A stretch of DNA of 64,000 nucleotides, taken from NCBI RefSeq assembly GCF_000315625.1, contig NW_005434542.1:12495-76494 (forward strand). The letters are read 5' to 3'. The position numbers and the translations under genes were made by a program. The stretch is from Guillardia theta CCMP2712. Taxonomy: Eukaryota > Protista > Cryptophyta. Below are positions 1-64,000 of the stretch, piece by piece. Positions within the stretch are counted from its first letter, which is position 1, and every line of letters begins with the position of its first letter. The notes beneath the pieces are model-generated. The model searched no databases, was not told the origin of the DNA, and saw nothing but the letters and a program-made list of their open reading frames with translations.

Positions 1-243
1 AACAGGAACGAAATCTAAAAATGAGCGCCGTCCTGGCTTCAACCTCCGTGGGGGCAACAAAAATGTGGCGAAGAGGAGAAGTTAGGAAGCTTTCAAACAA
101 CAGGACGGGGCTGAAAAGTAAGAAGAATGGAGGCAAGAAGGAGGAACAAGAGACGCTGAGAAATAGATGAGGAGGTTGTAGCCATTCTTGCTGGTCTCAG
201 CGACTGAGGGAGTAGGCTGCGATTCTGCTGCAGCCTCTGCCAT
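1..243 (-). CDS. Possible 5' end of a gene running off the left edge (MAEAAAESQPTPSVAETSKN...)
   Basis: ATG at 243 followed by a protein-like N-terminus, then pyrimidine-rich intron-like sequence on the minus strand. No domain recognised. Confidence 0.3.
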
Positions 244-261
244 CGTCTTGCGACCGGAGGT

Positions 262-640
262 TGGGGGGTGGGGTGGGCACAACAAGTCGGTTCGAGTGTG
301 AGTGGGGTAGGGGTAGTAAATTGAGGAGAGGAACAATGGGGTCTGTGGTACACTTCTGTTTACTTATCCTTCAATTATTTACACGAGGCCGGCTCCTAAG
401 GTAGGTGGGGTGGTATTGACAGGTATGCCGTTCGAGGGGGAAGGTGGTATGTTCAGTTTGACTGTATTTTAGAGAAATAGGCTACAGGGGTAGGTAGGGG
501 TTGTAGTCTGAGGGTAGTAGGCAGAGCCGGTTGCAGGGGCAAGGGTCGGTAGGAACCGACGGGTCTTGGCCCCATCAGTCCTCTTGACTTGGCGGGGGTA
601 GTAGGATACGGTAGGGGTCACTGAACGGACTTAGAGAGGG
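262..640. repeat. G-rich GGGGTAGGG-motif tract (G-quadruplex-prone)
   Basis: Repeated ggggtagggg/gggtagg runs at ~304, 487, 511 and 594-618. The same motif occurs in reverse at 3150-3530, 15770-16030, 24540-24680, 39080-39130, 49600-49830 and 57540-57640. Confidence 0.55.
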
Positions 641-647
641 GTCGTGA

Positions 648-945
648 TTGAACACTCTTGACTCGGACCCCGGCGGAGCGGCATTACCGTTGCCGGGCCG
701 TACCCGGCGGCCCGGCCGCCACCGTGACTCGATTCCTCATAAGTACCGTACGGTAGTATCGTACGGTACTCCGACAGAGTCAGGAGGCCCGTCCGAGCCT
801 CGGAGAACTCGGAAGTTCAACGGTTCCGAACTTCCGGCTCAGGCTTGGCCGCCTTCGGAACTTTACGGTACCCTGTAGTCACTGAGTAGTCACGATGGCA
901 CACGGTGACTGCCCCGCGGCCCAGGCCACCCCGGGCCCGAGGTAG
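648..945. promoter_or_regulatory. GC-rich palindromic-word island A
   Basis: Dense CCGG, ACGGT, GTGACT, CTGAGT and GAACTTCCG words. Inverted repeats cggaagttc...gaacttccg (810-836) and agtcac...gtgact (888-910). Confidence 0.6.
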
Positions 946-1199
946 CGTTGACATTTTGCTTTTTCTGCTTTGGGGTGTATGTTTTCCCGTGAGGGGGTTG
1001 TTCTGCTTTCTATGTGGATTGGGGGGTGGCGTGTTTGAGGATTTGAAACAGGGTCCAAATTTCAGGTTTATAACTCTGATGTTGTTTTCCAATAAGATAT
1101 TTTAAACTGTATTGTGGAATGGTTGAGTATAAACAGAGAAGTAGGGCTGCACCCCAGAAGTTGCAGTGAGATCATGGGGTAGTCCACTTACTAATTTGT

Positions 1200-3130
1200 A
1201 GAGCCTTCTTATGGTACAATTTTATAAACAAGTTTGAACGACCTCTCTACACGCCATGAGCCTCCCCTTGTTCGGGGCACGTCGCACCGCTCTGTACTGC
1301 CCTAACCATGGCTCGCAAACAGCGAGCCCGCGGCAGCGTGTGCAGACATCAGATGTTCACCGAACATCCTCATGGGAAATTCCTGGGGTGTAGAGATGAT
1401 GATCCTTGAGGAGTGCTTCGTACAGTGCGTGAATCTCACGAAAAATCGTTTGGTGAGCGAAGAGCATCAATAATACAAGTGAAAATCACCATCACAGGGA
1501 TACGTTGCAATCGAAACCGGGTTGTGAAATACCCTAAGCTATCTGCGATGCATGACAGGGAAACTGAGTTGGAGTAGATGGATGGAGATTACACACAAGA
1601 CGACAGGGAATCATCATCCGACGGTGACTGGATTGTTCAAAAGCCGTACAGTCACCAGTGAGCTCAAGAACACATGTCTTCACGATGATGGCTGATAGGC
1701 TCGCAAGAAATACAGTGCATTTTAGCAGTGAGCTGCTCGATTGCTTGAAACCACGATGATCCACAGCACTATCGAATGATAACAAGCAAGTCCAGTGGTT
1801 CGAGAAGGATTCTTCATCCGGTTTTCAAGGATGTGTTGGAACGATGAAACATGTTGCAAATCACCCAGCAAGGTCTATGCCATTTCATCACATGATGCAT
1901 CATCTAAATATTACTGGTGTGAACTTGCATCAGATCGTGTGTCCATCAATGAGCCGGTGCCAAGCAGATGATACGGTCACTGCAAACACGAGCACTTTGA
2001 AGATGCTGATATTACAGGCCGTACAGCATTTATGATGTGGCTACATGTCACATGCTTCTTGGTTAACACAGAAATAACTTCGCCAGGCAAAAGATGGAAC
2101 GTCGTCAGGATTACAAGGAGGTCGGTTGTGCTTTTACCCAGATTGAAACGCTTGTAATAAAGATATGATCACCTGAATGTGGAATTCTGTGTATTGATTC
2201 ACAGTGTTTGTGGTTCGTTTACAATCATCGAGTGCTTGCTCTGTTGAACAAGGCACCCCTCTGTAGAGCCAAATGCGACAAGAACTCTACTGTTGCATGG
2301 TAGCATTGCGAACTGTCCAAACAAGGCAGGATTGATTCAAAGAACATCTCATTTATTGATATCAGATTCATCTGCACATTGTTTCATTTCTAACTAGGTT
2401 TCTGCAGCGTTGTGGAAATGTCATGACAGAGGAAGAAGTTGCAGTGGAGAAAAATTATTCAACGTCATGAAACATGGAAATGCAATTGTCAATGCACTTG
2501 ATCATGGATATAGTGATTCATGATCAACAACGATGATTCAAAGTCATCTATCCTGGCAGGTAAAGAAATCCTTTGTGCAAACGTCTCTTCATGCATCATT
2601 GAACGGTTGAGCATGTAAAGCTTTCTCTATAGAAAAGTGAGGTGCATGAATCCTGACCGTAAGACTAGAAGAATTGAAAGTGAGTGATGACATGAGAACA
2701 CATATCTAGACAGCAAAGTCGCTTAAGGTACAGTTGATACAAATTTCTCACAAATCATGCATTTGAGCTCAACGTTCAACCTACGGCAATTTGAAAGAAG
2801 GGTCAATCAAAGTTGATTCTGTTCAATGGTGAATCCATCATTAGTTGCTTAGCTGTTCATGAAAATTTCATCTTGTCTTCGAAGAATATTTTCAAGTACA
2901 CTCGCGGATTGTTTGTACCTAGGGTGCATATTCCAGTACACGATGGATGATTCAAACCTTGGCCCAACCTGCAGAGTTGAGAAAGAAGCTTGATCATCTC
3001 TTACAGGTATGATATGAGATCTTCATCTGATTTCTATCTCAGTTGGGTTGGATTCGAAGTCTCTCAATATCAAGGTTCATCCTCGCGAGTCAGGAAGGCA
3101 CCATTTCATCGCCTCTTGCTCGTCCAGGGA
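1200..3130. pseudogene. Decayed coding-like or TE-derived sequence, unidentified
   Basis: AT-richer and TG/CA-rich, with reading frames broken by TGA/TAG. One ankyrin-like fragment DADITGRTAFMM at ~2002-2040 (+). No intact ORF. Confidence 0.25.
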
Positions 3131-3149
3131 GAGGGGGCTTGGGGAATGA

Positions 3150-3535
3150 GAAAAGGGGGCTACCCCTCACCCCCTATCACAGAGTTTCAAACTGGTTCAA
3201 AGGTGGGTAGTTGAGGGTGCTCCATACCCACCCCACCCCCCAACGAAAGTCAAACGGAGGGGTTCTCGGAAGTCGAAGTTCCGACCAGTTTGGCCCTCGT
3301 TATGTACCATATAAACGCTGCAATATTAAGTTGGTACCACAGATACTTCTAAAATTCGTACTTTTACTTTGGTTTGGCGTGGTGAGGTGTCCAAGCAACA
3401 AAATTCAAATCACCCTACCCCTCTTTGGCCCTGCGCAGCAACGATTTTCCTAAGAGCGAGTCACCCTCCCACACGCCTTCTCAAAGTAGGGTACTCCCAC
3501 ATGGCATGAAATGAAGGGACCCCACAGGCCCTTCG
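3150..3535. repeat. C-rich CCCTACCC-motif tract
   Basis: ctacccctcacccc (~3160), cccaccccaccccc (~3227), caccctaccc (3411); abuts island B. Confidence 0.45.
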
Positions 3536-3564
3536 AAAAAAAAAAAATCTTGCCAATTTTTCCT

Positions 3565-4175
3565 ATGAGCGCCCGGCCGGAAAAGCAACGCGGGCCCGGG
3601 GGCCGGGGGGGGCGCACGTCGGACGCGGCCGCCCACCGCCGGGGCCCGGGGACGCCGGGGATGACTCAGTGATCGGACTGAGACAGTCGGACCGGAAGTG
3701 ATACCATGATACGAAGGCGCTGAAAACTCCCTGACCGTGCTCTGCCGCCTCGGATTTCAGTCCCTTCTTCAAATATTCTTTCATCTCAGATACTAATTTA
3801 ATTTTCCTCTCACGACAGTGCGGCCTGGCGCCGCAGGCTCGCCCAGAATCTTGAACTGATCACCGTGGGTGGCAGCCCCGGCATAGGCTAGGCTATCGGA
3901 TAGCCCCGCTCACAGAGCCGCTGGCCGGGCAGTGGCGACTCGGACCTTCAACGGTTCGGCCCCGGGCCGCGCGGCCCGCCGCCGCACCGGCGGCGGGTGA
4001 CTCAGCGCCCGCGACGCCGTCCGATCCGATCCGAGCGACGTTGACGGTGCCAGAGCTACAGTTGAGGCACTGAGTCAAGTGGGCCGTCTAGCCACAGTCA
4101 CGGTGGCACGGTGACTGTCAGTGTGCGGCTACTGAGCCGAATCACGAGTCTGAGTGCCACGACTCGGAGGCAGCA
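3565..4175. promoter_or_regulatory. GC-rich palindromic-word island B, upstream of the SPP gene
   Basis: Shares ttcaacggttc (3947 vs 816) and the AGTCAC...GTGACT hairpin (4094-4118 vs 888-911) with island A, and tgataccatg (3699 vs 50131) with island F. Confidence 0.6.
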
Positions 4176-4850
4176 GCAGTAGTGTAGATAAGTAAATTCT
4201 AGTACGAAGAAGCGTGATTTTCAGCTTTGAGTGAAGACGGCGAGGGAGGACAGCAAGGAAAGCTACTCCTGGAATACCCCCACTCACTTCCATGCCTTGA
4301 AAGACACCTGGTTTAGAGGCTCCCCGTGTTTTAAGCGCCATGCAGGCGATAGCCGCTGCTTGCCTCGCCCCTCCCTCGCTCCCTCGCTCCCCCGCTCCCT
4401 CCCCCTCTCGCCCTCTCCTTCATTTTCTCCTCCTAGTCTCTGTTGCTGACACCCCCATCGTTGCCCTTTTCTTCTTCCTTCGATGCTCTCTGCTGCACCA
4501 GCTCTTTTCCAATTTCTTTTCACCCAAGTTTTCTCTTGGTTGCGCAATTAACTGTATTCCCTTTTGGCATGAAATCTTCACATTTGAACCGTTTTCAACT
4601 CGATTGCATTCCTGCATCAAATAGATCATCTTCTCATTGATCTTCTTGTTTTAACCCTGTTGGGCGATTCGTAGAAACCTCTTGTGTTGGGTATTTTTAT
4701 TATCGTCCAGTGCTGCTTTCGTTGATCTGCAAACTTGTTTTGTGTTTGCTTTTACAATTTGATAGAATCCTGACAATCACACAGAGAAATATCTTCCTAT
4801 GTCGTCGCGATGCCGGTAGATGGAATTCGTCAGATTCGGTTTTTTTGTAG

Positions 4851-7800
4851 ATGATAGAGGTAAGTTGAACCGGCCACTCTTACTCATTCTTAACGCGCTG
4901 AACCCGATTGTATAGGAGCTTCTTTTGTTTGCTAAGCGCTGTATTGCATGCATGCTAGTGATGATGCATCTTACGAAGGCTATGTGAGTAGTTGCATTGA
5001 GGATATGCAGAAATGCATTGATTTTTGAGCGCCAGACCTGTTTCTTCCAACCATCTTGCTTTTGTGGGAACTTTTGCATCACACGTTGGCATTTCATGGT
5101 GCTTCACAACGAAAGGAATGAAGCTTGGCCGTTCTCAATCTTCGGTCATGCACTCCGAACCATCAAAACAATCATGTCTACCTTGTGTGCCTACTATCTC
5201 TTCTTGTAATCCTCTCAGCAGCTCTACTTATGGGCAAACACTTCTGGATAAAGAATCCTCTCCAGCGCTCAAATTCAATGAACGTACGAAATATTTTAAG
5301 ACCTTATGAAGGAGCACAGACAAGGTAGGATGCGACAGACAGACAGCATTTAAACCTAAAAGGTGATCCGCTATGCAGGAGCTTGACTCGCCGTAGTATG
5401 CAAGTCGAAGAGTCGACACCATCTCAGGTGAGGAATCAGCAGAATTTGACACGAATGAAATGTATTTATGAACAGCTTGGATCGAAGAAGTACCAAGTAG
5501 ACTCAGCTGAACTTCTTCCAATGCATGAGAAACTGAGATATGGTGAGCGATCCGATGGAGGCTGTCTGTTCCAGTGATGTTAGGGTTGCAGGAGTTCTTC
5601 CAAACGGGTTGAGGTATTGCATATTCCCCAACAAGAAACCAGCAGGGCGATTCTATGTGAACTTGGAAGTGCATGCCGGCAGTGTGGACGAAGAGGAAGA
5701 GCAGCAGGGCATTGCGCATTTTGTAGAGCATGGTCTGTTTCTTGGGACGGAAAGGTTGTGCCTTGTTTTCAGTTCTCTCCTCTCCTCTTATTTGTTGTGA
5801 AGATTCAAATCTCAGAAAGCCATGAAGAAGTTGCTCAGACGTCTCGGCATGGTACTTGATATTGAAAGCGTTTACTGCCGGCTGACCCGAAGCACAGGCG
5901 TACAATGCTGATGCGAATGCGTTCACGGACTTCAGAAGCACCGTATGCTACTTCTTGTGAACTCTCCTGGCGATGAGCCACCTCTCCAGGTTTACACGCT
6001 GTCAGCCCCCACCAAGGGTCGGGCAGAGACGATGCACTCTGCTGCCGGTCTGTTTGGCGACTCAGGCGTGAGCACGGCTCCGCGAGAAGACCTTGCTGAA
6101 GACGAGTTTGCCGGGGACGATGAAGTGTCTGAAATCGAAGGCCTTCAAGCCACTACCGACGACAACACACAGCTAGTGCTGGAGCTGTTGCACCAGATGG
6201 CCTTCAAGGCTCTTCTCAAGCAGGTGAGCCTGGCGCTCAAGGCACGGAGTGTAGTTGACACTTGGATGGTAGGAGGACATCGACAAAGAAAGAGGGGCAA
6301 TCCTCTCTGAGCTCAAGGACCGAAACAGCATCTCTCAGCGTGCAGCCATGGAGTTTTACAGGTTCAACCACAACGACACTGTACTGCCCAGGCGGTTTCC
6401 TATCGGGAAGGAGGAACAGGTGAGCGATGGGAGTTCTCCAATCTGTTCTTAAATGCTGTGAAGGTGAAGCGCTTCAGCTCGGAAGATCTCAGGAGATTTT
6501 ACAAGCGCCACTACTACCCGGCGAACATGTGCCTCTATGTTGCTGGTGACGTGGACCCCGCGGATTTCGAGAAGAAGATTCAGGCGGTCTTTGGCAAAGA
6601 GCAAGCAGCCCCTGCCGATGGTTCCGCGGGCGTCGAACCAGTAGAGGAGGATCGCAAGGTGGAGCCAGTCTTGTGGCCACGGCGAGGGGCGAAGATCGTC
6701 CATCACGACCTGATTGAATCGCTGGACCCGGCCCCTGCGATCATCAGGACCTCTCCTGGCGTCAACGTTGTCTCGGTCCCTGCTGCTCAGCCCCCAAGCA
6801 AAGAACATGGAAGCTCCAACAAGTTTCACGTTCTCTCCCACTCGCTCATCACTGACTTCAGCGTCTCCTTTTGCGCCAAAGGGAACCTGCAGACGTTTGC
6901 GACTCTCTCTGACATGCGCGAATCCGTGCTGGACTCTCTGGTTGGCATGATCCTCGAGTTCAGAGTCAACGAACGCCGTCTGCGCTCCAACGACCCGATC
7001 TTCAACGGCATAGGTACACTTGCTTTACTTGCTTTGCCCTGGGAACCCTCCTCACTCAAATCCCTCTAGGTTGGACATACAGCAGCTCGGCAAGAGACGG
7101 ATGCTCGATGAACTCTTTTTCCATCTCCTCACAGCCTCGTCACTGGAAGGCGGCGCTAGAGATTGGTCTGCAGGAAGCAGCTCGCATGGCAGAGCATGGT
7201 GTAACCGAAGCCGAGTTGTCTCAGGCTGTCACGACGCTTGTCAATCATTTTGCTCAGCAGGCGACGCTGAAGAATTCGCTAGAGTCATCTGTATGGATGA
7301 GGAGGATCATGGAGTGTGTGCAGGCGGGCGACCAGGTAATGAATGCGGAGAAGAAGTTTGAAATCCTCGCGGAGATCTCCTCAAGGCTGACGCCGAAAGA
7401 GCTGTCGGTGAGGGCGCGAGAACTTTTCAATGCGGTCACGAGCTACGTCACCAACGACCAATGCAAGGCCTTCATCTGCATGCCCGACAACTCTCCCGAC
7501 ATGCAGGACTTCTCCCACGATCTCTTTCTCACCATCGTCGAGCGAGGTCTCAAAGACCCCAACCCGCCCGAATCCCTTCAAGTGCCCGAGAGACTTCTCG
7601 ACGAGTCCCACCTCAACGAGCTGGTGGATCAGATGAAGCCGGCCATCGTGTCGAGACGCGTCGACGAGGAGGGAGGGACGGGAGTAGTTGTGCTCAAGCT
7701 CAGCAACGGAATCAGAGTTGCTTACAGGACCAACGACAGCAGGCCCAAGGAGTTTCGCGTTAGGATCTCGGCGGCTGGAGGAAGAGTTCTCGAAGATGAA

Positions 7801-10190
7801 CAACGTCAGGGTCAAGCAGTTGCAGCCTCTGCCTTGTGGGTCAATGGAGGATGCGGTGGATATGCAGCAGAAGTTGTCTCGCGCTTTGCGAGCATGTGGG
7901 GACTTTCGTATGACGCAGCATGCAACAGGCAAGCACCTTTCGGCTCTGATATCCTTGTGACGCTTCTGACACAGTGAGGAGCTTCATTTCGACATGCTCG
8001 TTCAAGTAAGCTCTTTCTGCTGCTCTCTCTTCCCGCCATCGCTCATGTTGGGGCAAGGCAACTGTTGATGGTGCACTGGAGCGAGCGATGGGCCTGGTCT
8101 GGATGTTCTTGCAAAGGTGACGAGCTTGCAGCAGGATCTAACGTGTCTCACCTTCTGCCTGTCAGGCCGAACTTGGACCAGAAGGCCCTTGAGCGCTTCA
8201 AGATCCGCGTACGTCGAGCCTCTCAGTCCCTCGACAAGGTGAAGCATGTTTGGCTGAGGAGGCGAAGGCTGAAGCATGTCTGCACTAGAGCGTGGAAAGA
8301 AAGACGTCAAAACTCTTCTTGGACATGATGATCTCACCGGTGAAGACTGCTGACTGGCTTGTGCGGGCTCAAACTGCTTCTTCAGGAGCATGCATGGCGG
8401 CTGCAGGAGCTCCGGCCTGAGATCGCAGACTCCTTGGATGTGAGTGAGACCGTCAACTCCTCTACCTTTCAACCCTGGAAGCCTGGCCCTCTCTTGCTCG
8501 AGTCACTCACGCGCGGGCCGCAGGTTGAGGACGTTCGAGCGATCCTCTTCAAGCAGATCGCGACGGAGAATCTCGAGATGGTGCGGCAGGAGCTGCGTGT
8601 GTTGCCCTGTGAAACCTCAACTAGGTTGTCTCGGGAGATTTCGACCCGCAAGAGCTAGAGAAAGCGTTGGTACTTGCATGCTACACCCACTCCTCAGCTG
8701 CTGACTCGCTCGCGAGGTTCGATACATGGGGACCCTCCACCGAGAGCAGGAGAAACCTTTCCTCGACGAGATGCAAGAGGTGACGTCGGATGAGGCGCAA
8801 CGGCCGTTGAAACGTGTGCAACAGAAGCTTCGACTCAAGTTCAAGGGCGGCAGCATGAAAGCCAATGCCGAGCACTTGGGTTCTTTGCTGCCTCTCTCCT
8901 GCCGTGTCTGATGAAGCTGCAGTGGACGACACCGAGCGCTCCTACACCATCATGGGCTTCCCTGCGGTTAACCGCTGGGGATACCTCAGGGACGTCGACG
9001 CGGGTCTCTCGCTCGACTTTCGTGATGGAGCGGTCGCGGCCGACCTGAGCTTGCTCGCTCTGACTTTGTCGTGCAGGCCCTCAGCCTTGTGCCTCCCACC
9101 CTCCCCAACGGTCGCCCGTACTGCAAGTCCATGCACATCTCGCGAAGCCTCTCAGTCGCCTGTGACGTCATCAGCAACAGGTGATGCCGCGGGTCCTGTC
9201 CCCTCTCCCTCACCCAGCACATCGGTCACCTTGTCCCCGCAGACTCTTCGAGGAGATTCGAGAGCGGCGAGGGCTCGTCTATGGCATCTCCTTCCGTTGG
9301 CGACCTTATCGCCTCATTCCCGGAGGATACTGCACCATCGACTTCATGCCCAAAGCTGACATGGTGCTCCTCCCTCCTCCATCCTCCCTTCTTTCTCCTG
9401 CTCCTCCCTCTCTCCTCCTGCTCCCTCTGTTTCTCCTGCTCGTCTTGCTCCATCCCCCATCCCTTCTTGCCCCAGTCCCGTTGGTGTCTGTGGTGCTGGC
9501 CCTCCTGGTTGACGGAGGAGCAGATCGAGGAAAGCATTGCGGCGGTCAGAGAGTGCTTTCATCGTCTGGTGACAGAAGGGTTCTCCATGGACGAGTTCGA
9601 GGCGGCCAAGAGTCCTCTGGTCACCAAGGTGAACTTCCGCCATGTGCGGGAACAGGCTGAGGGTGCGGGGGCAGGTGAAGGAGACGGAGAAGCAGAACGT
9701 GTTCTGGGTGCAGCTCATGGAGGATCTCGGGAACCCTCTCTCACCCAAGTCCATCGGCTGCATCCAAGATGTCTCCGATCACTACGATGCGCTCACCAAG
9801 GAGCAGGTAAACGCCCGGGCTAGCAACTCACTTCATCCTGATGTCGGTCAGGTTGAGGAAGTTGTTCGTTGCTGCCTCGGTCATGGCATGGAGCACATGG
9901 TCATCGCTACAGGCACGTCAGGACCCCAGGAACAGACTCAAGGTGTTTGAACCTGCCTCTTCCCTCCCCTCCCCTCCTCCCCTCCCTCCTCCCTCCCTTC
10001 CCTCTGATTGGAATCTGGTTCCCTTTCCTTGCTCCCTCCTCCTCGTACCTCACTCTTTCTGCCGTTTGGTTCCCTCTCCCTCTTGATCCCCTTCCTTTAT
10101 CTTCCCTCCCTCCCTCCTTCTCTTGGTTCTCGAAGCCTCTCGGTTGCTTATGCAACAGCAGCAGGAAAGGAGGCCATAGAACGAGGGTAG
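4851..10190 (+). CDS. SPP: Plastid stromal processing peptidase, M16 zinc metallopeptidase (multi-exon)
   Basis: LPNGLRY...EVHAGSVDEEEEQQGIAHFVEH (HxxEH), NAFTDFRSTVY, RFPIG, LSNGIRV, DDTERSYTIMGFPAVNRWGY, NRLFEEIRERRGLVY and CIQDVSDHY match plant SPP motifs. Spliced N-terminus MIEELLLFAKRCIACMLVMMHLTKAIPVSSNHLAFVG is a signal + transit peptide. Stop is at 9950, or at 10190 if the CT-rich tail is an intron. Confidence 0.8.
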
Positions 10191-10218
10191 AGCTCGTAGC
10201 AGAGATATTGATTTCTCG

Positions 10219-11590
10219 TTAAACGTAGCTGGTGGCTGAGACGATATTCTTCTGCCATTCGAGCACGTCGCATCGAGTTAGCAGCAGCACCACCAGCTTC
10301 TTGTGCTTCGCGTGCAGCATGTCCACCACCACAGGGTCCGTAGCAAGGTTTCTCAGAGCTGAAGCAGCATACTCCAATGAGCTCGCCGACGCTGTTCCAT
10401 CCTGCAGCAAATTTGCTAGGCCATTGATAACGTTGCTGTAGGGGACGATGAATCGCTTGTTCTCCCGCTCAACGGTGAGGCTCCAGAGAGCTGCTGCAGC
10501 AATCTCCCGCCCCTGCAGCTCGTCCTCGCCCAGCAGAGCCGCGAGTCCCTCGAGGATGCCGGGCTGGCGGCAGAGGTCTTGCTTGATGAGGTTGGTGATG
10601 GTGCCGTCGCCCAGGCTCTTCCTCGCACTCTCGACTGAGTCCACCCGCATCTTCTCTCCTCGGCTCTGACTCTGAGCGCTCAGCCGCCAGACTATCCTTC
10701 CCATCATCTCCTTGGTCTCCCTCTCCCCGTGAAGCAGCAGGTCAGCGATGGTGGGTAGAAACGTGTCGCCCTCAGGGCTGCGGTGGCTCAGCACCTTGAG
10801 CTTGCTCTCGTCATCACAAAAGAGAGTCCAGAGCAAGGCGGCAGCTGCGACCTCAACGTCAGCTGAGCGAGAAAGCAGAAGCACTCTCAGTGTCTCCATG
10901 AGCAATTCGTCATCCAGAAACTCTCTCTTGAATTCATCCGAAAACGTGGCGAAGTTTGTCAGGACGTGAGCCGCATGGTTTTGAACACTGTGATGCTCAT
11001 GAGAAAGACTGTCGACAACAGCTTTCATCAGTCCTGGATAGTACAGCATGATCTCAATAAAACTTCCATGTTTCTTTGGAAGCCAATCGTACGAGCTGAG
11101 AAGTAGAGTGAGAGGAGAGGAAAGACAGCTTTCCGGCACCTTCGAATGTTTTGCCCGTCCCTGGGTTGCAGGTTGAAGTTATGCAGGAGCAGACAAGTCG
11201 CATTACGCAAGATCCGCATGACAGAGATGGGAATCAAGTTGAGATGTCTGAGGTGAGGTCAGGGCCGGGGAGTGATACGTTGCAGAATCAAGAAACCTTG
11301 ACATCTCTTGAGAATTTCCTTGTCTTGTCGATTGCAGATACTGTTTGATCTCTTCCTGCTAGCAGTGTCAAATTGATCGAGCAACAACATCTCTTACGTT
11401 TGACTGCGAAGTAGCGTCCTCGAAAAGCTGCATCATTCCCTCCAACATCCCCATCTCAATCAGCTGCCTCCGCATCAGACGACAACGAGCAGTCAGCGTG
11501 GACCTCTATCAGCTCTTCTTCGAGGATCTCTTCAGTCGCATCAGCAAGCATGGCGATCGCCTGCGCATTCTCAGCTCCCGCTCCTCTCAT
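10219..11590 (-). CDS. Armadillo (ARM)-repeat protein
   Basis: Repeats such as AAHVLTNFA, AAAALLWTL, AAAALWSLTV and AASALRNLAT in ORF 10219-11139. Upstream exons run to ATG 11590 (MRGAGAENAQAIAML). Confidence 0.75.
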
Positions 11591-11694
11591 CGCTCCGCGT
11601 CACTTTGCACTTGGTCGACACATCGGGAGCTTTGAGACTGAGCAAGCATGTCAGCTGCGCTAGATGAGAACGCGACCTTCGGACCGGCTGGGGA

Positions 11695-12830
11695 TCAGCT
11701 TAACGCTTGAGGACCATGCAAGCGCTTTCGCTGGATCTTCAGCAGCTCTGACGCACAAGCTCGAGTCAGGTCTGCCAGCGGCGAGGGAGGAAGCAACCTC
11801 GGCCGACATCGCTTCGTGCCCACAACCTCGTTGGTCCTCCCCCTCTGAAGCCGCTCATGCTCCTGACAGAGAAACCTCAGCTGGGAGCCAGCAAGACCAA
11901 CCGACATGCCTTGTAGTCGGAAATGAACTCCCCGAAAGTCGGGAGGTCCTGCGGGGGTTTACGAGTGTGTAGGCTGAGAGGCAAGCACCGTGAGAGAGTG
12001 AGTGCCGTCTTCTGCCATCATCACGATGAGCGTGCAAGAAAGCTAGCCAACAGTCCACCTATCGCAGTTGTCGGCTCAGAGTCTTGGTTGGGGTCTTCAT
12101 CTATCCTTATGAACTTCTTTGAGACTGCCGTCCAGTCAACTTTGACCCCAAGCGCAACCTCATCACCTTTTTGCTTGGGAGCAGAGTCGGGAGGAGGCTC
12201 GTCGAACAAGGTCCTGTATCCTTTAGGAACAGCTTTACCCCCGTAGTTCTTCACCTGCATCCAAACATTCAGCACGCACCTCCCCTTCTCCTCCTCAAAC
12301 TGATCGCTTACCAGTTTCTCGTGCTCTGCTGGAATAAATCCGTCGTCTTTCTTCCACAAGAACAAGTCTTGTTTGGACGACTTCTTGGGTAGAGTCGCAT
12401 TCCACCACTCGTCAACGGCACTCACTGGCAACAAGAGTGAGGAGAGCAATCCAAGGGCTCTATCACCTTGCTCTGTGGAGGATTGATGGTTCATGAGTAA
12501 GGTTGGCCCATCTTCAGGAGCATTCTCTTGTACAATCGATGTTCTGGTTCTGAGGAGTCTCTGACCCGAGGGCTGACATAGATTGAAGCCATCTCAACAT
12601 CCAAAGAAGACCAACACTGATCTATATCACCTTGGAGCTCTTCTGCGAATCTGAGTGTTTCTTTCCACCAGAAGATGTTTTTTCCGATGCTTTCTAATGG
12701 CCAACCGAGTCAAGAGAGAAAGAAAATCTCGTTTCTCATGATTCGATGCTGCTGGTACCTTGGCTCGTTCTTCTTCCCGCTCTCTACGCCGAAGCTCCAT
12801 CTTCCAGGCGAAGTCGATGGCCTCAGTCAT
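11695..12830 (-). CDS. Hypothetical multi-exon protein
   Basis: Protein-like ORFs 12627-12830, 12021-12494 and 11695-11907 joined by short GT-AG introns. No domain recognised; start uncertain. Confidence 0.5.
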
Positions 12831-13061
12831 TCTTGTTGCGACACGGGCAACTTCAGTCGTCGGTCATCAGCATCAATGCTGGGAAAGCCTTGCTTCAACG
12901 AACTTCAGTATCTGCTAGACGACAACTTCCTTGACTGCAATGATGACCACTCACACCATCTTGCCTCTTTACTCCAAGTTAAGTTTAGCCTCCATGTCAT
13001 ATTTGGAAACGCAGCTCTCAAAGATCGATGATTTAGCTGCGCGGCGTGACCAGGGCTCAAA

Positions 13062-13200
13062 TTCATCTCGACATGTCATCTTCTCGCACTGACTATCATC
13101 AATCTCATTCAGATCAACATGTCATCTTCTCATCAATCTCATTCATATCGACATGTCATCTTCTCATCAATCTCATTCATATCGACATGTCATCTTCGCT
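13062..13200. repeat. ~34-bp tandem repeat (atgtcatcttctcatcaatctcattcatatcgac) x~4
   Basis: Direct repeats visible upstream of the WD40 gene. Confidence 0.75.
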
Positions 13201-13466
13201 CACTGCACGACACTAGTACTGATCTCATCTCCTGCTCATTCCTATCATGTCATTTTACCAACCGAACATGCGTAGCTACTGCTACGATAAGTGAGTAACT
13301 TATCACTCAACTACTTTCAACCAACTCGCCTCACCAGATGAACTAGAGAAATAAGGGGGCATCGATACTGACATTATTGGTGTATATCCTGAACAATTTC
13401 TCCTGTCCCACAGAGTGAGCTTCAGACGCATCAGGTCAGCGACCATGTTGGAAGGAGAGGAGTTGC

Positions 13467-15500
13467 TTGCAAGGACATGCAGACACAGTGAGAGCTGTCT
13501 CGTGGTCGGAGGACGGAAGCAAGATAGCCTCTGGCTCCGTTGACAACACTGTGAGAGTGTGGGAGGCAAGCAGTGGAAAGGAGATCGGCTGCTTCAAGGG
13601 GCATGCTGGAGACGTTTACAGCGTATGCTGGTCGAGAGATGGCAAGGGGATTGTCTCTGGATCTCTGGACAAATCTGCCAGAATATGGGAAACAAGCAGC
13701 GGGAAGGAGGTTGGTTGTTTCTCAGCTCACTCGTACCCAGTGTGGGGAGTCTCGTGGTCGGGAGATGGGAGGATGATCGCGACGGGGTCAGGGGACAACA
13801 CTGTGAGGGTGTGGGAAGCAGACAGCAGGAGAGAGGTCGTGAGCTTAAAAGGACATTGTTGTAGTGTGAGAAGTGTTTCGTGGTCGAGAGATGGGAGGAG
13901 GATCGTCTCAGGATCATGGGACAACACTGTGAGGGTGTGGGACCCAACCAGCGGGAAAGAGGTGCATTGCCTCAAAGGGCATGCAGGAGATGTGTGGAGT
14001 GTCTCGTGGTCGGAGGACGGAAGCAAGATAGCCTCTGGCTCCGTTGACAACACTGTGAGAGTGTGGGAGGCAAGCAGTGGAAAGGAGATCGGCTGCTTCA
14101 AGGGGCACACCAAAGGCGTTTACAGCGTATGCTGGTCGAGAGATGGCGGCCAAATCGTTTCAGGATCCGGCGATGGCTTTGTCAGGGTGTGGGAAGCAAG
14201 CAGCGGGAAGGAGATGGAATGCTTGACTGGACATACGAGAGGAGTGTGGGGGGTTTCGTGGTCGGGAGATGGGAGGATGATCGCGACGGGGTCAGGGGAC
14301 AACACTGTGAGGGTGTGGGAAGCAGACAGTGCGTACTGATCGGATACAAGAGCTGACTCTCGGACGAAACCATCATGTTGTAGCAAGAGCGGGCGATAAA
14401 ACGGTTAGCAAACGTTATTACATACTCACTGCCACGATCAAGGCAACTGAGCTGTCTGGAGTAATTGCTCAAAGACAGAAGGGGCAGAAGGCTTCAATGT
14501 CATACGTTTTGGAAGCAAATTGTTTTTCTTGGTGTGGACGTAGGTACTGTCGACATGAATGAAATGTTACGCAACGCAATGAAGAAAGATGTATGCGGTG
14601 TTTTCTCTTGTAAGAACCGAGCAAGCAATGTGAGAATCGAAATTCCCAGAAAGCTTCTGCATTTTCTCACGAGAGATCTGCTGAGTTTGCAAGTTATCCA
14701 CCCACTGCTTGCATTGATGATGCATTGAAGAGAGTAAGCAGCAATAAGAAACAGCAAGCATCACTGTATGCAGCTGCAGAGATCATTTTCTGTGCTAAGA
14801 AGGGGAAGGACGCCTTCGATATTGACCTCCCATGATCGGCAATCTCTACATTTCTGTTATTACGACTGTTCCTGCAGTTTCTTCACACGATATTCAAACC
14901 TGCAACCTCGATCAATACAAACGCAATCAACTTCGTGAAACTTACTCCTGAAATTGACACTTCTCGTAAGCATGCCTCTCTGTTTCGATGGAGAACATCC
15001 GTCATTATCCCAATCTGCAGCCTCAAACCGCATTTTGTATACCTTCTGTGCATTTCCATGGCAGGAAGTAGTTGGCGTATCTACATTTTGGCAAAAACAT
15101 CAGCGAGTATCATTGCAAGATCGCATTTTACCTGCACTTGTTCAAGGGGATGAGCAAGTGCGAGCAATAGTCGCGATACCTGTTCAAGTTTTAGCAAGAT
15201 CAGGGGTAAGATGATACGGTAGCTGCATACGCAGGATCAATCTTATTCTTCGCGCACTCTCCTTTGTTGGGTGGTACTGTATTCAAACAAGTCATTGAAG
15301 CAAACAGTATCAGCGAACACAACATGGCTACGCCCAGTGGACACTACATGTTGCATAACTTCCAGCAGTCAAGAGGAATCGAGTATCAAGAATTACATGA
15401 GACAGATCGCATGCGAGCTTCAAGGATTTCTTGTGATGATGCATAACTACAGTCTCCCTGCCATCACCATACGACCCCGTCCAGTCCCTCACCTCTAACG
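13467..15500 (+). CDS. WD40 protein: seven 42-aa highly conserved repeats in one exon (13467-14328), then a spliced C-terminal region of unknown function
   Basis: GH...V.SV.WS.DG..I.SGS.D.TVRVWE repeats at 126-bp period. GTGCGT donor at 14329 and tgtag acceptor ~14382 continue the frame. Both gene ends uncertain. Confidence 0.8.
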
Positions 15501-15544
15501 TATTCGCCGCCGCCACCCATCTTCGATGTCGCCGCTGCTGTCTA

Positions 15545-16040
15545 AAATGGTTTTAGATTTACAACCAATTCACGTAGGAATCGTATCAATGTATTACCCG
15601 ATCGTATGGAAAAATAAACAATGTTTTATTAATTATCAAAGAATTATCAGTTAGCTCAAGACATTGTACCATTAAATTCTATTACTATAATATGGATAAA
15701 AATATTTTTAGAAGTTCAGACGCTAGCTATGTTGCCTGGTGCTGCTTGGCTAAACGTTCGTCACAATCCACCCTACCCTTGTTCGTGCAAGCTCTGAATA
15801 TATCCACCCCTACTATCATGTGCTTTCACCCACCCCTTTCTATAGGTCCGATTTCTAGCAAGGAAACCGGACCCCCTGCCCTACATTCAAAGTGGAGAGT
15901 TCTAGAGCGACAGGACCCCACCCCTCCGTCTGATAATGATACCCCCACCCCAGATTTTGAAGTCAAGTTGGTATTAGAGACAATACCATGACCCCTCCCT
16001 GGCTGGATCTGATTGAGCGGTACCCCCACCCCCATGTTAT
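15545..16040. repeat. AT-rich segment plus CCCTACC/CCCCACCC tract (same class as the other intergenic modules)
   Basis: ccaccctaccc (15768), ccacccctac (15803), acccccacccc (15941, 16022). Confidence 0.4.
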
Positions 16041-16506
16041 CAGTCCCCCCAGGCGGCCGGCATGCTTCGAGGAGGGAGGGAGGGGAAGGAGGAGGAGAAG
16101 AAGAAGGTGCCATGACAAGAACAACAAACAGAGCAACGCTGCATGCTGGTATCGTGCAGGACCAGTCGAGCCATGCATGAATCTCTCCGATCATCCTGAC
16201 TGAACGCTTAGGCGAGGATGGAGAGATCTGTAAAGAGAGATCAAGCAGTGAGATGTATCGTAGCCAGCAAGATCAAGCAAGCAGACGATCCTGTAACAGT
16301 TCGATAGTACTAACTTGATTGTGATGACTTTGATGGGAGTGATTACGGATCTGACTTCTGACTCCCCGACGACACGTGTTCTGCTGGAAATTTTGAGGAA
16401 ATTCTATGCCCTCATTGCATGTCGATCTCACAACATCACAGCTCATTTCCCTTGACTGGTTTTCGTTGCTTGACATTTGATTCAGGTGTCGTTGTTCGCT
16501 GCAAAC

Positions 16507-19500
16507 ATGAAATCTCTGCATTTATCTGGAAAACTCGCCTTCCTTACCACTTTCGTTCTCCTTTCCCCAACTGGCGCGCTCAGAGTTCAATCCAACCTCG
16601 CATTTTCTCCGTCGCTTCTCATCTCGAAGAACTCCCATGCGCTTGCCCTGTCTTCCGTCCAAGGACGAAGGGTTGTCACGCTCCTACGAGATTCGAAGGA
16701 TGGAAGAAAATTTGACAACCTCAACGATCGAGCCAACAAGCTGTCGGAGGAGGCGAAGAAGGTCAGTGATTGAACCAGTTCCTTGCTACGTCCTCACGAC
16801 TGCTGGCAGTACGAGAACTCAGACGTCTCCGACCTGGCTGAGGTAAGAGCAGCACCGGGAGATTCGTATGAACAAGGATTTCTTGTCGGAGGCTGGGACG
16901 GGAGGGGGCGGATGGATGGGATGGAATGAGATAGCGAATGGTGATGAGAGGGAGGGAGAAATCTCACAGGGAGCTCGTCAGGGTCTGCAAGACGACGTGA
17001 CAGCATTCAAGTCGAAGCTGCAGGAGGCGCAGAAGAAGGCAGGGGATCGAAAGAGCAAGGCGAGCTAGGAGGTTGTGTTTGCTTCAGCTGACTGGCTGGC
17101 AGGGCTTCCTTACAGCGGGAGCGGCTGCTCTCTTGGTGGGACTTGCAGCCTGGGCCTTTGGGCCGAGAAGGTGAAGGCAGAAGAGAAGTGGAGGAGAAGG
17201 ACGATCTTGAGGGAAGCGATCGAGAGCGTGTCGGGCTGTGAGGGAGGAAGGAGGGAGGAAGGAGGGAGGAACACAGGGAGGAACGGAGGGAGGAAGGAGG
17301 AGGCACAAAGAAAAATAGAGGTGAAGGAGATGGGCAGGGCTGGAGCTGAGATGAAGACGTTTGCGTTCAACAACGCGCCTCAGGTGATCTGCCTTGAAGG
17401 TTTCGACGCCCTCACATGCTGCGCTTCAGCAGGAGACTCTTGTTGGGCCAACCCTCCCTGATGACACGTTCATCTCTGCTTCCAGTACGACCCCTCCTCT
17501 GTCATACCTGTCCACTCCTCTCTCCCTCACTCCCTGCTAGCTTGGCGAACGATGTTGGACCCTGTTAAATCTGTCCGTGCAGGAGGGTCACGGGAAGTGA
17601 TAAAACAAGGCTGCGTACGGGGGGAAGTCGGATGTTTGGTCCCGGGGCATGACTTGNNNNNNNNNNNNNNNNNNNNNNNNNNNNNNNNNNNNNNNNNNNN
17701 NNNNNNNNNNNNNNNNNNNNNNNNNNNNNNNNNNNNNNNNNNNNNNNNNNNNNNNNTACTACCCTCCGTCCCTACCTCCCTCCTCCTCCCTCCCCTCCCC
17801 TCCCCTCCCTCCCTCCCTACCCTCCCTCCCTCCCTCCCTCCCTCCCTCCCCTCCCCTCCCCTCCCCTCCCTCCCTCCCTCCCTCCCCCAACAGCGTCCCT
17901 GCTCTTGTCTGATGAAGTTATCAGAGTGGGAAGGCGCCAAGAAAGGTTTCGTCTTCAAGACTGGCCCCAAGGTGACCGTGAGGTCTGGCGGCAAGCACGA
18001 GACGTGACAGCTGGGCAGGGGCTGGGCTACTACCTGGACACGGGGTTGTCGCTTGAGGAGCTGGGAGGAAAGAGCGGCGGATTTCACATCCCAACTCCAG
18101 TCACTGTAATATTGTCTCCTGCTCCTCCTCCTGCTCCTCCTCCTCCCCATCCTCCTCCTGACAGTCTATCTAGTCACTCACTGCTCCTCTTCTTATTCTC
18201 GTCAGGTTGCTGTTGGAGTTGTCGGTCTCGGTGTGACAGGGAAGTTTCTCCTCAAGAACCGCGGCACTCGTAAGCCGAACTTCTGCTCCTCCTTTCCTTG
18301 TTCAACTCATGCACTTCCTATTTCTCTTCTGCCTTGTTCCTCCTTCCCTGCTCCCTCGCCCTCTTTTTGATTCTTCTCCTTCCCTTCTTTGACATCGCTC
18401 CGTTACCGCTTCTTTTCCTCCTCTTCCTCTCCTGCCCCCCCTCCTCCTCCTTTCTTTCTCCCCTTGCCCATCCCCTCCCACTCACCTTCCTCCACTCACG
18501 TTCTCATAGTCACGCTCGCTGCCATGGCGGCAAAAGCGGCCATGAAGGCTCGAAGCGCCTCGTCCCCCATGAACGTGGGAGGAACTGCAGGGGGGGCAGC
18601 ATCAGCTGCGGCAGCTGGAGCTTCAGCTGGAGCTAAGGCAGCAGAAGCGTATCAGACCGCAGCAGCGAGTGCAGAGACGTTCGCAGGTTCAGCCCTCCTC
18701 CCTCCTCCCTCCTCCCTCCTCCCTCCTCCCTCCTCCCTCCTCCCTCATCTTCTCCCTCTCTCGCTTCTTCGCCTCCATCGCTCTTGTTGCACCTTTCTCA
18801 CCCACAGTTCCCAGGAAAGGATCCTGCGACCATGAAAGCAGCTGAGCTCAAGAAGGCGATTCAGGAGCTTGGAGGCAACCCGTCAGGTTTCTTCTTCGTC
18901 TCCTCCTCCTCTTGTTCCTCCTCATCCTCCTCTTCCTCCTGCTCCTGCTCATCCCCCTGCTCCCCCTGCCCCTCTTCTTGCTTCTCCTCCTTCTTGTGTC
19001 GTTAAATCACCCCCTCGTTCATGATCGTCTCTTGCTGACGCTCTTCGTGCAGGTCTGGTGGAGAAATCAGAGCTCGTCGCTCTTTTCCGCGAGCTTCAGT
19101 CGTCTCCGAGGACAGTGACGACAAGGTTGGAGAAAATCCTCCCGCTCCTCCCTCCTCACTTTTCTTCTCCTTCCCTCCTTCCCTCCCTGTCTCCCTACTT
19201 TCTCATTGCCCCTTCCCGTTCTCTCCTCGCCTTTCCTGCTCACCCCCACACTCCCGTCTTCGTCTTTCGTGTCCCCTGCTGTGCTGTCCTCTGTCCCCCC
19301 TCTCCTTATCATTCCTCCCTCTCTTCTTCTCTCCTTCTCGTCCTTGCTCCTCCTGGCGATCTTCCAGTTCTTGGTCGTTCCTTGTTCTCTTACCATGTTC
19401 GATTGCAGGAAGTACAACCCTGCTGAGGAGGACATGTCCTCTGCTGCTGCTGCTGCCGATTTCGATCCTACCAAGGTTCTCCCTCATATCCCTTCCTTCT

Positions 19501-20444
19501 CCACCTACCTTCTCCTCCTCTATCTTCTCTTCCCTCCTCCACCTTCGCCTCTTCCTTTCCTCTTCTGCTCCCCTCTTCTTCCTTTCTCTACTTCTCTACT
19601 TCAACGTGGTGTCATCGCCCCTGCGCCTTCCTAACGCCTCTGGTTGACAAGGTGGACCAATCGGCTCTCAACGACATGATGGGCAATCCGATGATTCAGG
19701 TGGGGAGAAGAAGAGAAGGCGAGGCAGGGATGAAAGAGTTGGCGAGGAAACAGGGATCAGAGAGTAGGATAGCGAAGGCTTAGGGGCAGAAGGGGGGAGG
19801 AGGAGGAGAGGAGAGCAGAGGAGGCTGAAGTAAGAGGAGGGGAGAGACAAGGAGGAGCGACGAGAAATGACGTGAAGCTGCAGGCCCTGTCGAAGCAAAT
19901 GATGAACGATCCAGAGACGATGAGAGAGTTCCAAGAGGTGAGGAGAGGAGAAGAGATCAGGAGGGGAGGGAGAGAGAAGGGGAGAGGACAGGAGGGGAGA
20001 GGACAGGAGGGGGAGACAGGAGGGTTGACGACGGGGACATGACGGCAAGAGCGCAGGCGATGTCGAGCGGAAAGGGTATGAACGAGCTTATGAGCAGCCC
20101 GAAGTTCCAGAAGATGACGGAGAACCTTATGTCGAATCCTGAGGTGAGGGAGGAGGAGAAGGAAAGGGATAAGGGGAGAGGATGGGGGATGGAGGAGGGC
20201 GAAGAGGAAGGGAAGGGAAGGGAAGGGAAGGGAAGGGAGGAGAGAGGGGAAGGAGGAGGGAGTAGGGGAAGGGAAGGGAAGGGAAGGGAGGAGAGAGGGG
20301 AAGGAGGAGGGAGTAGGGGAAGGGAAGGGTGAACAATGTCTCATGTACCCTCAGGTGATGCGCATGATGCAAGATCCATCGGAGATCAACAAGATGATGG
20401 ACCAGATGAAGAAGATGGGGGTGAACCCTCCTCGCGGCTTCTAA
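16507..20444 (+). CDS. Plastid-targeted membrane protein with GFVFKTG/GLGYYLD motif, SAP/LEM-like helix pair and C-terminal STI1 (Hip/Hop DP) domains; spans the gap, so it could be two genes
   Basis: MKSLHLSGKLAFLTTFVLLSPTGA-LRVQSNLAFSPS (signal + transit). TM WQGFLTAGAAALLVGLAAWAFG. MKAAELKKAIQELGG...GLVEKSELV. Met/Asn-Pro helices MMGNPMIQ, MMNDPE, LMSSPKFQKM, LMSNPEVMRMMQDP. Stop TAA 20442-20444. Confidence 0.65.
17657..17756. other. Assembly gap (100 N)
   Basis: N run. Confidence 1.
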
Positions 20445-20470
20445 TAGACTCCTTGCTTCCTCGTTTCACC

Positions 20471-20547
20471 GAGGAGGAGGAGGAGGAGGAGGAGGAGGAG
20501 GAGGAGGAGGAGGAGGAGGAGGAGGAGGAGGAGGAGGAGGAGGAGGA
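20471..20547. repeat. (GAG)n microsatellite between convergent 3' ends
   Basis: ~25 perfect GAG units. Confidence 0.95.
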
Positions 20548-20586
20548 TAAGGGGAGCAGCATAATGTATGTACACTCGAAGGAGGA

Positions 20587-23500
20587 TCAGACTGCACACG
20601 CGTAGACGGCGAGAGTGTCCGGGTTGAAGTAAGCGTGACATTCTTCTCCCTGCTCGCTAGTCAGCCAGCCACTCGAAAACATGACGAAGAGGAAGAGACG
20701 GAAAGATGAGAAGCAGAGGCGAGGAGGCGAGGAGGGGGACGGGGATGAGGAGAGAGGAGAGGGCGGGAGGAGTGAGAGCAGCAGAAAGAAGGGGGAGGAG
20801 GACGAGAGGGTGAGAGACAAGAGAAATGAGTGATTGAGGGAGGAAGGGAACCGGAGCAGACGGTGTGAAGCTGAAGGTTCTCTTGTTGATCCACGTGCGG
20901 GTCTGGAGTGAAGGTCAGCTCCGCTGCCGGCGACACATCAGCCTTTTTACCTCCTCCTCCCCTTGTGTGAAGCTCATGGTAGCCAGGAAGTTGGAACACC
21001 TGAGGTCTCAGTCATGGGCCCACAATCAGAGGGACGAGTTGCTGGTGATGAAATCATCATGGATGCGGTAATATGCGTCATGATGGTGGTAACTGATGAT
21101 CATGATTGTGATGATGATATGATGATGGAGATCATGGTGATAACGGAGACAACGATAATAGAAGCGCTCGAGCATGACACTCTACCTTCCGCCATCGACG
21201 CTGTTTCTGTTGATGCGGCTGGTTGTTTCCTGCTCGACGATGAGAAGAGCAAGGAGTCGAGGAGAAGAGAGAGGGGAGAGTGTGTGAGCAAGGGAAAAGG
21301 AAGATCATAACGACCCCAACACGAAAAGGGAAGTAAAGAGGAGAGAGGAGAGAGGAGAGAGGAGAGAGGAGAGAGGAGAGAGGAGAAAGGAGGGAGAAAG
21401 GGCAGTGTCACCTTGCGCATGAAGAGTTTTACCAGGTTCCACCAGTCTCCCTCGTTCCAAACGTTCTTAGGTACCCAGACCCTTCAACGTGTCAGTGGCA
21501 GCTGAGGGGTTTTCTCCTCCCGCTTACTTGCAGTCCTCGGGCTCTTTGTCCTTGTTCTTCTCCAGGATCACTGACTTGAAGCAGATCCCCTTCAAACCCA
21601 GTCAGACGGACCCCTCTTGCTTCCCCCACCTTCCTCCTCTCCCATGGTTCCTCCTGTCCAGCCCTTCCTCCACCCCCCTCAAACCTTCTCCCACATCTCC
21701 TCCCTTCCTACCTTGTAAGCTTGTCCTCCTATCCTTGAGCACCTCAGCTCCACTGACGATGGCCCTTGATCCCCACTCTCTCCCCTGCTCTTGCACGTGA
21801 GAAGGAGGAAGAGGATCGCAAGGCTTGCTGTACCGTGCTCCTACCAAGCCAACCGGACCTTCCGGCCCCTCCCTGCCTTGTGGTCCCGGTGGACCCCTGC
21901 AGCCACAACGAGGTCAGGACTGAGAGGAGGAGAAGGAGGATCAGAAGGTGGCGGTAGTAGTGAAGGAGGAGTAGGAGGAGTAGGAGCAGGAGGAAGACGG
22001 GCTGAAGGAGGAGCAGGAGGGGTAGCGGGTAGACGGGGAGGAAGAGGAGTAGCGGATAGCGGGGGAGTAGGAGAAGTGCTTACTGTGGTCCCTGAAGTCC
22101 TTGCAAACCTTGTTTCCCAGCAGCTCCTGGGGGCCCCGGAGGCCCTTCGGCTCCCGGCAGCCCGGGCTCTCCTGGCTCTCCGTCCACTCCATCCTCTCCC
22201 GGGTACCCTGGAGGGCCTGAGGTTGCGTCAGCCCTCCAGCATTGGGGGGAAGGAAAAGAAGGGAAGGAAAGGAAAAGAGGAAGAACAACTGATGGAGGGA
22301 GCAGGAGAGGAGAGGAGAGGAGAGGAGAGGAGAGGAGAGGGAGAGGAGAGGAGAGGAGAGGGGGAGGAGGGAGACGAGAGGAGAGGAGAGGAAAGGGGGA
22401 GGAGGGAGAGGAGAGGAGGAGCGGGTGCAAGGGAAAGAGAGAGGAGAGGAGTAGCTAAAAGTAGAGCGAGAAGAAGCACAGCAAGCAGAGGTAGACGAGA
22501 AGCTGAAAGGGATCAATGACCTTGATCTCCCTCTGGACCTGTAGAGTTCTCTTGCGCTACCATCTTGCTCTGAGGTAAGACAAGGTGAGCTGAGTGAAGC
22601 AAGAAGGAAGGAGATAGAGAGGGAAGGGGGTGGGAAGAGAGGGAGAGGAAGGGAAGGAGAGAGAGAGAGAGAGAGTGAGTGAGTGAGAGGGAGAGAGAGG
22701 GAGAGGGAGAGGGAGAAAGTGAGGGAGTGAGGGAGAATGGGAGGGAAGGAGCAAGAGAGAGTGAGTGAGTGGAAGGGAGAGAGAGAAAGAGCGGAAGAGG
22801 GAGGGAGGGAGGGAGGGAGGGACAGGAGAGCAGGAGCGAAGCAGCGAGCAAGCACAACAGAGAAATGAGGGCAGAAAAGGATGGAAAGAGGGGAAAGGGG
22901 GAAAGGGAGAGGCACCTCTATATCAAGATCAAGTCTCCTGACCGCTTCTTTCATGTCAAAGACAGCAGAATGCATCACAGTCTGCGAGCAAGAGCGTCAG
23001 CCTCGCATGGACATCGGACTGAGGGAGCGGGAGGAACCTTGAGGATCTTCATGTCATCGATCATCTTGATGAGCTTCTGCTTGTTCTGCTCGTACTCCAA
23101 CTCCAAGTCGTCGAGGCGTTTCTGGAACGACAAGTCAGAAGATCGCAGCCCCATCCTCCCTTGACTCACCTGATTCTCCTCTATCTTCTCCTTTTGCAGA
23201 CCAACAGCCTTGATCGCAGTCAGAGACACCAAGACAACCATCCTGCCTCTCCTCCTCACCTCAGTGTCCAGCACAGGACAGTTCGGGCAGCCGGCAGGTT
23301 GGACTTGCACGTCCCCGTACCGAATGACTGATACCACCGTGATTATCAGCAGCACAAACTTGTAACTTCACCTTTCGGTGCTACTGTTGGGGCAGCTGGA
23401 ACCGTTCGAACCTCGACACGCCCGATAGAGAGGGGGCTCGTGTCATCGTCGACCACCTTGAGAGGGCAGGGGTCAAGGGTAGGCGGCCAGGCATTGAGGT

Positions 23501-23911
23501 AGGACTGACATTCATCGAACCCTGACCGATGGAGTTTCCAAGGCCGTCGGGGATCTGAATGTCACCCTGCACCTGTTGCTGCATGTCACTTGCTACATCC
23601 CGACCCGATCGCGTGACCTTGTAGTTGGGCAACGTCTGGAGCAAACAACAACCATCAGCCCAGCCAAGTCAGCTCGCACCCGCCCGTACCTGAGTGCGTC
23701 TGGACTTGCTTGCAGCGAGACTCTGACCATCTGTCGTTGAGACTTGAAGTTGCGGTAGAGATGAAAGCTCGGCAAGAGAAATCGCTTTCTGCGGGACAAC
23801 AGTCAAGGTCAAGACAATGTCTTCGATGCAACTGACATCAATGGACAATCCTGCCAGCCCGACGACCAGCACCAGCACAGCCGAAGCAACTGTGCGACCA
23901 ATCACTCTCAT
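20587..23911 (-). CDS. Secreted/membrane collagen-like protein with coiled coil and C-terminal Cys-containing, C-type-lectin-like domain
   Basis: Signal MRVIGRTVASAVLVLVVGLAG; coiled coil RLDDLELEYEQNKQKLIKMIDDM; Gly-X-Y exons GPPGYPGEDGVDGEPGEPGLPGAEGPPGPPGAAGKQGLQG and GPPGPQGREGPEGPVG; then CSRIGGQAYKGICFK...WNEGDWWNL...CHAYF...YACAV*. Confidence 0.7.
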
Positions 23912-24534
23912 GCAGACTCCTCGGTCATCACAGCATGAAGATAAATACTTGCTGCCGCTGTCACCCGACGACGTCGCAGCGCCTCCTCCATTGCTTCGAG
24001 GACAGAGAACCTGTCGGCTACATGTCAAACACAAGAGCTCGTTATCCATAAAATGCTACAAGGGCCTCAAAACAAACCAGTCGACTTAATGAACTCAGGC
24101 TGATCCCTGCAATGGATGTATTCTATCTCATGGCCGACGGATGAAAAGAACAACTTCTACATCTAAGGAACCTTTGATTGCAAAAAACACACCGGTATCT
24201 TTCCCCGCCATGAAGGATGTACAAAGCTGCAATCAACTACTGTCTACATCTCTGTCTCTCATGTTTGCTCCTGTATATTTCACGAACAACATCTTGTTCT
24301 ACACTGAAAGCAAGCTCTGTAATTGTACTTCTCATTCTTGCTTCCCTTTTCATTTCCTTCATGGTATCGTCCCACATCCCCATGATTGTCGTCGTCGTCG
24401 TCATCATCATCGTTGCAATGACAATCTCTATTGTTCTCCTGTTCCTCCTTCCCCTGCTCCTCCTCCTCCTCCTCCTCCAATGCCTCGAGTTCATATGCCA
24501 TGAAATCATAGCCGCGCGACACTTCGTTTCGGCT

Positions 24535-24846
24535 CCTGTACCCCACCCAGGTCTCATACTACCCACCTATGAACGTCATTATTGGGACCATGAAACAAAT
24601 ACCCCTCCCTTGAACTATTTTTGTCAGTTATTAGCGACCAAGGTACAGTACCCCACCTATAAAATAAATCACCCACCCTACTAGCCCAACACAGGGATGG
24701 TAGACCTCTTTCCCACACTGACCATGAGGGTTGGCCCGTTGTCAGCTACGTTGGGTCCCATGGCAGTACGGACCAGGAGAAAGAGCAGGGCAGAGTATGG
24801 CAGGGCAGAGCATGGCAGGGCAGAGCATGGCAGGGCAGGGCAGAGA
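24535..24846. repeat. CCCACCCTA tract plus 15-bp tandem repeat (ggcagggcagagcat) in a divergent intergenic region
   Basis: Motifs at 24538 and 24669; 15-mer x~4 at 24787-24846. Confidence 0.5.
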
Positions 24847-25101
24847 AAAGCACACTTGTTCAAGAGAACACACGCGTGAGAATGAAAGAAGATGTAAGAA
24901 TGATGAAAGCGACACAAAGTAAGACTGGTACAACAAAATCGTAAGATGATCGCAGGTCAGAATCTTCAGTGTGAGTTATCTTAGGAGGAGGAGGAGGGAA
25001 GGTCCTGTGTCGTTGATGAATCTTGGTTGCAGCAATGCTTCATGATACAACAGACAAGCACGCACGATAGGACACTCAGGATGAAAGGCTCGCGATGATC
25101 G

Positions 25102-27202
25102 ATGTCTTTCAAGGTCAAGAGATTGAATTGCAAGCTCTTGTTCCTTGCGACGTTGTATGTGCCATGCAGCAGCAGCAGCAGCAGCGATAACACGTTGAGC
25201 TCGCATGCAAGCCTGGCATGCTCAGGATGGGGAGGAGGAAGCGAAATCATCACCGGCGAGCGGTTGCAAGCCATAGCGGACATCAGCGTTGTGACAGCTT
25301 CCTGGCTTGCTTACCATCGGAGCCTCCCTGACGTGATCAAGGAGGAGCATGCGATCATTCTGATAGACGAGGAGGGGAACATAGTCAGCGGGAACAGGAC
25401 GAGGCTTGTGCTGGCAGGGACCGTCTTTGTCTACTCGCATCTTCTTCCTCGCTTCTTCCTCGGGGAAGCTTTCAGCGCCATCTATGCTCCCTTCGTCCTG
25501 CTCTCTCACAACGGAGACGAGGAGCTTGACTTGAGGGAGGGAAGAGGAGAGGAGGAGTGGAAGAAACGAGCAAGGAGCGCCTTGAGCAGCGGAAGGATCA
25601 TAGGGTGGTGGGCTCAGAACCTTGTCTGTCCTCACCCTGCCGTCAACTGGCTGCCCATCGGGCTAGCAAACAGCATGTGGCGACATGGTGACTTGACGAC
25701 AATGTCCGAGGTGATGAGAAGCAGCCAAGACGCTTCCTCCAAGAACGAATGGCTGCACGTTGCCTTCAAGGTACTCCAGACCTCCATCAAGTCTCCTTCT
25801 CTCTTTCTTTCCTCAACAACTCTGCCTTCGGTGACGCCTCCTCCTCCTCCTCCTCCTCCTCCCTCCCCCCCCCCGGCCCCCCCCCCCCTCAGTCTGTCAT
25901 TCTCCTTCTGTCCTCCCCGCCTTCTCCTGTTACTTTTCTACTGTTGATCACTATCACCTGGTTCCTGCAGTGCACTTGCCCAAATTCTCCTCTCGCCTCT
26001 CGCCACTCTCCTCATTCCTCCCTCCTCCACTGCTTTACCTTCCCCCTCCTCCATGCTGATCGTGGTATCCACTTCAGGTCAGCGAGCATGCGCCGGGACG
26101 TCAGCAAGTCTTCGAGATCTTATCACAGCTGGACTTTGCGACTGTTGAGGGGGAGAAACTTCCGTTCAGGTGACGATCAGGTGCGGTGATGCGAGGAAGT
26201 GACAAGAGAACAAGAGAGTATCTCCTCAAGACTTCATCTCATCGCTTCTGTGGTACGTGAGAGACAATAATACATTTGAGTTCTGCTCCTGCTCTGCTCC
26301 TGCTCTGCTCCTGCTCTTGCTCATCATCCTGAGCAGCTTCTCCTCGCGGGAACGGGATCGACACGCATAGGATGTGGTAAGGTAGAGTCGTGAAGGATGA
26401 AGGAGGAGCGACGAAGTTTGCAGGGAATGCCTCTACTTGCATACCATCCCCATCGTTGAAGACTCCTTGTTTGCTCGTCAGTTTGCAGGAATGATCGTAC
26501 ACGAAACAGGTCTAGCCTCTCCTCTCCTCTCCTCTCCTCTCCTCTCCTCTCCTCTCCTCTCCTCTCCTCTCCTCTCCTCTCCTCTCCTCTCCTCTCCTCT
26601 CCTCTCCTCTCCTCTCCTCTCCTCTCCTCTTTCCCCTTCCACCTTGCTTCGTTCTAACCAAGCTCTACTCTTCTTGTGTCCATGATCTTGCATCATAGAA
26701 GGAGGCGAAACCTTCTGCTCCTACACTGTTGAGGTCCTGGGACCTTCGCTTCCTGTCCTCCTCGTCTCTGACTGGAGCTCGGTTCAACTCTGCGTGCTGG
26801 AACGAGCCTGGTAATCAAACTCCCTCCTCCTCCTCCTCCTCCTCCTCCTCCTCCTCTTTCAACTTCCTCCTCCTCCTCTTCCTTGTTCCCCTCTTCATCC
26901 TGCTCCTCCTTCACCTCCTCCTTCTCTTCCTCTTTCCTCCTCCTCGTTCTCCTCCTCGTTCTCCTCCTCCTCCTCCTCCTCCTCGTTCTCCTCCTCGTTC
27001 TCCTCCTCGTTCTCCTCCTCCTCGTTCTCCTCCTCCTCGTTCTCCTCCTCCTCCTCCCGCCTCCTCCTTCTCTTCCTCCTTCTCTTCCTCCCATTGAGCA
27101 TGTTCTAGGGAACTTGCTCTCTCCATGGAATGGGACTGGGAGGTGTTGACAATGTCAAGGTGGAAGAATTTTATCAGATCTCACACACGCGAGGGTCAGT
27201 GA
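25102..27202 (+). CDS. Exostosin/GT47-like glycosyltransferase (SPRGNGIDTHR family)
   Basis: Spliced motifs FVLLSHNGD, WWAQN, LPIGLANSMW, HRFCASPRGNGIDTHRMWECLYLHTIPIVEDS, LPVLLVSDWS and LTMSRWKNFI. Start may lie slightly upstream. Confidence 0.7.
26515..26630. repeat. (CCTCT)n intronic microsatellite
   Basis: ~22 perfect pentamers. Confidence 0.95.
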
Positions 27203-27358
27203 CAAGGGCAACAAGACAAGAAAGGCAAAATAGATTCAGATTGCTTTCAGTGTATCATTACATTATTGTTGGACCAACTCGGTCAAGAAATTTACAGACT
27301 ATTCTTGTACATGTCATGTTAAGTTTCGCATGTCACGACAGCGAGAAGGCAGGAGTTA

Positions 27359-30311
27359 TTAGCTGCAGAAAGTTTGAGAGCCCAGGAAATTTTGAACCTG
27401 ATCCCATTGCAAGGAAAAAGCTCCTGTTTCATCATCTCCGTTCATCCCCTTCCTGTCCTCAACTCTCTCCTCCCCTCTGTCCTGTCGCCTCTCCTCCCCC
27501 CCCTGATCGCCTCTGCCCTTCCTCACCCTCCGTCTTCCTGCCTCCCTCTGTCCCTGCACCTCGTCCCTTGTCGCTGGTCCCTCGTCCTCCAGCAGCGTGA
27601 TCGCCTCGTCCCAGCACAGGGCCAGCGCATCGAGGCGACAGAAGAGGAAGCTGCGGAAGCAAACGAGAGGAAAGAGGAAGCGATTCAGAGCCTCGTGCAG
27701 CAGCAGCCGCTGAACGCTGGTTGGAGACAGAGCAGCAGGAAACAAGACCACCTCCTCCTCCACCTCCTCGTTTGACTGGAACCCAATCACATGCCCCAAA
27801 GAGAAATTGCCTCCTCCTCCTCCTCCTCCTCCTCCTCCTCCTCCTCCTCCTCCTCCTCCTCCTCCTCCTCCTCCTCCTATTCTCTGTCTTAGTCTTGCGA
27901 TGAAACTGGAGGCTCCTTCGAGGGAATCTCCATACAGCAACAAGCACACGTCCCTGTCCTCCCAGCTCTTACTCCGCATGAGGAAGGCGGTAGCGACCAA
28001 CTTCTTCTGAGCCCCATGGCATCCCTTCCTCGCCGAGCTCAGCATGAAAAGATCGCACCAGCGCTCATAGTAGCAGACGCTGGAGGGCGAGAGGAGGAGG
28101 AGCGAGTATCGATCTCCGTCGCACTTGTGCATCAGCAGAGCATCGTTCCCTGCTGCAAGAGAGATCTCATCCTCCTCCCCCTCGTCGCACTCGATCCCTG
28201 CCAGGTCTCCATCCATCGCCCTGCTGGGGACGAGGCAGGAGGGCAGACCCACAGCCTGTGAGCATGGCGACAAGAGCTGGAGAGAAGGAGACAGAGAGCT
28301 CGGGACGATGACAAGTTCTCCTCCTTCTTCAGCTTCCATCCCGCAGTCATCTCTCCCGTACACAGCACTCACATATCGCGCCGCCTCTCCTCCTCCTTCC
28401 ACCACTGACGCCAGGAAGAATTTTTTCCTCCTCGACCATTCAGACCGCGGGTTGAAATCCTCCTCGCACAAGGAGGCTACAGGGACGTGCTGCGGATGGT
28501 TGACTGACGACAGGGTCCCTGCTTCCTTCCTCTCCACGTCTGATCCCCAGTACCCATCCTGCAACAGCAGTCAGCACAGACAGCTAGCATGTCTGAGAGG
28601 AAGAGCAACAGGTTTCACCATCAGCACGCGCAAGCACGCAGACGTCAACATCTTCTCACCTGAAAGAACGCCGGGTCTTTGAGAATGTAACCCTCCAGCA
28701 GCCCTCGCTCGATGAGAGCAGGCAGCATGTTGTCTATGGCAAGGAAAACTGGGTCGCACAGCTCCAGCACCCTCTCCGCTCCCTTCCTCGTGAAGATGAT
28801 GGCTCCCGAGCAGCGCGGACGGTTAGCGCGGACCAGGAGGGAGGAAGAAGCCTGCTGCAAGCACAGGACCCGGCACCTCTCGAAGCAGAATTCAAGATGC
28901 AACAGGTCAGCAGACGGCGGGAGCTCGCGCATGGCGGAGGAGATTCGATGACCGACAGCACGAGGGTCATCCTGCACCATGAGATCGTCCTCAAAGATGC
29001 CGAACATGCTCGCTCCTGTCTCCAGCCCTTGCCGCACCAACTCGAGCTGGTCGAGAGCTCGAGCGACAAACCTCCTCACGGCACTGAGGGACGTACTTGA
29101 GTCTGCACCCATCAGCTGGAGGCCAGCTAGGGACAGCCTCCCCTCCTCCACCAGCTCGTCGAGGTCGAGGCTGCTGCCCAACGTGACACGGGGGAAGAGA
29201 AGTCGCGACATCCCGAGGGCTGGCAGGAGCCGCTCCATGCTCCTCCTCCTGTCCTTCCTGTCAGGCAGGTTGATCACGTAGATGGGGATGTCGATGGTGG
29301 GAGGTGGCAGGGCATGAGCTGCAGGCAGATCTCCTCGCGCGATCTTGTTCGTGTGCTGGGCTGCGAGTTGGAGGTGTTCGAACAGGTTGAGGAGCTGAAA
29401 GTTTGTACAAGTTCCAACGAGCGAGCAGGACCGGTCTTCCTCACAGTTGCAAAGGGGGTCGTAGCACTCGATGCCTAGCTTTGGAGAGGCCCTGAGGCCG
29501 GAGGGCTTTGACTCGCTCATGCAAACATGCACACTCTGGAAGAGAGAACTCTCGTAGCTGCTGCCTGCTGTCCTGACTGACAAGTTGATGAACAAGGAGT
29601 AGTTGTAGCAACCTGTAGCCACAGCCAGCTCATGCTTCAGTTCCTCACGTCGGGCTGATGCACCAAGCAGCTTCATATCACTCTCACTGTACGTCTTCTC
29701 GTCCATGAAGCTTGTTGGTCCGAAAGTAACATTGGTTTGAAGAGAAACCGACACTCCTTGAGAGCAGCCGCCGTGAGTTCCTACAGAGAACCTTGATGTA
29801 AGGTATAGCTTGCCCCCGATGAGAACTGGTCGGTAGCCCTCTCTATCCGCACCTCCGGCCCACGACAGGCGTGCACTTGATCCTGCGCATGATACTTGAC
29901 GCCGAGGCCCTCGTGGGAAAGGAGAACAGCAGCAGCATAATCCCCAGCACCTAGGCCATGCAGCGATATCTGACATGCTAGTCCTGCAGTGCCGTGTGAT
30001 TCTTCATGGCAGTGTCTGCATACCGGATAGGATCCTTCCTCCCGTGCACTCTCTGTCCCTTGCCGCATGTCTGGCTTGAGCTGAAGGCGGACATGGAGGT
30101 CCCAGCCGCTGCAGTCTTGTCGTAATGCAGTCCAACCATGAGCTTGCTCGCCTGCATCTAACTTGAAGGGAAAGAGCAGCACGGAGCTGTTTCCTCGGAG
30201 TGTCTGCACCAAGACAACCGTGGGGAGGAGGATGGAGATTGCATGAGCTCGGATGGCAGCAAAGAGAATGAGCAAGTGTGCTGAGCTCACTTGTTGTGCC
30301 CAGCATCCCAT
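27359..30311 (-). CDS. Glycosyltransferase family 25 domain protein with N- and C-terminal extensions
   Basis: IYVINLPDRKDRR, IFEDD, SGAIIFTRKGAERVL, AIDNML and PAFFQD in ORF 28645-29976. Hydrophobic N-terminus; C-terminal exon 27359-28564. Confidence 0.75.
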
Positions 30312-30424
30312 GCTCCTTCAACCTCCGCCCCCCTCCGCCATCTCAATCCCCCCCCCCCTTCCCCATTCCGCCTTCAATCCCAGCTCACCTTTTTACTCAA
30401 AGTTAAGTTCAAAATGAGTACCAG

Positions 30425-30555
30425 GACGATCAGTTCACGATCGGAGCTCTAGTGATTGGCTCCGATCGGGCGGGCCGTAAGAGCCGGTCAGCAAACTTCC
30501 CGGACTCGCCTCAGAATGGGGGCAACATTCGGGTCGGGGATTTCGGAACCAAGAG
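30425..30555. promoter_or_regulatory. Small palindromic-word island C in the divergent GT25/MYB promoter
   Basis: gatcggagc...gctccgatc inverted repeat, aaacttcccgg, cctcag. Confidence 0.4.
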
Positions 30556-30733
30556 GTTTAGTAATTGATATGTCACGTTACCAAACCTGACAGGGATGAT
30601 TTGCTGACAGATCTGTGTCAGCAAGTAAACATCACCTCGAAAATAGAGACATTCAGAATTACTGCAGGGGATCGTAAGTTACCACACGCAACTTCTGTCC
30701 CCAGGTTCCTGATTTACAATTCCCCCGGTACGC

Positions 30734-31372
30734 ATGCCCGTCGCTGCCAACATGCTTCCTCCCTCCCGCACTCCTCCCTCCTCCTTCTCTGTCGACGATG
30801 CTGTCGACGCTATCTGGACTGGCTCCTCTTTCCTTCCTTGTGACCCCATGCAGCTGTCAGCCTTCCTCTCCTTGTACCTCGACAAGACCCCGCTCGGGTA
30901 CTGCTGGACCCCAGAGACTGCCCCCGAGGACTGCATGCCCTCCAATGGTCTCGGAGCGATGCCAGCCATCTTGTCTTACGAGAGCAGCACACCGATGAGC
31001 ATTGACTGGACGGCGGAAGCTCCAGTGCACCATGGGGGCACTCCGAGCGAGTCGTCTGAGGCGTCTTCGAGCGACTGCGAAGTTTCCATGGGTGTCGCAG
31101 CAACGAGAAGGGACGAAGGGAAGACAGGAAGTCAGCAGAATCAGAGTCAGTGGACGAAGGAGGAGCATGATCGGTTTCTACAGGCGTTGAAGAAATATCT
31201 TCCATCTGGAGCTCGTGAAGACCCGGTGACAGGGAAGGTATCGGTCGGGCTAGGAGCTGGAGTTGCGAAGAAGGTGTCAGAATTCGTGGGGACGAGAACT
31301 CCTCTACAAGTCAGGTCGCATGCGCAGAAGTATTTTTTGAGGCTGAACAAGAATCGAGGATGTCGTCGTTGA
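30734..31372 (+). CDS. SHAQKYF-class single-repeat MYB transcription factor 1 (intronless)
   Basis: WTKEEHDRFLQALKKY...VGTRTPLQVRSHAQKYFLR. Confidence 0.9.
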   Translation: MPVAANMLPPSRTPPSSFSVDDAVDAIWTGSSFLPCDPMQLSAFLSLYLDKTPLGYCWTPETAPEDCMPSNGLGAMPAILSYESSTPMSIDWTAEAPVHHGGTPSESSEASSSDCEVSMGVAATRRDEGKTGSQQNQSQWTKEEHDRFLQALKKYLPSGAREDPVTGKVSVGLGAGVAKKVSEFVGTRTPLQVRSHAQKYFLRLNKNRGCRR

Positions 31373-31593
31373 TATTCCACGTTTAATGAATTAATATTCC
31401 AGATTACCACCTCGATTTGTACACTGAGAACTTATCTTTTCAACTTCAATGATTGAATGCTCTGATGCAATGATTGAAAGAAGCATGATCGTATTCATCA
31501 AAGAGAATGGCGATACCGTTCGATTGAAAAGACTTGTACTGACAAGGAATCGCTTTACTGCTGGTTCAACCTCCCACCGACATTCCAAGAATG

Positions 31594-32232
31594 TCAACGA
31601 CGATATCCTCGATTCTTGTTCAGCCTCAAAAAATACTTCTGCGCATGCGACCTGACTTGTAGAGGAGTTCTCGTCCCCACGAATTCTGACACCTTCTTCG
31701 CAACTCCAGCTCCTAGCCCGACCGATACCTTCCCTGTCACCGGGTCTTCACGAGCTCCAGATGGAAGATATTTCTTCAACGCCTGTAGAAACCGATCATG
31801 CTCCTCCTTCGTCCACTGACTCTGATTCTGCTGACTTCCTGTCGTCCCTTCGTCCCTTCTCGTTGCTGCGACACCCATGGAAACTTCGCAGTCGCTCGAA
31901 GACGCCTCAGACGACTCGCTCGGAGTGCCCCCATGGTGCACTGGAGCTTCCGCCGTCCAGTCAATGCTCATCGGTGTGCTGCTCTCGTAAGACAAGATGG
32001 CTGGCATCGCTCCGAGACCATTGGAGGGCATGCAGTCCTCGGGGGCAGTCTCTGGGGTCCAGCAGTACCCGAGCGGGGTCTTGTCGAGGTACAAGGAGAG
32101 GAAGGCTGACAGCTGCATGGGGTCACAAGGAAGGATAGAGGAGCCAGTCCAGATAGCGTCGACAGCATCGTCGACAGAGAAGGAGGAGGGAGGAGGGCGG
32201 GAGGGAGGAAGCATGTTGGCAGCGACGTGCAT
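31594..32232 (-). CDS. SHAQKYF-class MYB transcription factor 2 (inverted duplicate of MYB1)
   Basis: 212 aa, with 5 aa differences from MYB1. Confidence 0.9.
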   Translation of the reverse strand: MHVAANMLPPSRPPPSSFSVDDAVDAIWTGSSILPCDPMQLSAFLSLYLDKTPLGYCWTPETAPEDCMPSNGLGAMPAILSYESSTPMSIDWTAEAPVHHGGTPSESSEASSSDCEVSMGVAATRRDEGTTGSQQNQSQWTKEEHDRFLQALKKYLPSGAREDPVTGKVSVGLGAGVAKKVSEFVGTRTPLQVRSHAQKYFLRLNKNRGYRR

Positions 32233-33096
32233 GGAAACTCGAGGAACAGATCCGGATCTGTACTGCGTGAACTGCTGTACAACTTTGTTATTATAAGGTG
32301 TAGTAAACGCTATTTATGAGCTGCGACTACAGAAAGACTCTTTTTCAAATCTTTGAAGGTGTCGATGCCGGAGGATCCCGATCAAGGGGTTTTATCCTTT
32401 TGACTGCTTGCGGAAATTATGAGTAATATGTTTACTCTACAAATCATCTCCAGTCATGGGAGAGGCAGATCAAGTCACGAGGATGGAGGACGGCCCCGTC
32501 ATCGGTCACGAGGGATGATGGTCAAGGGTCATCACATCGAAAGAGCGGAGTTTGACGCCGAGCATGTGTAGTAAGATGGAATGTAAAGGTGCCAACTTCT
32601 TCAATTGAGTTCAGTGATGTCATCAGAATGGTCTCATGACCACCTAATGTTGTCATCAAAAGGACTTAGCTCTTTGGGTGGATGCCGAGTAGATTTCTAA
32701 TTCAACACTCGAGGAAAACTAGCTATCAGAGCAACTAGAGGATTTGAGATGAATTCAGCCTGCGAAAGGGCAAATGCTGACGGTCATCGAGTCCATGTGC
32801 ACGAAATCCGTGCGTGACAGAGCTTGTTTCTCTAGCGAAACGACGTAATTTTGATATTTTACATCACTCGGGCCGGAGTGCACATCTATTCCTTGTGATT
32901 CAAGGGGAGCGAAGCTCTGGCAGAAACCAACCTGAACGACCACGAGCAAACAAAGCAGGTGAAGAAGACAGACAAGCTCAGAGAATCGATCGATTTCTGA
33001 TCTGAAGACAACACAAAGGGGAACACACACATATTATCGGTACAATCTCAGGGACTTCGTTGAAACATCACAACATCGCTGATAGTCGGCAAAAAA

Positions 33097-33882
33097 ATGC
33101 AAACCTCGGCGAATTCTTTAGAAGATGCAATCGCCTCCCTTTACCCGGAGGATGTTGCTGCCAACAGCAAGAAGGACTACGTTCAAGACCACCTTCTTCA
33201 TCAGGAGAATCATCTTATGCATTCATCTTTTCCGAGTTTCAATGTCGTCATGACATCAACGTCTGCCCTCTTCGAGCCTCCAGTCACTCACAATCATCAC
33301 CACCACCATCAAACTTTCACTCAAGACGAGAATCAATGTGCTGTGAAGCAAAACTATGACAACTTGTGTAACCCAGTCGTCCTGGGTCATGTGGTGGATG
33401 AATTCAGCTCGATGGTAATGCCGGGCCCTCAGCAACAAGGTTACAACTTCTACAACGCCGGCGGATCTCACTATGGAACGCATCAGGCCCAGGAGACGTC
33501 GCAACGATCGGATTGGTTCGCTCATTCTTCCGTTTCTTTCAACCACCTCCCTGCTTCCACGTTACACCAGGGATTCATGCCGCAGCCGTACATGCCGCCG
33601 ATGGGATTTAGCCAGCACAGCAGCATTGCTGACACGTCCTCAAGTTACAATCAGAGCCAGTGGACGGACGAGGAGCACAACAAGTTCCTTGTTGCCCTAG
33701 AGAAGTTCTGTCCGGAAGCGTGCCGTGCAAGGGAGAAAGGGAAGGTGTTTGTTGGGCTGGGAGCTGGAGTAGCGAAGAAGATTTCTCAGGCGGTTGGGAC
33801 CAGGTCGGTTCTACAAGTCCGCTCTCATGCGCAGAAGCACTTCCTTCGAGAAAGCAAGAAGGTCAAGGCAGAAACCCCGTAG
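33097..33882 (+). CDS. SHAQKYF-class MYB transcription factor 3 (SHAQKHF, intronless)
   Basis: WTDEEHNKFLVALEKF...VGTRSVLQVRSHAQKHFLR; His/Gln/Ser-rich N-terminus. Confidence 0.9.
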   Translation: MQTSANSLEDAIASLYPEDVAANSKKDYVQDHLLHQENHLMHSSFPSFNVVMTSTSALFEPPVTHNHHHHHQTFTQDENQCAVKQNYDNLCNPVVLGHVVDEFSSMVMPGPQQQGYNFYNAGGSHYGTHQAQETSQRSDWFAHSSVSFNHLPASTLHQGFMPQPYMPPMGFSQHSSIADTSSSYNQSQWTDEEHNKFLVALEKFCPEACRAREKGKVFVGLGAGVAKKISQAVGTRSVLQVRSHAQKHFLRESKKVKAETP

Positions 33883-33884
33883 CT

Positions 33885-34190
33885 AGGTTGTCTTCCGAGC
33901 CTTCCGAGTCCCGGGTGATGATCCGAGGCTTAATCGGTGGCCGCTCAGCTGATGAATAAAGTTTTATTAATAGTTCAACTTCTGCTGTCACGCCGCACGT
34001 TGGAGGCTCGACTCGGGTGATCATTCCCATGTCTGCATTCCTGTATCTTGTGTCAATCGTGCAGATCTGTAAGTCACGTTTCAGGATCGGATCATGAGGT
34101 CACTGCCATGATGAGCAGCGAGTCAACGAAGTCGCCGGCACGGGCCGCCCGGCCGCCGGGCCCTGCCTCAGTCACTAGTCCCGGCTCTGT
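33885..34190. promoter_or_regulatory. Palindromic-word island D, upstream of the ankyrin gene
   Basis: ttccgag repeats, gactcggg, gatcggatc, ccggccgccgggccc, ctcagtcactagt. Confidence 0.45.
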
Positions 34191-34592
34191 ACTTCTAGGT
34201 CATCCCACATCCCCCCTCAGAAACAACGGTCAGCTGCAGCTTCCAGTGCAGCTTCAGGATCTGGTTGCGCAAGCTTTGTTCGTCTGTTTGGGGGGTCCGG
34301 AGGCGATAGGGAGAGGAAGGAGACGATACAGGAGGAGAGGGAGAGGGAGAAGGACTTGAAGGAAGGGCTGTGATCATCCGTAGTGAGACCCACCTTCATC
34401 CTCCTCTGCTTCATTCAATCCGATGGCAACGGATGAGGAGGGAGGGGGAGCAGGATGAGAAGGAATTGCATTATGTTGGGAGGACGGAGGTGGGTGGGGA
34501 GGAAGAATACCGAGGGAGAAGAAGAGAGGCGCTGGTCATGTAGGAGGGTTCAACCATGAGCTGAAACCCATTAAGATCGCTGTTAGGTGAGG

Positions 34593-35852
34593 ATGCTGGC
34601 GATTTCCAAGAAGCCGCTCGGAAGGCAGCAGACGACGGCGACCATGACCGTCCCTGACGACAAAACCATCCCCCACATGCCACCTCTCCACACAGCATGC
34701 CATAGGTTGTTCTCTAGCGCGCTGCTCCCTGCCATGGTTGATCCTGATGGAAACAGAGGTTCGATGGCTGAAGTCAAGAAGTGGGTAGAGATGGGAGAGG
34801 ACGTCAACGAGCAGACTAAGGTCAGTACGTTGAAGGAAGAGAGCGGTGGGTGCTCTCGTGTACTTTCCTCCATGCTCCTCGCCTCCTCCCTCCTCCTTTC
34901 TTTAGTCCTCTGCTCCCTCCCGTGCTCCCCTGATCTCTTGCCGCAGTCAGGACTCACTCCGCTAATGTGCGCCTGCAAAACTATCGGGCCTAAGCCGGAC
35001 GACGATCAGATCGTCAACTTTCTGATTGAGCAGCGCGCCAACGTCGATCTACAGGACGAGGTTCACGGGGAGGAGTAGCATGTGGAAATCGTGACAGGGG
35101 GGCAGATGGGAGACACTGCGCTGCATGTCGCTGCTGCCACTCGAGACCCGAGCATCCCCCTTCTTCCCACTGGGTACCACAGGTGAAGAAAGCATGAGGG
35201 AGACTGCACTAGTCACTCGGGATACTTCCTCTCGTCGCAGACAGCTTCCCTCTCCCGCTCCAACTCCTCCTCCTCCTTCCCATCTCCTCATTATCCTTCT
35301 TGCTTTCATCCTTGCACTCATTTTTCTGCTCATGAGCTTTGTAGGCTCCTCCAGGCTTTGATGGCTGGCAAGGCAAACGTCAACATTTACAACAAGCTTG
35401 GACAAACTGCACTTCATCGCGCGTCATTGGTACAAGACAATGATCCGTGTGTTTTTGTTGCGTGTGTCCCCTTGAGAAGTGATCCCGCCCGCTCTCTTTC
35501 TCATCTTGAACCTCCTTTGTGCGAATGTGGCTGTCATCAGTCAATTGCTCTGTTGAATCGGATCAGAATGTCACAACCTGAACGTGACACCTCTTATTCA
35601 GCGAGGAAAAAAAGAATGCATCACGATGTTGCTAGAGGCAAATGCAGATCTGGAGATGATGGATCGGTTTGTAATCACCCTGCTCGTGTGTAAAGTGACA
35701 CCGACAACAGATCTGGAAGAAAGGCCATCGACGTAGCGTTTGACGAAGAAAGCAGATCGATGCTCGCTCCTCCTGCGGTTCTTTTGGCTTGTGTGCATGA
35801 ATCCCTTGACTGGAACATACAGGAAAACAATGAAGGAGAGGAAGACGAGTGA
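34593..35852 (+). CDS. Ankyrin-repeat protein (multi-exon)
   Basis: PPLHTACHRG, GLTPLMCAC, ANVDLQDEMGDTALHVAA, ANVNIYNKLGQTALHRA, LLEANAD, GRKAIDVA. Confidence 0.85.
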
Positions 35853-35951
35853 TTCACCAAGGATAGAGCAATCCATATTTGCCGTGTAACATCTTTACTC
35901 TAAAGATTTGAGTTGACCTCAACATTTACAAGAATGCACTCCTCTATCACT

Positions 35952-36644
35952 CTACACCTTGCACGACTTCCTGCTCTGCTTCAAGAAAAACTTCTGAGCG
36001 TGAGATCGAACTTGCAAGACTGATCTTGTCTTAACATACGCAGCAATCTGCTTCGCTACACCGTTGCCTAGCCCTACGAACACCCGACCGCTGTCAGTGG
36101 ATTGCCGCGTTGACTGCGAGCCATACTTTTCCAGCGCTTCTAAGAATCGCTCATGCTCCTCTGCTGTCCATTGCGACTGCACTTGCTTCTTTCCAGCGGG
36201 CTTCCCACGAGTGGAAGGAAGAACCCGCCCGTAGAATTCAAACTTGTTGTCCACCGAGTCCGAGTCAGAGTCCGACGAGCTACCACAACCAACTGTGCTC
36301 CATGCTTCGATGAAGCCTGCTGCTTGGTCCTGCTGCTTGGTCTGCTGTGAAAACAACGAGAAGACTGGATCGGGAAAGACGCTTACGGTCTTCTCTTCCA
36401 AGCAAGAGTGCCATGTGTCGCATGACAGTGGAAACTCGTTACACTCTCCTTCGCCCAAGCTGTGGCAAATACTCTCGACTTCACACTCTGCAGCCATAAC
36501 ATGGAAGCCATAATGAAGATCAGAGCTCTTGGAATCATGAAGGATCTCTTCACTGGACTCGTGAAGAGGAAGGGCATACCAATTCTCCTCTTCGTTCAAC
36601 ATTTCGGTACAGTCCAGGCTATGCATGAACGGATCGTGAAACAT
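35952..36644 (-). CDS. SHAQKYF-class MYB transcription factor 4 (SHAQKFF, intronless)
   Basis: WTAEEHERFLEALEKY...VKTRSVLQVRSHAQKFFLK; first ATG at 36644. Confidence 0.9.
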   Translation of the reverse strand: MFHDPFMHSLDCTEMLNEEENWYALPLHESSEEILHDSKSSDLHYGFHVMAAECEVESICHSLGEGECNEFPLSCDTWHSCLEEKTVSVFPDPVFSLFSQQTKQQDQAAGFIEAWSTVGCGSSSDSDSDSVDNKFEFYGRVLPSTRGKPAGKKQVQSQWTAEEHERFLEALEKYGSQSTRQSTDSGRVFVGLGNGVAKQIAAYVKTRSVLQVRSHAQKFFLKQSRKSCKV

Positions 36645-37792
36645 GTCAATTGTCGCTTGTGTAGACTTGCAGAGTATTTCGTAACGTCGAGTTGTTCTTG
36701 ACTTTAACTTCTTCCTCAGCTTCTTCCTCACTGTGTTGCCTTGGCTTTCGTGGCTGGCGCTTGCGCTCTATGCGTTTGCCCTCACGTCCTCTGCTTGATA
36801 TGCGGAACCCACAAGTCTCGTCCCCCACCCCACCCCCTCTTTTCCTCTGATTACTACCCACTGTTTGTCGGCTTTTTACTTCACGTTCTTGTGGAAAGAT
36901 GCTATTTCGACTCGGCTAAGGACAGCTGACATGAAGCTATAAATTCGCCAATCCACCCCTCCAATTTAGCTTCAAAACACCCGTACACACGTAAATGGGG
37001 GGACGATGCATTTCCGCAAGTCAGGTTGATGGTCAGCACTGTAGTAAAGAGAAGTGTCATCCAACAACATAACTCAACGATTCCGGGAACCCCGAATTTA
37101 TAAAAGTGGTTTTATATTTGAAATCGAGTGGTATCCGGAAGTAACGTGACTCTTCATTAACACCTGGATGGCGATCACGAGGTCATGGTCTCCGGACTCT
37201 ATTTTCGCTTCAAATTTCGTTTGATTCCGAACCCCGAGCGAAAGATTTCGGGACGGAGGGCATGACAAGGAAATATGACCTTTGTTTTCAAATTTCCTCA
37301 TCTAATTTGAGCCTGAACCCGAAATATGGGAACCAATCGTGAACTGTGACTGTCGGTATCGCTGGAGGGATTGGCTTTAGTGAGTAACATTATTAGTTAT
37401 AGAAAATGGTACGAAGTTATCCGCCTTTACTGTGAGTGAACAGAGAGATCTTGGAGTCGTTGAAGTTGTGATGAGCTACAAGAAATGGCGGCACAGATTG
37501 AATGTTGCATGGAAAGATAGGGAGACAACAAGTATGCAAAGCTCTCTCATGGGGGAGCTGTGATGGGTCCTATCCTTGTTGACTTCTCGGTCGAACCGGC
37601 TTGATAGTCGGATGCAAGGTGTGAATATTCATCATGAGTCCCAGATGTGTAGATAAAGAACTAACCCCTTTTTAATATAGCCCCTTCTCGAGTAGAGACG
37701 AGACTTGTAATCAAGTCATTAATAACACTCAACATCTAAACAGAACAGCAGAAGACAATGAAAATTTTGAAACGAGAGCTGCGATGTTACAA

Positions 37793-38296
37793 TTATGTAG
37801 ACCAACACAGCTTGTTTGCACGAAGAAAGTATTTTTGCGCATGGGATCGGACCTGCACAGCCGTGCGAGTTCCAATATAGCTAGCAATCTTTGCAGCAAC
37901 ACCCACACCCAATCCAACACAGACCTGTCCAGTATTGCAATTTATGCGCCCAATACTGTCATAAGATGGGAGGAAGATATCCAACGCCTTGACAAACTTC
38001 AAATGCTCTTCTGCGGTCCATTTGGTGCATTTCTTTTTAAGCGTTTCCACTGCAATCTGTTCTACTTCATCCTGCTTGTTTTCAGACCGGGGTAAGCAAG
38101 GTTGCTTCTTATCCGGGGAGAAATCGTGCTCTTCGAATCTCGTCTCGTCATGACTCAAGGCATTTGATTCATGTTGTTCAAAAGAAGAAATCCAAAGATG
38201 AATCTCTTGTTCCGAAAATCCTTGATCGGTCAATATCTGCACGGCCTGATCGACAGATTCGCCTTCTTGAGGTTCAGCGCTGAATAGTGTGCTCAT
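37793..38296 (-). CDS. SHAQKYF-class MYB transcription factor 5 (intronless)
   Basis: WTAEEHLKFVKALDIF...IGTRTAVQVRSHAQKYFLR; first ATG at 38296. Confidence 0.9.
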   Translation of the reverse strand: MSTLFSAEPQEGESVDQAVQILTDQGFSEQEIHLWISSFEQHESNALSHDETRFEEHDFSPDKKQPCLPRSENKQDEVEQIAVETLKKKCTKWTAEEHLKFVKALDIFLPSYDSIGRINCNTGQVCVGLGVGVAAKIASYIGTRTAVQVRSHAQKYFLRANKLCWST

Positions 38297-38439
38297 GGTA
38301 AGGTGCCCGTCCCTTGAAGTCTGTCTTCGAAGCACACACGTAACAGACAAGAAAGCAATGTGAGGTAGTTTGAAGTTGTTGGGAGGGAGGATGGAGTTGT
38401 TGGGAGGGAGGACTCGGACAAAGGCTGAGGTCGATATTT

Positions 38440-39275
38440 ATCTTTGCTCGGAGCCGGGGAATTCGGAACGGGGGCGTGCGCGGGGGATTTTGCGGAAAGA
38501 TATCGGCGACTAACTGTCGGACTATTCCGTTGTAGTTTATAGGGCTCCGAAACGCTCCGATTTCAGTTTACAACATGTCGACAAGGTGCCGTGATTTTCG
38601 GAATTGTTTGAAACTCTTTTAAGAGTGGGCCGGAGTAGAACCTCAGTAGACAGCCCGTCGCCCCGGCCGGGCCCGGCCGGGCCCTCAGCGGCCCCTTTTA
38701 CAGGGGCTGCCCGCCCATCACTTTTGTACCAGAATTCAATGTCGGTCCTCAGTTCAAGTAGGTTTGTACCTGGTATTTGTACCATTACTTTCATTTGGTA
38801 CAGTTACTCCTAGAAATGTCTATAAAGATTAGTATCAGTTATCTGGCCTGTCAGTAGATTGGTACTAGGACTGAGCGGTGGAATTTGACCCCTTTGCAAT
38901 CATACAGCAGATTGAGGTTCCTTGCCCTCCGGAACCAAAAATGGTACCAAGTCTGAATAATTTATTTGAAAATTTCAAATTTTGGACATGCAACTAGACT
39001 ACAGTTCAATTTCAGTTTATTTTTTGTTCCTTAGATTATTACTACAATTGGAGTCCCGGAAAATCTGAAGCCGAGTCGAACCCCACCCTACCCTAGTCAT
39101 GTTACACCACCCACCCCACCCTCCATAACCCTTCCGTCCAACAGGTACGTGAGCGCTCGGGTTCTATATTCGGCCTTTTTGCCTAGATCAGCCCTTCATG
39201 ACCTGAGGGGTTGAACGGCAGTCAGGGGTAGGGTACATAGGGTGATGGGGGTGGTGATGGTCATGGTGGGGCACG
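38440..39275. promoter_or_regulatory. Composite module E: GC island (38440-38720), AT-rich spacer, CCCTACCC/GGGTAGGG tract (39075-39275)
   Basis: ccccggccgggcccggccgggccc palindrome at ~38661; ccccaccctaccctag at 39081; ggggtagggtac at ~39225. Confidence 0.5.
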
Positions 39276-39460
39276 TAAAATGAAGTATTTCGGTAGCTCT
39301 GTAGTAAAGTACGAAAAGCCTTCAAGAAGTAACTGTTGGCAATGATGACAGGGTCAGCAATTCGCATTACAACTACTCTCCCTCTTCACCCGCCTCCACC
39401 ACAATCATCTCGTCCTCTACCTCCTTGTCCTGCTCCCCTCCGATTCTTGTGCCAACATCC

Positions 39461-39550
39461 TCCTCCTGTACCTCCTGTACCTCCTGTACCTCCTGTACCT
39501 CCTGTACCTCCTGTACCTCCTGTACCTCCTGTACCTCCTGTACCTCCTCC
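39461..39550. repeat. (CCTCCTGTA)n 9-mer tandem repeat
   Basis: ~9 perfect units. Confidence 0.9.
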
Positions 39551-39604
39551 TCCTGTGCCTCTCGAAACCTGACTCCACCTTTTCTCGATTCTCCCTCGGC
39601 CCAG

Positions 39605-40292
39605 AAAAAGCGTACTCTTGAAAGTTTCTCTGCGATTCTTGTCAATCTTGAAATGTGGCTCTTAGCGTTGTTCATCTTCACGGTTCTATCCTGGCCCATC
39701 AAGAGCTCTGCGCTCATGAAACGTGTCTTGCAGAAGCTCCTCAAGCGAAGGAGTAAGAAATCTCCGGCGCTCAAGGAAACGAAATCCAACTCCTCAGAGG
39801 AACGCTTTGTCGCCAAGCTGGTTCAGGCAGAAGAGGAGAGAGCCAAGAGGAACCAGAAATTTGTAGAGCAGACTCAAACCAGCGGAGTCGTCATCGTTCA
39901 CCAGACCAAACGTCTTCTCCCCCGTGTTGAAGGCGCAACCTCTCCTCCTCCTGAGGATCCAGCGCATCATGAGATGAGCAGAGCGCGTCCGGCGCATCCC
40001 CGAGTGTTGAGCAGCAGCGGGAGCAGATATTATGCTAACGTGAGTCTTTGATGCATCCCTCCTGCACTTGCTGACTTGCTGCGCAGTTGTTGTCCAGAAA
40101 GCACACCTGCATGCCCGGCCTCGCCTCCCCGATCCGCCAGAGCTCCTTGAGAACGACCTCGGAGAATCCGATGCGAAGGGCACCCTCCAGCGAGTCGCTT
40201 TCCGCTCCCTCAGCACCCCCGCAGAGAATCAGGAAGTCTCGCTCATTCGAGTCCCTCGTGAGATAATCCGGGTGGGAGGAGGAGCGAGGTAG
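39605..40292 (+). CDS. Hypothetical TM + basic tail protein, possibly 5'-truncated
   Basis: Hydrophobic MWLLALFIFTVLSWPI followed by a basic/charged tail; GT-AG intron ~40039-40086; stop 40292. Confidence 0.45.
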
Positions 40293-40407
40293 GATGTGTA
40301 GATATGTAATCATGTGCAAGAATACAAGTTAAGCTTTCTCGTATCTCCCTCCTGTCCGCTGCCTTTCATGCTTGTTGATTGCCGATATGACAGCTCTACT
40401 CGCTCTC

Positions 40408-43400
40408 CTAGTCATCAGGAGCGAGGTTAAGGACTTTGTCCGTGTTCCTGCCAGTACAGATCAGCGCACATGGAGCTGCAGCAGCAGCAAAAGCGTTACC
40501 ATGCCAAGAACACTTGCTTCTCCTCATGGTAGACGAAGCACATCTTATCGTTGATGAGATCAGCTCCTGCTGCTCGCTGCAAGCAAGCATGTCCTCTGAT
40601 GCACATCCACACCTCGATCGGATATTGCATCATCATCCCCAGCCCTCCCGTCTGTGCAGTGCCGTTGTTCACCAGCGCCGTAAGCTCCATCCACCCCCTG
40701 CTATCGATGCACTCGGCGTACTGGAGGAACTCGGAAGCTGCCCAGGGCTGTGGGATGTTCCAGCTGACGGCAGCGAGGGAGGCGTTGAAGGAGCAGAGGA
40801 GGGAGCCGTTGCGGTAGCTGGCGGCGAAGCCCTCGGAGCAGCTCTCGCAGGCGACCCCCTCGTACCCCAGGAAGCAATCGCAGGCTCCGCTGCCGCTCAG
40901 GCACTTCCCCCTGCTGTTGCAGACGCGGTCGAGAGAGGCGATGGGGCAGCTGAGAGAGGTTGTCTGACAGTCGGCGATGCAACAGCCTTCGTTCAGCCCG
41001 CAAACTTCTCCGACCTCGCACACGCCGTTGCCGCACACTCCGCTCCGCTCAACGGTAGCTGAGGAAGACAGGATCAGCGAGCTGTCGGCCAGAAGCTGTC
41101 GTGCTAGGAGAGCTGAGAAGGGGTACGACCCGTTCATGACCCCCACGCTCAGTGAAACTGTCACGTCCACGGCATCCGAGAGAAGGCGACGAGCAGCGGG
41201 GGAGGAGGAGGCGACGACCTGCAAGACCTGGAAGGAGGAGGAGTTGATGAGGAGGGAGGAGGAGAGACTCGACGTGATGTTCTGCACCAGCGCCCCGAGC
41301 TTGGCGAACTCCAGCACGTCCGAGCTCGAGGTCACTGGCACGCTGAAGGAAAGGAGGGCCCCGCAGCTGCTCCCGTCCCCATCGCAGACCCCGCACTCGT
41401 CTACCGCTCCTCTCTCGCAGCAGTAGCCCGACGAGTCCAGCTGCGAGGAGGAGCAGCAGATCCCCGACAGGTCCACCAACGTGCTCGTCCCGTTGCACAC
41501 GCCGCAGGCGTCCACCCACCCCTCACAGCATCGGCCGTCTGCCCCGAGCTCCTTCTCACAGCACTTCCCCTCCGCATCCACCACCCCCTCGCAGCACTTG
41601 CCATCGTGGTCATAGAGACCGGTGCTGCATGCCCTCTGGTCGGCGCTGCACTTTGCCCCAGTCCATCCCTCCTGGCACTCGCATTTGAGGTCGACGCTGC
41701 AAGTGCCGTGACCGCTACAGTCTACCTCCTCGCACTGCCGCCCGCACGCCGGGACCTCACAGTAGCCGGACGTCCGGGGCTTCGGCAAGCTCGCGCAGAG
41801 CTCGTCAGACACAACACTTCCTTCCGTCACTGAGTAGCACGACGCTGCTCGCGTCTTCGTCTCCAGCCCGCACCCTCCCGAGCATGTGCTCCACTCGCCG
41901 ACGAACCAGGCGAAGCGAGCGCAGTCGACCTTGTTGCACGTCTGAAGCACCGCAGGTTTCGCCCGGAGCGACAGGCAGGCCGCATCCTCCACCTCCTCCT
42001 TCGTCGCCACCCTCACGCACCTCACCGTCCGGTTCTGGTACCCTCCTCCGCACGTGGCATTGCACTGCTGCCAGGCGTCGACACTCCAGCTGAAGTTTGC
42101 GGGGGCATCGCAGGAGAATCCTTGGCAGCTTGCCTGATCCGCCGGCCTCTCATCGAGCTGGCAGAGCGACCCAAGAACAGGCAGGCCCGAGCTGGACATG
42201 CATGTCACCTGTCTCGTCATGCTGCCGGGCCCGCACGTGCTGCTGCAGGAGGACCAGGCGGTCGCTCGCCACTGGTACGACTGGCATGCGATCATGCCGC
42301 AAGTCTGCCATCCTGCTGGCCTCGTGCTGGGGTCGCAGCTGCTGTCCTCCTGCACGACGCCGTTGCGGTCGACGCACTCGACGCTCCTGGTCTGGCTCCC
42401 TCCCCCGCACGTCGCCGAGCACGCGCCCCAGGCTCCAGGCCGCCAGCCAAAGGAGCCGCAGGGCACGTCGAAGCAAGCCTGCGAGGACGGGAGCGAAGGG
42501 AGCTGCAGGGCGAGGCAGTGAGCATGCGGGAGAAGCTCGGCAGGCCTGCGGACGGGGGCCATGAAGTCACGGTTGATCTTAGTGCAGTCCTGCACAGGCT
42601 TGAAGTTGCTCCGGTAGTTCACCGTCCCCGTGCGGTACTGGCGGCAGTTGTTCTCGTCCAAGAAGCAGGGGCTCAGCCTACCCCCCCCATCCACGAAGAG
42701 GGAGAGGTCCCACTGGCTGCACTTCTGTTGCCTCCCGTCCTTGCTCAGGGGGTGCTGACTGCAGTTCACTGCCATGGTGCAGAAACGCGGGTCCGGGTAT
42801 TTCTCCATGGAGACCGTCGGCTGCTCCCAGCGTTCGTCCCTCATGCAGGACACAGTCCGGGTGCGGTAGCCCAGCCCACATGAGGAGGAGCAGGAGGACC
42901 AGGAGGAGGCGAGCAGGGCGTAGTGGGGGCGGATGGTGAAGGGCTCGCTGTAGTTGGTTCCGGCAGCTCCTGAGATGGTGAGGAAGTACTTGTCCGACTC
43001 CCCAGGCACCCTCGGCACGAGAACCTCCAGCATGCCCGTGTTGGGGGTCGCGAGCGCGAGCAGGGCGACGCGCTGCTCCTTGCCGCCGCAGTCTGTCAAG
43101 TGCCACAGCGACACCTGCACAAACTGTCTCGCTCCGGCCCCAGCAGCGTCCCACCTGACCATCCTCCTCTCTCCCTCCCCCCACACGTCCCCTGCCCGGG
43201 GGGAGGTAACAGCTGGAGGACCGTAGAAGCCCTGCTGAAGTAGGAGGACGGAGGGGCGGGAGGGGAGGCTCAGGTTGACGCAAGTCTGCTGCATCCTCGT
43301 CCTCTCACTGAGGAAGGGCAGCAGCGCCCGGTACTTGTGCGCCTCCTCCCGCGGCTGCCCCGTGTACTCCAGCGCCCCCCAACTGCCATACTGCGTCGGG

Positions 43401-46400
43401 TTCCCGACGCTGGAGAAGTGCATCCAGGGGGAGCGGGGGGAGAGGAGGCCGGAGGCGTTGAGGCGAGAGAGGAGGGAGCGGTAGATGTCGCCCATGCGCG
43501 GGGAGCGATGGGCCTCTATGAACTTCCTGGTGAGGGAGGCGGTGAAGGAGCCGGAGGAGATGGCGCTCGCTTCCACCAGTCCCGGTCCAGCCTCGTAGAA
43601 CCCGACAGGGATGTTGTACTGGTCGGCGATGTTCTTGTGCTCCTGGTAGGACGCGATGACGTCATCAACACTCTTCTCGCACTCGTCCAAGATCGCCGCG
43701 ACCGTCATCGTCAGCGCCTGCGTCTTCCTGTCCGAGCCCAGCCCCCGGCAGTCCAGGTAGCCAGTGGTGGCCAGCAAGTCCGTCGCCCTCCACGTCTCGT
43801 TGAACTGCAGCATCGTCGTGGTCGTCCTCGGGCTGATCGCCCACGTGCTCAGCACACGGACCACGCGCGACGGCTCCTCCTTGAACTCTTCCCTCCACAT
43901 GTCCCAGATCTGCCTGCTCCTCAGCGCGTTGTACCTCCACCTGGCCTCGTTCTTGTCCGAGCTCAGCCCCAGCTCTAGCCCTCTCTGCTCGCAGTAGGCT
44001 CCTGACTTGTGGCCGCTCGTCCAGACCTCGTTGCTGTGCTCCACGTAGACTTTCACGTCCTTCCTTAGCGTCTCCCGCACCAGCCTCGCCATCTGCCGCA
44101 CGTAGTCGTCGCTGGCAGTGTGGGGGATGCAGAACCAGGGGGAGGAGCGGAGGATGTTGGAAACGCTGATCATGTGCTCCAGCGCCATCCCAGCGTCCTT
44201 GAGCTTGTTCACGTTGGCCTGCGACGCGAAGTCCGTCCTTGTCCTGTCCTTCCACTCCTGCACAGTTGCGTCGTTGGTCCCCTGCCAGTCCATGAAGCGC
44301 AGGATGCCGAAGGGAGCGATGTCTCTGAGGAACCAGGGATGGAACTCAGAATGCGAGCCCAGCGACGCGAGCCCAGGAGCGAGGATGCGGATGTTTCTGA
44401 TGGGGTCACGAGGGTCGCTCTCCTCGATCTTCAGGTACATCCCGTTGTCCCCGCAGTACGCCTGGAACGACTCTGCGCAGGTCCAGTCGACGGAGGGGCG
44501 GAAGACTACCTCCATCCTGTTCTTGGACCTCGTGACCACCTTGGAGTCGAACCCGAAGGTCATCGACCCCTTCCCCTCGTACTCCACGGTGAAGGTGCCC
44601 GTAGGCGCATGCTGCAGTACGTTCCTCATCAGCAGCTTTCCCAGCGCCTGCCTTGGCCCTAGCCGCACGGGCCATCCCTTGCCGTCCACGTAGATCGGCT
44701 CTCCCGTATCCCACGCTCCAGGGCCCATGTCATCCGCTCTGTGCGCGAACCACTCGCTGCTCTGCTTCATCGCGTCGGTGAATATCCACTGGGTACTCCA
44801 GTATGCAGCTCCTCCAAGGTTCAGACCGACTCCCGTCCTCCCATCGCTCTCGTTCTTCAGGACCTCGCATGCCCTGCCCTCCGCCCCCACCCAGCACAGG
44901 CAGCTGCCGTGGTGGCACGTCCCGTGCTGGCATGCCGGCAAGCAGCCGCACTCGCCGGGCCCGATGCACTCGACGCCGTCGGGGCAGTCACAGTCCCACT
45001 CGCAACCCCCAGCTCCCGCCCGCCAGCCCTTGTCGCAGATGCACGAGGACTGGTCAGCGCTGCACCTGCCGTGACCGTTGCAGGAGCAGTCAAACTCGCA
45101 GTGGTCGCCGGCGTATCCCGGGTAGCAGCTGCAGACATCAAGATCGATTGCCTCCCCGTTGCCGTTGCATGTGTCGTTGAAGAGACTGCAGGTCACCCCG
45201 AAGAACCCATCCTCGCAGTGACACCCGAAGTAGCGCGTTATCTCGTCCTCCGTCCTCAAGAGATCGCAGCTCCCCTGGTCGAACGTGCACTTGTACCCGC
45301 AGTCCACCACGTCCATGTACCGGATGACGCTACAGTCGCTCCCCTCATACCCGTAGTAGCAGGCGCAGGCACCTGACGACAGACACTCTCCGTGAGAGGA
45401 GCAGTTGTTGGGACAGCCGCCGTACGGCCTGATGATGCAGTTGAACTCGTCCTCCATGTGCTGCAGGAGCGCCTGGTACTTGTACGCGAACGCCCTGTTC
45501 TGGTCCGTGGCCTCCAGCAGACCCCAGCTGCCGTACTTGCTGGGCCTTCCAGCAGAGCTGAAGTGCATCTTGATCCCGCGCATACCGATGTTGAGCATGT
45601 CCTTGTAGTACATCTGGTACATCAGCCCCATCCTCTCGTCCCTGTTCGCCAGGATCCCGAGGTCCTTGGCTGATCCGTCGCCCACCAGACTCTGACCTGA
45701 CTCGTACAGCACCAGCGTCTTGTTGTAGCGTGACGCGATGCGGCCATGCTCGACGAGCAAGGCCCTGCCCTCGGCGATGGACTTGGGGATGGTCTCTCGG
45801 AAGAGGATGTCAAGGGTGAGGGAGGCGTTCTTGGGGTCGTAACCACCGAAGTAGGGAGCGATCCCGACGACGTCGATGTCCTTGTAAGCGTCTTGGCACG
45901 AGAGCAGCTTGTCAGTCACGATCGTCCAGACGGCCTGAGTGGAGGCGACAACAATGACACGATCGGCTTCCGCTCCGAACACTTGCTTCCAGATCCTGGC
46001 GATCTGCGCTGTCCTGTAGCCGATGTAGCAGAAGCGTGCCTCGTTCGCATCTCCTCCGTACCATCCTCCCTGCTGCAACCCGAGCTGCAGTCCCATGAGC
46101 TGGGCGTACTTCCCTCCTTCGAACCCCGTGTGCCATGCCTCGTTGGTCCACTCCAGGTACACCTGAGCCGCGTGAGAGGGAGTGCGAGGAGAGGCTCTTC
46201 CTTACCTTGACGTCCTTGCGGAGGGTCGACAGCACCAGCCCCGCCATCTCCCGCACGAACTCGTCGTCGGCATTGTACGGGACGGTGAACCAGGGGTCAG
46301 CCCCGATCTCATTGGCCAGCCGCACCATGAGCTCGATCGGAACTCCGTCCCTCCAGATCTTGACCGTCGAGTTCCCCGTCGTCCCGTCCGGTTCCATGTT

Positions 46401-49266
46401 GTACTGAATGTCGCCAGCGTACGTTCGGTCGTTCACTTTCGTCCTGTGCGCCCAGCTGCCCGACTGCTGCACGTTTGCTCTCGACCAATCCATGAAGCGG
46501 AGGGCCCGGTAGTGCTCGATGCTCTGGAGGTACCAGGGGTGGAAGGGGAAGCTCTTGGCCCTGTGCTCGAATCCGGGCATGATGACGCGGATGTTGCGGA
46601 TGGGGTCGGCCGGGTTCGTTCGCTCGATGACGAGGAAGAAGCCGTTGTTGAAGACGGTAGACGGCTGAACCTCTACTTCCATCCTCCCGACTCCTCTCCT
46701 CACGCTCTTGATGTCCGACATGATCGGCGACAGGATCCCGTCGCCGTCGTAGGTCACCACGTACACCCCAGCAGGGGCATGCCCGTACAAGTCACGGATC
46801 ATCATCGTGCCGACCCTCTGGTTGGGCTTCAGGCGAGTGGGGTAGTCGTTGTCTCCCAGCTGCAGCAGAGTCAGGGCCCAGCAGCAGCTCAGCAGGGAGC
46901 CAGCTCAGACATCACTCACCTCGATCGGGATGCCGGTGGCCCACGTGAAGGAGGTGAAGTCCTGCGGGATCCAGTCCCTGCTGGCCTTGAACACGTCGAC
47001 GAACGTCCACTCGGTTGACCAGTCGCTGATCCCTCCCACGTTCATGCCGATGTCATGCTCGCACTGGTTCGGACGCGGAACTACCTCCGTGCAGCTCGCG
47101 CCAGCAAATCCCCTCCAGCACTCGCACGCCCCCTGCCAGCAAGTGCCGTGCACGCAGGCCGGGGAGCAGGGGACTTCTGCCTCCTGGTGGAGGTCAGCTG
47201 ACGTGAAGGGCTCGATGAGAGGGACGCCGTTGATGTAGTTCTTGACTGCCCGCAGCTTGGGGGAGTCAGACAAACTCTCCATGAGGCCGTTGTTAGCGCA
47301 GTCCTTCCCTCCCGTCGGGCAGATCCCCGCGGGCTTGTAGAGCTCGGAGGTCACGAAGACGCCTCCTCCTATCCTCCGCCAGCGCTCGATGAAGTCCATG
47401 TAGATCCCCGTCATCCGAGGGTGCCGACTGGCATTGATCAGCTTCTGCTCCAGCTGAAGCTCGAGAGCAGCGTTCGCCGTCGCTGTCACCAGCGTGGTGG
47501 AGGCAGTGAGCGGCCCGTCCAGCACGCCATAGCCGTAGGTAGTCTCGCAAGGAAACACGTCGCGCGATATGCACATCTGGATGTTGTACACAGCAGCTCT
47601 GTGGCCGAAGGACCTTGCGTTGACCCACGAGCCGCCTCTGTACGCGAGGACCGGAACGTCCGGCCTCCCGGTCTTGATCAGGTAAATGGCGCGAAACCTC
47701 TGAATCAGCGTGTTGAGTTTCTGCTCGGAGTGCATGGAGTTTTCCCTCATCAGGTCAAGAATCTCGTTCACTGTGATGTTGGGATGCTTCAGGGGGAAGT
47801 CGAAGTCTTGGAACCATTCCCCCGTCGGGTCGTTGACAACGTCGGTCGTCTCCATCCCAAACTTCGCGCTGACTCCGAACGCGTCCACGAACTGAAGGTC
47901 AGAGCCGAAGTGGTCGGTGATCTCGGACACGAATTTGGTCGTGCTCACGACCCGCACCAGTCGAGGGACTGACATGTTGGACGCCCGCAGGTCATTGAAA
48001 GTCTTCGTCCATGCTCGGAACACGGCAAGTGACTTGGTTTTGTCCCAGTTGGCGTATCCTGTCCCCGAGCTCCACTCCACGTACACCTGGAGCGAGGGAT
48101 CGAGAGTCGTCCCCACCAGAGTGGCGAACTTGGAGTTGTAGTCGTCAAACACATCTGTGCTGCTGACTGACTCGGGAGAAGGAGGAGGCATGCAGAACCA
48201 GGGAGAGGCATGAAGGGTGTTTGCAAGCTCGACCATGAGCTCGATCGCAACCCCTGGATCCACGACTGTCTTGTCCGCCGCCCCTGTCAGGACGTCGTCA
48301 CGAGCCTTCCGCCATTGCTGGTGCCCCTGAGGCCCCTCGGGCAGAGCTCGGTGCTTCCAGAGCCGAGGAGCGTTGTTGGCCGGCCCGTCGTCACCGGGCC
48401 TGACAGTCTCCTGCCAGAACCCGAACCGGATAACCTGTAGTCCCCGCAGAGCTTCCAAGAACACGCTGGTGAAAGTGCTGGTGGAGAGGAAGTCCGGGCC
48501 ATCCAGAGGGAGGATGCGGATGTTGCGAACCGGGTTTGTCTCGTTGGTGCGGACGATGCGGACCTCAACCCCGATCGCGGGGCTGACTGAGATGTAAATG
48601 TCTCGAGCATCGGAGTACTTGTCGTTGGGGACCCTCGGTATCACAGAAGCGTCTCCTCCGAACTGTATCTCCCCCTCGCCATCATACAGCACCACGTAGT
48701 TCCCAGCAGGGGTGTGGTTCCCGTATCGCCCGATGAAGGCTACGGCCTGGTCGAACTCCCCGGCATTCTTGTAGTACAACTTGGAAGGATAGGTCGGGCA
48801 GGTGGCTCCCCCGTCGATTCCTCCTTCCCCGCAAGCAGTTGTGTACGGCGGGGTCGAAGGAGTGTTGAAGCGATAAGTGATCATGTTACACACCAACTTC
48901 TTCGAGCCGTCAAGCCTGCAGGAGCTGTAGTACCTGTAGACCCACGGCATCAGGCGTGAAGGGGAGAGGACTGGAAGGGGAGGACAGGAGGGGAGGGGAG
49001 CTAGAGGAGGGCAGAGCAGAGCAGAGCAGAGCAGAGCAGAGCAGAGCAGAGCAGAGCAGATTTCTTTCATACCAGGGCGAGACGTGCATGAAGAGATCTC
49101 GAAATACTCCAACGTCCACGGTGGAGAAATCAGGCCAGCCAGATGCCGACAAGGCAAAGCTGGGCTCGATGGGAGGAAGGTTTGCTCCGAGGGGACCCGG
49201 CTGAGCTGATATGCATGGAAATACGACGAGGAAAAGGAATAACATGCATTGTTTCGGCATTGTCAT
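40408..49266 (-). CDS. Giant secreted protein (~2,800 aa): three clan GH-A glycoside hydrolase-like modules, EGF repeats, Ig-like domain, ~5 TSP1 repeats, DxCGVC repeats
   Basis: Signal MTMPKQCMLFLFLVVFPCISA. Modules 2 and 3 have GxNxGG..WSTxW.F.D..K, NxxDP/DPIRNIR, LRFMDW, PWFxxP, VYxExxNExW, YExG and YGSWGxLE; module 1 is a diverged copy (NPVRNIR, IRFGFWQ, PWFCMP). EGF C..HG.C; TSP1 W..CS.TCG.G.QTR.V.C; RRLL motif. About four short introns. Confidence 0.85.
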
Positions 49267-49599
49267 CAGATTTCTTGAAAGGATTTCACTTGAATGCTCA
49301 GATGGCATCAGTTAACACAAAAAAAGGATGAAGAAAGAACCCAAGGGGGTACGAGAAGGAAACAACAAGGAGTTATGTGTTATGGTATCATATCATACTC
49401 CACTCTCCGCGCCTGATCGTTCCATCTCCTGCCTCTCCTCTCTCCTCATCTTCTACCATACTCCTTGTTCCTTGTCCGCCTGTCGTCTCCCTAGCCCACT
49501 GGATACGTAAAATAAAAAAACTCATTCCCCCTCTTTGACCACCCCCTTGTTCCCAGAAAACCACCCCCTCCCTACACATCGACAGTATATCTCAAGCAT

Positions 49600-49842
49600 T
49601 ACCCCTACCCCCTTTAGACTGGTTGGTCTCGACCCATTTTGCTACCCCTACCCCCTTTAGACTAGTTGGTCTTGACCCCCTTTGAGACTGGTTGGTCCTG
49701 ACCCCCTTTGATAACCCTTACTCTTACCCCGTTGAGGACGGTTGGTCCCAACACCTACCCCCTTGAGACGTGCTGGTCTTAACCCCTACCCCCTTGAGAC
49801 TGGTTGGTCTCAACCCCTACCCCCTTTAGACTGGTTGGTCGT
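49600..49842. repeat. ~31-bp degenerate tandem repeat (cccctacccccTTGAGACtggttgGTCTCAA) x7, each unit with a hairpin
   Basis: agactggttggtc-like cores near 49617, 49659, 49686, 49735, 49766, 49797 and 49828. Confidence 0.75.
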
Positions 49843-49896
49843 GGAAAGTAAAAAATCGGTCAGCCTGGCTGATCTTGAGGTGACCAATTTTTACTA

Positions 49897-49989
49897 AACT
49901 TCAAACTTCAAACTTCAAACTTCAAACTTCAAACTTCAAACTTCAAAAATTCAAACTTCAAACTTCAAACTTCAAACTTCAAACTTCAA
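49897..49989. repeat. (AAACTTC)n heptamer tandem array
   Basis: ~13 units with one variant, plus further units at 50026-50050. Confidence 0.95.
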
Positions 49990-50043
49990 CCCTAGGCAGC
50001 AGCAGAGGCAGTAGTACAAGAGTACAAACTTCAAACTTCCTTG

Positions 50044-50460
50044 AAACTTCGGAAGTTCCGGGGCCGGGCCCGGGTCCCGGAGACGGTCGGATCCGCCGGG
50101 GCTCCACCCGGTGACAACCCGGCCCGGCACTGATACCATGGAAACTGGCGGTTCCGAGTTCCGAACTTCGGAACATGAAACGTGAACACGGTGGCCCGGC
50201 CACCCGGTGACCGGGGGGCCCGGACTCCCGGCCGGAACCCTGACCGGGACCGGACCGTACTCCCGCGGTCCGGCACGGCCCCGGCGGACCCGGTCCAGCG
50301 GGGCCGCCGCGGCGCGAGGGGGCCGCCGCCCCGGGACGCCCGGGGGCCTGTTAACTCAGTGACTTGACTTTGGAACTTACGGTCCGATTTTTTCAGTCAC
50401 TGAGTCGTCGGAACAGTGGGTCCTGAGTGACTCCGATCATCGAGTCCGCCTCAGGCGGTA
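50044..50460. promoter_or_regulatory. GC-rich palindromic-word island F in a divergent promoter
   Basis: Perfect hairpin gttccgaa-c-ttcggaac (50158-50174). ggaacttacggt...agtcactgagt (50372-50405) is colinear with 857-887 in island A. Confidence 0.6.
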
Positions 50461-50498
50461 GCGGAGGACAGCGTCTGGAGGCGGTGATTGGATAGGAA

Positions 50499-51254
50499 AT
50501 GAGGTCGACGCAAGTTGAGAAGGCGTGATGGCGTGACGAGGTCATAGAAAGAGGATCAGCGAGCCTTGCAAGATGACGCGAGGAGGAGTGAGAGGAAGAG
50601 GAGAGAAGAAGAGAGGAGAGAAGAGGAGAGAAGAAGAGAGGAGAGAAGAGGAGATATGCGAAGAAGAGAGGAGAGGAGAGAAGAGGAGAGAAGAGGAGAG
50701 GAGAGAAGAGGAGAGAAGAGGAGAGAAGAGAAGAGAAGAAGAGAGAAGAGGAGAGGAGAGGAGAGAAGAGGAGAGGAGAGGAGATGCGAAGAGAGAACAC
50801 AAAAGCGGAGAGGAGGGGAGAGGAGAGGAGAGGAGAAAGAGGAGGGGATGAAAGCAGACGAGTCGAGACGACGGGACGGGACGAGGCGAGGGGATGGGAA
50901 GTTGCTGACTGTTGTTTGAAGGACACGCATGCCGCCTCTGTCAGGAGTTGGGCTGACGAGGCTAAGGAAGAAGAAAGGACCAGGGCTGCGCTGCAAGCTC
51001 TTCATAGCAGCAGTGATAGGCCTTCAGGTGACATGCTCATATGCCCAGTAGCAGGGTCAGGAGGGGGTTGGTTGTTACCCTGGCCCGGCTCCCGCGACGG
51101 CTCTTGGGCTTACATTTTGTCCATCAGATCTTTGTTTTCGTCTACGTTCGACATCTATCTACACGTCGTCAGCAGTCTGTCCAGTAAGAATCCCTCTCGA
51201 AGCTCTGCTGGGATGCGTGTCGTGACACCCTTGCAGCCAGCAGAGCTCGGATGA
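50499..51254 (+). CDS. Hypothetical small spliced gene, or 5' exons of the downstream gene
   Basis: Protein-like exons (KEDQRALQDDARR; DTHAASVRSWADEAKEEERTRAALQAL) flank a purine microsatellite intron. Confidence 0.3.
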
Positions 51255-51360
51255 AGCCCCGCGAGGAGAACGACAGGAAGCTGAGTTCGATGAGAGGCGC
51301 TATGCTGGTTTGCAAGGAGATGAAATGAAGATTTTTGATCTGCACAGGTTGACTGATGCG

Positions 51361-52519
51361 ATGCAGATGTTGAGAGGGAGGGAGAAGATGAGGAGGGGTG
51401 GAGGGGAAGAAGGCGCAGTCGCAAGAGAGGAGGGTGGAGAGAGAAGAGAGAAGACAGGAGGGAACGATCATTTGTGCTTGTTGTTGCATCCCGCTGTCTT
51501 TTCTCATCTCCTCGAACTTTTATGCCCCCTGCTCTCACTCGTCTTGCCTCTCTGTGCTCGTTCCCTCTTGCTCGTCGTCGAGGGCTCTAAACGTATCGCA
51601 GGAAACTCCAGCGGCAGTGCGGGCACAGGGGCATTCCCGCAGGAGACGTGCATCACATGGACGGGAGGAAGGGACCGACGAAGGAAGTGCATGGCCTCCT
51701 TCAGGAACTAGAGCAGGTAAGCTCTTGCGCTCCCTGATGAAGCACCCTCCACCCCTCACCCGGCTCCCAGGCGTACGAGCGAGTGAGGAGCAGGAGCGAG
51801 CTTGCAAGCTTCCGGCAGCCGCAGACGCAGAGGAGGAAGGCAGTGTGGAGGGACTTTGAATTCTCCTGCTTCTCTCAGGTCCTTCCTGAACGATGCCGGC
51901 CGGGGGTCTAAGGATACGCAGTGTGGGGACGACGGGCTCTTGTACCGCATCTTCGGCCTGATAGGCTGGGGGAGCAGGTGACGTGCTAGTGGATGTAAAG
52001 GTGCACTTGCTTCCTGTGCTGACGTGAGCTCGAAGACGATCAGTGGAGATCGGCTACTTCCCGCACGAGGCAAACTCGGTCAACCTGATCGTCAACGCCC
52101 GTTTCTCGGGTCTTCTGTGCGTGACACGGCAGGGGCAGAGCTGACTAGCTGACTCGCTTCGTTCCTCCCTGCCAGACTGGACGGCAACACAGACCCTCTG
52201 ATCACGGAGTCCTGGTACTCGCCACTGGACAGGTGGGGGAGGAGGGCTCGGGGACCGAGACGATGACGTCATCGTCCGGCAGGTATCTTGAGATCGTCAA
52301 GGAAGACCACAAGAAGAGCTATGACTCGAGGACTTTCAAGCAGGTCCTACCTGTGTATGGTTGCTTCTCCTCCCTCCTACCTGTGTATGGTTGCTTCTCC
52401 TCCCTCCTACCTGTGTATGGTTGCTTCTCCTCCCTCCTGTGTATGGTTGCTTCTCCTCCCTCCTCCCTTCTCCTCAAACCCACTCCTACTCCTCCCTCCT
52501 CCTTCCACTTCCTCACACG

Positions 52520-52564
<45 letters not shown>

Positions 52565-54265
52565 CTTTACCATCTGACATCTACTGTCTTCCAGCCGAGC
52601 GAGCAGGACTTGCAGAGGCACTGTGCTCCTTTCTGCCTCGAGTCTTGCTACAACGTTCATTGCAAGCAGAGCCCAATCCAGATGAAGATGCCTGAGTTCA
52701 GAAAAAGTGATACGATGTCAATATCTTGTCAACTCCACGTTTGCTTCATCGCGATCTTCTCTTGCATATTACCTGTGATCCTGCTCTTTGCTCTTGCTGT
52801 CTTGCTCGCCTTCTATCCCCTATCAAACTCATCGTGTCTGCCATGTTCGAACTGCGAGCTCTTGACTTGAATGGTCGACAGCACTTGTCACGAAAGATAA
52901 CCTCGACTCGCTCATCACAACTGCGTTCGGCTCAGCAGACGTCAAGCAAGACATCGACTTCTTCAGGTGCGTCGCGTCACATCTCAACGGCTGGACTGAC
53001 CAGCAGCACCAACAGCATCGACATCGACGGCATGGACTACTACATCCTGAGCAACCTCCTGGAGATCGGGTACAGATACGATAACCTCTAACTTCACACT
53101 CTAACAACTACGGACGTGTGTCTTCACTCTAACGACTGCTGACTTGTGTCTTCTATCGAACAACTACTGACTTGTGTCTGTTCACTCTGACGACCTCGTC
53201 TCGTTCAGATATCGTCCACGCGTCGTTACAACTGAGTTTGCTTCTCATCTCGGCAAGAGCTTTGCGTTGACACGGCCCTACTCTCCTTCCTTTCATGCGG
53301 TGAAGCAGTCCCTTCCTCCTTCGTTCTCTTCTTGCTGCCTACGTCCCTTTCCTCTCTCTCTTCCTCACCCTTCTCCGTGAGTTTTGATTCCTCCTCCTCC
53401 TCCTCCTCCTCCTCCTCCTCCTGCTCTTTCCTCTGCTCTGTTCGTCTGACCTTCCACATCAACCAGGCTGCAGATTCATTTCAGTACGGAGCCTCGATCA
53501 TGGCGTTTGTCAAGCTATTGCGCCGCTACCAGTAAGCCGGGGGGGAAACAAAGGGGGGATTGGGGGGCTGCAGAGGAGGAGGAGGAGGTGGTGGAGGAGG
53601 AGGATTGATAGAGTTGTGGAGGTATCGCTTTATCGGCTGTGTGGAATGGAATGCATACTTCATCCTCGGACAAGAGCTGACGAGCAAGCATCTGGCTCGG
53701 GTGAGTTTGTGTATTCGCAGAAACGATGATGATCGTGATGTTGACGACGACGATGTGTTGAGGGACAACATGAGCTGGAGTAGGACGAAGAAGAGGACGA
53801 GGAGGAAAGATGCGATAATGATGGCTTACTTCAAACATAATGGTGGTGGAGATGATGATGATGTTAATTGTGATGGTGATGGTGATGGTGATGATGACGA
53901 TGATGATGGACTTGTACATGTACATGTCGATGCTGATGTTCACGAGGGTTGAGGGTTGGGTGTGGGTAGGGCGCTTGATGGGGATGTTGTTTGTGGTTGA
54001 CGAACTCGAGCCTAACAATGACGACTGACTTTCTGCGTTCCCTCAGCTGTTCCCAGAGGCAAACGTCGAATCTTGTTTCTATGAGGATAGCGCCACCCTG
54101 GTCGTCCTTCAACTCTTTCCCGCCTTCTTCCCTTCCTCCCTCACTCTCTTTCTATTTGCTTTTCTTCATCTCTTGCTCTGCCAGCCCTTCTCCACCACCA
54201 TCACCTCTTCCTCCTCCTCCTCCGTCTCCTCTTCCTCCTCCTCCTCCGTCTCCTCCTCCTCCTCC

Positions 54266-54314
<49 letters not shown>

Positions 54315-54657
54315 CATCCTCCTCCCATCCTTCATGCTTGTCCGTCCTTTTGCACTTCATGTTCAGGACTCATGATGCAACAGGAGACGGACAGAAGGAG
54401 GAAGAATCTTGCTTTGCAGGCATGCGAGAAAATGGGGGGAGAGGGGAGCAGGACGAGATCAAGGACGAGGAAAAGAGAGGGGACGAGGAGGAGGATTGGA
54501 AAGGGGTTTGATTGAAGGAGGAGGAGGAGGAGCAGCAGCAGCAGCAGCAGGACTGATAAGGAGTTGGCAGGTGCCATGGGTGGAGGTGGAGTTGGAGGCA
54601 GGGCGAGACCCCTTGACCTGGAAGGACATCAAACAGCATCTGAGCGGCGGAAGATGA
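51361..54657 (+). CDS. FkbM/Methyltransf_21-like SAM-dependent methyltransferase, likely type II membrane
   Basis: Spliced motifs TQCGDDGLLYRIFGLIG, ANSVNLI, VTKDNLDSLI, IDFFSIDIDGMDYYIL, YRPRVVTTEF, YGASIMAFVKL and YRFIGCVEWNAYFI. Confidence 0.7.
52346..52460. repeat. 30-bp intronic tandem repeat (ctgtgtatggttgcttctcctccctcctac) x~4
   Basis: Direct repeats. Confidence 0.9.
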
Positions 54658-54704
54658 CGAAATAAGAGACAAGCATGATGTAACAGAAACGCTAGAGAAG
54701 TGTT

Positions 54705-54870
54705 ATAGTAACAATCACGATAGAGAAGTGTTGTTGTAACAGATACAAGAGAGATGTGTTGTGGTGACAGATACAAGAGAGATGTGTTGTTGTAACAGAT
54801 ACAAGAGAGATGTGTTGTTGTAACAGATACAAGAGAGATGTGTTGTGGTGACAGATACAAGAGTGTTATA
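54705..54870. repeat. 28-bp tandem repeat (gtaacagatacaagagagatgtgttgtt) x~5-6
   Basis: Direct repeats between convergent genes. Confidence 0.85.
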
Positions 54871-55125
54871 ATACCAGATACGCAAGTGCTTTAGTAACAG
54901 AGAACTTCATTCTCTTGTCCTCTTCAAACTTTTTTACTTTCACTCTCCTCCCGTCTTGTCGAGTCAGACGGAAGTCGGACCATCGTGAATGAGAAGTAAT
55001 CTTTGGCGGGGAGACCGAGCACCACCGTGACTGATTGTCATTGCGCGCGGGTCATAAGATTTTGTGATGTTGGAGCTGACGATGCTGATCTTGACATAAA
55101 AGGCTGCTGATAGCACTTGTCGTTT

Positions 55126-55677
55126 TCATCTCGACTTGTTGGGGCTGATCCACTGATCCAGTATCAGTCAGCGTCATGTTTTGATGTCCGAGAAAACAGA
55201 AAGAAACAAAACAGAATCAGTAGGCAGACAGGCAGCAGATTTATCTCGAGCAAACAAACTTACCTGACTTGTCTTGTTCAAGAATCCTCGTGGGACAACA
55301 AAGGTGAGCTAATAAGATGAGAGAGTCAGCACAAGAATGTAGTAGACTCGAACACCTTTGTTATCTTCCTGTCGATAGTCCTCGTGACCGTGATTTGTAC
55401 AGTTGTGCCTGCGTCCACGGGGTCAAAGACGAGGATGACAGCAGCAGCAGCGGCGGCAGCGGCAGCGGCAGCGGCAGGGAGATGAGAAATTTACGACTGA
55501 AGCTTGAACATGCAACACGTACCTTCAGGTCCGAGGAGAGCGCTCGCTAGAGTCGAAGCAGCGCTTGTATTGCCCATAACGTTGTTGTTCATTTTCATCT
55601 GGTGAAACTGTGATTGGACTTTGAGAACATCTCAACAAACATCGGCAAGGATAGCATTCACTGCTATCATAACAAAC

Positions 55678-55712
<35 letters not shown>

Positions 55713-55827
55713 GGAAGCAGCAGCAGCAGCAGCAGCAGCAGCAAGCAGCTCACTGGTTGTCTGCCGGCTCTGAGGAGGAGGAGGAGGAGGAGGAGGAGGA
55801 GGAGGAGGAGGAGGAGGAGGAGGAGAA

Positions 55828-55870
<43 letters not shown>

Positions 55871-56866
55871 TTTCTCGCCTCTCTTCACCTTCCGCATCAA
55901 GTCATCGACGTCAAGGTCGTCTATTCTCTGGATGACATCTCCCACGTTTAGTCCTCCTGCTCCATGATCACTACAGGCTCCTCCTTCTACTACTTCTGTC
56001 TTCCTTTCCCTCCTCCTGCTCCTTCTGCTCCTACTTTTCCTTACCCTCCTTCACCTGCTTCTCCTCCTTAACCTGCTTCTGCTTCTGCTTCTGCTTCTGC
56101 TTCTGCTGTGCTTTTTCCTCTCCTCCCTCCTCCCTCCTCCCTCCTCCTCTTCCTCAACAACCTTTGCAAGCTGGTCCGTCGTCAGCCAGGGACACTATCA
56201 CGGCAGCCTGGAACGACTTCAGCTGAACGCGAGCAAGCAGCATGTTCAAGGACCTCGGATTGAGCGATGAGCTGCGGGTCCAGGCCGATCCCGATACCGC
56301 ACATTCCCTTCCACTCTGGTTTGTTCATCCGATGTTCTTTCCTGGGTTCCTCGAACTCTCTTGAGGAACAACACGCCTGTCGTGAGAGCGCATGTCAGGT
56401 CGACGACAACAGACACGCCTTCCTCCCTCCTCTCATACACATCAGTAGATCTTTTCGTCAGTCCTCACTCCGTACATCTTCTTCCATGTTCTTCTCACAT
56501 CAGCTCGAAATCCTATTTCCTGCCTTTCTTATACCTCCTTCGAAGCCCTCCACCCTTCAGAGACTCTGACTTCGTCCTGTACCCATTTGCATCTACATGC
56601 AAGATCGCTCCACCCTCCCATCCCTGTTCAATCCTCCTCTCTGTCTACCTTGAATCCTTACCTCCATCTCTTCCCTTTTCTCCCACCAGTTCTCTCACTT
56701 TTTCTCTCCCCTTCCTCCTCTCTCCTGCTCATCGTCATCCTTTCTCCCATATCCTCTACTTCTCGTTCTCTTCCTCCTCCTCCTCCTCCTCCTCCACCAC
56801 CACCACCTCCTCCTCCACCCGAGCTCTTACCTCATCTCCGCACAGTATCGACTCGGTCCCCCCCAT
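55126..56866 (-). CDS. Small PDZ-domain protein (many short exons; poorly represented in the ORF track)
   Basis: Spliced CGIGIGLDPQ...AAVIVSLADDGPACKGGLNVGDVIQRIDD...LLGPEGTTVQITVTR matches the PDZ pattern. Start at 56835 or 56866. Confidence 0.7.
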
Positions 56867-57014
56867 GTCGCCGCTCTCTGACAACTTTGACAGGCCAATT
56901 TTGCAGATTGTCCCTATATTTCACTTACCTTCGAAATTGAACAGTCAATGAATCAAATTTTTAAGTTAGGTTTGAAATTTAGTTGACAGTGTGACTTGGA
57001 AATTTAGTTACGTT

Positions 57015-57645
57015 CTGTGCACTGAGCGTCTTTCAGAAAGCGGAGGCTTCAGGCGGCCCGCCTCAGCCCGGCCCCGCAACCGGGCGGTATCAGTCATATC
57101 ACTAACTAGCCTAACTCAGTTACGGGGGGGCCGGTAGGACGTCACCAGTTACCCCGGCTCCCCCAGGCTCAGTCTGCATTTAGCACGCCGGTACCAGCTC
57201 AGCGGGGGCGCGGGGGGGCGCGGCCTCCCCGAGGCCCCTGCAGTGACTGAAAGGCCTAAACCCTAGTCGAACTTGTCGGACTCGGCCACACTGTGACACT
57301 GAATCGAACTATTCATCCGGCCCGCGCCCCGGCGGCGGCGCCCTACGACTTCGGAGCCTGGCATGGCCGTTCGCCGCCGGGCCGCCCCGTCACAGAGCCT
57401 CTAAGTTAGACGAGCCCGCCTCTTTGACTTGATCGGGTACTCGGCAGAGGGCCCGCCGGTCCCCGGATCGATGTCGGATGATTTTCTTTTTAACTTTTAC
57501 GATTTTGTTTTTGCTTCAGAACATGACAAGGCATTTCAAATAAGTACCCCACCCTCTTCCAATTTTATGCACCCCTACCGTTATTTTAACCTTTCAAAAC
57601 CCACCCTTTTGTCTCTTGATAGACTACCCCCACCTCCTTTCCTCG
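57015..57645. promoter_or_regulatory. Palindromic-word island G plus T-rich spacer and CCCCTACC tract, in a divergent promoter
   Basis: ctaactcagt, cagtgactg, gacttcggag, tcacagagcc (shared with ~3910), acccctacc (57571). Confidence 0.55.
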
Positions 57646-57893
57646 TCGACTCTTCAGATAGTAGGGTGCTTGCGGCAGGACAGGACTGCGAGCGCTGGGA
57701 CTCGCAGAGGAGCGGCTGGGAGTAGGAGAGCAAGAGCAAGAGCAAGAGCAAGAGCAAGAGCAAGAGCAAGAGCAAGAGCACGAGCACGAGCAAGAGAAGG
57801 ACCAGGCCATCATGACTGGAGAAGGTCTCTGGGCGACTGTCTGAGCCTGGGACTGAAGGATCCGTGTGGTAGTGCGGAGGGTTCACTGTAGAC

Positions 57894-59592
57894 ATGGACA
57901 CGCGATGGTCGTGCCGGTTTCTCCTCCTCTACCTTATCATCCAGCTCACGGGATGTACCGTGATCAACAACTTCTGCGCGCCGGGTCAGACTACCGGGGT
58001 CTGCACCAACAAACTTCTGTACTCCCCTTACACCGACGCCGACATGGAGGCGGCTTGTCCGACGGAGAACCCGAACCCCTGCTTCATCCTTCAGCTCCAA
58101 ACCCCTGCAGTCGACCTTTACACTGATGCCGCAACCCATCTCATCCGGAACTACTCCTCCATCTCCTCCACGGAAGCAGAAAGGGGGGTGACCACCGGGT
58201 TCTATATCTACAACTACAGGAGCAATGGCAAGAAGTACCAGACGTACAGTCTCAACACTGTCGTCACGATCAGGATCAGTTACACCATGGGATACCTTTC
58301 GTTTGACTTCTCCGCCATGAACTCCGAGTGTCAGATCAGGAGTTTCAGCTACGAGCAGAACTCAAACCAGACTCTGAAGAGGATAGCCGACATGGTGCCG
58401 ATTACCTTCATCAGTGAGCTAGCAGTGCAGCACTTGCAAGGAGTCACTGACAGTACTCTGCAGTAAGTGGCACAGTGCAGCAGCTGAACTGTGCTCTGGG
58501 CAAGCTGGAGTTCGTGAGGAAAGGAACGAGCACCAACGCAGAGGCCAGCTCCAACGAGCAGCTTGCTGAGCTGGTGGGGACGGTTGGCCGACTGTTAAGC
58601 TGAGAACTTGACTGTGATTACAGGGAGACATGTCAGTGCTAACCATCTTGATTCCTCCTTCCCCGGACTACCAGACAGCCTTCCGGGTGTCTACCGTCAT
58701 GTACTATCCCGAGGTACGTCTGAGCAAGTTTGTTCCGGCTGTTGGGATGGTTTTCGCAGTCATGCGAGGGAGTGTGGAGCGATGAAAGTGAAATCTCCAT
58801 TCTGCAGATCAAGAAGATGCCCATGTTGTCCAACTGCCCGTCGTTCTCTTATGCCCAGAGCCTGAACCGACTTCAAGTTCCCTCCTACTTGGTGAACGAG
58901 ATTGCCTAGTATTTCTTGTCGTAACCTTGTGATGGTAGAACGGAGCATGCAACACTCTCCCGATCTCTTCCTATGGTCATCACAGTCCACTTGACTCTTG
59001 TCACCTGACGACCTGCGCAGGAGCTGTAGTATCCAAGACCTGCAAGAGATCGGCGGTCGACGGCAACACCATCAACGTTTGCTCCTCCTGCGCAAACTCC
59101 AAGGACAGCTGGTGAGTAAACGACAACGAGATCGTGGGAGGCTGGAAGGCTGAAGATGGTGTGCAGGCTGTACGTGTTCGAGGACGACGCCTCAACGATG
59201 ACGCTGACGAACATGATCCTTTCTGATACCTCGTTCGATGCTTCTCCCTTGCTTCTCTTCCTCCTGACAACATGCCTCCTCTAGCACTTACAACGGCAAC
59301 GTGACCTGGTCCCTCAAGCTGCGCTTCCAGGACGTGCTGCCAAAGACCGGAGCAGCAGCAGCGATAGACGCTGCTCAAGTGAACGGAGGTGAAAGCATCG
59401 CTGGTTCTCGTGCAATGGGACTGATATGAAAGAGTTGCAGACCAAGCAACATTCTGTGCAGACAAGACTACATGTGCTCCCGGGACAAACTGCTGTGCTC
59501 AGACGTCATCAGAAGCTTATAGACAGGTCGGAAAGATTGTTGGCTGAGTGACATGGAGAAAGAAGAGGAGCGCGAGGCAAGGAAGGAACGAC

Positions 59593-59629
<37 letters not shown>

Positions 59630-59637
59630 ATGATGGA

Positions 59638-59683
<46 letters not shown>

Positions 59684-60850
59684 ATGATGATGAAGATGAT
59701 GATGATGACAAACAGCAGGGGGGGTGATAATGATGATGAGGATGAAGCGGACGGAGACGAAGAGTCTTGTAATGTGACAATTCCTTCTCAAGGTTTGGGT
59801 TCCGAGCCCTATGAGCGATTGGGGCACGAGATACCAACTTCGGATTGTTCGCAACACATCCTATGCTATCCTTTGCAAGGCTGGCACTCTTGCCTGCCCC
59901 TCCACCAAGTTGCAGAGTGGAGAATGGAAATGCAGGTCAGAGACAATCTTGTTGTCTGATAGAGATCAGAGGAGTGTTGATGGTTGTAGATGTACCAGTG
60001 AATAGAGATCAGAGGAGTGTTGATGGTTGTAGATGTACCAGTGAATAGAGATCAGAGGAGTGTTGATGGATGTAGATGTACAAGTGAATAGAGATCAGAG
60101 GAGTGTTGATGGATGTAGATGTACCAGTGAAGAGAGATCAGAGGAGTGTTGATGGATGTAGATGTACAAGTGAATAGAGATCAGAGGAGTGTTGATGGTT
60201 GTAGATGTACAAGTGAATAGAGATCAGAGGAGTGTTGATGGATGTAGATGTACCAGTGAATAGAGATCAGAGGAGTGTTGATGGATGTAGATGTACAAGT
60301 GAATAGAGATCAGAGGAGTGTTGATGGATGTAGTAATCTCCCGATTTCTAATCGCCCTGTGAACTTTCTTCTTCCCGTGCAGCTCGGACCCGGAGACTTC
60401 GGACCAGTGCGTGTGCGACTCGGGTCTCTGCTATATGCTCAATGGCTTCTCGTTTGCGCAGAGCCGGCAGACGACCAGTGAGCTGCTTGCTGCTTGCTGC
60501 TGCTTGCTTGCTGCTGCTGCTGCTGCTGCTGCTCCCCCTGCTGCTTCTCTCTCCTGCTTCTCTCCCTGCTGCTGCTGCTGCTGCTTCTCTCCCCTGCTGC
60601 TGCTGCTGCTGCTGCTGCTGCTTCCACTCCCTCTTGTTGCGTCAACATCACTACCTATGACTCCCTTCCTGCTTCCTGCTGCTGCGCTACCATCACATCT
60701 TCTGACTGATATGCTCCGTTTCCCGCAGGCACCGGCTCCTCCTTGAGCTACAGGTTGTGGACAGAGCTCGTAGACACACAGACGACAAAGGAAAGTCTTA
60801 CTGTCCTCCTCCTTTGCACCCTCCTCCTCCCTCTTGATACCCTTGTCCTT

Positions 60851-60936
<86 letters not shown>

Positions 60937-61216
60937 TGTCCTCGTCCTCGTCCTCGTCCTCTCGTTCTTGTCTTCCTCCACATGCCATCGGCAGCTAGTG
61001 AGGTGGCAGCAGGTCATGGAGAGAGGTTTCCTGCTCCTGGACCTCGTCAGTCCTACATGCGCCACCAACACTTCCTGCGGCTATCAGGTGTCAGGAACTT
61101 TCTACTTCTACCCGATTGCCTCGGGAGGAATTTTGAACTTCTACAAGGTCCTGCTCCTCCTCCTCCTCTTCCTCATATACTGCTTCTCCTTCTCCTCCGC
61201 CTGCTTCCCATTCTGT

Positions 61217-61277
<61 letters not shown>

Positions 61278-61278
61278 T

Positions 61279-61321
<43 letters not shown>

Positions 61322-62133
61322 GCTGCTGCTGCTGCTACTCCTCTTGCTCCTGCTCCTTGCTGCTGCTGCTGCTGCTGCTGCTGTTCTCTACGTGCATAAA
61401 GAATTATTCAAACTCTCTCTCCTCTGATAGTCTCACTCACATTTTTGACTTTCAATTCAGTTTTCCCCGCTCGCAATTTTCTCTGGCTCCTATCAAGACT
61501 CCGACAGGATTCTTCAGCTTGCCAAAGTACAGACTGTATCTGCTGGCTCTGCAAACATCCAGGTGATTTCTCTCCTACCATGTCGTTTGTTTTTTCTCCT
61601 TCTGCTCTCTGTCTGTACTTAATGTCAACTTGTCGATCTGTCTTCTTTCTGCTCTTCATCTCCTGACCTGTCATCGCTCCCCTTGTTTCCTACATTGCGT
61701 GTTAGACTCGTCTCCTGCACATTCTTGTTTCTGACAATCGTCGTCATCATCATCATCTCCATCATCATCTCCATCATCATCTCCATCATCATCTCCATCA
61801 TCATCTCCATCATCATCATATCATCTCCATCATCATCATCATCATCATCATCTCCTTCTTCATTTCGTCTTCCCTAACATCTTCACCAGCTAACCGTCTC
61901 CACCATTCTCGGGAGTATCAAGCTGCCATCAACTACTTCTGGCAAATCCCACACCTTCACCGGCTCCATGACGTAGATCTTGCTCTTTCCTACCAGCTCA
62001 CTGACAAGTATGCAGCAACATCAACAAGCTCGTTCAGACTATCGTGTACTCTCCTCCCGGTTGGCCCAACTACAACACGCAGAAGAAAGGTTCCCTGCCA
62101 GAGAAAGTGAGCATACGATGTTTCGAGCAAGAC

Positions 62134-62178
<45 letters not shown>

Positions 62179-63106
62179 CCTCCTCCTCCTCCTGCTGCTC
62201 CCTGCTCCTCCTAGTTCAACGTCGGCTCACCATTATCGTCACAGCTTCTCATCAAAGTAGACAAAGGCTCGTCCAACTTTGACATCTACGGATTTCCTCT
62301 CCGCGATCCCTTAGGCGTTGGAGATGTAAATATGCTGCCGTTGGTCCTCCTCTCCTCTTTTCCGTCGTCCATTTTCCTTTTCCTTTTCCGTTTTCCTCGT
62401 CCTGCTTCTCCTTCTGCTCCTGCTCGTCTCAAGTTCTCTCAGGTAACTCAGTTCGAGATGGACATCAACATTATGGCTGTTGACGATGCTCCTGTTCTGA
62501 ACGCCCCCACGGAGCTGACTACCAATGAGAACGAGATCTCTATTCCTTCCTCCATCTTCTCTGCTTCCGACGTCGATGCTGTCGAGGTTTGAACCTCCGT
62601 CGGAGGACGCCTCATCTCTTCCTTCTCTTCTCCTCCAATATTGCCGTCGTATCCTTCACGTTCTCTTTATATCTGTGTTTCTTTCTAGTCCTCTCCCCGT
62701 CCTCCACCCTTGCCATGTCCTACCACCCTCTCCGTTCAACACCACCTCTTGCTCCTCCTTGTCTTCATCCTCCTCCTCTCTCCTCCTCTCTCCTCTTCTC
62801 TCCTCTTCTCTTCTTCTCCTCCTGCTCCTGCTCACCCCCACAAGCATCAAATTTCACTGACCTGACCGCAGGCTTTCCTTTCCGAGACTGGAGCGAACTT
62901 GACGTCGACCATCTGTCCCAGCCCAGCGTCGCAAGTGCATCACAGGATGACGATGACGGTGGAGACAACTTACGGCAAAGTCTTCATGAACATGTCAGGA
63001 TTGGACTCAGTGGAGGAGATGGTGCTGCTGGACGCGTCGACAAACTTCTTTCAGGCTCGACTGCACACTTATCCCAAGTGAGACGATGATGACCATGAGT
63101 CGTGAG

Positions 63107-63154
<48 letters not shown>

Positions 63155-63181
63155 AGGATGATGATGACGATGGAGATGACA

Positions 63182-63223
<42 letters not shown>

Positions 63224-63833
63224 ATGATGATGATGATGATGATGACTGTGATGAACTGACGTTGCTTGCTGGTGAATATTGCCTTTCTCCTTCTCACCTT
63301 TCCAGCCATTTTTGTAGCGTGTGCTCACTTCTATATTGCAGCTTCCCCGTCGATCTTGCAAATGTCATAATGAAAGACTCAGGGAGTGTCATTTGTGGAT
63401 TGGACAACCAACCTTTCTGCACTAAGATCGAAACAAGATATCTGAACTCTTCCAGATCTTTCACCGTGAGTACCAAGACAACGGAGCATAAACAGTTGTT
63501 CCACAGTCGTCATCATCTACATCTTCTGCTTGTTCTTGTTCCTTCTCTATCATCATTGACTCCTCCTTTTCTTCCTCTTTCCATCATATTCATCATCATT
63601 GTTGACATCTTCTGAATGTTGCAGGATACATCTACACCAGTTTTCTGTGGAGCCAAAAGATTAAAGTGACTGGGTCGATTACCTGTCTGAATCAAGCAGT
63701 CATGTCAATGAGGTGAGGCTAGTGATGATAATGCTGGTAGTAGTGGTGGTGGTGATGATGATGTTGATGTCAATGTTGATGATTTTGGTGGTGGTGCTGG
63801 TGGTGGTGCTGGTGCTTGTGGAGATATGAAGGA

Positions 63834-63873
<40 letters not shown>

Positions 63874-64000
63874 ATGGAGATGGAGATGGAGATGGAGATG
63901 GAGATGGAGATGGAGATGGAGATGGAGATGGAGATGGAGATGATGATGATGATGATGATGAGATTATAATAATGATGATAATGTCAACAATGACAAACAG
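57894..64000 (+). CDS. Large secreted/surface protein with cadherin-like (VCBS/Big_9-type) repeats; continues beyond the window
   Basis: Signal MDTRWSCRFLLLYLIIQLTG; Cys-containing exons; INIMAVDDAPVLNAPTELTTNENEISIPSSIFSASDVDA (62460-62585) is a cadherin-like linker and Ca-binding motif. Confidence 0.6.
59959..60333. repeat. 43-bp intronic minisatellite x~8.7
   Basis: Unit AGAGATCAGAGGAGTGTTGATGG[T/A]TGTAGATGTAC[C/A]AGTGAAT starting at 59961, 60004, ... 60305. Confidence 0.95.

Follow-up and report, generated by a model that had tools for sequence, protein, structure and literature searches.

Within the 64,000-nucleotide window (the whole stretch of Guillardia theta DNA that we analyzed), a gene on the minus strand (49266..40496) contains four exons and three introns, with 2,842 codons and no internal stop. 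Coding exon 1 (49073..49266, minus strand) begins at the ATG at 49266 and encodes a signal-peptide-like N-terminus and the start of a first large module; exon 2 (46920..48933) encodes the remainder of module 1, a single EGF-like domain, and roughly 50 residues at the start of module 2; exon 3 (46206..46859) encodes the middle of module 2, including a beta-sandwich insert and the motifs RFMDW and PWF; and exon 4 (40496..46162), which is 5,667 nt long including the stop codon, encodes the end of module 2 through the C-terminus. The introns are 139, 60, and 43 nt long, and all three have GT-AG boundaries. An initial annotation of this DNA proposed about four introns, whereas we found three coding introns; its 5.6-kb exon and its high GC3 were both borne out (GC3 is 82.6% and stays high as far as the stop codon). 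An in-frame ATG at 49308, 14 codons upstream of the modelled ATG, could be the true start of the gene.

In run X1, we identified an RNA contig (5,349 nt) that extends unbroken from 49227 to 43637 and is spliced exactly at all three predicted introns, including the exon 2-exon 3 joint (46859/46920) and the exon 3-exon 4 joint (46160-46204, cut +2); it includes exon 1 sequence, and DNA run X11 retains the introns that the X1 contig lacks. This contig carries module 1, module 2, an EGF array, and most of module 3, which agrees with the earlier proposal of a single chain and, over the 5′ 5.3 kb, argues against separate transcripts. The 3′ 3.1 kb, beyond 43637, is linked to the rest solely by the continuous high-GC3 reading frame. 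A deposited partial protein (GUITHDRAFT_80080; 1,844 aa) has 100% identity to the gene product. One nuclear G. theta gene encodes a secreted multidomain protein of 2,842 residues.

Combining Pfam searches with inspection of the sequence, we reproduced the domain order of the initial annotation from the signal peptide to the C-terminal domain (all features on the minus strand). Residues 1–21 (49204..49266) form a putative signal peptide, recognized by eye from MTMPKQ, a hydrophobic core, and an ISA/QP boundary. Module 1 (residues 22–650; 47178..49203, spanning intron 1) and module 2 (residues 687–1196; 45437..47069, spanning introns 2 and 3) are separated by a single EGF-like domain (47070..47177) that matches Pfam EGF_TEN in exon 2 and has its EGF core motif at residue 668. 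An array of about six EGF repeats (residues 1197–1390; 44855..45436), identified by EGF_TEN and EGF_Teneurin matches and by motifs, leads to module 3 (residues 1391–1912; 43289..44854). Behind module 3 lies an Ig-like domain (residues 1931–2035; 42920..43234) that resembles Kre9_KNH (PF10342, E = 7e-4), below the curated cut-off in the G. theta protein but above it in orthologues.

The remainder of the protein begins with five TSP1 repeats (41741..42919), with an insert after the first (TSP1_ADAMTS, E = 1e-44, in five stretches; TSP_1, E = 3.5e-14); together with the Pfam matches to the EGF arrays, these scores indicate that both repeat types are genuine, as had been proposed. An EGF-like domain follows (41639..41740; EGF_Teneurin and EGF_2, exon-4 residues 1477–1506), and then a Cys-rich stretch with CC pairs and two DxCGVCxG motifs (41360..41638), read from the sequence and without a family match. 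A Ser-rich stretch with two RRLL/RQLL motifs (41045..41359), likewise delimited by eye, had no match in Pfam or the ESM Atlas. A second Cys-rich stretch (40790..41044) includes a laminin-type EGF (EGF_laminin, E = 1.3e-3, a weak match; motif at residue 2715). The C-terminal ~97 residues (40499..40789) showed no detectable conservation in the orthologues compared, and the tail has no hydrophobic anchor, in agreement with the earlier statement that a C-terminal transmembrane segment is absent.

The three modules had no sequence match in Pfam, NCBIfam, PHROG, or the PDB, and a profile did not change this for Pfam, NCBIfam, or the PDB. We also compared them by predicted structure. AlphaFold modelled module 3 with a pLDDT of 88.9 and a pTM of 0.91, and every top match of this model in a PDB structure search belonged to clan GH-A (Z = 25.0 to GH51, 21.9 to GH79, and 20.8 to GH39, at ~12% identity). 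The module 1 model (pLDDT 72.9) aligned to GH51 structure 2vrk with Z = 17.1. Modules 2 and 3 are 36% identical over ~530 aligned positions (E = 5e-106). The models of modules 1 and 3 support the assignment of the barrels, made earlier from motifs, to a clan GH-A type (beta/alpha)8 fold, which in each model is interrupted by a beta-sandwich behind strand 1.

The nearest solved folds are GH51 alpha-L-arabinofuranosidases (2vrk, 1pz2), GH79 heparanase/beta-glucuronidase (5bwi, 5l77), and GH39 (1w91), which share with the modules the (beta/alpha)8 barrel, an Asn-Glu at strand 4, and a Glu at strand 7 (Z = 20–25 over ~300 residues), albeit at only 9–14% identity. In GH51, GH79, and GH39, the beta-sandwich comes after the barrel, whereas in the G. 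theta modules it is inserted after strand 1. PslG (4zn2), a hydrolase of a bacterial exopolysaccharide cluster, is also a GH-A structural match (Z = 18.9), although it is unrelated in sequence. An interrupted barrel has a precedent in GH148 EngU, in which an inserted beta-sandwich splits a GH-A barrel that was recognized through weak similarity only (PMC5725463). The EngU insert is a CBM4 located between the acid/base and the nucleophile (PMC5725463); the G. theta insert instead precedes the acid/base and has no CBM4 match.

In the module 3 model, Asn-Glu ends strand 4 and Glu ends strand 7, and four residues (E272, N275, E276, and E421) are invariant among 51 aligned family members. Module 2 has N961-E962 (TNEAW) and E1108 (LYESG), and module 3 has N1665-E1666 (SNEVW) and E1811 (FYEAG); based on alignment and model, the Asn-Glu would supply the putative acid/base and the strand-7 Glu the putative nucleophile, and modules 2 and 3 are apparently active. 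Module 1 has RFGFW in place of RFMDW, its Asn-Glu is deleted, and its nucleophile Glu is replaced by Arg. The NE and YE.G motifs are kept in all complete modules 2 and 3 among the orthologues checked, and module 1 lacks both in every one of them. As judged from these alignments and the predicted fold, module 1 is a conserved pseudo-enzyme in which the barrel is kept and both catalytic motifs are gone. The catalytic Glu positions reported in the initial annotation thus stand for modules 2 and 3 and fail for module 1; because module 1 has lost its catalytic motifs, only two of the three modules could be enzymes, and the idea of a multi-enzyme could apply to those two at most.

The core order (dead barrel, EGF, barrel, EGF array, barrel, Ig) is present in several eukaryotic supergroups. 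Its holders are volvocine algae, Mesostigma, dinoflagellates, Cafeteria, and many metagenomic eukaryotes, and they include Gonium GPECTOR_53g111, Chlamydomonas incerta HXX76_000652, Cafeteria FNF31_02421, and Tetrabaena “Tenascin-X,” as well as proteins of Volvox, Pleodorina, and Durusdinium; eukaryotic proteins bearing the core are deposited as hypothetical. Triplication, initially described for this species, is therefore no trait peculiar to it. Because these lineages share the core, the architecture is common in databases; none of the papers searched describes it, so the earlier remark that no description was known holds for those papers, although the architecture itself is not unique.

Orthologues agree with the G. 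theta protein in which catalytic residues are present and which are missing, and 16 of the 21 compared by BLAST retain the Ig-like domain behind module 3, but their tails diverge. Volvocine algae have REJ domains and one metagenomic form has TNFR-type repeats; TSP1 arrays occur in the tails of the G. theta protein and of the relatives L001, P0137, and P0138, and the Cys-rich CGVC stretch is common to G. theta, P0137, and P0138. Only the TSP1/Cys-rich tail appears, from these comparisons, to be lineage-restricted. This tail resembles ADAMTS, papilin, and thrombospondin-type proteins in its ADAMTS-subtype TSP1 arrays followed by CGVCxGDGSSC-like Cys-rich motifs; however, the G. theta protein has no metalloprotease, disintegrin, or spacer, and its enzymatic parts are glycosidase-like barrels.

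Outside eukaryotes, the barrel (~500 residues) belongs to a large, uncharacterized, mainly bacterial family. It is represented in at least 589 bacterial species, with Planctomycetota predominant. Of the candidates scored, 493 matched at E ≤ 1e-3; bacterial homologues of module 3 reach E = 1e-96, and ESM Atlas clusters align to the barrel at TM 0.87–0.89. Automatic cluster names for these relatives include “cellulose-binding protein,” the label that the initial annotation had given for a poorly characterized bacterial family. In phylogenetic trees, the eukaryotic sequences of each module type group as a separate clade, and the combined set is nested within bacterial diversity, with a sister group that is mostly Planctomycetota. 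Support was 99–100 for the module 2 clade, 96–99 for the module 3 clade, and 99–100 for modules 2 and 3 jointly (two independent bacterial samples); in the tree including module 1, a single branch (support 82) sets all bacteria to one side. This topology is consistent with the horizontal transfer and internal duplication proposed earlier, and it suggests that the barrel was acquired once, long ago, from a bacterium and was then duplicated twice within the protein. Because the trees are unrooted, were built by quick searches, and have module 1 as a long branch, the transfer direction and the single origin are likely rather than proven. Judging from the separate clades of the three barrel types, the triplication is old.

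Two bacterial members (P0037 and P0006) sit within exopolysaccharide-synthesis loci, one of which encodes ATP-sulfurylase/APS kinase, a sulfotransferase, glycosyltransferases, and a flippase. Among 124 neighboring ORFs at 38 loci, GT2, Wzx-type flippases, Wzy, Poly_export, and GT1 were among the commonest, as counted without a formal background, and this survey showed no polysaccharide-utilization-type context; four of the six contexts inspected individually were uninformative. Some bacterial members thus resemble PslG in lying within Wzx/Wzy-type, partly sulfation-equipped synthesis loci, although the link holds for a subset of members and its application to eukaryotes is an extrapolation.

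The explanation that we favor overall, with a probability of roughly 0.6, is that G. theta secretes a three-barrel protein whose modules 2 and 3 remodel the cell's own extracellular glycan. We infer this matrix-remodelling role from the fold, the conserved residues, the bacterial gene context, and the accessory domains. The two intact barrels, as glycosidases or transglycosylases of the retaining type, would target a polysaccharide in the extracellular coat or mucilage that the cell itself produces, one that may be acidic or sulfated; module 1 would bind glycan without catalysis; and the EGF, Ig, TSP1, and Cys-rich regions would space the enzyme and tether it in the matrix. The connection to a self-made polysaccharide is drawn from the subset of bacterial members in exopolysaccharide-synthesis loci.

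Alternatively, though with clearly lower probability, the two intact barrels may pass segments of glycan between chains and so cross-link the matrix polysaccharides rather than hydrolyze them. The retaining mechanism of clan GH-A enzymes would permit such transfer, and in fungal walls GH17 and GH72 enzymes transfer glycan segments. Polymer bridging would be well served by two active barrels that rigid EGF arrays keep apart, together with a barrel that only binds, and the structural matches include a GH17 glucanosyltransferase (rank 49). However, known transglycosylases show no specific similarity to the modules, the best matches being hydrolases of GH51, GH79, and GH39, and hydrolysis and transfer are indistinguishable from sequence alone.

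An unlikely role is that of a digestive or offensive enzyme against foreign polysaccharide (bacterial exopolysaccharide, biofilm, or prey walls) in feeding or surface clearing. The heterotrophic bacterivore Cafeteria has an orthologue, and some bacterial members are secreted and carry T9SS tails, dockerins, CBM9, or PA14; however, the scaffold consists of matrix-type domains, no utilization-type context was seen around bacterial members at the loci surveyed, and the eukaryotes that carry the protein are mostly phototrophs that build a rich matrix themselves (volvocine algae, Mesostigma, Symbiodiniaceae, and G. theta). Because phototrophs are most of the holders, prey-wall digestion, which the initial annotation had entertained, is improbable as a conserved role. 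Less probable still is a purely structural or adhesive protein with three lectin-like binding barrels and no enzyme. The persistence of the module 1 barrel without catalytic residues, the “cellulose-binding” database names, and the adhesion-like remainder of the protein fit this explanation, but no complete module 2 or 3, even from distant lineages, has lost the Asn-Glu or the nucleophile Glu, and their decay in module 1 alone indicates that catalysis is under selection in the other two modules. Finally, an artefact, whether through bacterial contamination, chimeric assembly, or the merging of neighboring genes into one model, can be practically dismissed: the deposited model is partial and module relatives are mostly bacterial, but spliceosomal introns, two of them inside module 2, argue against contamination and are spliced out of an RNA contig spanning modules 1–3, independent runs carry the same DNA, and collinear orthologues occur in one metagenomic relative and many other eukaryotes.

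On the preferred reading, G. theta would remodel its own extracellular glycan with two apparently active barrels and one that may only bind. The three-barrel core, as yet unstudied, is widespread in algae and protists.

A gene on the minus strand of the window (positions 49266..40496) is predicted to encode a secreted multidomain protein of 2,842 amino acids, in which a signal-like N-terminus is followed by module 1, an EGF domain, module 2, an EGF array, module 3, an Ig-like domain, five TSP1 repeats, and a Cys-rich tail; the three modules are paralogous barrels of ~500 residues. The 8,529-nt coding sequence joins four open stretches in frame (49266-49073, 48933-46920, 46859-46206, and 46162-40496), without internal stops, across introns of 139, 60, and 43 nt, all three of which are bounded by GT-AG. 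The GC3 of the gene is 82.6%, compared with 53.7% for the window; high GC3 persists to the stop codon, and nothing continues the frame downstream of it. Two microsatellites lie at this locus: a CTCTG-type repeat occupies most of intron 1 (48972-49068), and a GGT-rich repeat with a period of 6 or 9 lies downstream of the gene (~39200-39500, minus strand).

RNA and DNA contigs from public sequencing runs were aligned to this gene model. The RNA contig from run X1 (5,349 nt) maps to 49227-49070, 48930-46920, 46859-46204, and 46160-43637, and these aligned blocks indicate that all three predicted introns are spliced out; the small offsets from the predicted joints reflect alignment ambiguity and give an identical mRNA. 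DNA contigs from run X11 retain introns 2 and 3 and break within intron 1. Thus, a single spliced RNA covers the first two modules, the EGF array, and the greater part of module 3, and the remaining 3.1 kb at the 3' end are tied to the rest by the uninterrupted reading frame only. Raw RNA-Seq reads from run X19 contributed two reads at the sampled depth. Because a second in-frame ATG is present at 49308, upstream of the modeled start by 14 codons and preceded at a distance of two codons by a TAA stop, we left the start codon at either ATG; RNA contig sequence extends to at least 49400, beyond both candidates. From either ATG, the N-terminus is hydrophobic and was judged by eye to be a putative signal peptide, and no other hydrophobic stretch was seen in the protein, including at its C-terminus. 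Over the query, the sequence is 100% identical to GUITHDRAFT_80080 (“hypothetical protein, partial”; Guillardia theta CCMP2712; 1,844 aa). The gene is therefore already public, as a truncated, unannotated model of 1,844 aa compared to the 2,842-aa product supported here.

AlphaFold modeling of module 3 with 50 homologues predicted a (beta/alpha)8 barrel (pLDDT 88.9, pTM 0.91) with a beta-sandwich inserted after strand 1 (module residues 62-158). All leading Foldseek matches to this model were clan GH-A enzymes, and a structure search independent of Foldseek aligned it to GH51 2vrk (Z 25.0, rmsd 3.5 A, 312 aligned residues, 12% identity), GH79 5bwi (Z 21.9), and GH39 1w91 (Z 20.8). The model of module 1, built with 15 orthologues (pLDDT 72.9), matched the same series of folds, with a Z of 17.1. 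Based on these models, modules 3 and 1 are predicted to adopt the clan GH-A (beta/alpha)8 fold, and module 2 would share it based on its 36% identity to module 3 over ~530 aligned positions. The identity of module 1 to modules 2 and 3 is just 27-30% over ~250 residues.

An Asn-Glu acid/base pair at the end of strand 4 and a nucleophile Glu at the end of strand 7 are the positions that define clan GH-A. Across 51 members of the barrel family, E272, N275, E276, and E421 are invariant; in the module 3 model, N275-E276 lie just after the strand formed by residues 269-273, and E421 lies within the strand formed by residues 417-424. The predicted acid/base pair corresponds to N961-E962 in module 2 and N1665-E1666 in module 3, and the predicted nucleophile corresponds to E1108 and E1811, respectively. 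In module 1, the Asn-Glu motif is deleted and Arg replaces the nucleophile Glu. The absence of both catalytic positions follows from comparison of its motifs VYVEWSSG and AYRGG with VY(L/V)E(W/H)(T/S)NE and (L/F)YE(S/A)G in modules 2 and 3; module 1 also has RFGFW where the other modules have RFMDW.

This architecture is not peculiar to the G. theta genome: a search for long proteins containing the module, together with the family HMM, identified the same layout widely among eukaryotes. The search returned many giant eukaryotic proteins in which modules occur together with EGF domains, including proteins from the volvocine algae Gonium, Chlamydomonas (two species), Volvox (three species), Pleodorina, Astrephomene, and Tetrabaena (whose orthologue is automatically named ‘Tenascin-X’), as well as from Mesostigma, the dinoflagellate Durusdinium, the heterotrophic stramenopile Cafeteria, an MMETSP transcript, and many metagenomic eukaryotes. 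Based on the family HMM, all longer models have a partial, low-scoring first module followed by two full modules; shorter or partial orthologue models display the layout only in part. Among 17 orthologues, NE and YE.G are kept in every module 2 and in every complete module 3 (partial gene models truncate three of the module 3 rows), and no module 1 has an intact catalytic pair. On one metagenomic contig (L001), there is a collinear orthologue with 37-52% identity, TSP1 tail included. Within residues 52-286 of the Cafeteria roenbergensis protein (P0236; FNF31_02421), there is an N-terminal 2OG-Fe(II) oxygenase and GlcNAc-transferase (PF11397) region, which reflects either a genuine fusion or an error in the gene model. 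A partial two-barrel homologue (P0234) is filed under the snail Batillaria attramentaria and represents a metazoan gene or a contaminant.

Pfam identified five TSP1 repeats in the G. theta protein (TSP1_ADAMTS, E 1e-44, 151 bits against a cut-off of 23.8, five stretches; TSP_1, 53 bits against 21.6) and EGF-like domains of several types (EGF_Teneurin, 45.2 bits against 24.3; EGF_2, 22.9 bits against 22.1), along with weak matches to a Kre9_KNH Ig-like domain after module 3 and to a laminin-type EGF close to the C-terminus. The Ig domain is conserved after module 3 in 16 of the 21 orthologues compared. Besides G. theta, only the L001 orthologue and the orthologues P0137 and P0138 have the TSP1 repeats and Cys-rich tail, in place of which volvocine forms carry REJ domains. 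The C-terminal 303 residues had no match in the ESM Atlas, and their conservation stops at close relatives. The TSP1 repeats match an ADAMTS model, but we rejected identity as an ADAMTS protease because the protein lacks the protease domain; Pfam matched neither a Reprolysin-type metalloprotease nor a disintegrin-like domain anywhere in it.

The barrel modules had no match in Pfam, NCBIfam, PHROGs, or PDB sequences, whether single sequences or the 51-sequence profile was used; among the 51 family members, no Pfam GH family was matched at E ≤ 1, and neither phmmer nor the profile matched the sequence of a PDB chain. At the sequence level, no numbered CAZy GH family was matched in Pfam, NCBIfam, or PDB, and a recent CAZy family with neither a Pfam model nor a structure may still fit. 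GH148 is a known interrupted GH-A barrel; however, its CBM4 insert sits between the acid/base and the nucleophile, with GH42-like flanks, whereas the insert here precedes the acid/base and matches to CBM4 and GH42 are absent, and we rejected this assignment. Topic searches of the literature, together with searches for nine locus tags, turned up neither a description of the protein or family nor an assay of any member. By its modeled fold and catalytic layout, the barrel protein is a predicted enzyme of clan GH-A type. We regard the family as genuine and conserved but uncharacterised; it also occurs outside this genome, and its predicted mechanism is not without precedent.

Hundreds of bacterial relatives, almost all unnamed, align with 30-39% identity. 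A pattern scan in which each species was represented by one genome placed the barrel in at least 589 species of bacteria; the best 79 of these comprise 35 Planctomycetota, 9 Armatimonadota, 6 Cyanobacteriota (including Acaryochloris marina), 6 Verrucomicrobiota, and others. ESM Atlas clusters with TM scores of 0.87-0.89 bear automatic names such as ‘cellulose-binding protein,’ in agreement with the label given for this family in the initial annotation. One ESM Atlas cluster with the barrel fold is labeled 50% Uroviricota. A link to phages was rejected, as this label was unsupported by PHROG matches or by tblastn matches in 50,697 isolated phage genomes, with none found in either.

We inferred two unrooted trees by quick searches under LG+C20 PMSF, each with its own bacterial sample (115 and 117 rows). 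In these trees, eukaryotic module 2 forms a clade (SH-aLRT 100 and 99), as does eukaryotic module 3 (96 and 99), and both groups join in a single clade (99 and 100). When rooted on a distant bacterium, the sister of this clade is a mostly planctomycete group of 12 tips. In a tree that includes module 1, the three module types each form their own clade, and a branch with support of 82 has all bacteria on one side; the placement of module 1 is tentative because of its long branch. Some bacterial proteins have two tandem full barrels (P0143-P0145, P0147, P0150, P0152, P0157, and P0141), some of them with Calx-beta domains and one of them cyanobacterial. These tandem doubles were rejected as the source of eukaryotic modules 2 and 3, since they are independent duplications, and a plastid or cyanobacterial origin was rejected because cyanobacterial members are remote from the eukaryotic clade. 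The simplest reading would be a single acquisition from a bacterium, followed by two duplications within the gene and the inactivation of module 1; these events would all precede the divergence of, or gene exchange among, the present holders.

Across supergroups, modules 2 and 3 invariably retain the catalytic residues, whereas those of module 1 have decayed. This selective pattern favors an enzymatic role for modules 2 and 3 and a different role for module 1, the simplest being glycan binding. Bacterial gene context provides the sole substrate lead. The locus of one bacterial homologue, P0037 (L003; ENA ERZ21862645, a 7.85-Mb contig; 1-17584), encodes a flippase, GT4, GT2, a CysQ-like phosphatase, an ATP-sulfurylase/APS kinase, a sulfotransferase, and WecG-STAS, and it looks like a sulfated exopolysaccharide locus. 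A relative of this homologue, P0006, adjoins Bac_transf and WecG-STAS. Among 124 ORFs from 38 species, the commonest neighbor families, as raw counts without a background comparison, include GT2 (4), Wzx-type flippases (3), Wzy_C (3), GT1 (2), Poly_export (2), and sulfatases (2). Four of the six bacterial contexts inspected singly offered no functional lead. In part, the bacterial neighborhoods suggest exopolysaccharides that the cell makes itself and that are sometimes sulfated. The eukaryotes that carry the gene are mostly phototrophic and have elaborate extracellular matrices, and domains of matrix type make up the scaffold. Taking the bacterial context, the phototrophic holders, and the matrix-type scaffold together, we favor a role in remodeling the cell’s own extracellular glycan, which may proceed by hydrolysis or transglycosylation.

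A broader joint reading is possible, although we assign it a probability of only about 0.3: the barrel would represent an undescribed GH family with neither a Pfam model nor a structure, present in hundreds of bacterial species, and its eukaryotic branch would be a conserved extracellular enzyme of ancient origin, in which a pseudo-enzyme that only binds and two catalytic barrels form a fixed triad; this enzyme would process a matrix polysaccharide, perhaps sulfated, that distant algae and protists share.

To our knowledge, very little is known about extracellular glycan turnover in cryptophytes, green algae, dinoflagellate symbionts, and heterotrophic flagellates. Orthologues in Chlamydomonas and in relatives of Volvox make the question open to experiment. 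The inactive barrel, strictly conserved next to two that would be live, would be a clean natural case of a pseudo-enzyme kept in one polypeptide. If modules 2 and 3 are active, they would give access to a large part of clan GH-A that lacks annotation and extends across many protists and at least 589 species of bacteria and, in eukaryotes, would constitute a conserved matrix-remodeling enzyme common to cryptophytes, green algae, dinoflagellate symbionts, and a heterotrophic flagellate.
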